Source: an uncultured virus (IMG/VR IMGVR_UViG_3300006145_000010) (lineage: Duplodnaviria > Heunggongvirae > Uroviricota > Caudoviricetes). Taken from it: a stretch of 64,000 nucleotides of DNA. Shown here one piece after another: positions 1 to 64,000 of the stretch (position 1 is the stretch's first letter; every line of letters begins with the position of its first letter). The notes under the pieces are model-generated. The model was not told the DNA's origin. It worked only from the letters and a program-made list of their open reading frames with translations, and did no database searches. Where the stretch lies: the IMG/VR virus record IMGVR_UViG_3300006145_000010. One strand, written 5' to 3'. The position numbers and the translations under genes are program-made.

Positions 1-1
1 C

Positions 2-229
2 TACAATGACCGCAGCACGGCCGGAGGCAAAAGCAAGAGCATGCACGCCTGGGGGATTGCCCTGGACTTTGACCCGGAACGGAACAGTTATTCCTGCAAG
101 GCCCCCCATGCCGGGCTTTCCCGCCCGGAGTGTGAAGAATGGTGGAGGATTTGGGAAGCCCATGGGGCCGTTTCCCTGGGCCGTGAACGGAATTATGACT
201 GGATGCACCTTCAGTTCGCGCGGCTGTAA
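2..229 (+). CDS. C-terminal part of an M15-family peptidase endolysin (truncated by window start)
   Basis: Frame reads YNDRSTAGGKSKSMHAWGIALDFD...DWMHLQF; the SxHxxGxAxD and DxxH motifs are typical of M15 peptidases. Confidence 0.8.
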   Translation, partial: YNDRSTAGGKSKSMHAWGIALDFDPERNSYSCKAPHAGLSRPECEEWWRIWEAHGAVSLGRERNYDWMHLQFARL

Positions 230-348
230 AACAGTAATCTTTTGAGCGTCAAAAAATTACAGAGTAAAAATATCTTGCGGAAAGTTCCGTTTTTCTGTAT
301 ATTTGCCGTGCCGGGTTGGTCCCGGAACTAAGAAAGGAGGTGTAATAT

Positions 349-411
349 GTGATAATAGACTGGCATTCAATACAACGGCTGATTGAGCTTTTGATAGTTC
401 TGTTCAGCTGA
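349..411 (+). CDS. 20-aa hydrophobic peptide MIIDWHSIQRLIELLIVLFS, candidate type I toxin
   Basis: SD AAGGAGGT at 334-341, GTG start at 349, TGA at 409-411; promoter TTGCGG(275-280)-17-TATATT(298-303). Confidence 0.65.
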   Translation: MIIDWHSIQRLIELLIVLFS

Positions 412-412
412 C

Positions 413-446
413 AAAAAAGGCCCCGGCTGTTCCAGCAGCCGGGGCC
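413..446 (-). terminator. Intrinsic terminator
   Basis: Stem GGCCCCGGCTG(419-429)/CAGCCGGGGCC(436-446) with A6 at 413-418. Confidence 0.8.
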
Positions 447-490
447 GATTGTTTAGAAGGTGAACATGTGATGTTCGGCAATCAATACGT
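413..490 (-). ncRNA. Candidate antitoxin sRNA convergent with the 349-411 peptide gene
   Basis: Minus-strand TTGACA(522-517)-16-CATAGT(500-495); ends at hairpin 419-446 plus U-run 418-413; body complementary to the peptide SD/start region. Confidence 0.6.
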
Positions 491-574
491 CCTTACTATG
501 CTCTTTTTGCCGGATTTGTCAAGCGTGCGGTTGTCATGCTGGCGCGGCTAATAATGCCGCTTTTTTTATCATCG

Positions 575-2305
575 TCAGGATATTTGAAACGTATATTTTT
601 TGCTACGCTTCTTCCCGCGGGAATCCCATTTGACGGTGCGGCCGTCATTTAATTTGAATGTCTTCCCTCCGTAGGTTGAATTAAGAAGGAAGGAAAAGCG
701 TTTGTTGGATGCCTGGGTGAGTTTGTAACGGGGTATCTTGCTTTCATGCCCGGTTTCGTCCGTTTCCGTCACGTATTCCGTACGTGCGTCAATAAGAGAT
801 TCAAATGAGTTGCGTTCAATGCAGATTTCTATGATTTCGTCCCATTTGATTTCTCCGTATGTTTCACCGGGCTTCAGGCGTGCCACCGCCGTTTGCACCA
901 AGTCGCGCATGTCCTGAAGGTTTTGGTCTCCGCCTCCGTATATTTCATCAGGACGTTCCCCGAACGGATCGCCAATGCCAAGCAGGGAGACAATGCCCGC
1001 AATAATGGATGATGTGCGTTGAAACCCTGCTCTTGTTTTGTCCGGCATGGGCCGTTTTTGCTCTATCCAGTTGCGAACAAACGCATGCAGGCAGGCCAGC
1101 AGTTCTGCCCGGTTGCCGGAGTCCTGAATGGTTTCAAGGTCAATGACGCGCTGAACTGTCCGGTCCTGGGGATTGGATTCTGTCAAATTCAAGTCGCATA
1201 TCAGCAGCCGGGAAGCAAGGTCTGTGTTCCACTCCAGGGAGTTTCCGGTGATGAAGACGGTGGCGCAGTTTTGCTTGGTAACAAGAGATTGCGTATGAAA
1301 TGGGCGTATGTCTTGGGAGACGGAAGAAATGAAGGATTCTAAACAAGTAGATTGCAGCTTGCCGCGCAGGTTGTCAAAATAGACGTAGGGCGCGCGGGTG
1401 TTAAGGATGGTGTTCAAGACGCCCTGAAGCTTTTCGTCGTCATAATACCATGGATGTTTTGCGTTATTGTTGTACGTGATGCCGGTGGCAAGGTCTGCCA
1501 ATAGTGATTTGCCGGATCTTTGAGAATTGGAGGTATAGACATAACCAAGTCGAGGTGAGGACAAAGGGAGCATGGCGGATGCGTACAGGGCGACGCAGGC
1601 GCAGGTATGGACCGCAAATGAGCGGGATGTGGCGGATGTGGCCCGTTCCTGGAGGTCAGAGGAAGACCAGTCCAGGAAGGGGAATTCTTTATGCCAGTTG
1701 CGCCAGATAAGCAAGGCTTGCTCCAACGGCATTTCCGTGTCGTAGTCCACGGCGGTTTTCAGGGTGTAGATCTTACTTTCCGGATCATAGCCGCGTTGGT
1801 TGAGGTGGTAGGAGCCATTAGGGAGCATGGCCGGGGTGATTTGGTCGTGGATTTTGATCAATTCCGGGATGGCCGTGAGGAATTCCATGGATGAAAGGGT
1901 GAGCTTTGCTAGCGGTTCCTTCATGGGCTGGTAAACGAGCGTTGAATCATCTTTGGAGCGGAAAGCGCACGGGCAGATATATTTTTCCGCGGCGGAAATG
2001 AAATTGTTGGGGTTAAGGTACACGGTTTTGCCGTCGTCTGTGATATACACAGGAGAGCCGGCCAGATTATAAATAGGGGCATTGGCGCGTTGGAGGGCTA
2101 TGGCAACACGTTCGCACCATTGGGGGGTTGTCGTGCCATTTTTGGAGGGCATGGCAACTTTGATTCTTCCGTCCGGTGTAAGGTCGTCTCCGGCAGGGGC
2201 GGGGCCTGGTTGCTCCAGACCGGCCAGAAATTGCTGAAGATCCGCTCCGGAGGCGTTGGTTAGCAAATTTTGTAATTTGAGAATAAGTTCTTGGGGGGAA
2301 GTCAT
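575..2305 (-). CDS. Primase-associated P-loop helicase/NTPase
   Basis: Walker A-like SNSQRSGKS, Walker B-like YVYFDN; ATGA overlap with the upstream primase puts the start at 2305 (MTSPQEL). Confidence 0.7.
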   Translation of the reverse strand: MTSPQELILKLQNLLTNASGADLQQFLAGLEQPGPAPAGDDLTPDGRIKVAMPSKNGTTTPQWCERVAIALQRANAPIYNLAGSPVYITDDGKTVYLNPNNFISAAEKYICPCAFRSKDDSTLVYQPMKEPLAKLTLSSMEFLTAIPELIKIHDQITPAMLPNGSYHLNQRGYDPESKIYTLKTAVDYDTEMPLEQALLIWRNWHKEFPFLDWSSSDLQERATSATSRSFAVHTCACVALYASAMLPLSSPRLGYVYTSNSQRSGKSLLADLATGITYNNNAKHPWYYDDEKLQGVLNTILNTRAPYVYFDNLRGKLQSTCLESFISSVSQDIRPFHTQSLVTKQNCATVFITGNSLEWNTDLASRLLICDLNLTESNPQDRTVQRVIDLETIQDSGNRAELLACLHAFVRNWIEQKRPMPDKTRAGFQRTSSIIAGIVSLLGIGDPFGERPDEIYGGGDQNLQDMRDLVQTAVARLKPGETYGEIKWDEIIEICIERNSFESLIDARTEYVTETDETGHESKIPRYKLTQASNKRFSFLLNSTYGGKTFKLNDGRTVKWDSRGKKRSKKYTFQIS

Positions 2306-3516
2306 TTTTTGGGAGGGAGTAAGGGGGTGAGAGATTGGAGGGCAGCATTGAGGCCGTAGGTGGTGCAGGCTGCGGCGGCTTGCTGGATCAAGGGAACCGG
2401 CCATTCATCCGGCCGGGCAACGATTTCCGCGGCGCGGGTTGTCCAGTCCTGTTCTACGTTGCGGAGCGGAGTGGCGTAGAGTAAGGGGCGCAGGGTAGGG
2501 CGCGGGTTGAAATACAAAAGTTCCTGAAGTTTTTCCTGGCCGTTTACGGTGCGATAACAGCCGGGCAGCCGCGGCATGACAAGATGATTTGTGAGGGCCT
2601 GGATGTCTGCGCCAATGAGGGCTAAGGCGGGCTTTATCTGGTCCACATACCCGCGCCATTCTTCGTGTGTGGCTGCTTCCAGGCGGAAGAGTACATGCAG
2701 AGATCGGGATCCGGAGAAGGTGATGGAGACAATGGGGAGGGGTAGAGTAATGAGTGCCTGGAGCCATTGCTTCACGTCGTCCATTTGATCTGATTCCAGC
2801 AAGGCATGACGCCAGGTGAGGACGCATTCTGAAGAGCGGCGGCTTTTTTTCCCGTCCCTGACGCGGAAAAATCCGTCCACGGGCTGCCCCAGGAAGATAA
2901 TGCCGTCCGGCGCGGCCGTGGGAATGTGTTTGGCCTGGTCTGGCCAGAGGCATTGACCTTGCGTTTTTCGGTCGGCAAAAATGATTGTTTTTTCACCGCG
3001 TGCCGTATCAAACAGGGCGCGTAAATACAGATCCGGCGTAACTATGGCCGGATCTGTGGCGGAGATGTTGGCGAGGAAATAGCGGGATAATACTGGAGCC
3101 CCTTTTTCCGCCAGGGTGGCAATGACGGAAGAATCAAGCTGCGGGACTGGCGGCGGCCCTGTGGGGGCCTTGGGTGGCGGGTTGTATTTGGCTGGTCCCT
3201 TGGCTATGCGTTTAGAGGGGGGCAAGGTAGTCGGTTCCGGTTTTTTGCGTCCTTGGGATTTGTCGGTGCCGTAGTTACCCTTGGGGCGGCGCGCCGCGTC
3301 TTCCAACTTGCGCCGGAGTTCCTTTTCATTCCAAGGCGGTTCGCACCGGGCGTTAAATGATAACAGGATAGGCCAGGCTTCATCCAAAGATAGATTGTAG
3401 TCGTTTACAAGGATGCGGCATGCGCGGAAGGTTGCCGCATGGCCGCCAGAACCGGAAACAGCCGGTTCCAGGGTATCAATATGTTTTTGTGCGCGGGAAA
3501 TGGCGTCCATGGTCAA
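2302..3516 (-). CDS. AEP-type primase (PriCT-like N-terminal domain plus RepB/AEP catalytic domain)
   Basis: N-terminal WPILLSFNARCEPPWNEKEL (PriCT-like); LLESD and FSGSRSLH AEP motifs. Confidence 0.75.
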   Translation of the reverse strand: MTMDAISRAQKHIDTLEPAVSGSGGHAATFRACRILVNDYNLSLDEAWPILLSFNARCEPPWNEKELRRKLEDAARRPKGNYGTDKSQGRKKPEPTTLPPSKRIAKGPAKYNPPPKAPTGPPPVPQLDSSVIATLAEKGAPVLSRYFLANISATDPAIVTPDLYLRALFDTARGEKTIIFADRKTQGQCLWPDQAKHIPTAAPDGIIFLGQPVDGFFRVRDGKKSRRSSECVLTWRHALLESDQMDDVKQWLQALITLPLPIVSITFSGSRSLHVLFRLEAATHEEWRGYVDQIKPALALIGADIQALTNHLVMPRLPGCYRTVNGQEKLQELLYFNPRPTLRPLLYATPLRNVEQDWTTRAAEIVARPDEWPVPLIQQAAAACTTYGLNAALQSLTPLLPPKK

Positions 3517-4097
3517 AGGTCAAGATTGAGTTCCGGGTGTTTGCGTGTGCGGTGGGCGGGGGTGTCCTGCTTCTTTTTCCTGCGGCGTTTCTTTTGGGCC
3601 TTCCGGCTGGTCCAGGAAACTTGTGCGAGCTTGTGCAGGGCGGTTTTACCGTATTTGTCGATAAGAGCTTGAGCTTGGGCGGGTGTTAAGGAGTCCAGGA
3701 AAGCGTTGCAGGCATGCGCCCGCATGGATGATGCGCTGATTGTGTCGCTGGTCAGCAGAGCGAGATCGGAATGAGACAAGTTTTTTACTGATTCCGGGCA
3801 GTATAGTTTGGCGAGTTTGTAAACATTCCGGGTGACGCGTTGCGGGTGGTAGCCGTTACGGAAGATGATAGTGAAAATTCCGATAAGGATATGTAGGCGG
3901 GCGTCCGCTATTTCTTCTTTCACCACGTCAAGCTGATGATGATTCAAACCGCATTCATAGAGTTCTTTTGAGAGTTCAGGGAGGATGGGAGCGGCATCAA
4001 AAGGCGCATTCCATTGTTCCTGCGTTTCGCCGTAGGCGTGCAGCAGGTAGTCCAGCCAATCGCCGTAAACGTGTATAACAGAGGGGCTGGAACTCAT
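3513..4097 (-). CDS. Hypothetical protein with a basic C-terminus
   Basis: ORF overlaps the primase start; KKRRRKKK tail. Confidence 0.6.
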   Translation of the reverse strand: MSSSPSVIHVYGDWLDYLLHAYGETQEQWNAPFDAAPILPELSKELYECGLNHHQLDVVKEEIADARLHILIGIFTIIFRNGYHPQRVTRNVYKLAKLYCPESVKNLSHSDLALLTSDTISASSMRAHACNAFLDSLTPAQAQALIDKYGKTALHKLAQVSWTSRKAQKKRRRKKKQDTPAHRTRKHPELNLDL

Positions 4098-4204
4098 AAT
4101 GCACCCTCCTTCCAAGATAAGGCTTGCTCCAAAAGTGGAACTAAAAACAAGATGTTTACTACATTTTTTACTACGCTAAAGGCGTAAAATGTTGAAAGTA
4201 AACA

Positions 4205-4233
4205 TGGAGGCGGGAGCGGGAATCGAACCCGCG
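4205..4233 (-). other. attP core of phage A: copy of a tRNA 3' end, probably tRNA-Cys
   Basis: Reverse complement CGCGGGTTCGATTCCCGCTCCCGCCTCCA = T-arm, acceptor strand, U73 and CCA; TACTAC(G) arm-type repeats at 4157, 4169, 4310, 4320; next to the integrase. Confidence 0.8.
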
Positions 4234-4334
4234 AGTTATTCCGGCATATATTCAGGGGGTATTTTGTCATGGTTTTACTAGGTTTTTTTATGTTTGTTGT
4301 TGATGGATTTACTACGCTGTACTACGTTGCTCCT

Positions 4335-5351
4335 ATGGCATCCTACTACAAGCGCAAGGATAGTCCCTATTATTGGGTTGGCGTGATGCGTCCGGATGGG
4401 CGGCGGAAATACCGTGCGACAAAAATCAGGCATGACCAGCCTGGGGCCCTGCGGCGTATTCTGGAATATGTGCGCGGACTGGAGAAAGAGGAACAGATGG
4501 CCCGGAATGAAGATGGCCGCCAGTTGTTCAAGGCGTGGGTGCCGGCGTTCCTGGAAGAGTTTCAACGTGAAGGCACGCGCCGCCGTTATCAGGTGGCGTG
4601 GAGGCATTTGGATTTGTTTTTCAGGCTCCGGGATGTTCAGCATCCGGGGGAAGTGGATTATAACCTGTTGAAAGATTATGTGGCTTTCCGGACGGATGCG
4701 GCCATGGCTAAGGAGTACGGTTGGCGCGCGTGTACCCGCAATAGTGCCATTCTGGAGCTGAAGGTGCTGGGGCGCATCATGACGGAGGCGGTAAGGAAGG
4801 GCTATATTTTCGCAAACCCGTGTTATCACATGGGCTTGAGAAAAGACCCGGCGCGGGAGAAAAGGGAAATCACGAAAGAAGAAGAACGGCGCATTGCGGA
4901 AGCCTTGAAAGAAGCTCCGGAATGGATGCGGGATTCTTTCATGATTGCCATGAAGCAGGGATGCCGGCTGAAGGAAGTTCAGGTGCCCGTGGAACGGGTG
5001 GATCTGGAACATGATACTATCCGTTTTCTTGGCAAGGGGGGCCGGATGCACGAGGCCCCTTTGCATCGGGACATTAGGCCGATTGCGGAAAAGGCCATGC
5101 GGGAGGGGCGTTCCTCCCTGGTTAAGTTGCCGGGGAACGCAAGCAAGCAATGGTGCCAGTTTTTTGACGATTTGGGGATGCCTGATTTGAGTTTCCATTG
5201 TACGCGGGTAACGGTAGTGACCCGGCTGGCGCGCGCGGGCTTTTCTGAAGGGCAATGTATGCAATATGTAGGGCATGCGTCGGAGCTGGTACATGCGATT
5301 TACCGCAAACTGAAAGCGCGTGATGTGGCTCAATTAGGTGATGTTTTGTAG
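4335..5351 (+). CDS. int: Tyrosine integrase (phage A)
   Basis: GCRLKE (R), FHCTR (HxxR), VGH and IY catalytic motifs; N-terminal arm-binding-like YKRKDSPYYW. Confidence 0.9.
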   Translation: MASYYKRKDSPYYWVGVMRPDGRRKYRATKIRHDQPGALRRILEYVRGLEKEEQMARNEDGRQLFKAWVPAFLEEFQREGTRRRYQVAWRHLDLFFRLRDVQHPGEVDYNLLKDYVAFRTDAAMAKEYGWRACTRNSAILELKVLGRIMTEAVRKGYIFANPCYHMGLRKDPAREKREITKEEERRIAEALKEAPEWMRDSFMIAMKQGCRLKEVQVPVERVDLEHDTIRFLGKGGRMHEAPLHRDIRPIAEKAMREGRSSLVKLPGNASKQWCQFFDDLGMPDLSFHCTRVTVVTRLARAGFSEGQCMQYVGHASELVHAIYRKLKARDVAQLGDVL

Positions 5352-5614
5352 GCGTCAAGGTTGCGTTGCGGAATGCCGTGGGGGCCGGTAGGGCTTTTGC
5401 GTTCTTTGTACGGGCGGAATTCCGGGTTTGCTTTGAGCCATGCCAGGGCGTCTTTAATCAGGATGCGGCCGCCTGGGAACGGGCAGCCCCATTTTTTCAT
5501 TGCGGAGGTGAAAGCCATGGTAACTCCAAGCGCGGCGGCAAGCTGGGTCTGGTTAAGCAGCCGCGGGGAGTTGCTCGGCAAGTTGCGGAGTTCTTCTTTT
5601 TCTTTTTGGGTCAT
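5330..5614 (-). CDS. Excisionase-like HTH protein
   Basis: LLNQTQLAAALGV HTH; converges on the integrase. Confidence 0.6.
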   Translation of the reverse strand: MTQKEKEELRNLPSNSPRLLNQTQLAAALGVTMAFTSAMKKWGCPFPGGRILIKDALAWLKANPEFRPYKERKSPTGPHGIPQRNLDAYKTSPN

Positions 5615-5632
5615 TGGTGTGTGTGGGGGGGG

Positions 5633-5983
5633 TTAGAGGTGGATGATATAAGGGGTGATGGCCGTGCAGGGGAGGCCGTGGCGTTTGATGTGGGCGGCGT
5701 AGGGTGATGTTGGGATGTGGTGGCGGCAAAAGGTTCCGGAAGTCCGGTGGGTTTGCAAGTAACAGGTTTCCCCGTCCGTTCCGGATCGGCGGCTGATGAC
5801 GCAGGCTCCTAAATTGAGGGGGGTGGCCGTTACTGTAGTGTCGGTAATGTCCGGATCGGCGGCATTGATTTTGTAGTCAATTTTCTGTTCCGGTGCCCAT
5901 AGCTGGCAGTTTCCGCAGCATTGGCAAGAGGTGCCGTTGAAGTTGTCTTCAATGTAACTTGTTTCTATTTTGTAAACATACAT
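5633..5983 (-). CDS. Cys-rich hypothetical early protein
   Basis: CQCCGNCQLW...C...C pattern; part of the leftward operon. Confidence 0.55.
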   Translation of the reverse strand: MYVYKIETSYIEDNFNGTSCQCCGNCQLWAPEQKIDYKINAADPDITDTTVTATPLNLGACVISRRSGTDGETCYLQTHRTSGTFCRHHIPTSPYAAHIKRHGLPCTAITPYIIHL

Positions 5984-6034
5984 AATTTTCTAATAAAAGG
6001 ATATTTATGTTGATTTCTAGCGTGATGGAGTTCT

Positions 6035-6280
6035 TCATAAGAAAATTTCTTTTCCTTCCAGTTGTTTTAATATCTTATCCCTTCTTTTGCGGGCCACGTA
6101 TAGATCTCGGGTACTGAGAAGTTTTTTTATGATTTTGTTTTCTTTTCCATTAGTGAGATATAGAACGATATGAAACCCGTCTTTGTCTAGCCAGAGGTTA
6201 TAGTTGTAGTCATAGTCATGTATGGGTTTGGAGATAAGCCGGTAGTAGTTGTCGGTTTCTTTATTATGTTCTGTATTCAT
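6035..6280 (-). CDS. Hypothetical early protein
   Basis: Packed ORF in the AT-rich leftward operon. Confidence 0.55.
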   Translation of the reverse strand: MNTEHNKETDNYYRLISKPIHDYDYNYNLWLDKDGFHIVLYLTNGKENKIIKKLLSTRDLYVARKRRDKILKQLEGKEIFL

Positions 6281-6286
6281 ATTCTT

Positions 6287-6493
6287 TTATTTGTAAGATG
6301 TCTGTGATAGATAGATAAGTTTTGATGTGGCGTCGTTCGGAGTGTCGCCGTAAGCTTTTTGGGTTATCCATATTCCATTAAGACGGTAGGCGCGCCACTT
6401 CCGCGAACCTTCTTTTGTGATGAAAATTTTAGTTCCTTTGACTCTTAGAGCATCCTGTTTTTTTGAATAGGTATAGTCGTATTTGGTGGTCAT
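6287..6493 (-). CDS. Hypothetical early protein
   Basis: Overlap-coupled with the 6490-6678 ORF. Confidence 0.55.
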   Translation of the reverse strand: MTTKYDYTYSKKQDALRVKGTKIFITKEGSRKWRAYRLNGIWITQKAYGDTPNDATSKLIYLSQTSYK

Positions 6494-6678
6494 TTTTTTC
6501 TTCTTTTCCGGTTGAGTATTTTTCTTTTAATTTCCTTCCAGTTGTTGCCGATGGAGCCGGTGCATATATCCTTGACTATGGAGCCGTCATACATTGCTTC
6601 AATGTGCATGGCGTCAATTTTTAAGTGGGCTTTCCATACGTTAAGGCCGTATTTCCTTCTTTTGGCCGGAGCTTTCAT
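6490..6678 (-). CDS. Hypothetical basic early protein
   Basis: Operon packing. Confidence 0.5.
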   Translation of the reverse strand: MKAPAKRRKYGLNVWKAHLKIDAMHIEAMYDGSIVKDICTGSIGNNWKEIKRKILNRKRRKK

Positions 6679-6698
6679 AGTGATATTTGATTAAGCGT

Positions 6699-7127
6699 TT
6701 AATCCTCAGGCAACGGATATTCCGGAAACATGATTATTTCCCCTTCATCTATTTGTTTATTTAGGCAACTTGCTTCCTTTTCGAGTGCTTTTATTTGTTC
6801 ACGGATTCTTAAAAACCGCTGAATAGCAACATTATTTTCCGCTTCTTGCGGCGAGATGCGGAAGGCAATCTGTTTGGCCCTTTTTCCTGATTTGTCCATG
6901 CCGTCCTTGCGGATATTGAAAGTGTAAAAAGCACTCCATTTCCCTGTAGTGGTAACAGCGAAAAAATTTTTCATATAGGCGCAAACGACAATGCCAAAAT
7001 CCCAATGTGCTTTCCCTTTCTTTTCGTAAGGCGATGATGAAGGCTCAACAAGGAAGCGTATCAGTTCGCCGTTTTTGACGTCGTCAAATTGTCTTGTCCT
7101 TTTCATGGGATTATTTAATTTCTTCAA
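6699..7127 (-). CDS. Hypothetical early protein
   Basis: 142-aa ORF in the operon. Confidence 0.55.
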   Translation of the reverse strand: MKKLNNPMKRTRQFDDVKNGELIRFLVEPSSSPYEKKGKAHWDFGIVVCAYMKNFFAVTTTGKWSAFYTFNIRKDGMDKSGKRAKQIAFRISPQEAENNVAIQRFLRIREQIKALEKEASCLNKQIDEGEIIMFPEYPLPED

Positions 7128-7332
7128 GGTAGTCTAAAGCTCCTGCTATGCATTCCGCGGCCTCCGTCATGGAACAAATGGCATCTACAGATTTCTTTAT
7201 GCGGCTGATCTTCTGTTCCGGAAGGTTAGCATGATACTCTTCTTCTTTCTCCATGATAGTTTCCAGTCGGGAATGAAGGTTCTGGAGTGCTTTATGCAGT
7301 TTTTTTATCTCTTTGCGGCGTTGTTTATTCAT
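7111..7332 (-). CDS. Small coiled-coil phage protein
   Basis: MNKQRRKEI...EEEEYHANLPE pattern common in phage early regions. Confidence 0.65.
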   Translation of the reverse strand: MNKQRRKEIKKLHKALQNLHSRLETIMEKEEEYHANLPEQKISRIKKSVDAICSMTEAAECIAGALDYLEEIK

Positions 7333-7376
7333 GTTTTTTCTTGGTGGGAGGTGGTTGTTGGTGGTAGGGTGTTTTT

Positions 7377-7583
7377 ATGGATAACTTTGATGATTATATT
7401 GACTTAGTTTTAGTATCTGGAAGGCATATCATAGTAGGGTGGAATTCTATTGTTTCCGTTGAGTATGGGGGCGTGAAGGGAGAGCCTGTACGGATTTCTC
7501 TGATGAATGGTTTGGTGTTTGAGTTGAAGTCTGACCAATGGGATTTGCTGATGTTGAGGATTGATAAGGGATATTTGGAGTAA
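7377..7583 (+). CDS. Small counter-oriented hypothetical protein
   Basis: 68-aa ORF, beta-rich; overlaps the 3' end of the 7447-8061 ORF. Confidence 0.45.
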   Translation: MDNFDDYIDLVLVSGRHIIVGWNSIVSVEYGGVKGEPVRISLMNGLVFELKSDQWDLLMLRIDKGYLE

Positions 7584-8061
7584 AGCGGGAATCCCAGTTC
7601 GTCAGAAGGGAAGAGGTTTGTTCCGGGGTGAGGTGATAGGCGGAGCGCAAAATGTGTTCTATGCGGTAGCGGGCCGCGTGGCCAGGTTCGTAAGTTGTTT
7701 TTTTGAGCCAGAGGGCCGCGCGGGTGTAGTTGTCTTCAGGGGCGTCCGTATTTTTTTCTTCCGGCGCGGTCCATAGGGGATCATAGGCAAGGTAAGTCGT
7801 GAAGCCTTTGCGGGCGGTGGCTATGATAAGACGCTCGGAATAGTAGCCCCCTTTGTGCTCTTCCAATATGGAGGGGGTGATGGCGTGGAATGTAAGGATT
7901 CCGTGTTCGGTGTAGTAGAGCCGGCAGGAATTGGTTTCTAGCAGGTGTTGATGGTGCGGTGTTCCTACAGGGAAAGGAATAGTCCGGATGATTGCCCGGT
8001 CTGTGAACTCTGCGAGATCCAACAAGGGATGAAGGGGAGTATTTTGCGTGGGGGTGTTCAT
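7447..8061 (-). CDS. Hypothetical early protein
   Basis: ORF with a likely start MNTPTQ preceded by an AAAGGAA SD. Confidence 0.5.
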   Translation of the reverse strand: MNTPTQNTPLHPLLDLAEFTDRAIIRTIPFPVGTPHHQHLLETNSCRLYYTEHGILTFHAITPSILEEHKGGYYSERLIIATARKGFTTYLAYDPLWTAPEEKNTDAPEDNYTRAALWLKKTTYEPGHAARYRIEHILRSAYHLTPEQTSSLLTNWDSRFTPNIPYQSSTSANPIGQTSTQTPNHSSEKSVQALPSRPHTQRKQ

Positions 8062-8117
8062 GGTGGTTCCTTTTTTGTGTTCTGTACTCATATTTTTTTG
8101 ATGGTTGGTTGTGGTTG

Positions 8118-8327
8118 TTAGGCGGCGGGGCGGTTGCGGCGATCACGCAGGAGAATGAGGCGGCCTATGAAGTCCGCAAAAGTGCGGGCGAGCATTTCCG
8201 GACTTGCACCGGGGTTAGCGGCGGCGTGCATGTCCATGAGGGCCGCGTGTTCCTCCGCAGTAAAGGGGAGATAGACTAGTTGGGTGGTCGTTTGATTCGG
8301 ATTTGTATGAGATATATTACATTCCAT
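8118..8327 (-). CDS. Cro-like small protein 1 (ends NRPAA)
   Basis: Divergent from repressor-like gene 8428-8784. Confidence 0.55.
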   Translation of the reverse strand: MECNISHTNPNQTTTQLVYLPFTAEEHAALMDMHAAANPGASPEMLARTFADFIGRLILLRDRRNRPAA

Positions 8328-8427
8328 GAATGATTGAATATAGATTTATTCACATTTAGTCAAGACGTAAATGTAATGTAATTCACATTTTTGCGTTTCT
8401 TGATTGACAAAATAAGAATTTTTCTAC

Positions 8428-8784
8428 ATGTTTTCGCCCATGAAGAATGATGAGGTCAAGCAGTGGCTGAAGAGCTGTGGCAAGAATGGCGTTTGGCTGG
8501 CAGCCCAGTTGGGCCGCACAACGGCCTCCATTTATAAATGGCTGAATGTTCCCGGCGCAGATGTGCCGCGCGCGCATGAGAAGCTGATTTCTTTGCTGAT
8601 GGAGAAGGAAGCGGCGGCCCGTGTGGACCGGGAGAAGCATGAGGTGTGCTGCGGTTTTACGGAGGAAGAATTTTCCCGGTTGTCCGCGCATGCGGCGGTG
8701 CAGGGAATGACAGTGGAAGAATGGGCCTTGCATTTGTTGAGAGGCTTGACGTTTTTCCCGCGGGATGGGCGGGACAGTGAGTGA
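8428..8784 (+). CDS. Repressor-like HTH protein 1 (no S24 domain)
   Basis: VKQWLKSCGKNGVWLAAQLG resembles the N-terminus of 9135-9488 and of the S24 repressor 61160-61921. Confidence 0.65.
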   Translation: MFSPMKNDEVKQWLKSCGKNGVWLAAQLGRTTASIYKWLNVPGADVPRAHEKLISLLMEKEAAARVDREKHEVCCGFTEEEFSRLSAHAAVQGMTVEEWALHLLRGLTFFPRDGRDSE

Positions 8785-8839
8785 CGCCGCAGGTGCGCGG
8801 CGTTATTCAGCTTTTTTTGATGGTTGGTTGTGGTTGAGG

Positions 8840-9025
8840 TCAGGCGGCGGGGCGGTTGAGGGTGGTGGTTTTTGATTTTGAATATTGGTCCAGGGCGTAT
8901 GAGATGATTCCGTGGACCAGGTCTTTCACCGGGATATGGATGTGTTCAGCAATGCCTTCCAATGCCTGGAAGTCTTCTTCCTTCAGCCGGATGATGAGGT
9001 TGGTTTGTAATGATGTCGTAGCCAT
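8840..9025 (-). CDS. Cro-like/RHH-like small protein 2 (ends NRPAA)
   Basis: LIIRLKEEDFQALEGIAE RHH-like; divergent from 9135-9488. Confidence 0.6.
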   Translation of the reverse strand: MATTSLQTNLIIRLKEEDFQALEGIAEHIHIPVKDLVHGIISYALDQYSKSKTTTLNRPAA

Positions 9026-9134
9026 GGTTTTTGATTACAACAAAGTTGCTCGTCAGTCAAAATATTTTTACTCAAAAGTTGTCATTCGGGAAAATTGTTT
9101 GACCTGCCGTGCAATTTTGTTGTAGTGTCCGGGC

Positions 9135-9488
9135 ATGGAAAAATTTAGAGATGAGCTGAAAAGTTGGATGAAAGAATCAGGAAAAAGCCGTGACTGGGTG
9201 GCTGAAAAATTGGGTGTTGGTAAAAGAACAGTAGATTCTTGGTTTTCCTATAAGCAGATTCCAGAAAAAAAGCAAAAGTTGCTCCGGGAATTGATGGAGA
9301 AAGAGCAACAACCGAAGCAGGTTGAGATCAGTATGGATTTTACGCCGGAACAACTGGAAATGATCCGTCAGGCTGCGGCGTTGAGGGGGGAAACTCCCGG
9401 AGAATGGTGTGAGCGGGCGATTAAGGCCTTAACTGCTGTGTCCGTAGCCCTGAATGATTATCACCGGTTAGGCGGGAAGGGAGGATAA
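9135..9488 (+). CDS. Repressor-like HTH protein 2 (no S24 domain)
   Basis: SRDWVAEKLGVGKRTVDSWFS HTH; operator-like inverted repeat at 9036-9049/9111-9124. Confidence 0.75.
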   Translation: MEKFRDELKSWMKESGKSRDWVAEKLGVGKRTVDSWFSYKQIPEKKQKLLRELMEKEQQPKQVEISMDFTPEQLEMIRQAAALRGETPGEWCERAIKALTAVSVALNDYHRLGGKGG

Positions 9489-9535
9489 AAAAGCCGTGCC
9501 TGGTGAGAGGCACGGCGGAAGGAAATGCAGATATA

Positions 9536-10459
9536 TTATAGAACTTCTCTTAGTAGCTCTTCACGTTTTTTCCCCGATTCTATTTCCGCTTCTTCCCAAA
9601 ATTCCTGTTCTGTGATGATAACAGTAGGAGAACCCGGTTCCATAGCATGGGCCAGTTTTCCGCCGATATTTCCGTGTTTGTAAGCTGTTGACCCTTCAGC
9701 GCACCATATCAGGAGGTCTGCTCTGGAGCTTTTACTTGATATTCCGCCGCCTAAATTTTCCACAATTTTTTCTAAATGTTTCCGTTGCGCATAAGGTGAT
9801 TTCCCGGTGAATAGGCACCAAGTCCTTTTGAAAGCCGGCCAGTTTTTTGATTCATGGGAGGCGGTGCGTTGGCGAGATATCCATGATTCTGATTTTGCAA
9901 GAAGAGTATCAGAACCAAAAGGTTTAAGAAAAAGTAACATGCGGATTTTTCCTTTTCCTGTTTCTAAATAACTGGTCATGATTTCCCGCGCGGTTTTATA
10001 GGGTTGCCAAGTAGATATTTTTTCTGATTCAGGAGGCAAAAAAGAAATAAGACGGGAGATAAGTTCTGCGGTGATTGAAGATGAATAGCTGAGGGAAAAC
10101 AAGTGTTTAGCAAGGTGATTCCATAAATGATTGTAATAAAGGAGTTTTTCTTTATCTCGGCTAATGGGATTTCTGTCTTGTATCATTTTAAGAGATAAAT
10201 TCCAGAAATCATAAGGAGAGAGGTTTTGTTCTTTTATAGCCCATAAAACTTCTGAAGCACCTGGCTGTTTTTTTAATCTTTGAAGAGTTGGAAGCACTTC
10301 TGGAATATCATCTAGATTTGGAGAGAGATTTAACAAATCGCAAGCAAGCATATATCCTGTAAATTCAAACAGGCAAATATCTGTTTTGCGAGAACCGCAG
10401 TTGTGAATGAATAGGGGGTTATCTTCGCTGTCAGATAGCGTATATGAAATGGTTACCAT
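9536..10459 (-). CDS. BRCT-domain protein
   Basis: C-terminal CLFTGK...RKHLEKIVENLGG...ADLLIW...IITEQEFW is BRCT-like; AT-rich; terminator at 9487-9516. Confidence 0.7.
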   Translation of the reverse strand: MVTISYTLSDSEDNPLFIHNCGSRKTDICLFEFTGYMLACDLLNLSPNLDDIPEVLPTLQRLKKQPGASEVLWAIKEQNLSPYDFWNLSLKMIQDRNPISRDKEKLLYYNHLWNHLAKHLFSLSYSSSITAELISRLISFLPPESEKISTWQPYKTAREIMTSYLETGKGKIRMLLFLKPFGSDTLLAKSESWISRQRTASHESKNWPAFKRTWCLFTGKSPYAQRKHLEKIVENLGGGISSKSSRADLLIWCAEGSTAYKHGNIGGKLAHAMEPGSPTVIITEQEFWEEAEIESGKKREELLREVL

Positions 10460-10472
10460 GATTGCAGGATGG

Positions 10473-10871
10473 TTATTTTTTGACGATACAGACAAGAAGC
10501 TTGATGATGCTGGCAGCAACAAGCCACCCCATGGAAAGAAGAAGGGCAAGCAGGATAATAAGGCCAAATCCGGCCAGAGGTATGCGGGATATTTCCGGTA
10601 CTGGATAAGTGCGGATGCCGGTGATAAGAGTTCCGATGAAGGTTAATACCGCAAAAAAGATGCAGACATTGGCCGTTCCGGTGGCAAGGGAAAGGGCGGA
10701 TTCCTGTTCAGAGGCTTTATCCTTTCCCTTTTTGGAATTGGGGGCTGTCTGGCTGATGACGGTAGGAATAGCCGTGAAACTGTGCTGGCAGTGCGGGCAA
10801 ATGCAGGGCTTGCCGACATAGTGATCCGGGCAGGTGATATTATTGTTACAGTTTGGACAAGTAGTGTTCAT
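10473..10871 (-). CDS. Zinc-ribbon membrane protein
   Basis: CPNC...CPHC plus two hydrophobic helices. Confidence 0.7.
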   Translation of the reverse strand: MNTTCPNCNNNITCPDHYVGKPCICPHCQHSFTAIPTVISQTAPNSKKGKDKASEQESALSLATGTANVCIFFAVLTFIGTLITGIRTYPVPEISRIPLAGFGLIILLALLLSMGWLVAASIIKLLVCIVKK

Positions 10872-11025
10872 TGGTGAAATATCCTATATTTAGCTTAATT
10901 TTGAAGGTGCGGACAAGTTTTTTTTATAATGTTAGAATTGATGCTGGCCAAGCAGAGTGAAGGGGAAAACATAAAAAGCCCATGGCTGGAGCCATGGGCT
11001 TGCGGGAAAAAGCTGGTGTGACAAG

Positions 11026-11397
11026 TCAGATGAGGGCAAGATTGTTATCCTGCAACGCACTCTGAAGACGTTCCGCTTCCTTTGGAGTGAGGGGCGTCCG
11101 GTTTTTGATACGGGCATTCAGGGTACGTTGTTCCAAGCCAATGAGCCGGGCTATGGCCGATTTATTGAGCAGGGCGGAGGCGCGGGCCAGGCTTTCAATA
11201 GTAGGGGGAGGAAGGGGAATGGGGCGGTTGATGGCGCGGGCCGTTTCCAGCCAGTCCTGAATAGCGCGCTTGGCTTCCGCCAGGGCAGCTTCTTCCGTAG
11301 GGCCGTCCGCCATGCAGCCGGGAAGCTGGGGGACGGTGGCGATGAAAGAGGCATCTTCATCGCTCCATTCGATGTTGATCGTGTAGTGCGGGGTCAT
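11026..11397 (-). CDS. hicB: HicB family antitoxin
   Basis: FIATVPQLPGCMADGPTEEAALAEAKRAIQDWLE motif; terminator at 10973-11001. Confidence 0.9.
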   Translation of the reverse strand: MTPHYTINIEWSDEDASFIATVPQLPGCMADGPTEEAALAEAKRAIQDWLETARAINRPIPLPPPTIESLARASALLNKSAIARLIGLEQRTLNARIKNRTPLTPKEAERLQSALQDNNLALI

Positions 11398-11654
11398 AGC
11401 GTTTTATGGAGGTTGTATTGGTTGATAATGGTTCTTATCTGTTTGAGCTGGTAGGGTTTGGCTTTTCCATTGGGGCCGGGTTGGATGTTAATAATCTCTG
11501 GGATCTTTTCATGCCAGGCGACCATATGGGAACCTCCAGTTTGCCTGAATTGAAAATGGAGATGGGAGAGCAATTTGGTTGCTTCTTCAAAAGTGACGTT
11601 CCCTGTTTTGTCAGGGTTCATGATTTTTTCCAGAAGCTTTTTCTTGCTGCTCAT
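11394..11654 (-). CDS. hicA: HicA family toxin
   Basis: GGSH motif, NIQP...GKAKPYQLKQI; upstream of and overlapping hicB. Confidence 0.9.
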   Translation of the reverse strand: MSSKKKLLEKIMNPDKTGNVTFEEATKLLSHLHFQFRQTGGSHMVAWHEKIPEIINIQPGPNGKAKPYQLKQIRTIINQYNLHKTL

Positions 11655-11860
11655 GTTTCGATATTACCTTTTTTAGAAAATCAAGCAAGGAAAATATTTC
11701 TCAATTTAGAAATATGAAGATTCCAGATAGGAGTTTGTTACGGATGAATGAGTTTGGATGACTCTCTGAAGCTGGCCTTTTTTCTCTTTCTGCTCAAATA
11801 GTTCTTGCCTTTTGGCTTCCGACGGTGTTTACTCCCTTGCGCAGTCCCTGCAAACCTAAT

Positions 11861-11936
11861 GTCGCGTTCGTCTAGCGGTCCAGGACTCCCGCCTTTCACG
11901 CGGGCAACACGGGTTCGAGTCCCGTACGCGATGCCA
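11861..11936 (+). tRNA. tRNA-Glu (UUC)
   Basis: Full cloverleaf: acceptor GTCGCGT/ACGCGAT, anticodon stem CCCGC/GCGGG with TTC at 11895-11897, T-loop TTCGAGT, encoded CCA. Confidence 0.95.
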
Positions 11937-11953
11937 GTTTCTCTATTCTTTCC

Positions 11954-11985
11954 GGCGTCATGAGCAGTTCATGACGCCTTTTTTT
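11954..11985 (+). terminator. Intrinsic terminator after the tRNA
   Basis: GGCGTCATGA/TCATGACGCC stem plus T7. Confidence 0.85.
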
Positions 11986-12708
11986 GTGTTCTTCCGCGTC
12001 GTTGCCGCGTGCCGTTCTTCCCTTTCTCCCGCCTTCTTCTCCTTGTCCGTTTTTAAGGCGTTTTCACACTTTCATTTTAGATTTGGGAAGCGTCGTTCCT
12101 GTCCGAGAACGGCGCGCTTTTGTGCGGATTGAAAGGGGGCGTGGGGTTTTGAAGAGTGCTTCGCAAGGAGGAACATGCCGGAGCGTGGGCAGATAACGGC
12201 GCGTTTTTGAAACGTGGCGCAGGATGACGGCGCAGGGAATAAGCGTTTGATGATAAGATGAATATGTATCTTATAGCGTACTTGCGTACTTATTACCGGA
12301 TAATAACGGATAGAAGAATGATATATAAAAAAGATTCCGAAAAGAAAACACGGGGCAAGGGCGCGAACGGCACGCAGGCAAGGCCGGCATGGGGAAGGCA
12401 GGGCCGCCATGCGGGCGCATGATGGCAGGTGCCGGGTGGGCGGCAAGGAATCTTTTAATTGAGGGGCCCTGATCGCGGAGTTCGGCGGACACAGGGAAAG
12501 GCGGGAGTGTTCATGAAGGGATTTTTTTAGCGCACCATGAAGGGGAATGGTCATGTTTTTGTTCGCGTGGGTCTGCGGTTTTTTCGCAAAAGCGGACGGA
12601 TGGCGGCGTTTTTTTCGTCTTCCGGGCGGCGGACGGGGGAAAGAGGCTGATTTGGAGGGCGTTTTTTCGTTTTTGAAAATTTCGCTTAATAGTAGAGGGA
12701 GCGAAGTT

Positions 12709-13317
12709 ATGGGACAGAAGAGAGACAGAGTAAACGGCGCGCTGAAGAAGGCTTTCGCGGAGAAGAATGGAAAGTCTTTGCGTTGGGCGCAGATAGAAGC
12801 GGCCAAGGATTCCCCTGCATGGAGGGGTTTTCTGGCAGAGCAGTTTCCGCCGTCACCTGCGAAAGCGGACGGAGGCGGCGGAGAGGGCGCGCCCATGGGC
12901 GGCGCGTCCGATTTGGCGCGGGCAGGGGAGGCGAAGGAAAGCGCATGGCAGATTTTGAAGAGGATGGAAGAGCAACTGGAAACGGCCGCCCGGTCCGGTG
13001 ACGTGGGGTTGATTGCGTCGTTCACCCGTGCCGTGCGCGAAGCGCGCGCGAATTGGGAGCGGGCCGGCCTGCATGAGCAGAGGCTTCAGGAGGCGGCCGG
13101 AAGTCTGGTGCCGGTCCATGTGTTTCACGAGATGCGGACGCGGGGCGTTGCGCCGCTGGCGGAGCTGATGGCGCAGCAGAGGGACTTTATTGGTTCCCGG
13201 CTGGAGGCGGCCGGACGGCCGCGTTTTTATGAAGCCTGGGACGAATGGGCGCGGGAGTGGAACAGGAAGATTGATGACCTGAACGCGGAAATAAACGGAT
13301 TGTTGAATCATGTTTAG
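12709..13317 (+). CDS. terS: Terminase small subunit (putative)
   Basis: Directly upstream of and overlapping terL; SD GAGGGAG before ATG at 12709. Confidence 0.65.
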   Translation: MGQKRDRVNGALKKAFAEKNGKSLRWAQIEAAKDSPAWRGFLAEQFPPSPAKADGGGGEGAPMGGASDLARAGEAKESAWQILKRMEEQLETAARSGDVGLIASFTRAVREARANWERAGLHEQRLQEAAGSLVPVHVFHEMRTRGVAPLAELMAQQRDFIGSRLEAAGRPRFYEAWDEWAREWNRKIDDLNAEINGLLNHV

Positions 13318-15055
13318 CAAGTTGAAGATACATGAGAAGCCGGGCGTGGTGGAGTGGGCGGAAAGATGCCTGGTCCTGCCGCGGGAGACTTCACCGAACG
13401 CGCCGGGGCGGTTTTCCACGGCGCGCATGCCGTATATGCGGGAACCGCTGGAAAGCATCAGGGAAGAGGGGTTGCAGCATATTTACTGGTGTTTCGGCAC
13501 GCAGTCCGGCAAGACGGTTTCGCTGTTGATTGCGGCGGCGTATTTTATTGACAATGACCCCGCGCCCATGTTGTGGGCGTTGCCTACGGAAATTCTTGCC
13601 AGGTCGTTTTCACGGGCGCGGCTCCAGCCGCTTATATCCAAGAATGATGTGCTGGCGCGGCATAAGCGGCGTGACCCTGACGCCTTCACGGCGGCGGAAA
13701 TGCGCCTGGATTCCATGGAACTTTACATGGTTGGGGTGTCGGAGCCGGGCAATTTGTCCAGCAGGCCCATTATGCGCTGCGTGATGGACGAGGAAGCGAA
13801 GTATAAGCATGAGAATAAGGAAGAAGCGCACCCGGTGGACCTGATTGAAGAGCGCGCGAAGGGCTTTCACCGGTATCAGATTCTGCATGCGTCCACGCCT
13901 TCTTCCGAAGATTCTTATTTCTGGCAGAATTTTATTACCACGGACATGCGGAAGTTTTATGTGCCGTGTCCGCGCTGCGGGGAAATGATGCCCCTGGAGT
14001 TTAGCCGGAATACGGTGCAATGGGAAAGGCGGGAGGATCTGGAAGGGGATGCGCTGGCGGATTGGGTGCAGGATCATACGTTTTACGTGTGCCCGCATTG
14101 CGAGGGCCGGGTGGAGGATTGGGAGAAGATTGGGATGATGGAAAAGGGGGAGTGGCGGCCGACGAATCCGAACGCCTCCCGCGCGCGGCGGGGGTATCAC
14201 CTGAATTCCCTTTATTCCCCGTTTGTGACATGGGGGCAGACGGCGCGGAAGTTCATCGTGGCTCAAAATGACCTGTTCCGGCAGGTGGCCCTGCACAATT
14301 TCCGGAACGGCTGGGAGGCGTTGCCGTTTACGCAGTATGAAATCAAGGTGGGGGATGACAGTGTGCGGGGGCTGCGCGGTGTGTGCCGGCGCGGAGAGTT
14401 GCCGCGGCATTATTATTATATGGTAGTGGCCTATGACCCCGGCCAGAATCAAACTCACTGGGTGGCGCAGGCGATAGGGCGCGGCGGGGAAACATGGGTG
14501 GTTGATTGGGGGACCCTGCTGGGCATCAGCACGACGGACGCGACGCCGGGCATAGGGGCCCATTTTGAAAGCCTGGAGTGGGGCGGGGTGCGTCCTGATT
14601 TTGGGCTGATTGATTCCGGGGATTGGGCGCAGAAGGTTTATGACGAGTGTTATAAGTATTACGGCAAGCTATGGCCTACGAAGGGGAGCGGCGCGAATTT
14701 CGGAAGCTGGAATGTTAGCGAAGTGAAGTCGCATCCGGGGCTGGAGCTTTATTTGTACGTGGACCGCACCGCCAAAATGGAGCTTTACGCGGGGCGCATC
14801 CAGAAAGGGGCGGCTCCGGCCCTGCATTTGCCGGAAGATGCGGATCAGGATTTGCTGGCCGGATTGTCCGGGCAGCAGCTTGAGAAGCCAAGGGGCGGCG
14901 GCCTGGCGCAATGGCGGAAGCTGCCGAATGACCATTATGGAGACTGCGTAAAAATCGGGCAGGTGTCCTGGTGGGTGCGGCGCGGGGATTTTTACGCGGA
15001 AGAAATGAACGCGATTGAAGAAAGGAAGCAGAATGAGGGAGTACCGGAAGAATGA
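13310..15055 (+). CDS. terL: Terminase large subunit, lambda GpA family
   Basis: TQSGKT Walker A, MDEE Walker B, STP, CPRC/CPHC, LNSLYSPF, IDSG, NDHYGDC. Confidence 0.92.
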   Translation: MFSKLKIHEKPGVVEWAERCLVLPRETSPNAPGRFSTARMPYMREPLESIREEGLQHIYWCFGTQSGKTVSLLIAAAYFIDNDPAPMLWALPTEILARSFSRARLQPLISKNDVLARHKRRDPDAFTAAEMRLDSMELYMVGVSEPGNLSSRPIMRCVMDEEAKYKHENKEEAHPVDLIEERAKGFHRYQILHASTPSSEDSYFWQNFITTDMRKFYVPCPRCGEMMPLEFSRNTVQWERREDLEGDALADWVQDHTFYVCPHCEGRVEDWEKIGMMEKGEWRPTNPNASRARRGYHLNSLYSPFVTWGQTARKFIVAQNDLFRQVALHNFRNGWEALPFTQYEIKVGDDSVRGLRGVCRRGELPRHYYYMVVAYDPGQNQTHWVAQAIGRGGETWVVDWGTLLGISTTDATPGIGAHFESLEWGGVRPDFGLIDSGDWAQKVYDECYKYYGKLWPTKGSGANFGSWNVSEVKSHPGLELYLYVDRTAKMELYAGRIQKGAAPALHLPEDADQDLLAGLSGQQLEKPRGGGLAQWRKLPNDHYGDCVKIGQVSWWVRRGDFYAEEMNAIEERKQNEGVPEE

Positions 15056-15428
15056 CGTGCTGGAGAGGCTGAAGGCGGCTTTGGAAGCAGGGCTGTATAA
15101 GGCGCGGTTGCTGAAAAAGCATGGGCTGCCTCCGGATACGCCGGCGCGGCTGTTGGAGGGGGAATGGCTGCACCCTGAATGCGCGGGGCTGAATGCGGCG
15201 TGGAAAGATTTTTGGGACAAGCGGCAGGCGTTTTTCTGGACGTTGAAACAGTACCACGCGGAGCGGGGCCGGGAGGTTCCGGAATTGGTGAAGGTTCTTT
15301 TTGATGCGTTCGTAGAACGGTTGTCGCTGGCGTTTGATGAAGAGGCGTTGAGGTCGGCTTTTCAGGATGTGCTGGAACAGGTGGAACAGTCTGTTACGGA
15401 TGATGTGCAAATGGAGTTTTATTTTTAG
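15033..15428 (+). CDS. Hypothetical protein
   Basis: ORF overlapping the terL end, phage-like codon usage. Confidence 0.55.
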   Translation: MREYRKNDVLERLKAALEAGLYKARLLKKHGLPPDTPARLLEGEWLHPECAGLNAAWKDFWDKRQAFFWTLKQYHAERGREVPELVKVLFDAFVERLSLAFDEEALRSAFQDVLEQVEQSVTDDVQMEFYF

Positions 15429-15521
15429 TGCGGGTTTTCCCGGTGGTGTGGTATAGTCCGGGCCGTTGACGGCAGGGAAGGGCCCTGCCGTAACGCTTAA
15501 CCCCTAAATAGAAAGGTTTAT

Positions 15522-15587
15522 ATGCTCTATGTAAACCCCCTGTTGCTTGAGTGGCTTGGGCAGGTGCTTGTGCTCCTGATTGGCTAG
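15522..15587 (+). CDS. 21-aa hydrophobic peptide MLYVNPLLLEWLGQVLVLLIG, candidate type I toxin
   Basis: SD AGAAAGG at 15510-15516; extended -10 TGgTATAGT at 15449-15457; 5' hairpin; 3' hairpin at 15594-15623. Confidence 0.65.
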   Translation: MLYVNPLLLEWLGQVLVLLIG

Positions 15588-15664
15588 TCAAGCCCTCCCT
15601 CCCGAGTGCAAGCGGGAGGGAGGAAAAAGGGGTTGACGTTTTTCTTATATATGCTATAGGAGAA

Positions 15665-15737
15665 TCAGCAGGGATTATAGAGCATCCCGCCTTTCTAAAT
15701 AAACCCCGCGCCGTTGCACCGGTGCGGGGCTTTTTTT
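15665..15737 (+). ncRNA. Candidate antitoxin sRNA (or 3' fold-back element) for the 15522 peptide
   Basis: TTGACG(15633-38)-16-TATAGG with extended TG; ATAGAGCAT and CCTTTCTA are complementary to the peptide start and SD; terminator at 15704-15737. Confidence 0.6.
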
Positions 15738-15818
15738 GTGGAAGATTTTTCAGGAGATCCCGAACCAGGCGGACCGGTTTGATGCGGATGGTGTTCAACT
15801 GGAGAGCGGGGAAGAGTG

Positions 15819-16718
15819 TTATTCTCCGTTTCTCTTAAGCTCTTTTAAGAAAGCTTCGTGTTCATCCGAAATGACTTCAAACGTGTTGTTGGTTGGTTTG
15901 ACCCTACTGACATTTATTTGATCATCATAAGAAATTTCATCGCTATAGGTGATTTTTATACCATTTTTTTCTCCTAAAGTAAGAGCGTTGATGCGTGATT
16001 GCGTCAATCCTTCAGGATAAGGGCAGTGCATCCCCAACATAACGCTTTTTATATACAGATTGAATCCTCTGATGAATACTAAACTATCTTCTACTTCTGC
16101 GGGAAATGAAGTTGGGATAATAATGCGTTGTTCTTTTTCATATGTCCAAGATTCATTTTTTGTAATAAAAATAGGGTTTATTTTGAATTCTATTTGATCT
16201 CCAGATGTAGTATATCCTGATAAAATTCCATCGAATTTGGCACGTTCGTTCTGATAGTCAATATCCCATAGTATAACATAATTAGTTATTTCTTTTGTTT
16301 TTGGATTTTGTTTCGAAAAAAAATAGTCTCCTTCATGTTCTACCATCAATCGCCTATATATATAGGGATGCTCTTCTTTAGGATCTGATATTCTATTATA
16401 ACTTTTTTGTTCCGGGAGCGAGGGAAATCTGAAATGCACACAGCATCCTTTATGGTTATCAGCATAGTGTGCCCACATGGTGGGTGATTTATAGGTTTTG
16501 GTAAAGCTCAGGAAGCCGTATTCCTTACGCAAATGATTGCTATCGAAAGAGGTATATCCGTCTGGCAATTTTGTTGGCGGGGCTGACATGAATTCGAATG
16601 GATCATTGCATTCTTCCGGGAAAAGGACTTTGAGGCGCCCCTTTTCCAATGTTTTAATCATGTTCTCATAGGACATGAAGATGTAGGCATCAATGTATTT
16701 TATATTCTCTCCTGTCAT
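15819..16718 (-). CDS. DUF2971-like moron protein
   Basis: NDPFE, MWAHYADNHKGCC and KNESWTYEKEQR motifs; AT-rich, counter-oriented within the packaging operon. Confidence 0.75.
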   Translation of the reverse strand: MTGENIKYIDAYIFMSYENMIKTLEKGRLKVLFPEECNDPFEFMSAPPTKLPDGYTSFDSNHLRKEYGFLSFTKTYKSPTMWAHYADNHKGCCVHFRFPSLPEQKSYNRISDPKEEHPYIYRRLMVEHEGDYFFSKQNPKTKEITNYVILWDIDYQNERAKFDGILSGYTTSGDQIEFKINPIFITKNESWTYEKEQRIIIPTSFPAEVEDSLVFIRGFNLYIKSVMLGMHCPYPEGLTQSRINALTLGEKNGIKITYSDEISYDDQINVSRVKPTNNTFEVISDEHEAFLKELKRNGE

Positions 16719-16788
16719 GGGAATATATGGAAAGATATGTGAGAAAGGAAGTCAATGACATTCGGGCGTTGTGGCGGATGATAGCGGG

Positions 16789-16812
16789 TTTTGAAAAAGC
16801 TCCTGAAGGGTA
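16789..16812 (+). promoter_or_regulatory. Phage A late-gene motif, copy 1
   Basis: TTTTGAAAAAGCTCCTGAAGGGTA; also at 18635, 22469, 30416. Confidence 0.75.
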
Positions 16813-17102
16813 TGAACCCTATTGTACAGGCTTATGTGGAAAATTATGATTTGCCGGATTTGCAGGGAATGCTGCGGGAAAAGCTGGCGATTCTGGAAGG
16901 GCGCAAGGAAATAACCGGGGCCTCCACAGGCGGCGGAACGTCCTACACCGCGCAGGAGACCATGAATTTAAAGGACCATATAGCCTGCTTGCAGGAGGCA
17001 ATCACGGTCAAGAAGATGGAGGAAGGGGATTTTTCCGGCCTGGCCGCCGCGGATGACGGCGTGCGGGAAGTGCGGTTTGACCATACCATAACACGCTTTT
17101 GA
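16812..17102 (+). CDS. Head completion protein (gpW position)
   Basis: Small ORF directly before the lambda-type portal. Confidence 0.6.
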   Translation: MNPIVQAYVENYDLPDLQGMLREKLAILEGRKEITGASTGGGTSYTAQETMNLKDHIACLQEAITVKKMEEGDFSGLAAADDGVREVRFDHTITRF

Positions 17103-17104
17103 CC

Positions 17105-18631
17105 ATGGGCAGGAACAGAAGGAAGGTGTATGCCGGGGCGCGCCGCGGTCATGGCGCGCGGGTGAAGATGAACCGGGAACCGGAAACGGCGCGGAGGGAG
17201 ATGTGGGGAGGGTATGCGGCCGCGTTGCAGTTCGGAGGCTCCAGCGTGTTATACTGGCCTACGCTGGACAGCCGGTTTGAAGTGGATTCCTGGACGCTGG
17301 ACCGGGTTTGGCGGAATGCGCGGAATCTGGAAGCGAATTCCGGGCTTGCCGGGAAGGCCGTGGCGGATGTGGTGGAGTTGCTGGGCTGGCTGGTGCCCCA
17401 TGCCTGCACGGCGGATGAAGACTGGAATCATGAGGCGGACCAGATTTTTATGAATCGGGCCGTGAATCCGGAATTGTTTGACGCCCGCGGAGAGCTGAAT
17501 TTTTTTACGGCGCAGATATGGAGCGAGCGGCAGCGCGTGATTGACGGCGATATGCTGACGGTACTGACCAGCGGGCCGGATGACGGCGGGGCGTTCGCGT
17601 TTTACGAGGCTCCGCAAGTGCAATCTCCGGCTGATGGGGGGCAGGCGTGGAATTGCGGCGTGATGCGGGATAAAAACGGGAGGACGGCGGCTTACGGGCT
17701 GCGGCATCCGGACAAGGGGGAGGTGACGGTGATTCCGGCCCGTGATGCTATTTTGTACCGGCACAACATGGGCGGAGGGAAGCCGCGCGGCCTGTCCGAT
17801 TTGCACCGCGCTATCCGGAATTTGCATGATGAGGCGGATATTGTGGGGTATGTCAAGCAGTCTGCCAAGCTGGCCGCCTCCGTTGGGCTGGTAGAAACGG
17901 GGGACGCGGAGAAACGGCCGGGCATGGGGACCGTGGGCAAGGTGTCCGTGGGGCCGGACGGGCGCAGGGTGGAGCAGGTGTTAGGGGGGCCTACTGTCCA
18001 CCAGCTTCCGCCCGGCCGGGATTTGAAGGTGCTGACGGATAACAGGCCGTCTCCTAATGTGATGGCGTTGCTGAAGCATTTGATGGATGAGGTGGCTTAT
18101 GGCATCGGGCTTTCTCCGGCGTTGCTGTGGGAGCCTGACAAGTTGGGAAGCGGCGGCATCCGGTTTGTGATGCAGAAGCTGAAGCGTTGGCTGAAAATCA
18201 GGCATGCCTACAGGCAAATGTGGTGCGTGCGGGTGTGGCGTTTCATGCTGGCGCGGGAAATGGCCCTGGGACGGCTGCGCTTGTGCCGGGATCCGCATTG
18301 GGTGCGGTGCCTGTGGACGCCCATGAGCGACATGACTATTGACCTGGGCCGGGAAGGGAATCTGATGATTAACCTGGTGGATTCCGCTCTGGCGGATCAG
18401 GATGGCTGGTGCCTTGCCAATTACGGATGCACGTTTGAGGAAATCGTGAATAACAAGATACGGAATTTGAAGATGGCTAAAGAAGCCTGCGCCCGGAACG
18501 GACTGACCCTGCAAGAGGTGATTCCGGGAGCGAACCGCGGCGGGGTAGCCGCGGCGGCGGAGAAACCGGAAGATGAAGAGCCGGGAACGGGCGGCGGGGA
18601 AGAGGAAGATGGCTTGCATCCCCATGAATAG
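17105..18631 (+). CDS. Portal protein, lambda family
   Basis: RNARNLEANSG, IDGD, PRGLSDL, LPPGRDL motifs; synteny. Confidence 0.88.
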   Translation: MGRNRRKVYAGARRGHGARVKMNREPETARREMWGGYAAALQFGGSSVLYWPTLDSRFEVDSWTLDRVWRNARNLEANSGLAGKAVADVVELLGWLVPHACTADEDWNHEADQIFMNRAVNPELFDARGELNFFTAQIWSERQRVIDGDMLTVLTSGPDDGGAFAFYEAPQVQSPADGGQAWNCGVMRDKNGRTAAYGLRHPDKGEVTVIPARDAILYRHNMGGGKPRGLSDLHRAIRNLHDEADIVGYVKQSAKLAASVGLVETGDAEKRPGMGTVGKVSVGPDGRRVEQVLGGPTVHQLPPGRDLKVLTDNRPSPNVMALLKHLMDEVAYGIGLSPALLWEPDKLGSGGIRFVMQKLKRWLKIRHAYRQMWCVRVWRFMLAREMALGRLRLCRDPHWVRCLWTPMSDMTIDLGREGNLMINLVDSALADQDGWCLANYGCTFEEIVNNKIRNLKMAKEACARNGLTLQEVIPGANRGGVAAAAEKPEDEEPGTGGGEEEDGLHPHE

Positions 18632-18634
18632 CAA

Positions 18635-18658
18635 TTTTGAAAAAGCTCCTGAAGGGTA
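18635..18658 (+). promoter_or_regulatory. Phage A late-gene motif, copy 2
   Basis: Exact 24-bp match, upstream of the Clp protease gene. Confidence 0.75.
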
Positions 18659-18675
18659 CAGAACAGTAATAAGTG

Positions 18676-19794
18676 ATGAATAAGATTGTTTTTGCGCAGA
18701 TGGCGGCACGGCTGGAAGGCGGTGCCGGTGAACAGAAAAAAACGGGCATGCTTGCCTTTTCCCGCATCATGGAGGCGGAAGAGAAGGTAGGGGTGGCTAC
18801 CATTTCCGGTTATATCGGTTACGGCAATGCCACGGTTGACGAATTTACGAAGCACCTTGAAGAGCTGAAGGCGGAGGGGTGCACGAAGTTTGAAGTCATC
18901 CTGAATTCCATGGGCGGCAATTTGTTTGAGGCGTCCGGGATTTACGACATTATCAAGGGGTGCGGGATGGAGGTGACGGCCAAAATTTACGGGGTAGCCG
19001 CTTCCGCCGCGACGCTGATTGCCTGTGCGGCGGGCCGTGTGCTGATTTCGGAAAATTCCCGTTATATGGTCCACCGGGCGCGCGGGTGCGCGGTGGGGAC
19101 GGTGGAAGAGATTGAGGCTTACGCGGCGGATCTGAAGGACGCGGAAGGGCAAGTGACAGGCATTTACGCGGGGCGTACCGGAAAGAGCCCGGAAGACGTG
19201 CTGGCCGTGCTGAACGCGGAGACGTGGATGAACGCGGAAACGGCCGTGAAGGAAGGCTGGTGTGACGAAGTGATTTCTCCGTCCGCTGCGGAGTCCGGCC
19301 AAAAGGAAACGGCCGCGCCGGGGAAAGAAGAGGACGGCGGCGGGGAAGAGGAAGACCCTGACGAAGAAGAGAAGGGAGGGCCGCCGCAGAATTACACGGT
19401 ATTGCGCCGCATGATGGCCGCCGTGGGGCTTGCCGGGAAAAACAGCGTGGAGGAACTGGAACGGGAAGTTGCCCGGCTGGTGGCCGAAAACGAAAGGCTG
19501 GCGGCGGAAAATGACGGGTTCCGGGGCATGCAGGGGCAGCAGGCGCGCGTGATGGAGGCGCACGAGCGGGAATTTGAGCAACGCGTGAAGGAGGCCGTTG
19601 TGCGGGAAATGGCGGTTATGGGGGTTGCTCCGGTAGGGTTGCCGCCCGCGGAGGGAGCCACGGAAGAGCACGGAAAGAAAGAACCTGCCATGACGAACGA
19701 AAAGCTGAGGGAGATGGCCGCGCAGGATGCGCTGGAATGGATTATGGGGCATCCGCAGGAGGCCGCGCGGCTGGCGGAGCAGCCGGGGAAATAG
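18676..19794 (+). CDS. ClpP-like prohead protease with scaffold C-terminus
   Basis: LNSMGG, GVAASAA, YMVH, ETWMNAETAVKEGWCD; coiled-coil tail. Confidence 0.9.
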   Translation: MNKIVFAQMAARLEGGAGEQKKTGMLAFSRIMEAEEKVGVATISGYIGYGNATVDEFTKHLEELKAEGCTKFEVILNSMGGNLFEASGIYDIIKGCGMEVTAKIYGVAASAATLIACAAGRVLISENSRYMVHRARGCAVGTVEEIEAYAADLKDAEGQVTGIYAGRTGKSPEDVLAVLNAETWMNAETAVKEGWCDEVISPSAAESGQKETAAPGKEEDGGGEEEDPDEEEKGGPPQNYTVLRRMMAAVGLAGKNSVEELEREVARLVAENERLAAENDGFRGMQGQQARVMEAHEREFEQRVKEAVVREMAVMGVAPVGLPPAEGATEEHGKKEPAMTNEKLREMAAQDALEWIMGHPQEAARLAEQPGK

Positions 19795-19849
19795 CATCTT
19801 GGCCGCCATAGATAGATTTTTACTAACAAAACGCAAACATAAATAAAAT

Positions 19850-20812
19850 ATGAACAAGAAAACATTGATGAACATCCCGCGGAATGCCGTGATGGAAGGA
19901 AATGATGTCGCCGCTCTGAACTGGACCATTGTTTCACAGGCGGCTATTGCCACCCTGGAGGAAGAATTGGCTTCAATCAGCCGGTTTTCTCTGGATGTCT
20001 CCGGCGAATTCAAGACGGACGGCGATTCCGTCAAGGTGGAAGTGATTGACGGAGCCGGGGAGGCGTTGAAAAATACGGAAGACTGGAATCAAAGCGAGCT
20101 GAAAACCAGCTCCGTTTCCGTGACGCTGAACCGTTATTCCCGGCCGGCTGGCCTGTCCTATAAGGAAAGGAAAAGCGGGGTGCAGCTTGCGAATAAAGTG
20201 CAAACGCTTGTGCGGACGGTCGCCAAAGCGTTTTGGAAGGACCTGATGGCCGCCATAGCCGATTCCGGGGCGGAAGTGGTGAATATTGGCCCGCGGGCCG
20301 GGTTCAAGCCGGAAATGATGGCGGATGTGATTTGGCCGTCCATGACTAATGGCGCGGATGCCGTTTATTTGGACCGGATGTATTATTCCAGGCTGATTCC
20401 CACGAATGCGCTTGCTCTTAACCTGGCGGACGGGGCTTATTCCATTCCGGGGGGAATTCACTACGTGGAAGGGGTGAACGTGCTTGCCGGGAATGCCGGG
20501 GTTGGTTTTGCGACGCGACCGGACGCGCTGGCCGTTGCCGTCCGTCTTCCGAATATTGACCCGAAGCTGAATTTGGAAACGCAGGTGGTGGAATCTCCTA
20601 AGCTGGGGATTTCCCTGCTGCTGAAGTGCTGGCCTGACCAGGGGACGGAAACGGTTTACATTTCCGCGGAGCTTTTGGCCGGCGTGGCGGTGGGCAATAA
20701 GAACCATTTGCGACAGCTTTCCGGCGCAGCTCCGGAGACGGAGGCGGAAGGTGGAAGCGTTGAGGACGGCGGCGGGGAAGAAACAGGGCCGACTGAAGAG
20801 GAAGGGGCCTGA
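19850..20812 (+). CDS. Major capsid protein (phage A)
   Basis: 320 aa, follows the protease, followed by terminator 20852-20889; GDSVKV motif. Confidence 0.75.
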   Translation: MNKKTLMNIPRNAVMEGNDVAALNWTIVSQAAIATLEEELASISRFSLDVSGEFKTDGDSVKVEVIDGAGEALKNTEDWNQSELKTSSVSVTLNRYSRPAGLSYKERKSGVQLANKVQTLVRTVAKAFWKDLMAAIADSGAEVVNIGPRAGFKPEMMADVIWPSMTNGADAVYLDRMYYSRLIPTNALALNLADGAYSIPGGIHYVEGVNVLAGNAGVGFATRPDALAVAVRLPNIDPKLNLETQVVESPKLGISLLLKCWPDQGTETVYISAELLAGVAVGNKNHLRQLSGAAPETEAEGGSVEDGGGEETGPTEEEGA

Positions 20813-20900
20813 CGGGTTTTTGGCGGAATCATAGGTAAAAGAGAGCAAAGGACCGGCGCGCGGGGTGTCAATTCCGTGCGCCGGTTTTTGTTGAACGGAT

Positions 20901-21221
20901 ATGAGCTTATCAGGAGAAATAAAAAAATTGCTGGACCTTGGGGATCATGAGCAGGAAGAAGCCTGGGGGGAGCGCGTGACGGTGGACGGCCAGGAATGCC
21001 GGGGCGTTTTTGCGCCGCTGGAAGGCTGGTATGAGGTGGAGCTTGGAGGCCGGGTGTGCAAGGTGCAAACGTCCCTGCGCGTGCGGCGGAAGGCGTTGAA
21101 GGGCGTTCCCGCGGCCGGGCGGAAGGTGGTGGCGGTCCGAAGCGGTAGGGCCTTCCGCATTGCGCGGGTGCGTGACTGGGCCGGAGACGTGGCCCTGGTG
21201 CTGGAGTTGTCCGAAGTATAG
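20901..21221 (+). CDS. Head-tail joining protein
   Basis: Size and position after the capsid gene. Confidence 0.6.
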   Translation: MSLSGEIKKLLDLGDHEQEEAWGERVTVDGQECRGVFAPLEGWYEVELGGRVCKVQTSLRVRRKALKGVPAAGRKVVAVRSGRAFRIARVRDWAGDVALVLELSEV

Positions 21222-21236
21222 CCGGAAGGGGGGCGA

Positions 21237-22013
21237 ATGGCGCAAGTCAGGTATAAAGTGGATATTTCCCGCGTGCTGAAAAGGCTGGCGGAGGTGAAGA
21301 AGGTGGGGGCTGACGGCATCAGGGAATTGACCCTTGAATATGCCAAGAGGGCCGCAAGCAAGGCCATACGCACCACGCCGCCGAACAGCCTGAAGAATGG
21401 CGGAAACGGAAAAAGAGCGTTGGAGGAACATATTGCGCGGGATATTGGCGGGGATCCGTTGGAAACGGATGTGAGGATGAAGCGCGGTGAGGATGGAAGG
21501 CCGGTGCCCTATGCTTACCCCCGGAAGAAGCGCGGCGGGGTGTTGCTGGGGGTGCGCGGGAAAAAGTTTAAGGGCATGGCCACCGTTTCCGCGGATGCGT
21601 TTTTGCGGAGCCATACCCTGCTGAAAATGGGCCGGAAAAGCAGCGTGCGCGTGCTGAAGGGCGGCGGCCTGATGTCTCCGGGAGTGGCGCAGGCGGGAGA
21701 CGTGCGAAGGGCTTTGGCGGAGCGGCGGCGGCACGTGGGGAGGATGGCGGCCGGGTGGCTGCGGGGCGCGCAGGTGGCCGGGCTGAAGAAGGTGCCCGCG
21801 TGGATCGCGCGGCACGCCTCCCATTATGACGGCGCGGCTTCTTTGACGGTTCAGGGCGGCCGGGTGCGGTTTGAGATGGAGAATTGCCCGGAATATCCTG
21901 ACCGGGGGCAGCTTTCCCGCGTGGCGGCGTATGCGCTGAATTCTGCGGGCCGGGATATGCGGAAGGTAATCAAGGGGTATGTGGCCAAGTTGAAAAAGGA
22001 GCTTAATTCATGA
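21237..22013 (+). CDS. Neck/tail-completion protein
   Basis: Basic protein at the usual neck position. Confidence 0.5.
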   Translation: MAQVRYKVDISRVLKRLAEVKKVGADGIRELTLEYAKRAASKAIRTTPPNSLKNGGNGKRALEEHIARDIGGDPLETDVRMKRGEDGRPVPYAYPRKKRGGVLLGVRGKKFKGMATVSADAFLRSHTLLKMGRKSSVRVLKGGGLMSPGVAQAGDVRRALAERRRHVGRMAAGWLRGAQVAGLKKVPAWIARHASHYDGAASLTVQGGRVRFEMENCPEYPDRGQLSRVAAYALNSAGRDMRKVIKGYVAKLKKELNS

Positions 22014-22474
22014 TGACACAGGCAGATTGTTTGATTAAGGCGGTGATTGCGTGCCTGGAGGCGCGTTTTCAGGAAGACAGGGGGAACACGGAACGGGGGA
22101 TTCCGGACGGGTTCCCGGTGCCGTTGAAGATGGCGGTGGACGAAGACCGGGAAGGGAAGGAATATGCGTTGTTCCAGGCGGCGGAAATGGAGGAAATTGT
22201 GGCCGGGTACTGTACGTATCACGCCGGAATATCCGTGGATTTGCATTTGGACGCCAATGACCGGACGGCGGATGAAATACGGATGTTGCAGGCGTGGATG
22301 GAAGAGCGGCTGAAGGAAGTGGACCGCGCCGGGCTGAATGCCGTGGAGAGCCCGCGGCCCTATCGGAATTTCCTGGTCATAGGCAAGGTAAGGCTGGGGC
22401 CCGCGCAGGATGCGGCGGCGGAGGAAGGCGCGTTTGCGGTGACTTGGAAAATGACGGTGCCCGTGCAGTTTTGA
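22010..22474 (+). CDS. Tail terminator (putative)
   Basis: Position just before the tail tube gene. Confidence 0.5.
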   Translation: MMTQADCLIKAVIACLEARFQEDRGNTERGIPDGFPVPLKMAVDEDREGKEYALFQAAEMEEIVAGYCTYHAGISVDLHLDANDRTADEIRMLQAWMEERLKEVDRAGLNAVESPRPYRNFLVIGKVRLGPAQDAAAEEGAFAVTWKMTVPVQF

Positions 22475-22492
22475 AAAAGCTCCTGAATGGTA
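22469..22492 (+). promoter_or_regulatory. Phage A late-gene motif, copy 3
   Basis: 23/24 match, upstream of the tail tube gene. Confidence 0.7.
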
Positions 22493-22528
22493 GATAGATG
22501 AACTCTAACACGAAAGGAAATAGATTAT

Positions 22529-22909
22529 ATGCCTGCACATATTGGAGACGTGCCCAAATACGGTATTGATTCGCCGGAACAGGGTATTTTTGTTGAGTCG
22601 ATCGACTTTGACGGCCAACAGGAAATTTATGAACAGAAAAACAATGTTGGGAAAAAGTGTGGTTTGGTGATTGTAGATGAAGAACTTTCTTTTTCCATGT
22701 CCGGCGCGGTTTTATCAACCGGCTCTTCATCTTTGAAGATGGGGGGGACGCTGGCGCTTGCCAATGAAATTCCGCAGATTTGGCACACCCCTCCCACCGG
22801 AACCACGGTCTTCCTGAAGGGGGTGAAGCGCAGTTTGAAGAACACGGACGCGCAGAAGATGGACGTGAGCGGCACTGTTTACGGGTTCGGGTCGTCTTCG
22901 GCTGTCTGA
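22529..22909 (+). CDS. Major tail tube protein (putative)
   Basis: 126 aa, beta-rich, upstream of the chaperones and tape measure. Confidence 0.6.
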   Translation: MPAHIGDVPKYGIDSPEQGIFVESIDFDGQQEIYEQKNNVGKKCGLVIVDEELSFSMSGAVLSTGSSSLKMGGTLALANEIPQIWHTPPTGTTVFLKGVKRSLKNTDAQKMDVSGTVYGFGSSSAV

Positions 22910-22941
22910 AGCTTGAATAAAAAAGTTAGATAGTAAGATTG

Positions 22942-23415
22942 ATGAATGCCGCAGACAATAAAAAACTGGAAAGTGATGTGGTAGTTTTTACCGAAAACGC
23001 CTCCAGATACGAAACGGAAAACACCATGCTTGCCGCGTTGCTGCTGACGCTGGGAGTAAACATGAAATGCACGTCCGGAAGCGTGCTGATAGGCAGCGGC
23101 GCGCGCCTTTCCGCGCCGGGCGGGGTGATTACCTGGCAATTTGAGCCGAAAAGCGAAGATGGAAGGTTTAGGACGGAGGAAGTAATCAAGCTTTTCGGGG
23201 ATAAGAATTGGCTGACTGACCCGGAAAATGAAAGCCCGCTGGCTTACGTGGCGTGCGCGTTCCATAATTACAAGCGGCTGCTGGATTTTGTGAAAAGCCA
23301 GGTGCCGCTTGCCGTCATCCGCAAGGGGAAAAGGAAGGCCCTGGTGCGGTTGGATGCGGATCCGTATTGGCAGGGCGTGGCGGAGGGTTTTCTTGGCGGC
23401 CGGCCTTTAATCTAA
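22942..23415 (+). CDS. Hypothetical tail-region protein
   Basis: ORF in the late operon. Confidence 0.55.
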   Translation: MNAADNKKLESDVVVFTENASRYETENTMLAALLLTLGVNMKCTSGSVLIGSGARLSAPGGVITWQFEPKSEDGRFRTEEVIKLFGDKNWLTDPENESPLAYVACAFHNYKRLLDFVKSQVPLAVIRKGKRKALVRLDADPYWQGVAEGFLGGRPLI

Positions 23416-23444
23416 CTTAATTGACAACCAAAAAAGCAAGAAAG

Positions 23445-23942
23445 ATGGAACTACAGGAACATGAAAGGCGCGCCCTGACGGAAGCGGCGTTGATCGGGGG
23501 AAATGAATTCCGCTGGAAGAGCTACCGGCTGCGGTGTATGACCCTGGGGAGCATGCTGCAGTTGCAGCGCATCGGGAATCCTTACAGCCGCTTGGGGGAA
23601 ATTAACCTGGGCCCAGATGAAAACGGGCGGCATCCGTCCATGTGGGAAGCCCTGGGCGTAACCGACAAGGCGCAAATTGTCTATTATCTGGCGGAATTCC
23701 TGTGGGTCCACATGGGAAACCGGGAGGAAGTCAGGGAAGGGGTTTTTGCGCCGGAGGAAGACCGGCGCGCCCTGGTGGAAGCGGCTGCTATGAACATTCC
23801 CGGCCGGGATTTGGTGGAACTGGAATGCGCCGTGCTGGGGGATATAGAAGTGATTCAGGCGGGCATGGTGAATCCGGAGCCGGAAGGGGAGGATGAAGAG
23901 GACCCTTTAGGGCGTGGCCGTCCTGGGGCGCGGCCATGCTGA
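23445..23942 (+). CDS. Tail assembly chaperone (G-like)
   Basis: Before the tape measure; slippery C CCT TTA at 23903-23909. Confidence 0.7.
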   Translation: MELQEHERRALTEAALIGGNEFRWKSYRLRCMTLGSMLQLQRIGNPYSRLGEINLGPDENGRHPSMWEALGVTDKAQIVYYLAEFLWVHMGNREEVREGVFAPEEDRRALVEAAAMNIPGRDLVELECAVLGDIEVIQAGMVNPEPEGEDEEDPLGRGRPGARPC

Positions 23943-24151
23943 TGACGGTGGCGCGTGCCACGGGCTGGCCGGAGCGGGAAATTCTGTGGGAAATTCCGCT
24001 GGCGCGGCTGGTGCAGTACGTGCATGCGGTCTGGAGCTATGACGCGACGCCGTGCCGGTGGAGCTGCTACACGGAACCCTCCGGGCATGTGGGGGACGTG
24101 CTGGAGCAGGCCCGGGAAGCGTGGAGAAAACAGGTGGAGGGGCTGGAGTGA
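23903..24151 (+). CDS. Tail assembly chaperone -1 frameshift extension (GT-like)
   Basis: -1 frame is open from 23903 through ORF 23936-24151; GWPEREILWEIPL. Confidence 0.7.
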   Translation, partial: PFRAWPSWGAAMLMTVARATGWPEREILWEIPLARLVQYVHAVWSYDATPCRWSCYTEPSGHVGDVLEQAREAWRKQVEGLE

Positions 24152-24161
24152 TCCGGCCTCT

Positions 24162-24362
24162 TCATTTTTTGTGGCAGATGAGCCAGAAAATAAGGATGGG
24201 AATAAGGATGATAGCCCAGCTTGCCGGATCTGTCAGTATTTCCAGAAGAGGCAGGAAGAAGCCAAGAAGGAAAATGATTCCGATAATGAAGATGATCACA
24301 AGACCTGTTTTTTGTAACAGATACAGCAAGATTTCCATGATGGAGGAAAACACGAAATCCAT
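24162..24362 (-). CDS. Small two-TM membrane protein (moron)
   Basis: Very hydrophobic 66 aa, counter-oriented, AT-rich upstream region. Confidence 0.65.
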   Translation of the reverse strand: MDFVFSSIMEILLYLLQKTGLVIIFIIGIIFLLGFFLPLLEILTDPASWAIILIPILIFWLICHKK

Positions 24363-24400
24363 TTAATTATTTTTTATATTATCAGTCAATGTAAAATATT

Positions 24401-27028
24401 ATGAGCGAAGGCGCAGTTATTAAAATAGATGGTGATGCGAGCGGCTTTATTGCCGCAACGGAGGAAAGTAAGAGAGCGGCAAGCGGCATGTCCGAAGCCT
24501 TACAGGGGGCCGTGGGCGGAAGCACAGGGGAGGCCGTGAAGGGGCTGAAGGGCATGGATCAGGAGGGCCGGAAGGCGTGTAAACGGCTGAATGCGGGGCT
24601 TATCAATATGAGTGCCACTATTACGGCGGTAGGGGCCGGCATTAACGGCCTGCGGGCAGGCTGGGGCAAGTTTTCCGCCATGCTGGCGGGCGGGGATGAC
24701 CTGGAGAGAGTAACCCGGCGCATGGAGGCATTCACGGGCGGCGCGTCAAGCGCGGCGGAAGCGGCGCGGGATGTGGTGGATTTTGCTGATACGCCTCCAT
24801 TCGGGCTGGAGGAAACGCAACGGGCGGCGCAGTTGCTTCTTGGTTGCGGCGTCAGGGCGAGCGAGTTAAAAAGCACATTGGAGGCTCTTGGTAATGTGGC
24901 TGCGGGCGGCGGAATGAGTTTGGAGCAAATAGGCATCCGTCTTTCTAAAGCTTTCCAAACTGGCCGCGTAACTATGGAAGTTTTGGAGCCGCTAATGAAT
25001 AGCGGTATTAACGTTATGGGCGTGCTGGGTCAACGAACAGGAAAGACCAGGGCGGAATTGCAAAAGATGATGACGGAGGGAACAATTGGTTTCCGGGATT
25101 TGAAGGGGGCTTTAGTCTCCATGGGATCTGCCGGAGGGCAGTTTGCGGGAGCCATGGAGAAAAATACGCAGGACATTGAGAACAGGGTGGAGACCCTGAA
25201 AGGCAAGGTTGGGGCCTTGAGCCGGGTTTTTGCTGAACCGGTAACAGGCGGCATCAAAGATGCTATGGACTCCATAGGCGCGTCATGGTCCGGTCATGGT
25301 CCGGAGGTGGAGCGCGGCTTGAGGAAAACGGGCGAATTGCTGGGTCAAATCGTGAAAGCGGCCGCGCCTATTATTTCCGTAGTAGGAAAAGGGCTGGCAA
25401 CGGTAGCCGCGGGCGGCGATCGGCTTCACGGGATGCTCCGGAATGGAATTTTGGCGTGGGTAGCGTGGAAGGCGGCCGGCAGTTCCGCCGGGGCAGCAGT
25501 AGGTCAGGCTGTGCTGTCTGCGGGGAGGACGTGGCAAACAGGATTTAATAATGCGCTTGTGTTATCCGGGCAGAGGACGCGGAGCGTGATGGGGGATATA
25601 CAGGCATTAGGGGCTTCTGCTCGTTCGCAGGCGGCGCGGATGGGGGCTGCGTTTAAGGGGGTGGGGGCAAGTTTGGCTTCCGGCTTGAAGGGGCCGGCCA
25701 TTATGGGAGCTATTGCGGCTATTTCCGTAGCCGTGGAAGAGCTTTACAAGGCGAGCCATGAGGCAAGCGGGGTGGCCTCAAAGGGAGAAATGGACAAAAA
25801 GAAAAATTTCAAACGGTCTAATGATGATTTTGATGAACGCGTGTGGAAGATGGCCGGAGAGGCGGCCAGCAAGCAGGACGTGGGGCGCGTCATGGATGAA
25901 TATGACGCTGAAATTAAACGCCTGAAGCGCGAAGAAGAAGACCTGCTGGCGGAAGATCCGCTGGGGAGAATGACGGTTGCGGTGCAGGATAGGCTGGTGC
26001 TGTTGCAACGTGAGCGGAAGGAGTTGCAGCAGGTGGCGGAAGCGAACGCGAAAGCGGCGGAGACGCGGGAACGGGCGGCGCAGCGCGGGCAGCAGACGGA
26101 AGAGGCACGGAAGAAGACGCTGGAGAAAATCAGGGAAATACAAGATGAATTGTTATCCCTGGATTATGACCGGGCGGAAGAAGAGAGGGAGAGGCGGCGC
26201 AGCGGAATGGGGCTGGAGGACCGGAAAAAAGACCTGCTGGGAGGATATGGGAGCATGGAGGGCCTCAAGAAGGCCATTGCGGAGCAGAAAGCCCTGCTGG
26301 ATGGCGGGGACGCCGTGGACGGCATGTTGAATCTGGAGGGGGTGGAATCCAGAATCAAGAGCCTGTATGAATTGCTTGGCAAGGTGGAAGAGGTGGATCG
26401 TGAAATAGTGGAGCGGAATAAGGAATGGGACAAGGCGGAAGCCAAACACCAGAAGCAGGCTGCCCTGCTGCGCGCGGAAATTCACGGGCAGAAGGATAAG
26501 CTGCGCGTGTTGCAGGAGCAGGCGCGCGTGCTGGAGCTGCAAAACCAATATGAGGCGGATGGCATGAGCAAGGCCCGCGCCGGCGCGGCGGCCCGTGAAA
26601 TAGCCGCCCTGGAGCAGAACAGGAACCGGGCGCAGACCGGGCGCGAATACCGCCGGCAAATGGCCCTGTTGAAAGCTCAGGCGGAGGGAAACAAGGCGGA
26701 AGAGCGGCGGCTGAAGATGGCGGAGCGCATGAAGGAAATTTATGACCAGCAGCGCGGCTTGGGGATAGACAGGAAGACGGCCATGAGGCGTGCCCGCGGC
26801 ATGGCCGGGTTGGAGGATATGGTGGAGCGGCGGAAGGACCGGAAGGAAGGGAGCGGACCCATAGCGGACAGTCTGGCGCAAGTGGGCGGCGGGGGCCGCT
26901 CCATGATGGGGAGCATGCCGCAACTTACGGAAGCGAGGAAGCAGACAAATTTGCTTCAGCAGATCGTGAAAAACACGGGCGCGGGGCGGAGGGAAACCCT
27001 GAAAACGGCGGCCAGGCTGGGATATTGA
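24401..27028 (+). CDS. Tape measure protein
   Basis: FADTPPFGLEE...LGNVAAG tape-measure domain; Ala/Gly-rich, coiled coil. Confidence 0.9.
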   Translation: MSEGAVIKIDGDASGFIAATEESKRAASGMSEALQGAVGGSTGEAVKGLKGMDQEGRKACKRLNAGLINMSATITAVGAGINGLRAGWGKFSAMLAGGDDLERVTRRMEAFTGGASSAAEAARDVVDFADTPPFGLEETQRAAQLLLGCGVRASELKSTLEALGNVAAGGGMSLEQIGIRLSKAFQTGRVTMEVLEPLMNSGINVMGVLGQRTGKTRAELQKMMTEGTIGFRDLKGALVSMGSAGGQFAGAMEKNTQDIENRVETLKGKVGALSRVFAEPVTGGIKDAMDSIGASWSGHGPEVERGLRKTGELLGQIVKAAAPIISVVGKGLATVAAGGDRLHGMLRNGILAWVAWKAAGSSAGAAVGQAVLSAGRTWQTGFNNALVLSGQRTRSVMGDIQALGASARSQAARMGAAFKGVGASLASGLKGPAIMGAIAAISVAVEELYKASHEASGVASKGEMDKKKNFKRSNDDFDERVWKMAGEAASKQDVGRVMDEYDAEIKRLKREEEDLLAEDPLGRMTVAVQDRLVLLQRERKELQQVAEANAKAAETRERAAQRGQQTEEARKKTLEKIREIQDELLSLDYDRAEEERERRRSGMGLEDRKKDLLGGYGSMEGLKKAIAEQKALLDGGDAVDGMLNLEGVESRIKSLYELLGKVEEVDREIVERNKEWDKAEAKHQKQAALLRAEIHGQKDKLRVLQEQARVLELQNQYEADGMSKARAGAAAREIAALEQNRNRAQTGREYRRQMALLKAQAEGNKAEERRLKMAERMKEIYDQQRGLGIDRKTAMRRARGMAGLEDMVERRKDRKEGSGPIADSLAQVGGGGRSMMGSMPQLTEARKQTNLLQQIVKNTGAGRRETLKTAARLGY

Positions 27029-27063
27029 AATAGCCGCTAAATGATAGAGAGATAATAATAAAT

Positions 27064-27795
27064 ATGGGAAGAAAAATTAACATTAAGAAGCGGGAAACGC
27101 ATGAAAAGACGCTGGAAATAGAACGGGGGGATGAAGGGGAAGTAAGGGCTGTGGGGAGGATTGTTTACACGGACAATCAGGAGGGCTGGAATGCCCGATG
27201 CCCGTCAATAGGGTCCGCTTATCCTGATGATGCCGCTTTGAGGCTCAAAAAGATAAGCATGGAAGGAATGGAGGGGGATATGGTGAGGGTGACGCTCTAT
27301 TACGAGTTGCCGCGGGAAACGTCTTTTGAATTCGGTGGAGGGGAGGAAGTGGAATATTCCATGGATTATTCCTGCTCTGAACAGCCGTTGCTGACGCATC
27401 CGGCCTTTCAGGATATAGACGGAGAAGAAAAAGATGCGTTGATGGCTATGGCGTCCGGGGCTTCTCCTAAAGATACGTTCGGGCAAGATGATAAGGTGAT
27501 TGAGGATGCCGTGAAATCGGAGGCCGGGAAGAAGGCCATGGAAAAGATGCGTAAAGGGCAGGTTAGTTTTTTGTGTCCCGGAGGGGTTTTTTCCGTCACT
27601 TCTACCGTTCAGGCGTTGAGCATGGCCGGGGTTGGAAAAAAAGGGGCTCCGGGCAGCGGCGCGCCCGCAGTAAGCGGAAAATATAATTGGATCAAAGAGG
27701 GCGTGAGCGGCCGGAGGACGGGAACCGGGAATTGGCGTCAGACGGTTTCCTGGAGGTTGAGCGGGCCGGATGGCTGGGATTCTGATTTGTATTGA
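27064..27795 (+). CDS. Distal tail/tail tip protein
   Basis: Follows the tape measure; EQPLLTHPAF motif. Confidence 0.55.
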   Translation: MGRKINIKKRETHEKTLEIERGDEGEVRAVGRIVYTDNQEGWNARCPSIGSAYPDDAALRLKKISMEGMEGDMVRVTLYYELPRETSFEFGGGEEVEYSMDYSCSEQPLLTHPAFQDIDGEEKDALMAMASGASPKDTFGQDDKVIEDAVKSEAGKKAMEKMRKGQVSFLCPGGVFSVTSTVQALSMAGVGKKGAPGSGAPAVSGKYNWIKEGVSGRRTGTGNWRQTVSWRLSGPDGWDSDLY

Positions 27796-27798
27796 CTT

Positions 27799-29661
27799 AT
27801 GATTAGCTGGCCGTTTTTTAATCAAGGGGAAGAGTTGAGCGCGTCTAAGTTGAGGCGTCTGGTTAAGGGGTGCCGGGAGCTGGAGCAGTTGGCTAAATCT
27901 TGCCGCTTGCAGAACGGGGTTGGTTACACGTTTAACCGGGGGCTGGGCGGCACGTCATTAACCATAAGACCAACGGGGGGAAGGAACAAAGCAGGAGAAG
28001 GCGAGCCGTTTACGCTGAAGAGGCTGGAAAAGGGGGATGCGGGATATAAGGCGTATTTCTGGCCCGGCATGGTTTTTGAAGTGCATCCGGGAGGCGTGCG
28101 GCGCATTAAGCCGGAACTTAACGGGGAAAAGATGGATCAGGCGGAGGAACCGCCTTTTTTATCCGTTCAAGGAGGGGATAAGGTATTTTTGTATCTTGAG
28201 CGGAGCGCGGATAACCATGATTGCATTACTTATGCGGAAGTGACGGCGGAGGAAATAGGGCTGGCGCGCGCGGTCAGAATTTATCTTGGGGAATTCAAGG
28301 AAGAAACGAATGAAGCCGGAGAAAAGATCCTGAAGTATCATGAGGCGTGGAGCGGCCATGTCCATTACGCGCAAAGCTCATTGAATGAAGGTTGGAGGGT
28401 GGTAGTTGATACGGATGAAGAGGGCGCGCCGGATATGGCCTATGTGAAGAAGGGCGATATTTACATAGCCGGGCAACTGGCGCAGCGCGGCGGGGGCACC
28501 TGGGAGGTGGCACCGAAAGAAGAGGGGGAAATTTGGCTGGAAGTGAAATGCACCGGGGATGGCGTCATTAAAAGTGCGGAACTGAAAGAAACGAAAGGAT
28601 CTTCCAAGCCGCTCCAGTATGTAGCGGAACCGGATGATGAAGAAGCCGAAGAGGAATTCACTTATTGCTTCCTTTTGGCGAAGGTGGAGAAGATTGAAGA
28701 ACCCTTGCCGGAGGATGGTAATTTGCCGTCTCTGGTATCGGTAAAACAGTATGCCCTGGGAGCGGTTTATTGCGGGGTTGCTCCTGATGAATTGGGGTTG
28801 AAAGCCGGGAAGGGGATAGAGATTGTGGATTCAGCGGAAGAGCGGGAAAAAGAAATTGCCGCTCTTATCGAGGACGCAAAGGAACCTTCCAGCGGAGATT
28901 GTTCCCTGATTTATGAAGAAGAGGAAGGCGCGGGGGAGGGTGAAGAAGGCGGTGAAAAAGGGAACAAGGGAAAACCTTACAAATTCAAGCTTTTGTGTGC
29001 TTCTGATGATTCTGTGTTGCTCAAAGAAGAAGATGGACGCATTTATTTTTCCGCATCCGGTAAAATGCCGGAAGCGGGGGATGGTCTTGAATATGAAAAG
29101 CAGCAGAACGGAGAAGGAATGGAGGAAGAAACTGATATATTAAAAATAAAAATTGATTCCTCCGTAGGTTCCAGCGTGGATGATGGCGGGAAATGGCCGG
29201 TGAATTTGTCCGTATCTCCAGCCGGGCTAAAGGGGGAATTGGATTTGACTGTGGACACGCAGAAGCATGACGTGGGCGGAGGCTATAAAGTGGGCTTGTC
29301 TGCGGCGGACAGGGGTACTTTGTCTTTGGAAGTAACTCCCGGAACTCCGGAAGAATCATTGTCGTTCCGTGCTCCACTCCGTCAAAATGGGAAATATGTG
29401 ATTCTGGATTATGAATCAAGTTGGTCTGATGCCGTCAACGGTGTGAAGGCAGGCCTGTTTCTGCGGAATAATAAATTGGCTGTGGAGCTGTACGCAGACA
29501 CGGAGCCGGATGGCTCTGATAATCTTATAAGCGATTCATGGACAGTGTTGGCTTGCGATAGCGACCACGCAATACGCCTGCACCGAGATGAAAACGGAAA
29601 AATCTATATCCAGCAGGGGGGCTGGGTTGTAACCTCCAAAATTTATACACCGATAAATTGA
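27799..29661 (+). CDS. Acidic tail tip protein
   Basis: 620 aa in the tail module. Confidence 0.55.
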   Translation: MISWPFFNQGEELSASKLRRLVKGCRELEQLAKSCRLQNGVGYTFNRGLGGTSLTIRPTGGRNKAGEGEPFTLKRLEKGDAGYKAYFWPGMVFEVHPGGVRRIKPELNGEKMDQAEEPPFLSVQGGDKVFLYLERSADNHDCITYAEVTAEEIGLARAVRIYLGEFKEETNEAGEKILKYHEAWSGHVHYAQSSLNEGWRVVVDTDEEGAPDMAYVKKGDIYIAGQLAQRGGGTWEVAPKEEGEIWLEVKCTGDGVIKSAELKETKGSSKPLQYVAEPDDEEAEEEFTYCFLLAKVEKIEEPLPEDGNLPSLVSVKQYALGAVYCGVAPDELGLKAGKGIEIVDSAEEREKEIAALIEDAKEPSSGDCSLIYEEEEGAGEGEEGGEKGNKGKPYKFKLLCASDDSVLLKEEDGRIYFSASGKMPEAGDGLEYEKQQNGEGMEEETDILKIKIDSSVGSSVDDGGKWPVNLSVSPAGLKGELDLTVDTQKHDVGGGYKVGLSAADRGTLSLEVTPGTPEESLSFRAPLRQNGKYVILDYESSWSDAVNGVKAGLFLRNNKLAVELYADTEPDGSDNLISDSWTVLACDSDHAIRLHRDENGKIYIQQGGWVVTSKIYTPIN

Positions 29662-29666
29662 TAAAA

Positions 29667-30440
29667 ATGAATTACGCAATATTCTGTTATAGAGAAGATT
29701 ATAAATGCCTTGAATTGTGCGTTAAGCAAATTCGGCGGGCGGATTGTAATGCCAGAATTTATTTATTTGATGACGGGGCGCGCCCGTTAGAGCCGGGGCA
29801 GATACCCGCGGGGAAGGATGTGAGTTACAAAGTGACGTATTTTCCCCGGCGTGGAAATTTGAATGGTCTGGAATGTGTGCGGGGCATCCTGGGCTGCATG
29901 CTGGATATACCGGGCAAAGAGCCTGTGGTGAAGATAGATGCAGATACCTTGCTTATGGATAAAGCTGAAATTGTCCGATCCCTGAAAGAGCGGAACAAGC
30001 TTGCCGGGGGCATGCAATGTGCCGAGCCTCTGGCGTGGAGCGGTTGTTGCTACTGGATGACCAGGGCCGCCATGAGGGATGCTCTGGAGCTATTGGCGCA
30101 AAGGGAATGGCCGGAGGGGAAGCAGAAGTACCCGGAAGATGTGACGATCTCTCAAATTGTGACTTATCTCTACGGGAGGGAAGGCGTAGATATGCTGGAG
30201 TTCCGCGGAGGGCGTCATTTAATCGGTGTACGGACATGTGATCCGTCCCTGCTGGTCAAGATTGCGGAAATTGCCAAGAGCGGGGTATGTGTCGCTCATT
30301 GCGGGCAGATGTCTTTTTACCGGCAATTTCAAGAGCAATATGGGGAGACGCTGCGTGAAGCGTGCGCGCGGGTGATGTGGTGGATATTGCATGCTAGCGG
30401 TCCTGATTCCAAGACTTTTGAAAAAGCTCCTGAAGGGTAG
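29667..30440 (+). CDS. GT-A fold glycosyltransferase-like protein
   Basis: YLFDDG, VKIDAD (DxD) and PEDVTI motifs. Confidence 0.6.
   Translation: MNYAIFCYREDYKCLELCVKQIRRADCNARIYLFDDGARPLEPGQIPAGKDVSYKVTYFPRRGNLNGLECVRGILGCMLDIPGKEPVVKIDADTLLMDKAEIVRSLKERNKLAGGMQCAEPLAWSGCCYWMTRAAMRDALELLAQREWPEGKQKYPEDVTISQIVTYLYGREGVDMLEFRGGRHLIGVRTCDPSLLVKIAEIAKSGVCVAHCGQMSFYRQFQEQYGETLREACARVMWWILHASGPDSKTFEKAPEG
30416..30439 (+). promoter_or_regulatory. Phage A late-gene motif, copy 4
   Basis: Exact 24-bp match 2 nt before the tail fibre ATG. Confidence 0.75.
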
Positions 30441-30441
30441 G

Positions 30442-32400
30442 ATGGAGCTTTATTTGGATATTGAGAGCGGGATTTTTCGGAACCGCACGGGTGATGAAAA
30501 TATGAATTTGTGCGGGGTGCGTCTTGTCCGCAGGCAGGATGTGCCCGTGTCTTTATCCTTTTTGGGGCGTGAGCTTGAGGCCGGGCGCGTCACGTTGGCG
30601 GCCTATCATAAAAGTAACGGGCAGTTATTGGCTTACCAGGAAGGGCAAATAACGGGCGGGACCGTGGAAATGGTGGTTGATTTTGATACACAGGAAATAC
30701 GGGGGGCGGCCCGGGAAGCGGAGGGCAAAACTATAGAGGCGCGGGTGGCTGTGCTGGTGGAGACGGAGGAAGGGAAAGGTGTTTATCATTCTCTTCCGTT
30801 GAATTTCTATTTGGAGCCGGGGTTGATAGGAGATGAGCATTTGCCGAATTCTGCCCGGCCGGAATGGGAAATGATGTATGAAACTGTGTTGGAAAGAGCC
30901 GAAGAAACGGAAGGTTATGCAGGTTCCGCTTTGGCCTCCAAAAGGGCCGCCGCCGCTTCCGAGGCCGCCGCCGGCACGTCCGCAACCAACGCGGCCCGTG
31001 ACGCTAAGAGTGCCCATGAAGCTAAAACGGCTGTGGAGTCGCTGGCTACCACTTGGCCGGAAACGGTCAGCAATGGAAAGCAACAGATTATTGAGGCCAA
31101 GAATGAGGCTGTTACTGCTATTCAGGACAAGCAAGCCAATTCTGTTCTTGCCGTGGGGAGAGCACAAAAAACTGCTACGGATAAGATTTCCGGAGCGCAG
31201 GCGGGCGCCGTTTCCGCCGTTCAGGCGGCGGGAAAGGAAGCGCAAGGAACAATCACGCCCCTTGTCCAACGTGTCGAAACCGCTAAAGAGGCTATAGATC
31301 AGGCGGAGGGTCGCATCAATACGGCCGCGACTAATGCCGCGAATTCTGCCACTAGCGCGGGCAACTCTGCAACAGCGGCGGCTAATGCTCTGGCGGCTAT
31401 TCCGCAGGTGGACGAATCCGGCAACATGACGCTTCCCGGCAATATCACTGCCGCGGGAGGCACGTTTGACGGGACCGTCAACGCCAACGGCGGCATCAAC
31501 ATCCCGCTGGCCGTGGGGGCGCCGACCAATGAATCCGGCGTTAATCGCCTGTACGCTTCCGGGCTGGCCGCCGTGACGGAGGCGTTTTCTCCTCAGAGTT
31601 TCCTTTCTGATTTTAATTTGTACGGCGAGAGCGTCGCCGTAGAACAGACGGTTCCCGGCCAGGTGTGGCGACTCCGCAAGATGTCCGCATATCCGGGAAC
31701 AATTCAGATTAACCTGATAAATCCATTTTTAGGAGTATCCAATTATTCTGGATGGAGCGGGTTTGTCCTGCCAGTCGCTTTGGGCAATACCGGCAGTACT
31801 GCCGCCCGCAAACTGACTTTCTCGTTGGGAAGGCCGGGAAATTTCGTCAAGAAGACGGCGGCGGAGATGGATATGTTCACGCTGTCTCCGGCCTCCGGTA
31901 GTACCGCGAGTTTCCCGCGGTTTGTTGATGTGACGTTTTACATGGTTAATGACGCGTCCATGAATCCGGCGGGTTATCCGGTGAGGGTGAGGGAACTCGT
32001 CTATGATTCCACTCAGGCCAAGTGGTTATGTTATGAAACGCTTTCCGTTTTCCCGTCCACCAATACCAACCCGTCCTGCAATATGTTTCTTTCTTATCAA
32101 CAGGATAGGCCGGGCCGCGACGTCAGAGCGGGATTGTGGATTGGCTCTAATGCGGCGGATTCTCGCCGTTTGTTGTGCATTGCCGACATGCACGGCGTTG
32201 TTGACACGTTCTCCTGGACTGGCGTTGGGGCTTTGTATTGGGATAGCGACGGGACCAATACGCATAGTTATCTTGGAGCGATGCGGCAGATGACGGCTCC
32301 GGGGTATAACCAGCCTAATGGGGCTTATGATGCGTTCCGGGCGTTGGAAACCCGGTTGATACAGTCAACCACCGTAACAGAATTTACACCTTATGAATAA
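30442..32400 (+). CDS. Tail fibre / receptor-binding protein
   Basis: N-terminal anchor, Ala-rich coiled shaft (ASEAAAGTSATNAA), beta-rich C-terminal head. Confidence 0.8.
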   Translation: MELYLDIESGIFRNRTGDENMNLCGVRLVRRQDVPVSLSFLGRELEAGRVTLAAYHKSNGQLLAYQEGQITGGTVEMVVDFDTQEIRGAAREAEGKTIEARVAVLVETEEGKGVYHSLPLNFYLEPGLIGDEHLPNSARPEWEMMYETVLERAEETEGYAGSALASKRAAAASEAAAGTSATNAARDAKSAHEAKTAVESLATTWPETVSNGKQQIIEAKNEAVTAIQDKQANSVLAVGRAQKTATDKISGAQAGAVSAVQAAGKEAQGTITPLVQRVETAKEAIDQAEGRINTAATNAANSATSAGNSATAAANALAAIPQVDESGNMTLPGNITAAGGTFDGTVNANGGINIPLAVGAPTNESGVNRLYASGLAAVTEAFSPQSFLSDFNLYGESVAVEQTVPGQVWRLRKMSAYPGTIQINLINPFLGVSNYSGWSGFVLPVALGNTGSTAARKLTFSLGRPGNFVKKTAAEMDMFTLSPASGSTASFPRFVDVTFYMVNDASMNPAGYPVRVRELVYDSTQAKWLCYETLSVFPSTNTNPSCNMFLSYQQDRPGRDVRAGLWIGSNAADSRRLLCIADMHGVVDTFSWTGVGALYWDSDGTNTHSYLGAMRQMTAPGYNQPNGAYDAFRALETRLIQSTTVTEFTPYE

Positions 32401-32812
32401 TTCAGAAATACAGATTCAGTTCCCCCGGCCCGGCAACTGGCAGGAATTCACCCTGACGCCCATTTACCGGGACGCGGGCGGTTATAGACCTCCGGCCCGC
32501 TTTAATCAGGACGATATACCCGCGGATCAGGCTCCGGCCATGGAGGCCGTCGTTGCCGCGCTGGTTGGACTGGCGGAACCGTGGCTGGCGGTGCAGGTGT
32601 GGGCGCGGCTGAAAGAGTTTTACGCTCCGGAGGAGGATGACCCCATGCGGACGGTGGAAGCCGTGGATTTGACCGTGGAGGCCGTTAATCCCCACGGGGG
32701 ACGCAGGGTGTTCACTGCCCGTGACTACCCGGCTTTTATCCTGACCGACCTCGCCGCCGTGGCGTTTTTCAATTTCTTCACTACCCCTACCAATAACAAC
32801 ATAATCAAATGA
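32393..32812 (+). CDS. Tail-fibre-associated protein
   Basis: Overlaps the fibre gene end. Confidence 0.55.
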   Translation: MNNSEIQIQFPRPGNWQEFTLTPIYRDAGGYRPPARFNQDDIPADQAPAMEAVVAALVGLAEPWLAVQVWARLKEFYAPEEDDPMRTVEAVDLTVEAVNPHGGRRVFTARDYPAFILTDLAAVAFFNFFTTPTNNNIIK

Positions 32813-33276
32813 CTACTAACAATCAATGCAATCACGCGGAGGCAATAGCTAAGGACCTGTACCATACCTATGCCATCGCCAAGAACCTGTCCACGCATAG
32901 GCCGATGCTGGAATACGCTGACCTTTCGGACGATGATAAGGCCGGATGGCTGGCTGTTGCACATCAAGCGCTACCAACCATTGCAGAACATGCGATGGAA
33001 GATGTAAGGAGCTACCTCACCGGGCAGGCCAAGACCTCCACCGGCTGGAAGAAAGCCCTCTATTGGGCCGGGGTGGGTATTGTCGGCGCCATCCTTGGCG
33101 GTTTGGGAATGTCCCTCTCCGGCTGCGGGCACTCCGTGGACGTGACGCCGGAAAAGACGGTGGTCTGCAAAGACGGCTCCTGCCTCGTCATTGAGCAGGG
33201 GCATATCTCCTACAGTCAGGCCCAGCCGGAAACGGACGTTCCGCCCGTTGTTCAGATCGTACCTTCCAAGAAATAA
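32809..33276 (+). CDS. Lysis-module membrane protein with internal lipobox-like LSGC
   Basis: TM segment ALYWAGVGIVGAILGGLGMSLSGC. Confidence 0.55.
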   Translation: MTTNNQCNHAEAIAKDLYHTYAIAKNLSTHRPMLEYADLSDDDKAGWLAVAHQALPTIAEHAMEDVRSYLTGQAKTSTGWKKALYWAGVGIVGAILGGLGMSLSGCGHSVDVTPEKTVVCKDGSCLVIEQGHISYSQAQPETDVPPVVQIVPSKK

Positions 33277-33280
33277 GGCC

Positions 33281-33508
33281 ATGTGCAAACCCCTCAAGGA
33301 ATATCTGGGAGTGATCCGCGATTATACGCGTGAGATCGTCACTTTCGGCGGTTTTGTGATAGCCGTGTTCATCTACCTGGATTTCCGCGAGGTGGTGAAG
33401 GAACAGGCTACCAACGCGGCCCATACGGCGGAGATCCTGCGGACGATGGATACCCGTCTCCAGCATTTGGAGAATTACCACCAGCAACAGCTTAAACAGC
33501 GAGATTAA
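33281..33508 (+). CDS. Holin-like single-TM protein
   Basis: IVTFGGFVIAVFIYL followed by a coiled coil; upstream of the amidase. Confidence 0.55.
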   Translation: MCKPLKEYLGVIRDYTREIVTFGGFVIAVFIYLDFREVVKEQATNAAHTAEILRTMDTRLQHLENYHQQQLKQRD

Positions 33509-33577
33509 TTCCAACTGTAAAGTTTTTCTTACAAGTTCCCTTTATCTCATAGCCAATAGTTTATAACTTAATTAACC

Positions 33578-33763
33578 ATGCCGGAACGATACCTTTATTT
33601 ACTCGTCATTGAAACTCCCGGACGCAAGCAGGAGATGCACATGCTGCACAGCAGGAAGCAGCGTACAGCCTACAAAGCCCAACACGCGGAATGGCATCTC
33701 AACAGCACCTACGTGGAGTATGACTTGCCGGAACATCTTATTAACCAATACCTGAACAAATGA
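33578..33763 (+). CDS. Hypothetical protein
   Basis: ATGA-coupled to the amidase. Confidence 0.55.
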   Translation: MPERYLYLLVIETPGRKQEMHMLHSRKQRTAYKAQHAEWHLNSTYVEYDLPEHLINQYLNK

Positions 33764-34302
33764 ATATCGCTTTAGACATCGGACACGCCAAAGGAACCGG
33801 AGCTCGTGGAAACGGGCTGGAAGAGCACGACGTGGCATGTGTGATAGCACGCCATCTTTTTGCGCAGTTGAAGGATATGGGACATACCGTCCATGTTCTT
33901 GACTTTCCGGACAAAGGCAATACGGAAGACCTGAACGCCACCATCAAGGTTGCCAATGCGGACGGATACGACTTCGGTATTTCCCTGCATTGCGATTGCG
34001 CCCATGACAGACAGAATGCCTGTGGCGCTCATGTATGCTTTTATCCTGGATCTGTTCAGGGAAGCCGCCTGGCCGCCTGTATCGCCGAGCCTCTGGCAGA
34101 CCTTCTGCCGGGACGAGCCAATACGATTCAAGCCCGGCCGGGGCTGGCCATCCTCAAGCAGACTCGTATGCCATGGGTATTGTGCGAATGCGGGTTTATC
34201 AGTAACGCCGGGGATGCGGATATCATGAAGCATCATCCGGAGAGCATTGCCAACGCGATTGCCGAGGGCGTCCGGGATTTTACGGCGCAGGAGCTTGTTT
34301 AG
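33760..34302 (+). CDS. N-acetylmuramoyl-L-alanine amidase (Amidase_3) endolysin
   Basis: ALDIGH, EEHD, ISLHCD, LCECGFISN. Confidence 0.92.
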   Translation: MNIALDIGHAKGTGARGNGLEEHDVACVIARHLFAQLKDMGHTVHVLDFPDKGNTEDLNATIKVANADGYDFGISLHCDCAHDRQNACGAHVCFYPGSVQGSRLAACIAEPLADLLPGRANTIQARPGLAILKQTRMPWVLCECGFISNAGDADIMKHHPESIANAIAEGVRDFTAQELV

Positions 34303-34321
34303 TTGTTTTCCATTAGTTGTT

Positions 34322-34531
34322 ATGGGATCTATTTTCAAACCTAAAGTGACACAGGCTCCGGCTCCGCCGGTAGTAGAAGAGCCGCTGAATCCGACGGCTA
34401 CGGAGAAGTCTGTTTCCGATGCTTCGGAGGATGTTCAGACCAAAAGTAAGCGCAGGTTGAAGCTGTCCGATACGGTGAATAATCCGAATCTGTCCGGCGG
34501 TTTGTCCACGTTGCGCAAAACCCTGGGATAG
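34322..34531 (+). CDS. Small pre-portal virion protein of podovirus type
   Basis: MGSIFKPKV..PAPP...RKTLG, typical of the gene before T7/BPP-1-like portals. Confidence 0.7.
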   Translation: MGSIFKPKVTQAPAPPVVEEPLNPTATEKSVSDASEDVQTKSKRRLKLSDTVNNPNLSGGLSTLRKTLG

Positions 34532-34536
34532 CAGCC

Positions 34537-36186
34537 ATGGAGGTACGCGATTACATTTCCCTGGCAGATAATCTGCGCACGGAACGCGCCGCTTTTGAAG
34601 GCGGCTGGGATGAAATGCGCCGTATTATCATGCCCAGGGCTACGGGCAACGCTTATCCCGACCGCGTACCTGATCACAGCGGTGGATTGGAGCATAGCGA
34701 CGTCGCCAATAACAGCCTGAAGAAGCTGGCATCCGCCCATTTGACTTATATTACGCCTTTGGACAGGCGCTGGTTTACCTTGCGCCCGGTAGGTTTTAAT
34801 AAGGATGGGAATCAGGCTTTGAATGATTGGTACAGCAAGGTTACGGAGGTGATGGAGCGGGAACTTGCCGTTTCCAATTTTTATTCAGTGATTCATGAGG
34901 TTTACCTTGATCGCTGCCTGACGGGAACCGGCTGCATGTTTGCCGAGATGAATATTAACAGGCAGCTGATTTTCCGGCACATTCCCACGGGAACTTACGC
35001 TATCGCGGAGTCGGAGTCAGGGGATGTTGATACGCTGGTGCGCTGGTTCCGGCTGACGGCTCACCAGGCGGCGCAGAAGTGGAAGGAGGAGGCTCTGGGC
35101 CCAAAAGTGCGGAGAGCGCTCAAGGATGCCAGGAGACGCTATACGGATTCTTTCGAGTTTGTGCAATGCGTCCTGCCTAACCCGCAGGGCAAGCTGTTGT
35201 CCGACCATGTGCCGCCTGGCAAGAGAGCGTGGAAGGACGTCATTATTTCGTTGGACGATAAGAAGATTGTGTTTGAGAGCGGTTTTTTCGAATTTCCGTT
35301 TCTGGTGACGCGCTTTCTGCGCTGGGGAGACAGCCCCTACGGGGTGGGACCGGCATGGTTCGCGCGGCGCACGATCCGCATGGCTATCGACATGGAGAAG
35401 ATTCTTTACACGCTGGGACAGACAAAGGCTTATCCGAGGCTTTTCCTGCTGGCAGAGCAGTATGGGGAGGTGGATTTGCGCGCCGGAGGCAGGACCGTCA
35501 TTTCTCCGGAAGCGGCGGAACTTGGCTTGCCGCGCGAATGGGGCACACAAGGGGAGTATGATATCGGGCTGGAATACCTGCGGGGCCTGTACGCCAAGAT
35601 TGAAGAGGCTTTTTACGTTCCCATGCTGGAAACCGTTTCCCGCATCGACCGCCAGATGACGGCTACGGAGGTGGCGGCCCGGGAAGCCGAGAAGGTGCTT
35701 GGGTTTACGCCTTCTTTTACGTTGTTTGTGAGCGATTTCAGGATGATGTGCCAGCGTATTATGGCCCTGTTGTACCGCGCCGGGAAACTTCCGGAGCCGG
35801 TTCAGGGCGTGTTTGAGGTCAACCGGCGGGGCGCTCCTACACGCCTGGCCGTCCCCCAGGTTCAGTTCATGGGCAAGATTGCCCAGGCGATTGCACGTAC
35901 ACAGACGGACGGCTTGATGACGGCTCTTGAGTCTATCGGCACTTTGTCGCAGATGACCGGCCGACCGGAGCTGCTGGATATTGTGAATCTCAATAAGGCC
36001 GGGGAATTGATTTACGATTCCAAGGGCGCCCCGATGGAGTGCAAGGCGACAGAGGATGAGGTGAAGGAGAAGGAGACTGAAAGGAAGAATCAGCAGGAAG
36101 CGGCCATACAGGCAGCCATTGCCGAACAGTCCTCCGTGGCTAACAGGAATAATGCCCAGGCCCAGCAGGCTTTACAAACGACATGA
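34537..36186 (+). CDS. Portal (head-tail connector), T7/BPP-1 family
   Basis: WFTL, SNFYSVIHEVYLD..GTG, PYGVGP, MTATEV motifs. Confidence 0.92.
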   Translation: MEVRDYISLADNLRTERAAFEGGWDEMRRIIMPRATGNAYPDRVPDHSGGLEHSDVANNSLKKLASAHLTYITPLDRRWFTLRPVGFNKDGNQALNDWYSKVTEVMERELAVSNFYSVIHEVYLDRCLTGTGCMFAEMNINRQLIFRHIPTGTYAIAESESGDVDTLVRWFRLTAHQAAQKWKEEALGPKVRRALKDARRRYTDSFEFVQCVLPNPQGKLLSDHVPPGKRAWKDVIISLDDKKIVFESGFFEFPFLVTRFLRWGDSPYGVGPAWFARRTIRMAIDMEKILYTLGQTKAYPRLFLLAEQYGEVDLRAGGRTVISPEAAELGLPREWGTQGEYDIGLEYLRGLYAKIEEAFYVPMLETVSRIDRQMTATEVAAREAEKVLGFTPSFTLFVSDFRMMCQRIMALLYRAGKLPEPVQGVFEVNRRGAPTRLAVPQVQFMGKIAQAIARTQTDGLMTALESIGTLSQMTGRPELLDIVNLNKAGELIYDSKGAPMECKATEDEVKEKETERKNQQEAAIQAAIAEQSSVANRNNAQAQQALQTT

Positions 36187-36434
36187 AGACAGACCCCACC
36201 AATAAGTACGAACAGTACATGAAGCGCCGCAGAAGGATTTTCCGGGAAGCATTCAGGAATCCGGAAGTCCTGGAGGAGCTGAAGAGACATTTCCAGACCG
36301 ATCTTCCCTGTTTCCAGGGGAAGGCCGGTTCTTACGACCCCCTTGACGCTATGCGTCGAGACGCCTACCGCGAGGTGGTTTTGTTCATCGAAGCGGTCAT
36401 GGGCAATCATTACGAACCAGAAGAAGAGATATAG
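36183..36434 (+). CDS. Bbp19-like small protein
   Basis: FRNPEVLEEL...DAYREVVLFI; between portal and scaffold. Confidence 0.7.
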   Translation: MKTDPTNKYEQYMKRRRRIFREAFRNPEVLEELKRHFQTDLPCFQGKAGSYDPLDAMRRDAYREVVLFIEAVMGNHYEPEEEI

Positions 36435-36444
36435 AAGAAGTACC

Positions 36445-37197
36445 ATGATTTTATTTAAGTTGTACCATAACCGGTTTCTTTTTGAAGAGGCTCCGGAGAA
36501 TGGAGGCGGTGGCGGAGGAGGTTCCGCCGCCCCTTCCGCTTCCGGACGTCCCAGCCTGGCTAATCCTGCACCGGAGCCGACTCCGGCGGATGATGAGCAG
36601 CCGAACCCTCCTCCCCCATCGGATCCGGGTTCTCCGCAGGGAGATCCGCCTTCCCAGGGGGATTACGTGTTGACGTTCGATGATACGTTTTCTGGAGACG
36701 AGACGCTGCAGCAGTTGCTGACCGAGACCGGCAAGGCCCACGGGCTTCCTGTCGAGGGGCTTTCCGCGTTTATCAAGGATATGGATGCGCGTCTGGCGGC
36801 CAAAGCGACCGAACAGAAGCAGGCGCAGGATGCCGCCATGGAAGAGGCCTGGAGACAGCTGGATGGAGAGTGGGGCCGGGACAGCGACGCACGCCAGATG
36901 CGCGCCGTTCAAATGGCCGGGAGGTTGTGCCGCATGGCCGGTATCGACCAGAGCGTGTTTAATGAGATGGGCATTGCCGATCATCCGGCCATGTACAGGA
37001 TTCTGGATGCAGTAGGCCGGATTCTGGACGAGCCGGCTCTTCCGGCGCCTCCCGGACGGCAGGAACAGCAGGCCCGCGGCGAAGCCCGGCGCATGATGCA
37101 CGATCCGGAACACCCGGATTATTCGGCATTCCACGATTGCGACCATCCGCGTTTTGCCGAGGTGAGGGCCAAGTATATGCGACTGATGGGTGCGTAA
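36445..37197 (+). CDS. Scaffolding protein
   Basis: Pro/Gly-rich N-terminus, LDGEWG, DHP motifs; terminator at 37218-37252. Confidence 0.75.
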   Translation: MILFKLYHNRFLFEEAPENGGGGGGGSAAPSASGRPSLANPAPEPTPADDEQPNPPPPSDPGSPQGDPPSQGDYVLTFDDTFSGDETLQQLLTETGKAHGLPVEGLSAFIKDMDARLAAKATEQKQAQDAAMEEAWRQLDGEWGRDSDARQMRAVQMAGRLCRMAGIDQSVFNEMGIADHPAMYRILDAVGRILDEPALPAPPGRQEQQARGEARRMMHDPEHPDYSAFHDCDHPRFAEVRAKYMRLMGA

Positions 37198-37250
37198 GCA
37201 GATATTGCTTTTCCAGCAAGCCCTGTTTCCTTTTTGGGAGCAGGGCTTTT

Positions 37251-38390
37251 TTAAGGAAGAAGTTCCGGTAGGGATTCCGCAGCGGAGCGCAGCTGATCCA
37301 CGGAGGGGCGGATGTACACGCTATGCACGGCGGAAGAGTCATGCCCCACCAGCTCCATGGCCAGCCCCTGCGATACGCCTGATGCCTGCAACAACGTGGC
37401 CGCCGTGGCCCGAATGCTGTGGAAGGACTTGCTGTTCATCCTCCTTCTGCGGCCGCCGGCCGCTCCATGCACCACGCCGATGCCATGGGTGCGCAACAGG
37501 AGGCCGAATTGATAGGACGCGCCATCCCCCAGGGCCAGCAGGGGCGCGTGAAGTAGTTCATCCGCCGGTTCCCCCGCTTCCTTCCAGCGGGCAAGCGCCC
37601 ATTGGTAAAAGCCTTCTCTCATGGGCTGGTCCATCCAGCGCCCCGTTTTGCCCGTGTCAAAGCGCACGATGCGGCGTTCCCAGTCAAACTGATTCCAGTT
37701 GAGGCGCAGAATATCCCCCAGCCGCTGGCCGTAGGTTTCAAACGAGCAGCGTACCGCGGAACTCCACAGGGGCGGGAAATGCTCAATCATGTAGCGGATC
37801 TCGTCGAGTGTGAAGGCTTCCTTGTGCAGCTTTTCCCCGGCACGGTCCGGGGGAATGGAAACGCCGGCGCACGGATTGCGGTCAATTACTTCTGAATCCA
37901 CGGCATCCGCGAATGCCTGGGAAAGAACGGACATATCCTTGTACACAGTCTTTTGCCGCACCAGTTCGCGGCGAGCCGCCACAAAGCCTTTGATGTCCGC
38001 CTTGGTGATCAGGCGAAGGGGGGCGTTCGCCCGCGCCCCCAGATACTCGTAAAAATGCTTGCAGGCGGTTCTGGCATTGTAGGCCGTCTGTTCGGAGACA
38101 AGAGCCGCCTTGCGCCCAACAAATCCGTCACACCAAGTCCGCACGGAAACATTGTTGTGCACCTGGTATTCTTCCGCTTCCGCGCAGGCTATCTGCACGC
38201 CCCGCTGGTAGGCGATACGTTCCGCCAGCTTGGCCGTGATGCGGTCTCCCTCGAACTCGCCGCCATTCACAGGAACTTTCGTGGAACGGCGCTTCATCTT
38301 GCCGTCCGGCCCCTGAAATGTCACCATCCAGTAGGGCGAGGATTTTTCCTTGTTGATGGACAGACGCCCCTTGTAAAAAGGTTTGCTCAT
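37251..38390 (-). CDS. int: Tyrosine integrase (phage B)
   Basis: GQRLGD (R), SFHSIR, VGH and VY motifs; N-terminal SPYW. Confidence 0.9.
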   Translation of the reverse strand: MSKPFYKGRLSINKEKSSPYWMVTFQGPDGKMKRRSTKVPVNGGEFEGDRITAKLAERIAYQRGVQIACAEAEEYQVHNNVSVRTWCDGFVGRKAALVSEQTAYNARTACKHFYEYLGARANAPLRLITKADIKGFVAARRELVRQKTVYKDMSVLSQAFADAVDSEVIDRNPCAGVSIPPDRAGEKLHKEAFTLDEIRYMIEHFPPLWSSAVRCSFETYGQRLGDILRLNWNQFDWERRIVRFDTGKTGRWMDQPMREGFYQWALARWKEAGEPADELLHAPLLALGDGASYQFGLLLRTHGIGVVHGAAGGRRRRMNSKSFHSIRATAATLLQASGVSQGLAMELVGHDSSAVHSVYIRPSVDQLRSAAESLPELLP

Positions 38391-38508
38391 ACCTGTAATA
38401 TCTTCTGTAATGGTTTTGTAATAAGGTTCGCGTAAGAAAACCTACACGAACCTTATTCATAATCCCCTACGTTATCAAGGTTTACGTAGGTTTTCTTACA
38501 GAAACTTT

Positions 38509-38524
38509 TGGCGGAGAGAGTGGG
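38509..38524 (-). other. attP core of phage B: tRNA-Ser-like 3' end
   Basis: Reverse complement CCCACTCTCTCCGCCA; (C/T)TGTAA arm-type repeats at 38393, 38405, 38416, 38560, 38571. Confidence 0.7.
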
Positions 38525-38675
38525 TGTTAAGTTTATTTCTATAAATAATTTGCTTCAATTTGTAACACTTCTGTAACGTCTGTATGACAGAGACAAGATG
38601 CCGAATTGGAGATTCTGCAACTGAATTGACACTCGGCAACTTGCAAATGTGCGGTTTCTGTCCCCTGATGGAAGC

Positions 38676-39644
38676 ATGCCAAGTAATTACACTTTACCCA
38701 TCTCCGATCTTTATCAGGAGACTTACGATAACCAGTGGCAGGAGCAGGTTCAGCAGGCTACGTCCCGCCTGGAACGTTTCTGCGTGATCAAGTCCGGTTT
38801 GACGGGCAAGCTCCAGGAGTTCAGTTTTGTCGGTACTACGGAGCTGAATGAGAAGCAGGGCCGGATGCAGGATATTGTGTTGGACGAGCTTGATTATTTC
38901 AAGCGCCGGATGCTGCCGGTTAGTTTTTCGAAGCATTTGGGCTATGATGAGGATGACGATATTTTCCTGCACGGCCTGGACGCTCCCGTGACGCAGACGA
39001 TTAACGCGCTGAAGTACGCGGCTGCCCGCAAGATGGACGATGTTTTGTTCGGCCTGAAGAAGCAGGGAGGGGTATATGTGCCGTCCAAGGGCGGCATTTT
39101 CGGGACGGCGTTTGCCGGCAATGACGGCATGGAACAGCTGGAATTGCTGGAGGCTAATGTGGTGGCAGTCGATTATACCGGCGGCACGGCTAAGGATTGC
39201 CCGCTGACGATTGAGAAGCTGAACCGTGGTATTACGCTGCTGCAGGAGAACGGGATTCTGGATGATGCTTCCAATGCCTACGGCGACCAGGTGTGCTGCG
39301 CGATTACTCCCCGCATGCGCGAGGCCCTGATTAATGACGAGCGTCTGCAGAAGGCGGATTTCGGTTTTTCCTCCCTGCGCAAGAGCAACGGCGCCCTGGA
39401 TCCGATTATGGGGATTCAGTTTATCATTGCTCCCAATTTGCCGCTTGACGAGGACGGGGATATCATTTGCCCGATGTGGATGAAGAATTCCCTGTATTTC
39501 GGTTCTTGGAAGCAGAATAAGGTGACGGTGGAGAAGCGCTCCGATAAGGAGGACACGATCCAGATCGGCCTTAAGACGATTATGGGAGCCACCCGCATGC
39601 GCGAAGAGGCGTTTGTGCAGATTAAGTGCAAGCAGCTTTCTTAA
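38676..39644 (+). CDS. Major capsid protein (phage B)
   Basis: QQATSRL, AAARKMDDV, GATRMREE motifs of BPP-1/N4-like capsids. Confidence 0.85.
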   Translation: MPSNYTLPISDLYQETYDNQWQEQVQQATSRLERFCVIKSGLTGKLQEFSFVGTTELNEKQGRMQDIVLDELDYFKRRMLPVSFSKHLGYDEDDDIFLHGLDAPVTQTINALKYAAARKMDDVLFGLKKQGGVYVPSKGGIFGTAFAGNDGMEQLELLEANVVAVDYTGGTAKDCPLTIEKLNRGITLLQENGILDDASNAYGDQVCCAITPRMREALINDERLQKADFGFSSLRKSNGALDPIMGIQFIIAPNLPLDEDGDIICPMWMKNSLYFGSWKQNKVTVEKRSDKEDTIQIGLKTIMGATRMREEAFVQIKCKQLS

Positions 39645-39676
39645 TTAGGATAACAACACATTTTATTTTATTGATT

Positions 39677-40132
39677 ATGGCAACGTATCAAACAGTTATT
39701 GCAGAGAAACAGCTTGCCCTTGCGGATCGGACCGGCCTGCCGACGGTGCCGCAGCTGGCGGCCATCCATACCGGCGCCGGGGTCCATGTGGCTACGGCGG
39801 AGTTCATCATGCCCGCGTCCCTGGCGGCCGATGACCTGATCGCCATTTGCAATGTTCCCTGTGGAGCCCGCGTGCTGCCGCAGCTTTCCCATGTCGTTTC
39901 CGAAGGCGTGGGGACGCTGCAGCTGACCGTGGGAACGAAGGAGGCGGCGGATGCTTTTTCCGCCTCCCTGACCGTGACCGCCGCCGGGACTTATCAGTTG
40001 ACGAAGGGTTCCCAGGCGGTTTCCACGGGGCCGGTGGATGCTGTGACGATGGTTTACGCGAAGGTGGGCGGAACACCGGCGGTGACCGCCGGCAAGAAGC
40101 TTGTTTTTGCTATTGCTTACGGTATTCAGTAG
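39677..40132 (+). CDS. Capsid decoration/cement protein (putative)
   Basis: Follows the capsid gene; VPCGARVL beta-sandwich pattern; terminator at 40157-40188. Confidence 0.6.
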   Translation: MATYQTVIAEKQLALADRTGLPTVPQLAAIHTGAGVHVATAEFIMPASLAADDLIAICNVPCGARVLPQLSHVVSEGVGTLQLTVGTKEAADAFSASLTVTAAGTYQLTKGSQAVSTGPVDAVTMVYAKVGGTPAVTAGKKLVFAIAYGIQ

Positions 40133-40261
40133 TTTTTTTTCCGTCGGTTTGTCCATAGGGCCGTCTCTGCATGGAGGCGGCCCTTTTTGCTGTTCCGGAG
40201 AAGAAACGTTGATTTTCGCCAACTTGCCCCGGTTGAACGCCCTGGGTTATGTTCAGGGGAA

Positions 40262-43200
40262 ATGAAGAGGATTTCCTTTAATGGAGGCGAGCTTTCGCCC
40301 GGGATTGCCGCGCGTCCGGATCTGGATGTTTATCATCGCGGGGCGTCCGTGCTGGAGAATGTGGATGTTTCCCAAACGGGGGGAGTTTCCCGGCGGCACG
40401 GGATGAGGAGGGTGGCCGCCGCTTTGGAGGGTTCCCTTCTTCTTCCCTATGTTTATTCCACCAATGACCGTTTTCTTGTGGAGGTGGCTCCTTCTCTGCT
40501 GCGCGTGTTGTCCGTTGAGGGGGATGTGGTTGCCTCCCTGCCTTCCGTGTGGACGGCGGCTGACGTTGCCGCCCTGCGCCACAAGCAGGTGAACAGCATG
40601 TTGTTTCTGGCCTGCCCTACGCATGAGCTGATGGTGCTGAGACGGGATGACGAGGGCATGTTTTCCCTGGCGCCCTATGAGTTTAAGGCCCGCCCCTGGC
40701 GGTATGAGGAGTTCCGGGATTTTCCGGTGCGCCTGACGCTGGATGAGGGGTGTTACAGGGTGTCTTTCGGGGAGCATGCGTCCGATGCGGACGCGGCGGT
40801 GAATGAGGGGGATGTGATGCGCGTCCAGGTGACGGTGCCCCAGCAGACCGGGTTCAGCACGGGGGCCGTGATTCGCCAGGGCTGGGTGGTTGCCGGGGCG
40901 TTTACGGCGGCCAGCGCTTTCACGGCTGGGAAAAAGCTCTGCCTCAATGAGGGGAGTTATTGGTCCTGGTGGACGTGCGACAGGGATTTTAACGGGGCGG
41001 CGGATTTTGTGGACGGCCTGACGTCTCCGGCGGATTATCCGGAGCATTTTCATAAGGGCGTGATTTGCCATTCCAATACGATTACCTGCAAGGGGACATG
41101 GAAGTTTTGGTGCAGTAAGGAGTGGTACGGCACGTATGCCGTGGAGCGGCGTTTTCCCGATGAGGATTGGCAGCTGCTGGGGACGTCCACTTCCATGGTT
41201 GGCTCGGCTTCCAATTTGCAGATTACCGGGGACGAGAGCGAAGAGGAGTGCTACCTGCGCCTGATGTTGTATGAGTCCCGGCTTTCCAGCGGTTCCGATC
41301 CCAGCCAGGGGTTTCCTCCGGACAGCTGCGGGAATAAGCTGGTGGTGGATGCTTATAAGAAGGATGTGGTGCTGCGGCTGCGTTCCGGCTCCCGGCCTGC
41401 TTCCATACAGCGGTTTTCGGTTCCCGCCACGCCGGCGTTGCGGCATTTCCTGACCTGTACGGCGTCTTCCATCCGGGCAAGCCGCGTGTGGGTGGATGAG
41501 GTGGAGGTTCCGGGGGCGTCCGCCGTGCTGACGCTGGGGCCCGACGGTGTTGACGTGACGCCCAGGGGGCTGCCCGCGGATGCGCTGGAGGACGGGAAGA
41601 CGGTCCGGTTTGCCTGGACGGAGCCGCGCAAATCCGGGGCCGTGACGCTGGACGCCCGCGGGATGAGGACGGATTTTTGGCCAGCCGGGGCGAGGTTTGA
41701 CGTGAATGTGACGGGGAACGCCCTGACCGGAATGGGTGAGGGCGCGGTGGTTCGGTTGACGGCCTGGTCCGCCGGGGATGCGCAGTTTACGACGGTTTGG
41801 AAGAGCAGTGCGGATGTGTATACCGCGCCGGCCAGCGGGTTTTATACGGTTAAGGTTGTTCATGATAAGGGCAGTACGCTGGAGGCTGCCGAGTGTCAGG
41901 CGGAGTTTTCCGGGGTGGCTTCCGGGGTGGTGAAGCCGGAAGTCCGGGAGGAGATGTCCGCGGCGGGGTTGTCCACCAGCGACGTGTTGAAGTTGACGCT
42001 GCCTTTGGAGGGCGATGCGTATGATTATTGCGTGTATGCCGGGTTGCCCGCAGTGAATGCCCTGGTGGTTGACGGGGAGCGTTTTTCCGGGGAGTGTCCG
42101 TTGTCCAGAGAGGGGCGGACGCTGACGGTGAGGCCCAGGGGGCTGACGACGGATGATGTGGGCGCCGGGAGCATGGTGCGCCTGGAGTGGACGCAGGCGG
42201 CGGAGTCCGTCAATAAGAGCGGGAACGGGAATGCGGCCAGCATTTTCATGAGCCGTTTTTTAACGGCGGGTACGGTGGTGACGCTGCAGGGATGGAGGTC
42301 TGTCCAGTCGGGGATGGAGATTGTGCTGCCTTCCACGATCAAGGGGATGTCCGGCGGCAGGTATGCGGAGGTGTTCAGCGCGATGGAGGAGGCGTCTTAC
42401 ACGGTGCCGGAGGATGGTTTGTTTTTGATTAGCGTACAGGCATGGACGGAGAGTAATGTGAAGTTGCGTTCCCGGGTGCGGGTGGAGGTGCCGGCCTGCA
42501 CGGCGTGGATGGAGGCGGAGGCTGCCGAGGTGACGGCTTCCGCGGAGTATTCTCTTTGGGATAATGTTTCCGCGGTTCCGGAGGGGGTTCCTCCGTCCGG
42601 GGAGTCGTTGATGTGGAGTTTCGCGGCGTTCCGGGGGGTGTACGGGTTTCCTTCCCTGGTGGATGTGTTTCAGCAGCGCCTGGTGTTGGCCGCTACGCAG
42701 GCCCAGCCGCAGACGGTGTGGTTGAGCAAGACGGATGACCTCAACAGTTTCGAGGTGGGGAAGCAGGATGATTCCGCGCTGGCTTTGACGTTGAGCACCA
42801 CAACGCAGAACAGGATTTGCTGGCTGATGGCGCAGAGTTCCCAGCTGCTGCTGGGGACGGCGGACGCGGAGTGGACGGTGTCCGGGGGCCAGGGGGTGAT
42901 GACTTACGCCAACGCGCGGGCGGACAGCCACGGGTTTGTGGGGTCTTCCGATGTGCCGGCCCTGATGGCGACCGATAAGGTGCTGTATGTGGAGAGGGGC
43001 GGCGGACGGGTGTATCAGTACGGGTATGATTATGAGAGCGACGGGTTTGTGTCCCGCGATTTGACGGTGTTCGCCGATCATGTGCTGGCCGGCGGCGGCG
43101 GGGTTACTTCCGGGGATTTTATGAGGAAGCCCCACCCGCGGGCGGTGATGACCCTGGCGGACGGCACGCTGGCGCTGATGACTTATAATAGCATGCACCA

Positions 43201-43651
43201 GGTGCATGCCTGGCACCGTCACAGGACGGAGGGGCGGATGTCCAACGCCGTGGTGCTGCCCAATGGGACCGGGGAGGATTTGCTGTTTGTGTCCGTGGAG
43301 CGTGAGGATGGGCGGTTTGTGGAGGTGTTTGATCCGGACGGCCCGTTTGTGGATGCCGGCGCGTGGGATTTTACGTCCACGGTGGTGACGAATGCGCTGG
43401 ATGTGGCGGAGTCCCTGGGCAGGGATAGACAGGCCGCGGCCGTGCGCGTGTTTTTTGCTTCCGATACGGCCCCGGCCGGTATTGAGGTGTCCAATGACGG
43501 GAGCGCCTGGGACCGGTTGAGCAAGACCAGGACGATGGAACGGGGATGGCATGAGGTGCTTCCGTCCGCCATGTGGAGGCGGGATGTGCGGTTTGGCATC
43601 CGGGTTTCCGGGGACCGCCCCCTTGAGTTTTTAGCTGTTGATACGCAATGA
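40262..43651 (+). CDS. Tail tubular protein B (nozzle) with internal duplicated domains
   Basis: SFNGGELSP...R.D, GGVSRRHG, FPS...FQQRLVLA, WLSKT, WHRH motifs. Confidence 0.85.
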   Translation: MKRISFNGGELSPGIAARPDLDVYHRGASVLENVDVSQTGGVSRRHGMRRVAAALEGSLLLPYVYSTNDRFLVEVAPSLLRVLSVEGDVVASLPSVWTAADVAALRHKQVNSMLFLACPTHELMVLRRDDEGMFSLAPYEFKARPWRYEEFRDFPVRLTLDEGCYRVSFGEHASDADAAVNEGDVMRVQVTVPQQTGFSTGAVIRQGWVVAGAFTAASAFTAGKKLCLNEGSYWSWWTCDRDFNGAADFVDGLTSPADYPEHFHKGVICHSNTITCKGTWKFWCSKEWYGTYAVERRFPDEDWQLLGTSTSMVGSASNLQITGDESEEECYLRLMLYESRLSSGSDPSQGFPPDSCGNKLVVDAYKKDVVLRLRSGSRPASIQRFSVPATPALRHFLTCTASSIRASRVWVDEVEVPGASAVLTLGPDGVDVTPRGLPADALEDGKTVRFAWTEPRKSGAVTLDARGMRTDFWPAGARFDVNVTGNALTGMGEGAVVRLTAWSAGDAQFTTVWKSSADVYTAPASGFYTVKVVHDKGSTLEAAECQAEFSGVASGVVKPEVREEMSAAGLSTSDVLKLTLPLEGDAYDYCVYAGLPAVNALVVDGERFSGECPLSREGRTLTVRPRGLTTDDVGAGSMVRLEWTQAAESVNKSGNGNAASIFMSRFLTAGTVVTLQGWRSVQSGMEIVLPSTIKGMSGGRYAEVFSAMEEASYTVPEDGLFLISVQAWTESNVKLRSRVRVEVPACTAWMEAEAAEVTASAEYSLWDNVSAVPEGVPPSGESLMWSFAAFRGVYGFPSLVDVFQQRLVLAATQAQPQTVWLSKTDDLNSFEVGKQDDSALALTLSTTTQNRICWLMAQSSQLLLGTADAEWTVSGGQGVMTYANARADSHGFVGSSDVPALMATDKVLYVERGGGRVYQYGYDYESDGFVSRDLTVFADHVLAGGGGVTSGDFMRKPHPRAVMTLADGTLALMTYNSMHQVHAWHRHRTEGRMSNAVVLPNGTGEDLLFVSVEREDGRFVEVFDPDGPFVDAGAWDFTSTVVTNALDVAESLGRDRQAAAVRVFFASDTAPAGIEVSNDGSAWDRLSKTRTMERGWHEVLPSAMWRRDVRFGIRVSGDRPLEFLAVDTQ

Positions 43652-45261
43652 CGGAGCCTGCGAAGACGAGACCGGATTGGAAGGAGCTGCTGGCCGACAG
43701 GTGGTGGCGCCTTAATCATTTGTATTGGATTGAGGATAAGGAGGGCCGGATGGTGCGCTTCCGCCCGAATTGGGCCCAGGAGGAGCTTTTTCACGGGCTT
43801 TGGTTCCGCAATACGATTTTGAAGGTGCGCCAGCTGGGGATTTCTACGTTTTGCGCCATTTATATGCTGGATCTTTGCCTGTTTGGGAGGAATCAGCATT
43901 GCGGGATTATTGATAAGACGCTGGAGGACGGGGAGGCCAAGCTGCGCAAGATTGCTTTTGCTTATGAGCATTTGGATTTTTTGCCGGAGAATCCGACGAT
44001 GGAGGACCGGGCGCTGGCTGCTTTGGGGAGGATGGTTAAGGAGGGGTGCGCTGTGGTGGAGAAGAGGGCCACCCGCATGGCCTGGTCCACGAACGGGTCT
44101 GTTGATGTAGGGGTTAATTTGCGCGGGTCCACTCTCCAGTTTTTGCATATTTCCGAGTTTTCCTATACGGCGCTGCATGATCCGGCCAGGGCCAGGAAGA
44201 TCCGCACGGGCGCGTTGAATACCGTTGGCAAGAGCTGCGTGGTGGTGATGGAGTCCACCCACGAGGGAGGGAAGGCCGGGCTGGCTTACCAGTTGATGGA
44301 GCAGGCTATGGAGATGGTGGGCAAGCCTCTTTCCAGCCTGGATTTCAGGTTTTTCTTTTTTTCCTGGATTCAGCATCGGGAGTATTGCCTGGAGGGGGTG
44401 GAGCCGAGGCTGGATGATTTTTTGCGGGATTATTTTTCCGATTTGAAGAGGCGTTACGGGATTGAGTTGTCCGAGGGGCAGAAGGCGTGGTACGCTACCC
44501 AGTACAGGATTAACGGGGCGGAGGTGAAGCAGGAGTTTCCCACCGTGCCGGAGGAGGCTTTGCAGACGTCCGTGGAGGGGGCTATTTACGGGAGGTGGAT
44601 TTCTGCCCTGCGGGCCGAGGGGAGGATCGCAGCCGAGTTTGAAGTGGATGACGTGGCTCCGATTTATGCTTCCTGGGATTTGGGGTTGAGCGATTTTATG
44701 GCGATTTGGCTTTGGCAGGTGGTGGGCGGCAGGTATTACGCGCTGGATTATATTGCCGGGAATAATCAGGCGGTTGATTATTACGTGGGGCAGATCCGGA
44801 TGAGGGAGAGGGAGTTCGGGCCTGTCGCCCTGCACCTGCTGCCGCACGATGCGGCCAGGAGGGATTTTTCCAAGACTTCTTTTGAGTCCGTGCTGCAGCG
44901 GGCCGGGTTCCGCACGGCGATCGTGCCGCGCACGTCCGATGTCTGGACCGGGATTAACGCGCTGCGGAATATGCTGCGTTTTTGCGTGTTTCATGAGCGC
45001 TGCAACCGGCGCCCGGAGATTGACGGGCAGAAGTATGTTTCCGGGGTGGGTTCCCTGGAGTATTACCGCAGTTTGCCGCCGGGGTCCAACGGGTGCGTGC
45101 GGGAGATGCCGCTTCATGACGCCTGTTCCCATGGCGCGGATGCCGCACGAACCTTTGCGGAGGCGGTGAGCCGCGGCCTGGTGTCCGGTCATGCAGGGGA
45201 GCCGGAGAAGGTGAAGAGGCCTCACAGACGCCCCGACGCTCTGGAGGGGATGCTTTATTGA
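43648..45261 (+). CDS. terL: Terminase large subunit (phage B)
   Basis: ILKVRQLGIST, LHISE, EST, WDLG..D, LLPHDA, SHGADA. Confidence 0.92.
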   Translation: MTEPAKTRPDWKELLADRWWRLNHLYWIEDKEGRMVRFRPNWAQEELFHGLWFRNTILKVRQLGISTFCAIYMLDLCLFGRNQHCGIIDKTLEDGEAKLRKIAFAYEHLDFLPENPTMEDRALAALGRMVKEGCAVVEKRATRMAWSTNGSVDVGVNLRGSTLQFLHISEFSYTALHDPARARKIRTGALNTVGKSCVVVMESTHEGGKAGLAYQLMEQAMEMVGKPLSSLDFRFFFFSWIQHREYCLEGVEPRLDDFLRDYFSDLKRRYGIELSEGQKAWYATQYRINGAEVKQEFPTVPEEALQTSVEGAIYGRWISALRAEGRIAAEFEVDDVAPIYASWDLGLSDFMAIWLWQVVGGRYYALDYIAGNNQAVDYYVGQIRMREREFGPVALHLLPHDAARRDFSKTSFESVLQRAGFRTAIVPRTSDVWTGINALRNMLRFCVFHERCNRRPEIDGQKYVSGVGSLEYYRSLPPGSNGCVREMPLHDACSHGADAARTFAEAVSRGLVSGHAGEPEKVKRPHRRPDALEGMLY

Positions 45262-45332
45262 GATGCGGCAGGGATAGAAACATTGATTCTCGCCAACTTG
45301 AAGGAAGTCCGCCCTCATGCGATTGTTGGGGA

Positions 45333-45878
45333 ATGGATAAGCTGACGTTTTTTTCACAGTGCCTTTCCCTGCTGGGGGATCAGGAGTTTGTGATGGATTC
45401 CCCGGCGGCCAGGGCTTGCGAGTTGTGGTTTCCATCCGTGATGCTGGAGGCCGTTTCCTATGGCCCGTGGTCGTTTGCCACGAAGGAGGCCGTGCTGGCG
45501 TGCCCGGAGGGGAACGGCCGGTTTCCGCTGCCGGAGGATTGCCTGAAGTTGTTGAAGGTGGAGGCCAGGCGCTGGCGCATGGCCGGCCGCGTGGTGATTT
45601 GCGAGGAAGCTCCTTCCCTGCTGCAGGTGCGGTTTTTGTCCAATGAGGCGGCTTTGGCAGAGATGCTGCCGGATCATGAGCCTTTGTTTGTGGAGGCCGT
45701 GAAGTGTTTGCTGGCTTCCAAGGTGGCGGCCACGGTGACGGGCAAGCCGCAGAATGTGGGCGTGTTTTTGGAGTTGTACAGGGGGTATGTTGCCGACGCC
45801 CTGTATCACGATGTGAGCCAGCGCGGGAGCAATGACCAGCATCCGCTGAAGGATATTTTGGATCGTTCCATTTTGTAG
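45333..45878 (+). CDS. Tail tubular protein A (adaptor)
   Basis: CLSLLG, PWSFA, LPEDCLKL, FVEAVKCLLA. Confidence 0.85.
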   Translation: MDKLTFFSQCLSLLGDQEFVMDSPAARACELWFPSVMLEAVSYGPWSFATKEAVLACPEGNGRFPLPEDCLKLLKVEARRWRMAGRVVICEEAPSLLQVRFLSNEAALAEMLPDHEPLFVEAVKCLLASKVAATVTGKPQNVGVFLELYRGYVADALYHDVSQRGSNDQHPLKDILDRSIL

Positions 45879-45882
45879 GGTT

Positions 45883-46578
45883 ATGGGCAGTATCGGTTCT
45901 TATGCGACGAACAGGGCCAACGCGAAGAGCGCGCTGGCACAGGGACGGGCGGCGCGGGATGCCGCGTATGTGAATGCGGCCAATACCGAGGCGGAGTCCG
46001 CTTCCGCTTTGCGTCTTGCCGCCGAGAATATGGCGACAGCCAGGCGCAATCAGACGGCCGCCACGGCTTCCGTGCGGGCTGGGAGGGGCGCTTCCGGGTT
46101 TACTTCCGAGGGGTCCGGCAGCCAGGCGGAGCTTGCCGCGGCCGAAGTGCTGGAGAAGCAGATTTCCGATTTGTCCCTGGGCGCGGCGATCAGCGACCAG
46201 AGCAAGCGCTATGAGGCGGCGATGCAGCGCTGGGAGGGGGATGCCGCGCTGGTGAGCGCGCAGAATCAGGCGGCGGCTTATAAGTCCGCCGCTTCCGGGG
46301 CCCTGGTGTCCACGGGGATTCAGCTTGGCGGGGCTTTGATAGGCAGCATTGGCGCCGGAATGGGGGCTTTCGGTTCGACGACGGCCGACCAGGGGTTTTT
46401 TGCCGGTTATGATCTGGGCGGTTTGGCCGGGAGCGTGTTTCCCGGGTCTACGGCGGATCCCCGCCTGGGGATGATGACGCTGGGGGCCTGGGCGGCGAGT
46501 CCGGAGAAGAGCGGGTTTTCTTTTTACGATTACCTGGGCGGCCAGAAGTGGAATCCTTACAGGAGCGTGTGGCGATGA
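45883..46578 (+). CDS. Small internal virion (ejection) protein
   Basis: Ala/Gly-rich, GASGFTSEGS motif, hydrophobic C-terminal segment. Confidence 0.7.
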   Translation: MGSIGSYATNRANAKSALAQGRAARDAAYVNAANTEAESASALRLAAENMATARRNQTAATASVRAGRGASGFTSEGSGSQAELAAAEVLEKQISDLSLGAAISDQSKRYEAAMQRWEGDAALVSAQNQAAAYKSAASGALVSTGIQLGGALIGSIGAGMGAFGSTTADQGFFAGYDLGGLAGSVFPGSTADPRLGMMTLGAWAASPEKSGFSFYDYLGGQKWNPYRSVWR

Positions 46579-46928
46579 ATGCGTTTGATGCGACCGTGAG
46601 CGCTTATGCGGAGGTGGGCCGGGATTTGTGGACGGATGTGAAGGATTGCGCGTCCCTGGGGCTGGCGTTCGTTTCCCCGGAGGAGGTGTGCCTGGCTCTG
46701 CCCTCCGAGAGGCTGGGTGAGTTGTGTTTTCCTCCTGTGGGCATGCCGGATCTTCCGGAGAGGTGCTTGTTTGTGTGGTGGGCGGCCGGGGAGCCGCGCG
46801 AGCTGGCCCGGCTGGCCCGGCAGTTTTCCCGCAGAGGTTTTACGCATGTGGCCTGGCAGCGGTTTTTGCGCGGGCCGAAGGTGCATGTTTTTTCCATTGA
46901 TCAACTTACCGGTTTTATATCACGATGA
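46575..46928 (+). CDS. Small protein, possibly GNAT-like, in the ejection module
   Basis: LFVWWAAG; overlap-coupled on both sides. Confidence 0.5.
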   Translation: MNAFDATVSAYAEVGRDLWTDVKDCASLGLAFVSPEEVCLALPSERLGELCFPPVGMPDLPERCLFVWWAAGEPRELARLARQFSRRGFTHVAWQRFLRGPKVHVFSIDQLTGFISR

Positions 46929-49282
46929 GCGAGTTTTCTTTATACGGCGGGCCGTCCCTGCAGACGGCCAAGGCTGATCCCGGTGTCGCGGCGCGGGCCG
47001 CCAATGGCGATCAGGGCCAGGTGCTGGGCGCGTCCGTCCAGAAGGCCGAAGAGGCGGTTCAGGGGAGCGCGGAGGCGTTTGCCAGGATTTCCGATTTCGG
47101 GGAGATGCAGCGGCAGGAGGTGGAGCTGCGACGCATCCGGGACGAGTCCGACGCGAAGTTTTCCAGGATGCTGGCTTTCGCGCCGGGCACGAAGGAGAGC
47201 GTTTTTGAGAAGGACGGTTCCATCCGGCAGGGGAAGCTGAAAGATTTGGCTTACGAGTTCGGCCAGAAGATTGACGCGCTGGGTGGCAGTTTTTTCCACC
47301 CGGAGAGCGCCATGAAGGCGGAGGCTGTCAGGGCTTCCGTGAGGTCAAGCCTGCCGGAACGTTATTGGGGGCTGGCTGCCAAACATCAGCTGGGCGTTGC
47401 CAGACAGGCTTTCGATACGAGTTTGAAGCTGGCCGAGGAGAAGCAGGATTGGGGCGGTTACGAGAGGTCTGTTGATGACGCCGTAGCTTCCGGCACGATT
47501 TCCCGTGACGAAGGTGAGCTGCGTTTATTGAGAGGGAGGAAGAAGGCTTCCCGCCATCATTTTGAGAACCTGGCCGCGACTAACCCGGATCTTGCCGCCG
47601 AGATGATTAACCGCGGGGAGCTGGACGGGTATTTTTCCGCCTCCGAACAGGATGAGATGATGCGTTCTTTGCGGCGTCAGGACGACAACAGGCTTACGGA
47701 GGTAGTCGAGCAGACGGCTTCCCGTCCTAAGTCAAAGAACGACAGGCAGGCCGTGACGAATGCTTTGCTGTCCGGTCCCGTCTATCAGGAAGAATTGGGG
47801 TTTCATGCGGTTTATGAGCGCGACGGGGATTACAGCGCCTGCGCTCCGCAGATTGATTCTTTCATTTACCGGGTTGCGGATATGGTGAGGGCTGGAGAAG
47901 AAGGGCCGGATTTGGCGAGCAAGAAGGAAAATGTGATCCTTCTGTGCAAGCGTTACGCGAAGTCAGCCGAGTTCCAGAAGGATGTTTTGAACCGCATGGA
48001 TAAGTGGGCCAAGCGCAAGGAAAAGTACAAGATGTTGAATGTTTCCGAGCGCATGAAGGAGATGGATGGGGCTCCGTTGTACCGTCAGGCGGATTATAAT
48101 AACGTCATTGGCACTCTTGATGCCGAGGCGAAGAATGCCTGGCAACTCTACGCTGATTCCTCCAAAGGGTCCGACACACCCAAAGACAGTGAAGATACAT
48201 GGATCAAGAGGTTCAAGAAGGAGAAGATTGAGAACCTGCAAAAGAATCTTGCCGCCAAGACCGAGATTGCCGTTCGTGATGATTTTGAGGCCTGGTTTGA
48301 TGGAGAGGTGCAGGGGAACGGGAAGGAGCCTTCCTATGTTTTGCAGGAGGATATGCTTCAGACTATTTTAAGAAAAGTAACAGGTCGCAATGATTTAGTT
48401 ATTCCGAGTCGTGGGAGATTGATGGATGAATACCAGCAGACTGCAAGCGAGAAATGGAGAGATAGGGATAGTGAACGGTTTAATGCTGGCCCCAAATTAT
48501 TGAGTGAAGGGGAGAAGCAGACGCTGCGCCGGAAGGATATGTTGCGCAAGCCGTTTACGTTCCCTGCCATGGTTTCCGTAGATACCGTGAATACGAACGC
48601 GCCCGCCGGCATTCTTCTGCCGGAGAGCATGAGGCAGCGGTTTGGCGACGACGTTTCCGGACTGGCCGCCCTGGTTCCTTCTTCCTCTTCTTCCCGCCGC
48701 GGGAAGCCCCTTCCCGTGGTGGGCTACACCAGGGGGAGTTCCCCCCAGCTTACCCTGTCCGGCGCCAGCAAGCTGCGGATGACGTTTTCTTCCAAGATGG
48801 ATACGAATGTGACGATTTCCCCTGCCAGCCCGGAAATGAGGGAGTTTTTCAAGAGAGAATATCCGGGAAGCCAGGATTGGGAGCAGGATGCCGGAGAGTC
48901 CAGGGTGCCTGCCGCCAAGCTGGGGGGGCTGGGACAGTACAGCCAGGCTTTTTATGATGCGGGAAGGAAGTATGGCGTGGATCCGAAGCTGTTGATGGCT
49001 ATTGCCATGCACGAGACCGGCAAGGGAACGAGCGCCGCTTTCCTGCGCAAGAATAACGCCATGGGCATCAGCCCGAATGGAGGGGGACCGCGCACTTTTT
49101 CCTCCGTGGAAGAGAGCATTAATTACGCCGCCCGCCTGTTGAGGAAGCATTATCTGGACCAGGGGTTGACGACGATTGCCGCCATTGGAGGGAAGTACGC
49201 TCCGGCAGGAGCCGGGAATGATCCGCGCGGATTGAATAAGCATTGGGTCAACGGCGTAAGCAAGTATTACAAATCATTTTAA
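46925..49282 (+). CDS. Internal virion protein with C-terminal glucosaminidase/lysozyme-like domain
   Basis: KYGVDPKLLMAIAMHETG..NNAMGI..FSSVEESI..KYAP. Confidence 0.8.
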   Translation: MSEFSLYGGPSLQTAKADPGVAARAANGDQGQVLGASVQKAEEAVQGSAEAFARISDFGEMQRQEVELRRIRDESDAKFSRMLAFAPGTKESVFEKDGSIRQGKLKDLAYEFGQKIDALGGSFFHPESAMKAEAVRASVRSSLPERYWGLAAKHQLGVARQAFDTSLKLAEEKQDWGGYERSVDDAVASGTISRDEGELRLLRGRKKASRHHFENLAATNPDLAAEMINRGELDGYFSASEQDEMMRSLRRQDDNRLTEVVEQTASRPKSKNDRQAVTNALLSGPVYQEELGFHAVYERDGDYSACAPQIDSFIYRVADMVRAGEEGPDLASKKENVILLCKRYAKSAEFQKDVLNRMDKWAKRKEKYKMLNVSERMKEMDGAPLYRQADYNNVIGTLDAEAKNAWQLYADSSKGSDTPKDSEDTWIKRFKKEKIENLQKNLAAKTEIAVRDDFEAWFDGEVQGNGKEPSYVLQEDMLQTILRKVTGRNDLVIPSRGRLMDEYQQTASEKWRDRDSERFNAGPKLLSEGEKQTLRRKDMLRKPFTFPAMVSVDTVNTNAPAGILLPESMRQRFGDDVSGLAALVPSSSSSRRGKPLPVVGYTRGSSPQLTLSGASKLRMTFSSKMDTNVTISPASPEMREFFKREYPGSQDWEQDAGESRVPAAKLGGLGQYSQAFYDAGRKYGVDPKLLMAIAMHETGKGTSAAFLRKNNAMGISPNGGGPRTFSSVEESINYAARLLRKHYLDQGLTTIAAIGGKYAPAGAGNDPRGLNKHWVNGVSKYYKSF

Positions 49283-49311
49283 CATTGAACATATTATAAA
49301 TATTTTTCACT

Positions 49312-52300
49312 ATGAACGACAATTTTTCCTTTGACGGGGCCGACGCTGCGGATATGCCTCTGGATCTTTCTTTTTCCTCCCTGCCGCTGCCGGAGGGCGA
49401 GGCTGCCGCCGGATTTCACCTGCCGGAGATGGAACCGGGAACAGGACAGGAGCAAGCAGCAGCCGACATTAATCTTTTGAATGGAAGCGACGTGATGGAA
49501 ACCACTCCTTCCCCTTTTCCTGCTCCGGAAGATCCTTCCGAAACGGAGTTCCGTCCGCAGCTGACGGATCCTGAATCCCTGCATGACCAGGGGGCTATGA
49601 TGATGTACGGCGCAGCAGAGCGAGAAGAGAGGCGCAGAAAGGATAAGCAGGCCCGGCTGATGGATGTGCTGCGGGCCGGGGCCATGGATGGAGAGGGCAG
49701 AAAGAAAGCTGCGGAACTCTGGGGCCAAGATGCTCTGAACCGCCTTGATCTGGCTAGCGAACATGACCGAGCTTATATGCTTGGGAATCGCCTGATGGAG
49801 ACCATCGGTGACGGAGATAGAGATGTAGGCCGCCAGATTTACAAGAACGCCAACAATTTGTGGGGAACAGATGTTGTTACGGCAGACCAGATTTGGAAGG
49901 ATTTTCAAGGGAGGCATCAGAAGACGCTGGACGCCTATAATGAAAATCTGAAGAGGGTTCAGACTGAACAGGAGGAGATTTCCCGCCGGATAGTGGATTG
50001 CGTAGCCGGGAAGGAAGGCAGCTGGGACGCGTGTCCTGCCGATTTGCTGAAGTATGCCGAGAGTCCGCAGAAGGCTGCCGATTCCATCATGAGGGCGCGG
50101 CGGGCGTATGCTTTTGCCGAGAGGCGCGGGTTTGAGGATGTCTGGCGCTCCGACGCGCTGGACATGGCCGATCTGCTGACAGTGAATGTCAACGGGAATG
50201 AGGTGCTGGACCAGCAGGCGTTGATGTTGCTGATGACCGCGATTGACCGGAAGGTTCAGGAGAGCCAGACGGATTCCGCTGCTTTCTGGCGCAATTTGTA
50301 TAGAAGTTTTGCCGACACGGCGCGCGGCGCGGAGAGCCTGGGCGTGAAGGCGGTTCAGGCGGTGAGGGGCATTCCCGGCATGAGCGGAATGGAAGAGTGG
50401 TATTCCAATAATATTGCTCCCCTGCAGGGGGTGAAGGATACGTTTGACGGACAAAGGCAGCTCTTCGACCGCTACGAGCAAAGACGCGAAGCGCTGAATA
50501 CGATGCAGGATGTGATGCACGAGTTCGGACAGCGGATGCGGGGCACGAGCCCTGATGCGTCCTGGTACGTCAAGGCGATTAACGGAGCCGGGAATATCAC
50601 CGGGCAGAGCCTTTCCTACATGGCTCCCGGCGGCTGGGCCCTGGCGCTGGCCGGGGATATGGGGCACGCCGGGAATGCCGCCTCCCGCAACGGGGATTCC
50701 CTGGTGGACGTGACGATCAACGGGCTGCGGAATACGGTGGAGGAAAAGGGGTTTGGGGTGTTTTCCGTGTTCGGGCGCATGGGGGCCATCAACAAGCTGA
50801 TGACCAGGACGGGAACCGGCGCCCTGGCGAGACTGGCCGCGAAGGTGCCGGGGCGCACGTTTTTTGCCGGGACGAGAACCGGCAAGATGCTTTCCACCCC
50901 GGCGTTTGCCTACGTGGAAGAGATGGCGGCGGAACCTCTGGCCGGGGAGTTGTTCGAGTGGACGGCCCGGAAGTTGTCCGGGATGACGGGAATGGAGGTG
51001 AAGCCGAAGGATTTCGAGGTGGTGGGCCCCGTGCTTCAGGCGATGGGGGATGTGGAGCAGTCCGGCGGATGCGCGTTGTTTGTGGCGGCCATGGCTGCCG
51101 GCCACGCTCCGAGGATGAAGCAGGAAGTGGCGGCGTTCGTGACGGATGCGCAGCGGGCCCAGCTGGCCGGATATACGAAGAAGCATGCCGAAGAGATGGC
51201 GTCTTTTTCCACGGCGGAGCACAAGGCTGCGCTGGCCCAGAAGTATTTCGAGACTGATGTATTGAAGGATCCAGAAGGAGCCGCCGAACGGGCGCGGAAG
51301 GCCGGCGCCGAGCTGGCGGACCGGCAGGAGGCCCGGCTGTACCAGATGTCCGGCGCTCTGGACAAGGTGCTGGAGAAGGCCAACATTGGCCGTATCCGCA
51401 AGCTGGAAGGAACGGACAGGTACGAGGTGAGCCTGCGGGAGGGCGCTGTAGTGAACGGCGTGAAGATGGAGGAAGACAGGAGCGTGGAGATGAACGAGGA
51501 GCAGACGGACGCCCTGGTTCAGGTAGTGCTGCAGGGGGCTTATTTGAATGGCGTCCGCGTGATGCAGGATGCCGTGCTGGGGAATGCCGCGATTTCGGAA
51601 GCCGGGAAGATGGATTTTATTGAGACGCTGGATATGTTGTCCGAGGAAGCGCCTGCGGAGTACCGGAAGGCGGCCGCCGAAACCGGAGGGATGACCGTCC
51701 CGGGGTTGATGGATGTGGCCGCGCGAGCCCAGGCGAGGATTGACGCGATTGTCCGGGAAGAGGGCGTGTCCGTCCAGGAAGCCAGAAGCAGGACGGATGC
51801 CGAAGTGATGGGGAAGGTTCAGCTTGGTTCCATTGCCGATTTGGCGGCGGCTTTTGAGAGGCGTCTTGATCATGCAGTGCGTTCCGGAGAGATTACGAGG
51901 GGGAGATCCGAGGAGATCAGGAACGGCACGGCGGCGGCCAGCTTCGCCCACCGGTTTACGATGGCGACCGATCCTGGGAGTTCCCTGCTGCTTTACGCAG
52001 GAGGCCATGCCACGACGGCCAACGTGATGGAGGATGTGCAGGAGTCCGCCCTGGTTCATTACATGAACCTGACCGGGAAGGATTGGCAGGATTTGTGGGA
52101 GCATTTGCAGGCGGCGGACGCCGTGTTGGGAAGGTACGGCGTGAGTCTGGGGACGTATGAGGGCCCGGCGCATGATGCCAGGGACGTGGTGGAAAGTTTT
52201 TCCAACCTGTCCCTGTCTTCCTCCCTGGCGGATATTGAGAGCCTGCCCGTGCCACAGTGGGTGAAGGACACCGCGGAGTTCGCCCTGAAGAATCTGGAGG

Positions 52301-55300
52301 ATTCCGCCCGCATCATACGCATGGGCGAGCAATGGAACGAGTTTGCCGCGACGGACGAGGGGAAGAAGTTTATGGAAGAGCACGGAGGCCTGGCAGACGC
52401 CCTGCAGGCCGTGGGCGTGAGTACGGAGAGCGTTTTCCGCCAGGCGCGGATGGATGCCGCGCAGAAACTGGATGTGGAGATGGTGCACGCGGACCTTGCT
52501 TCCCGCAGGGCTCCGGGGGATGCCACGATGACGCTGGGCGAGCTGGAGGCACTGGAAGAGTCCATGGCGCGGATGGATGCCGCGGAGGATGTGGAAGAGA
52601 CCGCGGAAGAGGAGGATGAGACTGATCCCGTGACCGGCATTGCCGGGAATTCGGCATCCCCCGCTCCGCTGGTGGAGGATGCCGGCGGCTCCCTGGAGGG
52701 GGTGGGGGAAGAGGCCGAACACGATGAAGAGGCCGGCGCGGAGTTCCGCGATCACGCGTTTGTGCGGGTGGCGCCGGATTGCGTGTTTGCCCAGGTGCGG
52801 GTGGATTCCCTGGCCCTGGCGCCGGATGTGGAGCAGTTCAAGCAGGGAGATCATAATGAACGCGGAGCCGTGAAGGGGCGCGAGCTTCAGGGATGGTTCC
52901 GGGAAGACGCCCAGCCCATTTCCGTGTGGCGGCGCAGGGATGGAGCCCTGCATGTGATTACCGGACGCCACCGGTTTGATTTGGCCGTGCGCGACGGGGT
53001 GGAGTTTATTCCGGCTTACGTGTATGAAGAAGATGATGCGCATGACGCCACTTGGGCGAAGATGCACGACGTCGGGCAGAATATGCTGGACGGTCAGGCG
53101 TCCGCGCTGGAGGTGGCTTTTTTTGTCCGGAATTCCAATATGGGCCGGGACGAGATGGAGGCGCAGGGGTATTTGCGCCCCGGTTCCGCCAATGTGATGG
53201 GCTGGGATATTGCCACCCTGGCCGGGGATGAGGTGTTTACCCGCCTGAAGAACGGGGTGATTACGGATAACGAGGCGTGGAAGGTATGCCGCCTGTCTTC
53301 AACGGAGGCGGGACAGATGCTTGCCCTGCAGCTGCGCGAGAAGGGGAAGCCGTGGGATTACGTGGCGGCCTATGTGAAGGAGGCGGACCGGGTGGCTGCG
53401 GAGAAGTCCCGGGAGGGAGAGGCGTTTGATTTGTTCGGCAACGATACGTCCTGGCAGGAGGATTGCGAGAAGGTGGCCCGCTTTGCGGCCCGGGGGATTT
53501 CCCTGATTGCCGAACGCCTGTCCCTTCTGAAGAAGTCCAGAGGCATCAGCCGGCGGAAGGATTTGGCGGGCAGGATGGGCATCCGCCTGGAGACGGACGC
53601 AGATTTGAATGCGGCCATTCATGATTTGGAAAGAGCCAAGGGGGCATGGCAGTCCCATGACCCGGCGCTGCACCTTCATGACCGCGCCCTTGCCTGGGAC
53701 GGCACGAGTGAAGTGAATCCGTTCGAGCGTGTGCCCGTTTCCGGGGCGACGTTTTCCGTGGTTGCCATGGATAGTTCCGGAACTGTCCTGGCTCCGGAGA
53801 CGTTCGTCACCCGGGAAGACGGAAGTCCTGACTGGTTTGTGATTCCGCGCCGCAAGAGGCAGCCAGCCATGCCGGTGCGGCTGCTGGTGGGTTCCGATGT
53901 CGGGGAGCATCGCGGCTATGGACTGACCCATATCCTGGCTTCCCGCGGGTTTTCCTTCTGGAAGGACCGTTCCCCGGAACGCTATATCAGTTCCATTCTG
54001 GCGAATGTGAGCGAGCTTTACGAGGTGGCGCCCGGGCGTGAGCTGCTGGTTAAGGGAAGGCAGCCTTCTTCATGGATGCTGCTGCAATTGGACCGGAAGG
54101 ACGGGTTTTATTCCATTGTCTCGGCTTATCCAGTGCGGCAGGGCAAGAAGCCGCTGGGGAAGAAGCTCCCCCTTGCAGAGCGACAACCTGCAAACGCGAA
54201 TAGCGGCACCGCGCGCCTAGGTCCAGGATCGGCAAGCAAGGCCGCTCTGCCGTCCCAATCCGCTGGCGGGGGAGATGGTTTTTCCTTACCACAAGGGGCG
54301 CATGTTGTCAACGTGAATGAAGTGGAATGCCGGTTTGACGACGGGGCTATTGTTCCGGCGACGTTTTCCCTATCTCTGGAAAAAGAGGCAATCAAGAAGG
54401 AAGCTGTGGCTGCGGGCACGTTCATGAAGGCCCCGAACGGGAAGGAAACGAATCTGACGGAAGACCAGTGGCTTGCCGTGCGCACGGCGGCGTTTAAGAA
54501 TTGGTTTGGCGATTGGGAGAAGGATCCGCAGAATGCTTCCAAGGTGGTGGACGAGAACGGGGAGCCGAGGGTGGTGTATCATGGGACATACGGTGATTTC
54601 ACGGTGTTTGACAAGGCCAAGATTGGATCTGCTACTGATTATGGTATATGGGGTAGAGGATTTTATTTTACCAATATGGAGAATACTCCGTACGGGAACA
54701 AGAAGCTGGCTCTGTTTCTGAATATCAGGAATCCGTTTATTTTTAATGATTACAAGTCTGCTGAAGAGATAGGCGATTATTTAAATATTTGGGATGGGAA
54801 TTTTCATGAAGATGACAGGTTTGGAATATTCCGGCCGTATGCGACAGGAGCGGCCCAGATAGCCGATAGTGCTCAAGAAAGAGGACATGATGGACTCATT
54901 GCTGTACTGGGTAAATGGACGGAGTACATTGCCTTTGAGCCGAATCAGATCAAGTCCTCCACGAACAACCGGGGGACGTTTGATCCGAAGAATCCGGACA
55001 TTACGTTTTCCATTGTTTCGGCACAGGAACAGGGCTTGTTCCGGGACGGCCATTTTGAGGCGGGCAACGCTGTGATTACGGAACCGGGGGTGACGTTCTC
55101 CATTACTGCCCTGCATGCTTCCCCTCACAGTTTTCGCAAGTTTGATACGGCGTTCATGGGCAAGGGGGAAGGAGCGCAGGCGTATGGCTGGGGACTTTAT
55201 TTTGCGGAAAATCCGGAGGTGAACCGGAGTTATATGAACCAGTTCGCGCAGGATAAGACGACATGGAAGTTCCGGGAGGTGGAGACTGGCGTTATAGAAG

Positions 55301-58300
55301 TGATGCAACGATCCCTGGTAAATAGTTTTTTGCCGAAGGATGCCCTGCCGGAGGCCAAGGAGGACGCGTCAGATATCGCCTGGTCTGTTCTTGGCGATTT
55401 GGTTGATGCCTCCAAAGGAAGCATGACTGTTTCAGACATCGCCAGAGAGGTGATGGAGGAGATTGAAATCAACAGGAAACACGCGGAGGAGTATCCCCAG
55501 GAGCGGGAGAAAATGGTCCAGCTGGAAGGCTTTCTACTTTCTCTGCTTGATCATCTGGACGAGATAGAGGTCAGGACGGGCATGCCTTCCAATTACCGCG
55601 TGGAGCTGAATGTGGAGGATTATTTGGACTTCATGGAAGGAGGGGAGCTGCTGTTTTGGGATAAAGGGTACGGCTCATCTACAACATCCAGAATAGGAGA
55701 TTGGCTTCTGGATGAGGGCAAGGAAGAAGCGTATTCTTTGTTCAACGACAAGGATCCGGAAAATGGGTATTGGATGGGGGGCAAGATTTACCGCTCGTTG
55801 GAGGATGCCTTGGGAAGCCCCAGAGAGGCGAGCGAGTTTCTGTTAAGGCATGGAGTGAGGGGCATCAGGTACGCAGACGGTTTTTCCCGCTGGAAGGCGG
55901 AGGAGAAGCAGACGTATAATTACGTGATTTTTGACGGCAACGATATTAAGATTACGGCGTTTGCGGACGAGTCCACCGGGGGAGCGTGGGCGGATTATGA
56001 GGATCCGACGGCGAGTTTCTCTCTTGCCACGAGAGAAAGTGTCTGGGTGACGCTGGAGCGGGAGGCGCAGAAGAACCGTTTGGAGGTGCTGCGCAGCCAG
56101 ACGGCAAAAGCGTTGGAGACATGGCGCCGGGTTTGCGCGGCCAACGATGTGAAGCAGGGAGACGGCGCGGAGGCGTTCGGAAGGGTCATGGCCGTGGTGG
56201 CTTCCATTTACAAGACGCTGCCGGAGGGGTACAGGTTTGGCCTTTACCCTTACATGAGAGCTGCCGAGAATCTTGCCACCCGTCTGGAGGACGGTCAGGC
56301 ATGGCTTTCCGATGAGCTGAAGAAGGAGACGCTGATGGACGATACCAGCGAGCGCATGGATGCCGTGATTGACAAGCTGCTGGCCCGCACGCTGGAACAG
56401 GCAGACCGATATGCCGTCGACCAGATGCGGGCGGAGATGGTTGCCCGCATCAAGGCCGTGCAGCCGACGAAGAAGGCCAGCGGGAAGTTTAACAAGGGCA
56501 AGTTGAGCGCGGAGGATTACAGGCATTTGCACGGGATAGTCGCCATGATGAATACGGACCAGGAGGCGAAGGAGAAGCGAATGCTGGAGCTGGAGGGCGT
56601 GCTTTCCAGCAACCAGTCCACCGAAGAGGAACGGGGTGCGGCCGAGCTGGAATTGAAGGATTGGCACACGTTCGGATATCTGGCCGGGATGGGACTGGAG
56701 CAGACGCGCGCCTGCGCGCGCGCCCTTGCCCTGTTTATCACGACGGGACGGACGGCCTGGTCCACCCGGTTGGACGAGGAGAGGCGCCGGACGAAGTTCA
56801 AGGCCGAGAAGATTGTGGAAGGGCTTGGGCAGGCCACTCCCCAGGGAGGACGTGACGCGGAAGAGGATGCGAAGGCGTCTACGAGAACGAAGGCGGCCAA
56901 GTACCTGAAGTACGGTTTGCAGTCTTATTCCCAGCTGTTGAATGGATGGAAGAAGATTCCCGCCCTGCGCGGTCTGGCGCATGCCGAGGTTACTGCGATT
57001 GCCGAGGCGAATGTGGCGTTGAGGAATATGAAGCACGCCCGGGACCGGGAGGTGACGGCCCTGGTTAAGCGGTGTTTTGGCGTTCAGCGCACCAAAGATG
57101 TGGCAAGGGTTCTTTCCGATTTCAAGAAGACAGGGGATTCCGGCGTAGTGCTGAATCCGCTGGTGAAGGTGGAGCGCACCGTGAGGATCGCCGAGGCCCG
57201 CGAGTGGGTGGGGTTGTCTTTTGAGGAGAGGGAGGAACGACGCAAGGCAATCAGGAAGGAGTACAATGACCGGGGGCTTTCCGACGATAAGGCGTCCGTG
57301 CCGGAAGCGCTTATTCCGGAGATGCGCCGGCAGCTTGCCGAGCTGGATGAATTGGTGAAGGCCGGAGACGGACGGGCCAGAAGGAGGAAGAATATTACGG
57401 CGAAGGAGGAAGTGGTGCGCCCGGGCAGGAAGGGCGAGACGTTGAAGGTTTCCCGCGCCCAGGCGATGTATGCCATTTTGCTTTACGAGCAGGCCGAGTA
57501 CGTGGAGACGATGCGGAATGAAGGCATTGGAGAAGCGGAGGTTGCCCGCCTGCGCGAGTTTGTGGGCGCCGAAGGGCTGGCGTTCGGCTACGGCCTGCGG
57601 GAGCTGATGAACCGGCAGGGAAAGCTGCTGGCCCGTGTGTATGAGGAGCGTGAGGGGGTTCCCTTCCCCGCGGTGGAGAATTATTTCCGGGCCGTGTTCC
57701 GGGCGGACCACAAGCTTGATACGAAGGCGTCTTTCGGGGAACAGACGAATGCCGTGGCCGGCGGGGCGAAGTACGGGATGCTGATTCCCAGGCGGAAGCA
57801 CAATTTGCACCTGGCCTGGAATATGGATTGCGAGGCCGTGTTCCAGGCGGCGAGCGCCGAGGTGGAGAATTATATTTGCACGGCGGATATTACTGCCCGC
57901 TGGCGCGGCATTCTGGCGGACAAGGAGGCGGCAGCGTCCCTGAAGGAGCACATGGGGCGCCACGGGATTGATTCGCTGCGGCACTGGCTGGATGTGATCG
58001 ACGGGGCCGGAGTGATGGAGGGGGGCGCCCTGCTGGCCGGAGCCCAGGCGACAAGCCGCTTCCAGAGCGCCAAGGCGGTGGCCCTGCTGGCCTGGAACGT
58101 GCTGACGATGCTCAAGCAGACCAGCGGCCTGATGCACGGGATGTTTGCCGGGGAGGTTGGCATGGGGAGTTTCCTGCTGCACCTGGGGCAGACGATGTCC
58201 ATGACCGGACGCATGGGGGTGTTTGAGGTGATGAAGACGGAGGCTTTCCGGGCGAGGACCAATGACGCTCAGGCGGAGCTGGTGAGCCAGCTGATGGGGT

Positions 58301-59139
58301 ATGCTTCCGATCAGAATTACACCGGAGCGATCAGGTTTTCCATGGCCGGCATGAGGGCTATTGAGAAGATGGACGTGTGGAGCAATGCCGTGTCCATGGC
58401 CGCCCTGTATAACGCGAAGTGGGCCGAGCTGGAAGAGGCAGGAAAAAGGACCGGCGTCCCGATGACGGATGATGAGATGCACGCCCTGTGCATGCAGAGC
58501 GTGACCCGGGCGCTGGAGCTGGTGGCCCAGCCGCTGACGCAGAGCCAGAAGAGCATGCTGGGGGCTTCCACGGGCCTGTTTGCGAAGATGGCCTGTTTTA
58601 TGAGTTCCGAGGTGTTGAATAAGGTGGGGATGATCGTTTCTCATGTGAGCTCCGGGAATTGGGGGCAGGCTCTTGCTTTATATGGAATGATGTCCGTTGC
58701 CGAACAGACGGTGATTGCCCTGTGGCACGCCCTGCTGGATGACGAGGACGAGTGGGAGAAGAACGGCGGATGGTTCGGCGCCATGCTGGGGGCTCCTGTT
58801 GCCATGATTGGCGGGGTGCCGATGCTGGGTGCGGCGGTGGAGTTTGGCTACAAGCAGGCGACTGGACAGCGTATTTACGCAGGCACCGCGTCCGGAGTGA
58901 TTGATTATTCCGCGATTTACCGGGCGGCCAAAAATACGTGGAAAGCCGTCACCGGGGAGAAGGAGATGACGTTTGCCGATTGGGCGGAATTGATTCTGCT
59001 GGATGCCAAGGCGGCCGCTTACGTGGCCGGAGCGGGCGCCGGGAGCCGCAGCAAGGCGGCTGATTCCGTGGCGTCCTGGCTCTTGTCCGTGGCTGGGGTG
59101 GCGAATTTGTCCAAGCCTGGGTTTAAGCTGGCGGAGTGA
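49312..59139 (+). CDS. Giant internal virion / large polyvalent protein (ParB-like, BECR nuclease-like, two ART-like domains)
   Basis: 3275 aa; PISVW..VITGRHR; GYGLTHI..IVSAY; VVYHGT..GFYFT..PNQIKS; LHASPH..GEGAQAYGWGLYF..NYVIFD. Confidence 0.8.
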   Translation: MNDNFSFDGADAADMPLDLSFSSLPLPEGEAAAGFHLPEMEPGTGQEQAAADINLLNGSDVMETTPSPFPAPEDPSETEFRPQLTDPESLHDQGAMMMYGAAEREERRRKDKQARLMDVLRAGAMDGEGRKKAAELWGQDALNRLDLASEHDRAYMLGNRLMETIGDGDRDVGRQIYKNANNLWGTDVVTADQIWKDFQGRHQKTLDAYNENLKRVQTEQEEISRRIVDCVAGKEGSWDACPADLLKYAESPQKAADSIMRARRAYAFAERRGFEDVWRSDALDMADLLTVNVNGNEVLDQQALMLLMTAIDRKVQESQTDSAAFWRNLYRSFADTARGAESLGVKAVQAVRGIPGMSGMEEWYSNNIAPLQGVKDTFDGQRQLFDRYEQRREALNTMQDVMHEFGQRMRGTSPDASWYVKAINGAGNITGQSLSYMAPGGWALALAGDMGHAGNAASRNGDSLVDVTINGLRNTVEEKGFGVFSVFGRMGAINKLMTRTGTGALARLAAKVPGRTFFAGTRTGKMLSTPAFAYVEEMAAEPLAGELFEWTARKLSGMTGMEVKPKDFEVVGPVLQAMGDVEQSGGCALFVAAMAAGHAPRMKQEVAAFVTDAQRAQLAGYTKKHAEEMASFSTAEHKAALAQKYFETDVLKDPEGAAERARKAGAELADRQEARLYQMSGALDKVLEKANIGRIRKLEGTDRYEVSLREGAVVNGVKMEEDRSVEMNEEQTDALVQVVLQGAYLNGVRVMQDAVLGNAAISEAGKMDFIETLDMLSEEAPAEYRKAAAETGGMTVPGLMDVAARAQARIDAIVREEGVSVQEARSRTDAEVMGKVQLGSIADLAAAFERRLDHAVRSGEITRGRSEEIRNGTAAASFAHRFTMATDPGSSLLLYAGGHATTANVMEDVQESALVHYMNLTGKDWQDLWEHLQAADAVLGRYGVSLGTYEGPAHDARDVVESFSNLSLSSSLADIESLPVPQWVKDTAEFALKNLEDSARIIRMGEQWNEFAATDEGKKFMEEHGGLADALQAVGVSTESVFRQARMDAAQKLDVEMVHADLASRRAPGDATMTLGELEALEESMARMDAAEDVEETAEEEDETDPVTGIAGNSASPAPLVEDAGGSLEGVGEEAEHDEEAGAEFRDHAFVRVAPDCVFAQVRVDSLALAPDVEQFKQGDHNERGAVKGRELQGWFREDAQPISVWRRRDGALHVITGRHRFDLAVRDGVEFIPAYVYEEDDAHDATWAKMHDVGQNMLDGQASALEVAFFVRNSNMGRDEMEAQGYLRPGSANVMGWDIATLAGDEVFTRLKNGVITDNEAWKVCRLSSTEAGQMLALQLREKGKPWDYVAAYVKEADRVAAEKSREGEAFDLFGNDTSWQEDCEKVARFAARGISLIAERLSLLKKSRGISRRKDLAGRMGIRLETDADLNAAIHDLERAKGAWQSHDPALHLHDRALAWDGTSEVNPFERVPVSGATFSVVAMDSSGTVLAPETFVTREDGSPDWFVIPRRKRQPAMPVRLLVGSDVGEHRGYGLTHILASRGFSFWKDRSPERYISSILANVSELYEVAPGRELLVKGRQPSSWMLLQLDRKDGFYSIVSAYPVRQGKKPLGKKLPLAERQPANANSGTARLGPGSASKAALPSQSAGGGDGFSLPQGAHVVNVNEVECRFDDGAIVPATFSLSLEKEAIKKEAVAAGTFMKAPNGKETNLTEDQWLAVRTAAFKNWFGDWEKDPQNASKVVDENGEPRVVYHGTYGDFTVFDKAKIGSATDYGIWGRGFYFTNMENTPYGNKKLALFLNIRNPFIFNDYKSAEEIGDYLNIWDGNFHEDDRFGIFRPYATGAAQIADSAQERGHDGLIAVLGKWTEYIAFEPNQIKSSTNNRGTFDPKNPDITFSIVSAQEQGLFRDGHFEAGNAVITEPGVTFSITALHASPHSFRKFDTAFMGKGEGAQAYGWGLYFAENPEVNRSYMNQFAQDKTTWKFREVETGVIEVMQRSLVNSFLPKDALPEAKEDASDIAWSVLGDLVDASKGSMTVSDIAREVMEEIEINRKHAEEYPQEREKMVQLEGFLLSLLDHLDEIEVRTGMPSNYRVELNVEDYLDFMEGGELLFWDKGYGSSTTSRIGDWLLDEGKEEAYSLFNDKDPENGYWMGGKIYRSLEDALGSPREASEFLLRHGVRGIRYADGFSRWKAEEKQTYNYVIFDGNDIKITAFADESTGGAWADYEDPTASFSLATRESVWVTLEREAQKNRLEVLRSQTAKALETWRRVCAANDVKQGDGAEAFGRVMAVVASIYKTLPEGYRFGLYPYMRAAENLATRLEDGQAWLSDELKKETLMDDTSERMDAVIDKLLARTLEQADRYAVDQMRAEMVARIKAVQPTKKASGKFNKGKLSAEDYRHLHGIVAMMNTDQEAKEKRMLELEGVLSSNQSTEEERGAAELELKDWHTFGYLAGMGLEQTRACARALALFITTGRTAWSTRLDEERRRTKFKAEKIVEGLGQATPQGGRDAEEDAKASTRTKAAKYLKYGLQSYSQLLNGWKKIPALRGLAHAEVTAIAEANVALRNMKHARDREVTALVKRCFGVQRTKDVARVLSDFKKTGDSGVVLNPLVKVERTVRIAEAREWVGLSFEEREERRKAIRKEYNDRGLSDDKASVPEALIPEMRRQLAELDELVKAGDGRARRRKNITAKEEVVRPGRKGETLKVSRAQAMYAILLYEQAEYVETMRNEGIGEAEVARLREFVGAEGLAFGYGLRELMNRQGKLLARVYEEREGVPFPAVENYFRAVFRADHKLDTKASFGEQTNAVAGGAKYGMLIPRRKHNLHLAWNMDCEAVFQAASAEVENYICTADITARWRGILADKEAAASLKEHMGRHGIDSLRHWLDVIDGAGVMEGGALLAGAQATSRFQSAKAVALLAWNVLTMLKQTSGLMHGMFAGEVGMGSFLLHLGQTMSMTGRMGVFEVMKTEAFRARTNDAQAELVSQLMGYASDQNYTGAIRFSMAGMRAIEKMDVWSNAVSMAALYNAKWAELEEAGKRTGVPMTDDEMHALCMQSVTRALELVAQPLTQSQKSMLGASTGLFAKMACFMSSEVLNKVGMIVSHVSSGNWGQALALYGMMSVAEQTVIALWHALLDDEDEWEKNGGWFGAMLGAPVAMIGGVPMLGAAVEFGYKQATGQRIYAGTASGVIDYSAIYRAAKNTWKAVTGEKEMTFADWAELILLDAKAAAYVAGAGAGSRSKAADSVASWLLSVAGVANLSKPGFKLAE
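49743..49907 (+). repeat. 165-bp direct repeat, copy 1 (in the giant gene)
   Basis: 163/165 identical to 59776-59940. Confidence 0.95.
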
Positions 59140-59194
59140 TTCCAAAATATTGCAAGCTTGTGTTTCATTTTGTGCGCCATTATGGTGTGGACTC

Positions 59195-60076
59195 ATGAAA
59201 GGCTTGCTGATTGCTGTTTGCGTTCTTCTGGGGGTGGCGCTGTTGCCGATGCCTTACGGGTATTATATGTTCCTGCGTTTAGCTGTCTGTGCTTATGCTG
59301 TCTTTGTATTTGCACAGGAACAGAAGAAGGGAGTTTGTTTTGGAAGCGTGTCAGCCGCCGCTATTGCCCTGCTTTACAATCCCATTTTCCGGGTGCATTT
59401 GGAGAAAGAGGTCTGGATGTGGGTGAATGCCGGAACCATTGTTCTTTTTTTGTCCATTATGGCGCCATGGTCCATTATCTGGAAGAAGGTGAAGGGTCCG
59501 GTTAAAGTCCTGTTTGTGCTTCTGGTAATTGCTTCCGCCGCTTTTGCTGTTGTCAAATATAGAGAGAATGAAAGGCTGGAGAAGGTGGCCACCCATGAGC
59601 GAATGCAACAGGAGCAGGCGAGAGCAAAGCAGGAAGAGAAGATGGAATGTTACAGAGCAAGGAAAGGATCGAATACCAAGGAGATGGTCTTGATGGATCT
59701 TGTGCTGTTTGCTACCGGAGATGAAGGGGCGAAAGAGAGATTCCGCGTACGTTGGGGCGAAGATGCTGTTTCCCTCCTTGATCTGGCTAGCGAACATGAC
59801 CGGGCTTATATGCTTGGGAATCGCCTGATGGAGACCATCGGTGACGGAGATAGAGATGTAGGCCGCCAGATTTACAAGAACGCCAACAATTTGTGGGGAA
59901 CAGATGTTGTTACGGCAGATCAGATTTGGAAGGATTTTCAGGAGAGGAATGCATGCGTTGTGGAGGTAGAAAAGAATATGAACGCGATCAACGCAGAAGA
60001 CTGGAATAGTAATGGAGCCGAAGTTTTTGCTAAGAGCTTTTTCAAGAAGCAGATACAACTCAAGATTCCGAAGTAG
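59195..60076 (+). CDS. DUF6804-like membrane protein fused to a copy of an ejection-protein segment
   Basis: LLPMPYGYYMFLR..LLYNPIF DUF6804-like TM region; residues 195-249 are identical to residues 145-199 of the giant protein. Confidence 0.8.
   Translation: MKGLLIAVCVLLGVALLPMPYGYYMFLRLAVCAYAVFVFAQEQKKGVCFGSVSAAAIALLYNPIFRVHLEKEVWMWVNAGTIVLFLSIMAPWSIIWKKVKGPVKVLFVLLVIASAAFAVVKYRENERLEKVATHERMQQEQARAKQEEKMECYRARKGSNTKEMVLMDLVLFATGDEGAKERFRVRWGEDAVSLLDLASEHDRAYMLGNRLMETIGDGDRDVGRQIYKNANNLWGTDVVTADQIWKDFQERNACVVEVEKNMNAINAEDWNSNGAEVFAKSFFKKQIQLKIPK
59776..59940 (+). repeat. 165-bp direct repeat, copy 2
   Basis: Mismatches only at 59803 and 59920. Confidence 0.95.
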
Positions 60077-60169
60077 GGAAATAGTAGAGCTAAATTCTTA
60101 AAAAGCACCACGAAACTTTCTGAAAGGAATTTATTGACTTGGAAAGAACCGATACATATAAGGGAGAAT

Positions 60170-60979
60170 ATGGACATTAAAGAAGCTGTTTCAATTTCTT
60201 TCAAGGCATTAGGTAAGAAAGAAGCCCACGTAAACGATATAGCGGAGCATATTGTTCAGCATATCGCTGAATTTCAAGGGGCATCCGTTGAGGACATGAA
60301 GAAGAAGGTTAATTCTTTTTTGGCAGCCAATGTCAAAAGCAAGACACCGGTTTATGCAAAGGTTATCAATCCAAAGACGAAGAGATCCAGAAAGGGGCTT
60401 TATAAGATCAAGCCGGAGCCAAAAGGTACTCAAGTCATCAGAACAGAACCTGACCGTAAAAAGAAACCAAACCCCGGAGGAGATAAGCAAGTACAACTCC
60501 CTCTTGTCTTTTCCAATACTTCCTGCGACAAGATCTTTTGCGGTAAAGGTGGTGAATTTGCTGTAGTGAGTGAATTATTATTCCGTGGCTATAATGCCAG
60601 CATTATGTCTGCTGATGAAGGAGTTGATATTACAGCGTCAAAAGGAGACAAATTTTTCTTTATTCAGGTTAAAACTTCTTTTTTCAAAGAAAACAAGCTT
60701 TCTGTTTTCATTAAACCGAATAATTTTATCAACAGCTCTACCGCTAATATATTTTATGTGATTGTGTTCCGCTATTCATGCGATGGGCATATGACTAATC
60801 GTTTTCTCATTTTGCAAAATGGGGATATTAACAGAATGCAACACGGAGGATATATTAGCACATCAGACGCCGGAATGACAATCAAGGTCAAGCAAGACAA
60901 TAGAGGATTGTTTATCTATAACCGAGATAAACAAGAAGACGCAACCTATTACCTAGATAATTTTGATCTCATTAGGTAG
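60170..60979 (+). CDS. wHTH plus PD-(D/E)xK endonuclease-like protein
   Basis: GKGGEFAVVSELL..DEGVDI..FIQVKT; promoter TTGACT(60134)-17-TATAAG; AT-rich. Confidence 0.7.
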   Translation: MDIKEAVSISFKALGKKEAHVNDIAEHIVQHIAEFQGASVEDMKKKVNSFLAANVKSKTPVYAKVINPKTKRSRKGLYKIKPEPKGTQVIRTEPDRKKKPNPGGDKQVQLPLVFSNTSCDKIFCGKGGEFAVVSELLFRGYNASIMSADEGVDITASKGDKFFFIQVKTSFFKENKLSVFIKPNNFINSSTANIFYVIVFRYSCDGHMTNRFLILQNGDINRMQHGGYISTSDAGMTIKVKQDNRGLFIYNRDKQEDATYYLDNFDLIR

Positions 60980-61159
60980 AAACTTATTTAACAAAAAAGC
61001 CCCTGACCCGGAGGCCAAGGGCTGAACAGGAGCGCTTTTCTGGGAGGATGCTACTGTACACGGCTGTAATGGCAATAAAAAACCGCCCGCGTTTCCCAAC
61101 GTGGACGGCTAACGGAAAATAAAAAAGAGGGTTTACCTATAACATACCTCTCTATTACG

Positions 61160-61921
61160 TCAAGCTTTCTTCCAGCGTTCCAGCGTTTCCACATAGATGC
61201 CGGAGATTTTACCGCCGTCCATGGGTTCGATGTCTCCGAAGTCGGGATTGAGTGGATGTAATACGTATTCCATTTTTCCGGTTTCCGGGTTTTTCCTGCG
61301 AACCAGTTTTTTGAGCGTCACCCCTCGTTCATCGTGGTATTGAACAATGGTTCCTAACTTGGGGATGGGAGGGATGGTGTATTTTTTCATGATGACCACG
61401 GAGCCGTCCGGGATGGAGGGTTCCATAGAGTGACCGTTGACGCGTAGCAGGTATTCCCCTTTTTCCAGTTCGCGGTATAACCAGATGTCCTGCGGGATGG
61501 TGTCTCCATCCGCCAGGTTGCCGGCGGCAATGTTGCCGATGATTCGTCCCTGAGCCTCCAAGGGAGGGGCTGTGAATGTTTCTACCGGGGTAAACTTCTT
61601 GCGGGCTGCCTCTTTTTCTTTGGCGGCATTTTGAATGGCGGTATTGACGAATTCCAGGAAGGTTTCTTTGTGGGCTTTAGCGGCCTCACAGATAATGTCC
61701 CATTCTTCATCTGTGAAGTCGATGACGATGCGGGGAGAGGATTCGGCTTCTCCGTTCATAAGACGCTGAATAACAAGGATAGCCTTTGCGGGAATATTGA
61801 TGGATGACGAAAGCCAATTATCTACCTGACGCTTGGAAACTCCACATTGGTTAGCGAGCCATTCTCTGTCTCTACCAATAACCTTGAGCCATTTTTTTAC
61901 GTCTTCTTTTGTTGTCGTCAT
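61160..61921 (-). CDS. CI-like repressor with S24 peptidase domain
   Basis: N-terminal HTH, IAAG cleavage site, VNGHSMEP, TLKKL. Confidence 0.9.
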   Translation of the reverse strand: MTTTKEDVKKWLKVIGRDREWLANQCGVSKRQVDNWLSSSINIPAKAILVIQRLMNGEAESSPRIVIDFTDEEWDIICEAAKAHKETFLEFVNTAIQNAAKEKEAARKKFTPVETFTAPPLEAQGRIIGNIAAGNLADGDTIPQDIWLYRELEKGEYLLRVNGHSMEPSIPDGSVVIMKKYTIPPIPKLGTIVQYHDERGVTLKKLVRRKNPETGKMEYVLHPLNPDFGDIEPMDGGKISGIYVETLERWKKA

Positions 61922-61933
61922 GCATTGATATTA

Positions 61934-62022
61934 CAGCATTTTGCTGATATGTCAACACCTTGTTACCTAGCAATTTCAGTATTATGCTGAAAATATATCT
62001 TGAAATATTCAGTTATACGCTG
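61934..62022. promoter_or_regulatory. Three 13-bp operators between cI and cro
   Basis: CAGCATTTTGCTG(61934), CAGTATTATGCTG(61977), CAGTTATACGCTG(62010); divergent promoters TTGACA-16-TAATAT (-) and TTGAAA-17-TAATTT (+). Confidence 0.75.
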
Positions 62023-62051
62023 TAATTTGAGGCCATCAGTTACGGAAATAG

Positions 62052-62252
62052 ATGAAAACAGAAATCGACTTAGACAAATTGCCGGACGGCTGCAAGAGCC
62101 ATCTGCTGGCCGAAGCGGAAGAAGGATTGAAGCCTTCGGAAGCTATTATCCGCATCATTGAACGAGAATCATTCCGCAGGGGATTCCGTGTTCACCTGAC
62201 CACGGCTAGCAACCTTCCCCGCCCGAAGAACCCCAAGAAGCCGGCAGCATGA
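62052..62252 (+). CDS. Cro-position small protein (ends KPAA)
   Basis: First gene divergent from cI. Confidence 0.65.
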   Translation: MKTEIDLDKLPDGCKSHLLAEAEEGLKPSEAIIRIIERESFRRGFRVHLTTASNLPRPKNPKKPAA

Positions 62253-62605
62253 ATATGAAAACCTCCCCCCAAGAAAGAACCACAAGTATGCAATGGGAAA
62301 ACACCAATAAGAAACTGGTGATTTACGCAGATGAGCTCCGTACAGCTCTACCGGAGGAAGGAGAGTTCTATGTAGAGGTTGCGGGCAGGGCTTACAAAAT
62401 GAAGCCTCTCAAGGAGAGAACAGCATTGTTCGCTTCATCCGTTTATACGGACGAACCTCATTTGCTGCATGACTGCCTGGTTGTGGCGGAAGGCGATTAC
62501 TGCCTTCTGGCTATTCGTCGTCGTATTCCGCAAGGCGCTGACCACGCGGATGGAGATGAAGAAAGGAAGTCCAGCAACCTCGAACCCAAGAAGCCGGAGG
62601 CATAA
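62249..62605 (+). CDS. Hypothetical early protein
   Basis: ATGA overlap; ends PKKPEA. Confidence 0.5.
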   Translation: MNMKTSPQERTTSMQWENTNKKLVIYADELRTALPEEGEFYVEVAGRAYKMKPLKERTALFASSVYTDEPHLLHDCLVVAEGDYCLLAIRRRIPQGADHADGDEERKSSNLEPKKPEA

Positions 62606-62717
62606 TGGAAATAGACTGGTCCAACATTGTCGAAGGCATCTGGAAACAATTTCCCACAGCTCTCGCCTGCTTTTGGATGGGGCTCCATGAAGGGAGAAAA
62701 GAAAACAAGAACCAAAA

Positions 62718-62978
62718 ATGAATACAAATACTGAATTACCGAGGAACGCTCGGATGTTGACCAAGGAAGAAGCAGATGACTGGGACAAGATCTGTTCCGA
62801 TTTCGACCCCATTTTCCTCGAAGTAGATGGAGAAATACGCGAGTTTGAAAGAATAAGTTCCTGTCCTTCCCCTGTTCTGGGGAAAGGTTTCCTGGTATTG
62901 GCTGTCTCTTGCCCTGAATGGGGGAAAGAGAAACTAATGATTGTTGCCAGATGTAAAGAAGGAAAGGAGGTAGTTTGA
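62718..62978 (+). CDS. Hypothetical early protein
   Basis: ORF in the rightward operon. Confidence 0.5.
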   Translation: MNTNTELPRNARMLTKEEADDWDKICSDFDPIFLEVDGEIREFERISSCPSPVLGKGFLVLAVSCPEWGKEKLMIVARCKEGKEVV

Positions 62979-63128
62979 ATGAATAACGCGGAATCTGGAA
63001 TTCGCGTTAGGGATGGAGAGGATGTAATCATAAGTCCCGTCGGAGCGCTTCTTAATCAGCGCAATGTAATCAGCATTCACGATATGGGGACGACCAGAAG
63101 AATCTTCTATTGTGATGAATTTAGGCAT
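62934..63128 (-). CDS. Small counter-oriented protein, FlbD-like pattern
   Basis: FITIEDSSGRPHIVNADYIALI. Confidence 0.45.
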   Translation of the reverse strand: MPKFITIEDSSGRPHIVNADYIALIKKRSDGTYDYILSIPNANSRFRVIHSNYLLSFFTSGNNH

Positions 63129-63290
63129 AACGGAATAGTAGCCTGACAGCTTTCATCTTCAAGAATAATGAGCCGGCATGCGCATGAATTTAGGCAATAC
63201 GAGCACATTCAAAGCCAAGGCGTTACATTGGCAGGCTCTCCATTTTTATTTAAGTAATAACAACCAATATCAATCACTAACAAATAACCA

Positions 63291-63440
63291 ATGATGAACT
63301 GGACTGAATTTATTGTTGTGACGCTGCTTAACATGGCAGGCTACCTGTCCGCGTTGATGCTTGGTATCAGCCTGGGAGAGAAACACATCATACGCCAGGT
63401 AAACAGAACCCTGGATCAGATGAGAAAGGAGCGGGCATGA
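63291..63440 (+). CDS. 49-aa single-TM early protein
   Basis: Translated by hand: MMNWTEFIVVTLLNMAGYLSALMLGISLG...; ATGA-coupled to the next ORF. Confidence 0.55.
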   Translation: MMNWTEFIVVTLLNMAGYLSALMLGISLGEKHIIRQVNRTLDQMRKERA

Positions 63441-63604
63441 TTATCGAATACGACGACGAAGACCGGTGCATCCGGGTGGACGGTGAAGCGATCTCCTACG
63501 GCGTTGCGGTTGGACTCCTGGAGCAGATTGAGCAGGCCATCGACGAGTGGGATTTTGACCACGCCCCCCAGTGCGACAACCCCGACGGACACTACGACGA
63601 CTGA
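63437..63604 (+). CDS. 55-aa acidic early protein
   Basis: SD AAGGAG; MIIEYDDEDRCIRVDG... Confidence 0.55.
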   Translation: MIIEYDDEDRCIRVDGEAISYGVAVGLLEQIEQAIDEWDFDHAPQCDNPDGHYDD

Positions 63605-63674
63605 ACCATGGAAGAAGACCTGATCGAAGAATTGAAGCTGCTCGGCTGGCACGAGCTTTAACAATGAAAATATT

Positions 63675-63893
63675 ATGACCTACCCTGAATCAGAGTTTTA
63701 CGACTGCAAGACCCTGGCCCTGATGTACGATTCCGACCGGGATGTGATCAAGCGAACCGTCCATGAGTTGAAGGACAAGGGGCATGTGATCGAGATCCTG
63801 TACTGGGGCAAGCAGGGGAAGATGAAGGTGCACGGCAAGCAGTTCCGCCGGGCGTTACTCCGAGAATACGGAGAAGGAGGAGTGAGCAAATGA
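63675..63893 (+). CDS. Small HTH/excisionase-like protein
   Basis: YDCKTLALMYDSDRDVIKR. Confidence 0.55.
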   Translation: MTYPESEFYDCKTLALMYDSDRDVIKRTVHELKDKGHVIEILYWGKQGKMKVHGKQFRRALLREYGEGGVSK

Positions 63894-64000
63894 ATACCTT
63901 TTTCAAGTTCTTGGGGGCCTGCTCCTTTGGTCTTTCCGCTGCGTGCCTGTTCTGGCTGGCGGTGGAGCTGGATAACGCCGAGCTCCAGGCGGGCAAGTCT

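Follow-up and report, generated by a model that had tools for sequence, protein, structure and literature searches.

A chain of two temperate Akkermansia phages joined inside a tail-fibre gene, somewhat more probably by the assembler than by recombination

Described relatives and comparable joins

Akkermansia phage Moulinsart (ON453896), a temperate siphophage with a genome of ~31 kb, is an induced prophage from strain YL44 of A. muciniphila, and its induction in mice has been described (PMC10197239). The window, i.e. the whole 64,000-nucleotide stretch of IMG/VR record IMGVR_UViG_3300006145_000010 analysed here, contains a siphovirus of the same host genus (phage A), the large terminase of which shares 51% amino acid identity with that of Moulinsart. 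At the nucleotide level the two phages are 79% identical over window 29384-30058, whereas most of A has no match in Moulinsart; A is a separate phage at species level, with an early region of its own and an att site at tRNA-Cys. For the podovirus in the window (phage B), the phage collection contains no close named relative, and no relatives of its portal were detected in species-representative genomes. The nearest named relatives of this portal, which is of the PF12236 type, are the BcepC6B-type Burkholderia podophages and the Pelagibacter podophages of the HTVC010P group, which resemble B in size (34-42 kb), but portal identity is only 26-28% and B, unlike them, carries an integrase and attP between its scaffold and capsid genes. 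Akkermansia phage Chantilly (ON453895) and DTMo-2021a (CP084202) share the cassette that follows the fibre gene (88% nucleotide identity over window 32393-33538 and 84% over parts of 31447-33290, respectively), though neither matches the head, tail or early genes of B, nor those of A. The common cassette thus indicates that it moves among Akkermansia phages.

Haggard-Ljungquist and colleagues reportedly described, in 1992, the exchange of tail-fibre modules between unrelated phages, giving evolutionary mosaics and not whole-genome fusion. The present locus is similar in that the N-terminal fibre anchor is specific to the phage type, while both the distal part and the gene that follows are common across morphotypes. 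In classical lambda int-minus double lysogens, a phage inserts into a resident prophage by general recombination, and a single crossover in shared sequence yields two hybrid joints with attP intact. The present case would differ in its partners, a siphovirus and a podovirus sharing only fibre-cassette sequence. Repeats among mosaic phages lead to fragmented assemblies and chimeric contigs, according to the Phables paper (PMC10104058). Chimeric or tangled metagenome contigs of this kind resemble the present record in that the join lies in sequence common to phages that occur together, and at that spot sister assemblies show breaks or other pairings. Unlike in such contigs, however, the repeat here is only 82 bases long while the same contigs cross a 116-base repeat, and simple repeat collapse is not proven.

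Gene content of phages A and B

The record is a chain that links two distinct temperate phages of Akkermansia, and an assembly product is a somewhat likelier account of the link than a real fused genome. Judged from its genes, phage A is probably a temperate cos siphovirus of ~34 kb integrating at tRNA-Cys, and occupies window 1-31414 in circular order with the following features.

2..229, +, 3' end of the M15 endolysin gene (PF13539, phrog_17001)
4205..4234, attP core of A, tRNA-Cys 3' end, intact, located by homology breaks in relatives
4269..5351, +, integrase A (PF00589, phrog_1)
13310..15055, +, large terminase A, lambda GpA type (PF05876/PF20454)
17099..18631, +, portal A, lambda family (PF05136)
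18673-19794, ClpP-type protease A (PF00574)
19850-20812, capsid A, named by position without a family match
24401-27028, +, tape measure A (PF20155)
24401..30440, +, tape measure and distal tail genes A (PF20155), 100% identical to A contigs L024-L026

The GpA-type terminase, lambda-family portal, ClpP-type protease and tape measure suggest a lambda-like cos siphovirus, with the tail morphology predicted from these genes. In A relatives the order is tail, fibre, cassette, M15 and window 1-4234, the M15 endolysin following the fibre cassette and ending the siphophage-side lysis module. Homology of the relatives to the window ends at 4234 within a tRNA-Cys gene (L031, L036, L040 and L043) and resumes at 4205 beside the integrase; in G007, positions 10848-12626 correspond to window 4205-5994 and positions 39699-43931 to window 1-4234.

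Phage B is predicted to be a temperate podovirus of ~42 kb integrating at tRNA-Ser, comprising window 31333-64000 and, outside the window, a further ~9 kb with early genes and the N-terminus of the B fibre. Downstream of the fibre and lysis region it shows the following features.

34537..36186, +, portal B (PF12236, 4e-87)
36343-37197, scaffold-like gene B
37251..38390, -, integrase B, between the scaffold and capsid genes (PF00589, phrog_1)
38507..38524, attP core of B, tRNA-Ser 3' end, intact, located by homology breaks in L018 and G003
38649-39644, capsid B (PF19821)
43648-45261, terminase-like gene B
61160-61921, -, CI-like repressor B
38649..64000, +, remainder of B: capsid, tail proteins, terminase-like gene, 785-aa lysozyme-domain protein, 3275-aa ART-PolyVal-domain protein and early genes

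The PF12236 portal, the PF19821 capsid and a tail-tube-type protein point to a podovirus of the T7-portal type, a morphology predicted from genes; the matches include phrog_332, phrog_3437, phrog_376 and phrog_394, and no tape measure or sheath was matched in window 34537-64000. Homology of L018 ends at 38524 in tRNA-Ser and that of G003 begins at 38507, where host genes end. L008, which belongs to a different sample series, passes through attP B into the capsid gene at 99.4% identity. Window 38649..64000 is 99.95% identical to the integrated prophage B of G003, and genes for RecT and a YqaJ-type exonuclease follow in B a little past the window end (G003 68630-71246). The exact portal B protein occurs on 527 contigs, the longest of 3.02 Mb.

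The window thus holds two portals, terminases, capsids, integrases and endolysins, as the sequence-only reading had stated, the capsid of A being named by position only. That reading was also right that the siphovirus tail operon runs through a fibre gene, small lysis-type genes and an amidase into the podovirus portal, with neither an att site nor host DNA between the two phages, and that both att sites, with tRNA-Cys and tRNA-Ser cores, are intact attP.

The fibre gene and its 82-base core

The sequence-only reading had let the fused region extend to the B portal (34537). The change from A to B lies not there but within 31333-31414, inside the fibre open reading frame, and coding is contiguous across it, with no gaps. 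The features of this region are as follows.

30391..32400 (alternative start 30442), +, chimeric tail-fibre ORF, residues 1 to ~341 A-type and ~298 to the end 100% B-type
30898..31332, +, A and B fibre genes homologous yet distinct (76-86% nucleotide identity), the window being A-type
31333..31414, +, 82-base core, the same in A-type and B-type fibre genes, containing the A-to-B switch
31415..33276, +, C-terminal, receptor-binding part of the B-type fibre with two small genes of 139 aa and 155 aa, matching the G003 prophage B (L080) at 100% as far as the end of the latter at 33276
32393-32812, 32809-33276, 33281-33508 and 33578-33763, small ORFs
33281..33763, +, a 75-aa and a 61-aa ORF, 100% identical to B contigs L001/L005
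33760..34302, +, Amidase_3 endolysin B (PF01520)

The N-terminal part of the fibre protein is 97-99% identical to the L031 fibre, and from residue 298 it is 100% identical to the B fibre of G003. The last A-specific bases are C31326 and T31332, and the first B-specific base is 31415, at which the B side reads AATCC. A relatives are identical to the window as far as 31414, and contigs L024-L026 match it at 100% until they stop at 31293, 31405 and 31206; B (G003 and L078-L080) is identical from 31333. The homology boundary at 30898 is present in 12 of 23 B loci and in A loci. A crossover in a segment common to both phages had been proposed from the sequence alone: A and B do meet in shared sequence inside the fibre gene, but this comprises 82 identical bases and not a module of ~3 kb at positions 31-33.5 kb. 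Identity of the whole cassette at 30.9-33.6 kb in A and B was rejected, the depth over 31385-33246 being single-copy (22-26 in run X1 and 35-39 in run X3). Contig depth about doubles over 33276-33547 in both runs.

In this population, the fibre C-terminus, the small genes and the amidase are late genes of B itself. Window 31415-34537 is 100% identical to G003 up to 33276 and to B contigs L001/L005 from 33300, and Amidase_3 is contiguous with portal B in five of 23 B loci (L001, L003, L004, L005 and L010), with other sequence in its place in the rest. Two of the four small ORFs have a hydrophobic stretch, and one has a lipobox-like LSGC; the 155-aa protein has both. The 75-aa ORF, with one hydrophobic stretch, may be holin- or spanin-like.

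An exact-core census of 14 loci in two collections gave six A/A, six B/B, two B-left/A-right and no A-left/B-right pairings; the A/B form occurs only in the window and the near-identical record G001, from which, together with sister contigs, sequence beyond the window was read. The 130-base A/B junction had no match in viral_contigs or metagenome_contigs, and the core had none in species-representative genomes (genome_contigs). Among 23 loci, A tail genes lie upstream of portal B in none, and G003-type B late-region sequence does so in 12. A-type tail genes occur at 42 loci, 13 of which continue into window-start homology, six of these for just 230-539 bases, and a match to the B portal region was found only in L054, with a divergent portal. 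L033/L098 carries an A-type tail and other flanks around the same core.

G001 (79.5 kb, rated 100% complete) has upstream of the window the late operon of a third siphophage and not the early genes of B, and this operon joins A via 939 consecutive identical bases in the M15 region. The second fibre/lysis copy for which the sequence-only reading had proposed to look upstream lies there (G001:14996-18403), only 72-87% similar and part of the third siphophage operon instead of the B early region, so that the record is a three-piece chain and not a simple two-phage figure-of-eight. A closed circle running from the B early genes through the fibre and the M15 of A to the window start was likewise not found, since the G001 upstream sequence is the third siphophage and the right arm of G011 leads to the early region E2. 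The proposed figure-of-eight cointegrate does find support in the reciprocal joint from B-left through the core to A-right, which is present in two contigs of other, sister samples (G011 and G012). No shared repeat was found at the DNA level that explains the start of G001 and the end of G009 at 12328, except for a short motif, possibly cos, close to the two terminase genes. Sister contigs pair the same pieces differently: A2-late leads to E2 and B to B in G003, A2-late leads to the A early region in G001, G009 and G010, and B-left leads through the core to A-right and E2 in G011.

Origin of the join and its meaning

An assembler path through sequence common to co-resident phages is slightly favoured as the origin of the join, and assembly chimerism, which the sequence-only reading had itself offered as its alternative, is the slightly better reading. 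The A and B fibre genes are homologous from 30898 on and identical over 31333-31414, and the record would cross from A to B within that patch. The figure-of-eight formed by two circular genomes touching at one repeat would then exist in the assembly graph and not in the cell, and the chain would extend upstream through the M15-region identity that joins the third siphophage late operon to A. If so, no single molecule would have the A-to-B order. The junction lies exactly within sequence identical in both genomes, it is not reproduced in other collections, and the same pieces are combined otherwise in sister contigs. As an exact sequence, the chimeric fibre protein is found on six contigs, all from JGI/IMG (longest 152,989 bases), and makes up a cluster of its own; the parental B fibre occurs on 22 contigs from NCBI, ENA and JGI. 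The longest of the latter has 351,545 bases, and the longest contigs with the A terminase, with the G003 SecA and with both M15 forms are equally long, suggesting an independent assembly with A beside unrecombined B. Furthermore, two complete genomes with both attP would amount to ~76 kb, probably too much for either capsid. Against an assembly path, an exact direct repeat of 116 bases within B (at window 49771 and 59804) is crossed by G001 and G003 in the same sequence order, showing that the assembler could resolve repeats longer than 82 bases and that A-left to B-right reads may exist; the repeat at the join is thus no longer than the assembler could resolve. In addition, G001 and G011 give one consistent linear order.

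Runs X1, X3, X5 and X6 were seen as Logan contigs, built from 31-letter words that are unable to link the two sides of the 82-base repeat; X1 and X3 may be the source runs. In the comparison of coverage that the sequence-only reading had called for, the contig depths of A and B were 27.5 and 29.3 in X1, a near equality that counts against an assembly join, and 28.5 and 37.3 in X3 (ratio 0.76), so they are not locked 1:1. The contigs of X1 and X3 fragment between 31050 and 33547. One departs from the window at 31414 into an A-type right arm, while the break in the A-left contig falls at 31050, where more than 31 bases are common to A and B; the break fits the presence of B-left, but such arms are also expected from a reciprocal recombinant. 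The depths of the four arms at the core are too noisy to separate parental from recombinant pairing. X5 does not cover B, except for one short piece, and X6 does not cover 31704-34106. No end overlaps of at least 20 bases were found among nine contigs compared, and several record ends at gene boundaries (among them 33276 and 38390) are taken to be cuts from record definition and not contig ends.

Real homologous recombination, less probable but a substantial contender, would involve a crossover between circular B and A in the 82-base core, possibly aided by the RecT/exonuclease pair of B, which could promote exchange at short homology. Its products would be A-left to B-right, as in the window and G001, and B-left to A-right, as in G011 and G012, so that both reciprocal joints are on record; both attP would remain intact because the integrase was not used. 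A second homologous insertion in the M15 region would give a nested prophage array of ~106 kb in the order A2-late, A early region, A late, core, all of B, core, A-right, E2 and integrase, and crossovers between the flanking repeats would restore the parental forms seen in G003. On this less probable reading, a podovirus would have been inserted whole in a siphovirus prophage at 82 bases in a mouse-gut Akkermansia strain, and the composite would lie within a third prophage via an endolysin-region crossover. Such an array, with both reciprocal joints and two unused attP, could separate again into parental phages. Recombination is supported by the shared homology at the joint, by the crossed 116-base repeat, by the natural mosaics at the same spot (L033/L098) and by the contigs continuing through both attP sites rather than into attL/attR. 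No contig of the sister series joins A-left to A-right, and A-right is joined solely to B-left (2/2), as a reciprocal crossover predicts. The reciprocal fibre occurs on one contig (JGI/IMG only) and, given the length of that contig (586,096 bases), is chromosomal. On the other hand, the A-to-B form is limited to one assembly source and one sample series, with no matches elsewhere. The two arms that the path of the window does not take are also present in the possible source runs, the X3 depth ratio is unequal, and two nested rare events and coexisting parental forms would be required. Moreover, the right arm of G011 is a third allele, neither that of G001 nor that of G003, and leads to E2 and not to window 1, and in L077, from a sister sample, the right end of A is normally integrated at tRNA-Cys. 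A chromosomal inversion between the inverted A2 and B fibre genes of G003 was rejected as the source of G011, which has the core plus 60 A-type bases absent from A2 and B.

Site-specific recombination, with B integrated into or beside A as tandem or piggy-back prophages, is very improbable. Tandem integration could explain the attP-like A joint (4205-4234) between the late genes of the third phage and A, but the switch lies in the fibre gene ~7.1 kb from the B att core, no att-like sequence or tRNA was found at 31333-31414, and attP B (38507-38524) is unsplit, with the integrase on one side and the capsid on the other. One large hybrid phage with siphovirus and podovirus structural sets is scarcely credible: coding is contiguous at the joint, but the head, packaging, integration and lysis sets are two complete unrelated ones, each set is found by itself in many records, in prophages of 33-45 kb, and the combined size is far above the genome of either relative.

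If the join is an artefact of assembly, the record and its near-twin G001 are two- or three-phage chains that should not be counted as one virus, and the fibre cassettes common to Akkermansia phages are sites where such chains arise. If the join is real, it would show whole phage genomes lodging in one another via very short homology in a gut commensal, and the record would give a direct view of a captured module-exchange intermediate between phages of different morphotypes. Either way, an Akkermansia podovirus without a close named relative, the attP of which interrupts its cluster of head genes, a Moulinsart-related siphovirus, and a fibre cassette (30898 onward) found across both morphotypes, with an 82-base identical core marking a recombination hotspot, are real.

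Gene sets of the window

Family scans resolved the window into two unrelated phage gene sets, those of a siphovirus, A (1-31414), and a podovirus, B (31333-64000), bearing out the sequence-only reading in which the A tail genes pass through a fibre and lysis segment to the B portal.

Features of the window (window coordinates; "scan", identified by family scan)
Window start: M15 endolysin, last 75 residues only
4269-5351: A integrase (scan)
13310-15055: A large terminase, GpA-type (scan)
17099-18631: A portal, lambda-family (scan)
Part A: protease, ClpP-type (scan)
24401-27028: A tape measure (scan)
To 30440: A distal tail genes (scan)
30391/30442-32400: fibre ORF between sets A and B
Between fibre ORF and Amidase_3 endolysin: four small ORFs
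33760-34302: Amidase_3 endolysin
34537-36186: B portal, PF12236 (scan)
Part B: scaffold-like gene (scan)
37251-38390, minus strand: B integrase (scan)
38649-39644: B capsid, PF19821 (scan)
Part B: tail-tube-type proteins (scan)
43648-45261: B terminase-like gene (scan)
Part B: 785-aa protein with glucosaminidase domain (scan)
49312-59139: B giant protein, 3275 aa, virion-type; ART-PolyVal ADP-ribosyltransferase domain at residues 1747-1890 (scan)
61160-61921: B CI-like repressor (scan)

Part A further carries a HicB-like antitoxin gene (11026-11397) in its early region, a tRNA-Glu(ttc) (11861-11936) just before the terminase genes, and an island of 1.7 kb (15028-16742) between terminase and portal with minus-strand genes of 134 aa and 299 aa (DUF2971). 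The island is present in G008 and absent from the relative G007. G007 also has a 99% identical copy of the tRNA (G007:10749-10824), oppositely oriented and lying outside attL, on the host side. In B, a 198-base direct repeat (49720-49917 / 59753-59950; 94%, including 116 exactly matching bases at 49771-49886 / 59804-59919) flanks the 3275-aa gene, one copy lying near the gene start and the other just past its end; the repeat is common to the related records G001 and G003, and an ORF of 3305 aa occupies the corresponding position in G002, a record from another sample series. Across 1-64000, the + strand has a strongly positive GC skew (0.15-0.35), whichever strand codes, with a drop to ~0 at 31-34 kb and 36-39 kb, within the B fibre-to-attP segment.

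The switch from A to B and its surroundings

The switch was mapped using a 100-base identity profile and alignment. The A contigs L024-L026 were 100% identical to the window up to their ends (31293, 31405, and 31206), and other A relatives were identical up to 31414. Prophage B of G003 was 100% identical from 31333 to the record end at 33276, as were the B contigs L001 and L005 from 33300 onward. The overlap common to A and B is thus 82 bases (31333-31414, the core), the last A-specific bases being 31326 and 31332 and the first B-specific base 31415. The fibre protein is A-type at residues 1 to ~341 and 100% B-type from ~residue 298; the fibre C-terminus, small genes, and amidase thus belong to B. 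The amidase occupies a variable slot and is present in 5 of 23 B loci.

The 23 loci with portal-B relatives had no match to the window before 30890; in 12 of them, the match started at 30890-30898, inside the fibre ORF, and G003-type B late-region sequence lay directly upstream of the fibre match start, likewise in 12 of the 23. In A relatives, matching continued through the fibre to 31450-31592, and in seven (L029, L031, L036, L037, L040, L041, and L043), the fibre was followed by a variable part and cassette genes, then by the M15 endolysin and window 1-4234, indicating that A is circularly permuted in the window. The true post-fibre continuation of A is the M15 gene, the end of which lies at the window start.

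The near-identical virus record G001 (79,528 bases) is 100% identical to window 1-61354; ahead of this part, it has 18,174 bases with a late operon from a third siphophage, A2 (small and large terminase, portal, protease, tail, 551-aa fibre, cassette, and M15 endolysin). G003 (79,411 bases), from a sister sample, contains the same operon with 0 mismatches over 15.6 kb, followed by another early region, E2, with an integrase, 12 kb of host genes, and B integrated at its att site; the point of divergence between G001 and G003 falls within 939 identical bases of cassette and M15 sequence. The B part missing from the window, read in G003, encodes RecT, a YqaJ-type exonuclease, a Dam methylase, a small terminase, and a 678-aa fibre, the RecT/exonuclease pair and Dam-type methylase lying among the B early genes (G003 68630-71246, past the window end). 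Position 1 of G001 directly follows a motif (AAGGAATCT..TTT.. then GGGGCC..GATCG), which is repeated ahead of the A small terminase gene (window ~12440-12480) and is a possible cos site and physical DNA end.

The sequence-only reading had proposed a crossover in a fibre/lysis segment shared by A and B, to be checked by looking for a second copy upstream. The kind of place, shared fibre sequence, was right, but not the size, which is 82 bases, or the partners, as the third siphophage A2 lies upstream. An upstream copy does exist in G001, though its similarity is only 72-87% and it does not represent the reciprocal product.

Assembly path or recombination product

The exact core was present in 14 loci of viral and metagenome contigs, flanked by A-type sequence on both sides in six, by B-type sequence on both sides in six, and by B-type left and A-type right sequence in two (L092 in record G011 and L094 in G012, both of the sister series). 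A-type left with B-type right flanks occurred in 0 of these 14 loci and are found only in the window and G001; a 130-base junction of this form had no match in viral or metagenome contig collections, near-identical records being left out. G011 runs from B early genes through the B fibre N-terminus, the core, and 60 bases of A-type sequence into an A2-like fibre C-terminus, cassette, and M15 gene, then E2 and an integrase. Five viral contigs carry the A-type right arm; within the sister series, it is confined to G011 and G012. In exact-protein look-ups, the chimeric fibre was found in six contigs (longest 152,989 bases) and the reciprocal fibre in one (586,096 bases), all from JGI/IMG only; the parental B fibre was found in 22 contigs from NCBI, ENA, and JGI (longest 351,545 bases, a length also given for the A terminase, SecA, and both M15 forms).

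Four mouse-gut runs of one study, the possible source of the record, contained 98-99% of window 27000-36000, and other runs about half. Runs were examined as Logan contigs built from 31-letter words, which cannot bridge the core. In runs X1 and X3, these contigs were fragmented over 31050-33547, and one switched at 31414 from window sequence to the A-type right arm. The coverage comparison suggested earlier gave similar depths for A and B in X1 (27.5 vs 29.3) but not in X3 (28.5 vs 37.3). Run X5 contained A at ~500-fold depth, with B absent except for one short piece, and X6 contained A with its native right arm and a B variant from 34284.

Considering these results, we lean slightly towards the A-to-B joint being an assembly path through a shared repeat, a real molecule carrying the fused genome being the less likely case. 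The joint coincides exactly with the shared repeat, the second joint of the same record lies in the 939-base repeat, beyond any short-read method, and sister contigs join the same pieces in differing ways. Furthermore, a single assembly source accounts for all chimeric and reciprocal fibres, whereas the parental forms are widespread; the fused product would be unpackageable, and PMC10104058 names repeats in mosaic phages as a cause of chimeric contigs. A real homologous-recombination product, to which we give roughly one chance in three, is favoured by the existence of both reciprocal joints, the lack of any A-left with A-right arrangement in the sister series, the single nested order fitting G001 and G011, and the RecT/exonuclease pair encoded by B. 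In addition, the 116-base exact repeat inside B is crossed in both G001 and G003, so that 82 bases is arguably within the assembler's reach. Site-specific insertion of B as the origin of the joint is ruled out, the B attP being whole and ~7.1 kb away.

G002 (L054, L066, and L085-L087; 53,192 bases) likewise runs from a siphophage tail and fibre through a cassette and endolysin to a podovirus portal, 44% identical to that of B. Its siphophage part recurs at 98-99% up to the fibre in five of nine other loci compared, and most of it in three more; none of the nine continued into a portal.

Attachment sites, host, and relatives

By comparison with the prophage ends of relatives, both att sites of the window are unsplit attP sites, in agreement with the sequence-only reading. 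Homology of the A relatives L031, L036, L040, and L043 stops at 4234, inside a tRNA-Cys gene, and the other prophage end, in G007, begins at 4205, beside the integrase, placing the unsplit A core at 4205-4234. Similarly, homology of the B relative L018 stops at 38524, in tRNA-Ser, and G003 passes from host genes including SecA into B from 38507 onward, placing the unsplit B core at 38507-38524; in L011, L015, L016, and L023, homology stops at 38511, in tRNA-Gly genes. B relatives use tRNA-Ser or tRNA-Gly sites. Locus L008, from another sample series, runs from the integrase across the B att core into the capsid gene (99.4%), an independent sighting of the circular form of B. Integrated B has the capsid gene at one end and the portal, scaffold, and integrase at the other; the integrase and attP (37251-38649) separate the scaffold gene from the major capsid gene, and integration therefore splits the head-gene cluster.

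The host is Akkermansia: segments within 29.4-33.5 kb are 79-88% identical at the nucleotide level to three Akkermansia phages, the SecA adjoining a sister prophage has an exact Akkermansia counterpart, and the sequence was found in mouse and rat gut metagenome runs. According to PMC10197239, A. muciniphila YL44 carries three prophages, which are induced in mice. The A terminase shares 51% identity with its counterpart in phage Moulinsart, and A is a new relative of that phage. No named relative of B is close: portals of the best named matches are 26-28% identical.

Fibre modules are exchanged among unrelated phages, and the A and B fibres match this pattern, with a type-specific N-terminal anchor and a shared distal fibre and downstream cassette. 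Phages can also insert into a resident prophage by general recombination. A whole-genome fusion through a fibre patch, here a candidate only, would be a new variant of such insertion.

Follow-up and report, generated by a model that had tools for sequence, protein, structure and literature searches.

The P22 prophage encodes an inner-membrane protein, SieA, that blocks DNA injection, with escape mutations located in the ejection proteins gp16 and gp20, and Ltp of TP-J34, Sie2009 of Tuc2009 and gp15 of HK97 are envelope-anchored prophage exclusion proteins acting on the tape-measure or entry-conduit protein, as described in the excerpts of the account considered here (PMC10883804). Polyvalent proteins of phages are proposed, in the portions of the article consulted, to be injected together with the phage DNA (Iyer et al., 2017; PMC5512222). 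In the window analysed here, i.e. the whole 64,000-nucleotide stretch of DNA from an uncultured virus (IMG/VR IMGVR_UViG_3300006145_000010), the gene for a giant polyvalent protein is followed by the gene for a membrane protein, termed M, with which the giant shares a domain. Comparison of sequences indicates that the 55 central codons of this domain are kept near-identical by repeated gene conversion in every genome with both copies, with 65-87% identity between lineages.

The giant polyvalent protein and its gene neighbourhood

The right half of the window is a podovirus-like temperate prophage, and its host is probably Akkermansia. The virion module ends with the giant gene (49312..59139, + strand; 3275 aa), which lies on the same strand behind genes for portal, capsid, tail, terminase, tail and glucosaminidase, in a virion and packaging gene context; M is the next gene (59195..60076, + strand, with its ATG at 59195; 293 aa). 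The earlier note had called the two genes correctly, one for a giant protein of the virion module and one for a DUF6804 membrane protein. Directly upstream of the giant, 46925..49282 (+ strand) codes for a protein of 785 aa that has a glucosaminidase (peptidoglycan hydrolase) domain at its C-terminus (Pfam PF01832, 40.9 bits) and PHROG matches to endolysin and tail-lysozyme, and that is likely a virion-borne or ejected cell-wall hydrolase. Downstream of M, a moron-like ORF of low GC content (0.38; 60170..60979, + strand), with a weak PHROG match (phrog_5018) as its only match and missing in many relatives, precedes a CI-like repressor with an S24 peptidase domain (61160..61921, - strand; Pfam PF00717; PHROG phrog_4, transcriptional repressor). 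The CI/S24 repressor marks the immunity region on one side of M, and the late operon lies on the other.

The giant combines the two features by which polyvalent proteins are recognized, very large size and an ART-PolyVal domain, located at aa 1747-1890 (Pfam PF18760, 88.6 bits at a cut-off of 31.2). Beyond PF18760, Pfam at threshold and a PDB sequence search gave no further match; the PHROG matches are phrog_30335 and phrog_21376, with a weak ParB-like PHROG match at aa 1201-1274. An acidic, low-complexity N-terminus is followed by a helical N-terminal domain at aa ~105-205, for which no Pfam family was matched, and by hydropathy a single segment, aa 3158-3176, is strongly hydrophobic. The position of its gene and its family lead us to infer that the giant is packaged and ejected with the phage DNA.

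The membrane protein M

M starts with a DUF6804 four-helix anchor at aa 4-89 (Pfam PF20619, 70.4 bits, cut-off 27), followed in the AF2 model by a fifth transmembrane helix that extends into a long stalk helix (aa 101-154) and by an all-helical C-terminal domain of about 125 aa (aa ~160-287; pLDDT about 90). Its membrane location is predicted from five hydrophobic helices and the DUF6804 match, with the transmembrane part of the model being of low confidence (pLDDT about 50). The MKGLLIA start is conserved among M homologues, and dN/dS amounts to 0.07-0.19 in the anchor and tail and to 0.04 in the core. The C-terminal domain, with its high pLDDT and low dN/dS, is a real, constrained domain.

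The earlier note had proposed that the giant and M have a 55-aa segment in common. While the segment is shared, the homology is wider: tblastn aligns the giant region aa 101-215 (49612..49956, + strand) with the C-terminal domain of M at 64.8% over 105 aa, and protein alignment and AF2 model delimit the giant-like domain region of M as aa 151-265 (59645..59989, + strand). M furthermore aligns with P0019, a distant giant of 3682 aa, in its N-terminal part (aa 69-178; 34% identity, E 5e-15), an alignment which takes in the part beyond the core too. Judged by sequence, the N-terminal domain of the giant and the whole C-terminal domain of M are paralogues. A profile search with the shared domain delivered 9 matches, confined to this phage group, and a scan of genome contigs with the shared-domain alignment delivered none.

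The charged loops of M (KKG, KKVKG), together with its five helices, would place the C-terminal domain outside, and by the positive-inside rule and the low-confidence transmembrane model the giant-like domain is predicted to reside in the periplasm. M found no match by tblastn against 50,697 GenBank phage records, its C-terminal domain no usable match in an ESM Atlas look-up, and its model nothing at E <= 0.001 with Foldseek against PDB and BFVD. A VIA wide fold search of the model gave generic helical matches only (Z <= 7.2), and as these cover aa 1-155, the C-terminal domain was hardly probed by it. PADLOC, NCBIfam and PHROGs provided no functional name for M, and a full-text literature search for DUF6804 retrieved no paper.

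Concerted evolution of the shared core

The core of the shared domain is a direct repeat, which the earlier note had described as 163/165 identical with two synonymous mismatches, in frame in both genes and coding for the same 55 aa. Nucleotide alignment of 49700-49960 with 59733-59993 reproduces this in full: the homogenized tract in the giant (49743..49907, + strand; aa 145-199) and its counterpart in M (59776..59940, + strand; aa 195-249) are offset by 10,033 bp and differ in CGA/CGG and GAC/GAT, synonymous in either case, with the codon boundaries at 49744 and 59777, each one base inside the coordinates reported before. Also real is the proposed weaker similarity upstream (LMDVLRAG... versus LMDLVLFA...), with 67/131 identical positions at the nucleotide level. 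A repeat search of the 64-kb window found family D1 (260 nt, 85%, spacing 10033) as the sole long direct repeat, the remaining families comprising just 41-47 nt.

Misassembly of the repeat is excluded, because an IMG/VR record having 98% of the window's sampled words in common shows the same two-copy layout, as do several contigs obtained independently in IMG/VR and ENA; in another run, one 28-kb contig spans both copies, with 10,384 letters between them. That the repeats are an artefact, or the template and variable repeat of a diversity-generating retroelement, has a negligible probability: a repeat pair of ~165 nt exists, nothing more, whereas the arrangement recurs in many independent assemblies, the mismatches are A/G and C/T and hence not adenine-specific, and no reverse transcriptase was detected among the ORFs scanned with Pfam and PHROGs. 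The retroelement was therefore rejected.

Old paralogy with gene conversion, as put forward in the earlier note, predicts copies that are closer within than between genomes, and this is what is observed. Within a genome, the core is identical at 161-165/165 positions in 10/10 same-contig pairs; as some of these are near-duplicates, the pairs sample three main lineages and a few minor variants. Between genomes, identity is 101-108/165 or 143-144/165 (143-144/165 for the window versus G002 and 106-108/165 for the window versus OGXX). The 100 nt of M beside the core are identical at 96-99/100 positions between genomes, and the flanks of the giant and M copies within one genome at 38-48/100. Three core alleles are present, although the M backbones beside them are 96-99% identical; the tract ends differ among lineages (window, L037, G002 and OGXX), and dS of the core between lineages (0.75-0.93) is higher than that of the flanks of either gene (0.06-0.38). 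Higher identity within than between genomes, unrelated flanks, and differing tract ends and alleles on one backbone jointly identify the process as concerted evolution. With respect to the direction of conversion, flank divergence favours transfer from the giant to M; the GC3 of the core (0.45-0.55) is nearer to the flanks of M than to those of the giant (0.6-0.79), and base composition did not decide the direction.

Relatives and alternative membrane anchors

M is accessory, because all five near-complete proviruses with domain-bearing giants are without it. These five contain one domain copy only, and the DUF6804 search had no match in any of them (0/5), with matches in G001, G002 and G003 as its positive control. 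Elsewhere, the slot after the giant is occupied by a 95-aa DUF6804-only form or a DUF6804 plus zinc-ribbon form, or is empty, and in L021 and L055 a hairpin and a reverse gene are found where M would be. The zinc-ribbon variant, with four helices and a C-side rich in RR/K, displays no similarity to the N-terminus of its own giant.

The giant-like domain itself is found behind three different membrane anchors, namely DUF6804 with a fifth helix in the window, a single transmembrane helix in P0016 and an unrelated four-helix anchor in P0018 and L101. In L101 the domain belongs to another allele family, is sharply bordered and matches the resident giant at 183/213 nt. In G108, the second system, the membrane copy is identical to the resident giant at 183/213 positions and to other giants at 178-183/213, and as the copy is no closer to its own giant, matching of copy and resident giant is not universal.

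That gene conversion makes paralogous segments evolve in concert is generally known, and it needs no selection where homology already exists. An old partial duplication might have put a 5' piece of the giant gene behind a DUF6804 moron, with conversion proceeding without selection and with a function of M unrelated to the giant. Conversion between direct repeats is mechanistically expected, the DUF6804-only and zinc-ribbon forms occupy the same slot, and the G108 copy does not track its resident giant, all as such neutral paralogy would have it. We nevertheless regard it as unlikely, as purifying selection acts on the giant-like domain outside the converted tract (dN/dS 0.07-0.19), the domain recurs on three unrelated anchors, identical 165-nt direct repeats are costly in terms of loss of the 10-kb giant gene, and conversion of 65%-identical alleles on a 99%-identical M backbone is hard to fix without selection.

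The spacer from the giant stop codon to the M start codon is 55 bp (59140..59194, + strand), with no consensus promoter or terminator called, so M may be a plain late gene, which counts against a role in exclusion. The GC content of M is 0.48 versus 0.60 for the giant, and the relatives G002 and OGXX have a 660-770-bp AT-rich spacer before M (GC 0.39-0.40) which carries inverted repeats.

M might act in the phage's own cycle: the shared domain would bind a common partner or itself, and M, as a late product, would dock or sequester the giant or the partner at the membrane, or set the timing of its release. This could, for example, be restraint of an ADP-ribosylating giant before packaging or coupling of the giant to lysis. 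Proximity on the same strand with no terminator called in between agrees with such a role, and a matched core suits mimicry no better than a homotypic contact or one with a shared partner. On the other hand, M is dispensable, being absent from 5/5 near-complete relatives whose giants are of the same kind and replaced by the hairpin and reverse gene in L021 and L055; a domain facing the periplasm, as predicted, would be unable to meet a cytoplasmic giant during assembly; and the AT-rich spacer with its inverted repeats parts M from the giant in relatives. Overall, we consider an own-cycle role improbable.

Possible deletion between the repeats

According to the earlier note, recombination between the repeats would remove the intervening DNA and leave a short fusion. 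In-frame fusion ORFs consisting of giant N-terminus, core and M tail do exist in four metagenome contigs of 1.3-30.9 kb from both allele lineages (L043 with allele A; L053, L056 and L057 with allele B) and as two protein clusters, P0011 (1 member) and P0012 (9 members, 3 contigs). They match the proposal, although assembler loop-skipping could yield the same sequences.

Taken further, the deletion, which would remove the giant gene and make a soluble fusion, might operate as a switch that creates a defective or altered prophage subpopulation with a role of its own. The occurrence of the fusions in both allele lineages and in two clusters is compatible with this, but a loop of repeat, body and repeat is a classic site of assembler skipping, and the contigs L004, L018 and L050 break within the repeat. 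Furthermore, the SPAdes fusion contigs have a coverage of about 3.6x and the fusion clusters 10 members compared with 184 in the full-length M clusters. Reads of four runs mapped to a natural fusion contig delivered no fused form (X5 the intact form, X9 all four arms, X14 partial pieces only, X21 no raw read mapped), with reads of 150 nt being too short to bridge the repeat. A recombination switch is thus very improbable.

Possible superinfection exclusion

The function that fits M best is superinfection exclusion by mimicry, to which we assign somewhat less than an even chance. With its fifth transmembrane helix, M would expose the giant-like domain on a coiled stalk to the periplasm, where the domain could meet the N-terminal domain of the giant ejected by an incoming sister phage, or the binding partner of that domain. 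M would then work as a tethered mimic or dominant-negative subunit, and DNA delivery would be blocked. Conversion with the resident giant gene would keep the specificity of the mimic matched to the phage's own type, with recombinational loss of the 10-kb giant gene, giving the short in-frame fusion, as a possible side effect of the direct repeats.

The accessory nature of M, its location near the repressor, the probably periplasmic position of the domain and the presence of the domain on three anchors speak indirectly for exclusion. Against it speak the absence of a fold match and of a link to any known superinfection exclusion or defence family in Pfam, PHROGs, PADLOC and NCBIfam, as well as the G108 copy, which is not matched to its own giant.

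More tentatively, the locus may represent self-updating, allele-specific exclusion, with a periplasmic tethered copy matched to the phage's own giant by gene conversion and the core as an exchangeable specificity cassette, in keeping with its divergence between lineages, which exceeds that of either flank. Sister phages might escape by swapping the N-terminal module of the giant, an example being the giant of G003 type, whose aligned stretches are 97-99% identical and whose N-terminus is different.

If exclusion by mimicry holds true, M would be the first known exclusion protein built from a piece of its target, and the first case in which gene conversion keeps an exclusion protein matched to its target, providing a simple genetic route by which immunity specificity is tied to self. 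It would also indicate what the N-terminal domain of the polyvalent giant does and provide a handle on how such giants exit the virion in a gut commensal, probably Akkermansia, the phages of which have hardly been studied. Function aside, the locus displays concerted evolution within a phage genome in a clean natural form, and at a measurable cost, as the repeat permits deletion of the giant gene.

Comparison with known systems

Fv1, Fv4 and enJSRV are virus-derived dominant-negative or decoy restriction factors of animals. M is proposed to work by the same concept, in which incoming relatives meet interference from a resident viral copy of one of their virion components, although these factors belong to eukaryotic endogenous retroviruses with mechanisms unrelated to M, so that the comparison is by analogy only.

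Among phages, sieA presumably lies directly after the ejection-protein genes of P22, as M lies directly after the giant. Like SieA, as far as the excerpted account describes it, M is encoded by the prophage of a short-tailed temperate phage and is, by prediction, a membrane protein. In the Pfam, PHROG and PADLOC scans, M had no SieA-like family match, and for SieA itself the same excerpts report neither a copy of the target nor gene conversion with the target gene (PMC10883804). With Ltp, Sie2009 and gp15, M would have in common the theme of an envelope-anchored prophage protein, exclusion being a proposal in the case of M; the hosts of these proteins carry, according to the excerpts, long-tailed phages, the proteins are not paralogues of their targets, and no link to M emerged in sequence or fold.

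The giant resembles the phage polyvalent proteins in the consulted parts of Iyer et al. (2017; PMC5512222) by its ART-PolyVal domain and its gene in the virion module. The word 'transmembrane' is absent from the text of that article as available, whereas M is a membrane-anchored paralogue, by sequence, of a polyvalent N-terminus; literature searches, as far as the retrieved records extend, found no other such membrane-anchored paralogue. Likewise, no system was found that combines superinfection exclusion with gene conversion or a decoy, as judged from the opening lines of the abstracts. With concerted evolution by gene conversion in general, the locus shares identity that is much higher within than between genomes and sharp tract borders that vary among lineages. 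It differs in that the converted tract is a mid-domain piece common to a virion protein and an otherwise unrelated membrane protein, and in that the core is more diverged between lineages than the flanks of either gene.

A near-identical coding segment in two adjacent genes

Segments 49743-49907 and 59776-59940, reported in the earlier note to be nearly identical, agree upon alignment (49700-49960 against 59733-59993) in 163 of 165 nucleotides, with both mismatches (CGA/CGG and GAC/GAT) synonymous. Among the direct repeats of the window this pair is the sole long one (260 nt, 85%, spacing 10,033), the remaining repeat families being of 41-47 nt; a 47-nt T-rich/G-rich direct repeat pair is situated in the left part (8093-8139 and 8812-8858, 719 bp apart). 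Both core copies are in frame, as proposed, encoding residues 145-199 of a giant protein of 3275 aa (ORF 49312-59139) and residues 195-249 of the 293-aa product of the following gene, M, which starts with ATG at 59195 and of which the MKGLLIA start is kept in all homologues. A local misassembly is contradicted by independent assemblies, since both copies are present in an IMG/VR record sharing 98% of the sampled words of the window, in several independent IMG/VR and ENA contigs, and in a 28-kb contig of another run, where 10,384 letters separate the two parts.

Genomic context and host

Two prophage-like gene sets stand one behind the other in the window. The long-tailed set (4269-34302), with integrase (4269), tRNA-Glu (11861-11936), large terminase (13310), portal (17099), protease (18673), tape measure (24401) and endolysin (33760), is located directly upstream of a short-tailed set with a portal-like gene (34537), capsid (38649), tail protein (40187), terminase-like gene (43648), a second tail protein (45258) and a 785-aa glucosaminidase-domain protein (46925). 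Both sets are covered by the nearest IMG/VR record (79.5 kb), which may therefore combine two elements. A positive GC skew is seen in all 2-kb bins of 1-64000, even over the minus-strand genes at 1-11 kb.

The glucosaminidase gene is followed by the giant, M, a low-GC ORF (60170-60979) and, on the opposite strand, a CI-like S24 repressor (61160-61921). The low-GC ORF (GC 0.38), with a sigma-70-like TTGACT-17-TATAAG spotted by eye just upstream, is absent from many relatives, among them each of the four fusion contigs discussed below, and looks like a separate moron. The giant carries ART-PolyVal (88.6 bits, cut-off 31.2), a hallmark of phage polyvalent proteins, which are proposed by Iyer et al. 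(PMC5512222) to be packaged and injected with the DNA; family and gene position suggest the same for the giant of the window. The host is probably Akkermansia, as the terminase has its single species-genome match in an Akkermansia MAG (43% identity), 15 of 101 genomes of the family of that MAG contain capsid relatives (25-39% identity) and all metagenome contigs derive from gut samples.

Architecture and predicted topology of M

The assignment of M to DUF6804 is confirmed by Pfam (aa 4-89, 70.4 bits, cut-off 27). AlphaFold2, run on an alignment of 19 rows, gave a model (mean pLDDT 72) in which the membrane part is of low confidence, the fifth hydrophobic segment continues as a stalk within one long helix (aa 101-154), and aa 160-287 form an all-helical domain predicted with confidence (pLDDT about 90). 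The similarity to the giant extends beyond the 55 residues, as the earlier note had seen for the upstream side: M aa 157-265, and with them the residues following the core, align with N-terminal aa 69-178 of a distant giant of 3682 aa (P0019; 34% identity, E 5e-15). A profile of this domain matched 9 of 1.84 billion representatives, of which the 7 inspected are giants, M-like proteins or fragments thereof; P0021, outside these 7, is a weak match. Cumulatively, M can be described as a membrane anchor and stalk joined to a paralogue of the N-terminal domain of the giant, a domain for which structure and family searches returned no fold match or family name.

According to the positive-inside rule, applied to the five modelled helices and the loop charges (MK N-terminus, QEQKKG, WKKVKG), the N-terminus of M would be inside and the C-terminal domain periplasmic. 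A 232-aa M homologue (P0010; 2 members, 7.5-kb contig) loses its frame inside the core, either as a frameshifted copy or through sequencing error.

Concerted evolution of the core

The expectation that the two copies are closer within than between genomes was borne out in all 10 contigs with both copies (window, L003, L005, L006, L032, L037, L038, G002, OLWI and OGXX), which include near-duplicates and represent three main lineages plus minor variants: identity is 161-165/165 within genomes and 101-144/165 between lineages. The window and G002 share 143-144/165 of the core, 96/100 of the upstream flank of M and 91/100 of that of the giant, while the respective values are 106-108/165, 99/100 and 45/100 for the window and OGXX, and 101-103/165, 96/100 and 46/100 for G002 and OGXX; within genomes the flanks of giant and M agree in 38-48/100. 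M is thus near-constant across very different phages (the giant C-termini of OGXX and the window are only about 26% identical) save for the core, which matches the resident giant. As conversion tract ends vary between lineages and three alleles are found on one backbone, at least two separate conversion events are required. The flank pattern favours conversion from giant to M, contrary to which core GC3 in most giants (0.45-0.55) is nearer to the flanks of M than to those of the giant (0.6-0.79).

When the window is compared with G002, the core shows a dS of 0.75 in the M copy and 0.93 in the giant copy, with 0.20-0.38 in the giant flanks and 0.06-0.21 in the half-domain and tail of M, and a core dN/dS of about 0.04; the core thus resembles a cassette inherited on its own. 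The core dS between lineages (0.75-0.93), two to four times the flank dS of either gene, could reflect older alleles, cassette exchange or mutagenic repair. Concerted evolution of the core and the recurrence of the architecture are solid observations.

Accessory nature of M and alternative anchors

Domain-bearing M is accessory, and the position behind the giant is found in four forms: a 95-aa DUF6804-only protein (L013-L017), a 230-248-aa protein of DUF6804 and a zinc-ribbon (L009-L012, L026), M itself (293-295 aa), or no such gene but a hairpin and a low-GC gene in reverse orientation (L021, L054, L055). In the zinc-ribbon variant four helices and an Arg/Lys-rich C-side would place the C-terminus inside. 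Five of five near-complete proviruses with a domain-bearing giant (G112-G116) have the giant copy only, and a family search with a working positive control found no DUF6804 in any of them. The giant of the related genome G003 is 97-99% identical to that of the window at the nucleotide level in two blocks, which together make up most of the gene, but has an unrelated N-terminus of about 190 aa, so that the N-terminus of these giants is a swappable module; the DUF6804 protein of G003 is the short form, and G005 is similar. Compared with 49312-49900 of the window, the foreign N-terminus of G003 (L029) joins near a W-DF motif.

The giant-like domain also follows a single hydrophobic helix in P0016 and an unrelated four-helix anchor without Pfam family in P0018 and L101, so that a membrane protein gene has captured the giant N-domain more than once. 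In P0018, KRRR preceding the last helix would place the C-terminus outside. The L101 domain belongs to a different allele family (PEARKK...DVW) with sharp borders and is identical to the resident giant in 183/213 nt and to three other giants in 178-183/213, so a tight match to the resident giant is not universal. Compared with the giant, the membrane-anchored copy in L101/G108 (L110, L112) carries an insertion of 45 nt.

Fusion ORFs and the question of a deletion switch

Recombination between the repeats had been predicted to leave a short fusion of the giant N-terminus, core and M tail. Matching ORFs indeed exist in four contigs, L043 (30.9 kb, coverage 3.6x, allele A), L053 (1.5 kb), L056 (1.3 kb) and L057 (7.0 kb; all three allele B), but no fused form was seen among reads of four runs mapped to the fusion contig: reads of X5 represent the intact form, those of X9 fall on each of the four arms, with depth roughly doubled over the repeat, those of X14 are partial pieces only, and no raw read of X21 mapped. 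Fusion clusters are P0011 (1 member) and P0012 (9 members, 3 contigs), compared with 184 members in six full-length M clusters. Although the fusion ORFs are the products expected of recombination, the repeat-body-repeat arrangement is a classic loop-skipping site for assemblers and several contigs (L004, L018, L050) end inside the repeat, so the ORFs may be either true deletion products or assembly artefacts. A deletion switch is considered highly improbable. Positions 1-130 of L057 match 37264-37393 of the window in reverse orientation, 10 kb upstream, suggestive of rearrangement or of chimerism of this contig.

Proposed function in superinfection exclusion

The best-fitting reading, held tentatively and with somewhat less than even expectation, is that M would act at the inner membrane as a mimic or dominant-negative factor and so confer superinfection exclusion. 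M is an accessory membrane protein located where the late operon meets the immunity region, and presents a copy, under constraint, of the N-terminal domain of the probably injected giant; that copy stays matched to the resident allele although the repeat causes instability, and the architecture has arisen on three different anchors. It is this combination that makes exclusion the best fit. On the other hand, gene conversion can be neutral, and neutral paralogy, despite the recurrent anchors, is an unlikely alternative. It also counts against exclusion that in the window M lies 55 bp behind the giant with no promoter called there; in relatives, however, a 660-770-bp AT-rich spacer precedes M, with inverted repeats visible in the sequence that a consensus scan did not call as terminators. 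A role of M in the phage's own cycle, against which the accessory distribution of M speaks, is likewise unlikely. Furthermore, M has no family link to known exclusion proteins in Pfam, PHROGs, PADLOC and NCBIfam.

A literature search found no paper on DUF6804 and, in the portions of the literature consulted, no description of an exclusion protein built as a copy of its target or held in step with it by gene conversion. With respect to known systems, M is proposed to be analogous to SieA of phage P22, an inner-membrane protein with escape mutations mapping to ejection proteins (PMC10883804).
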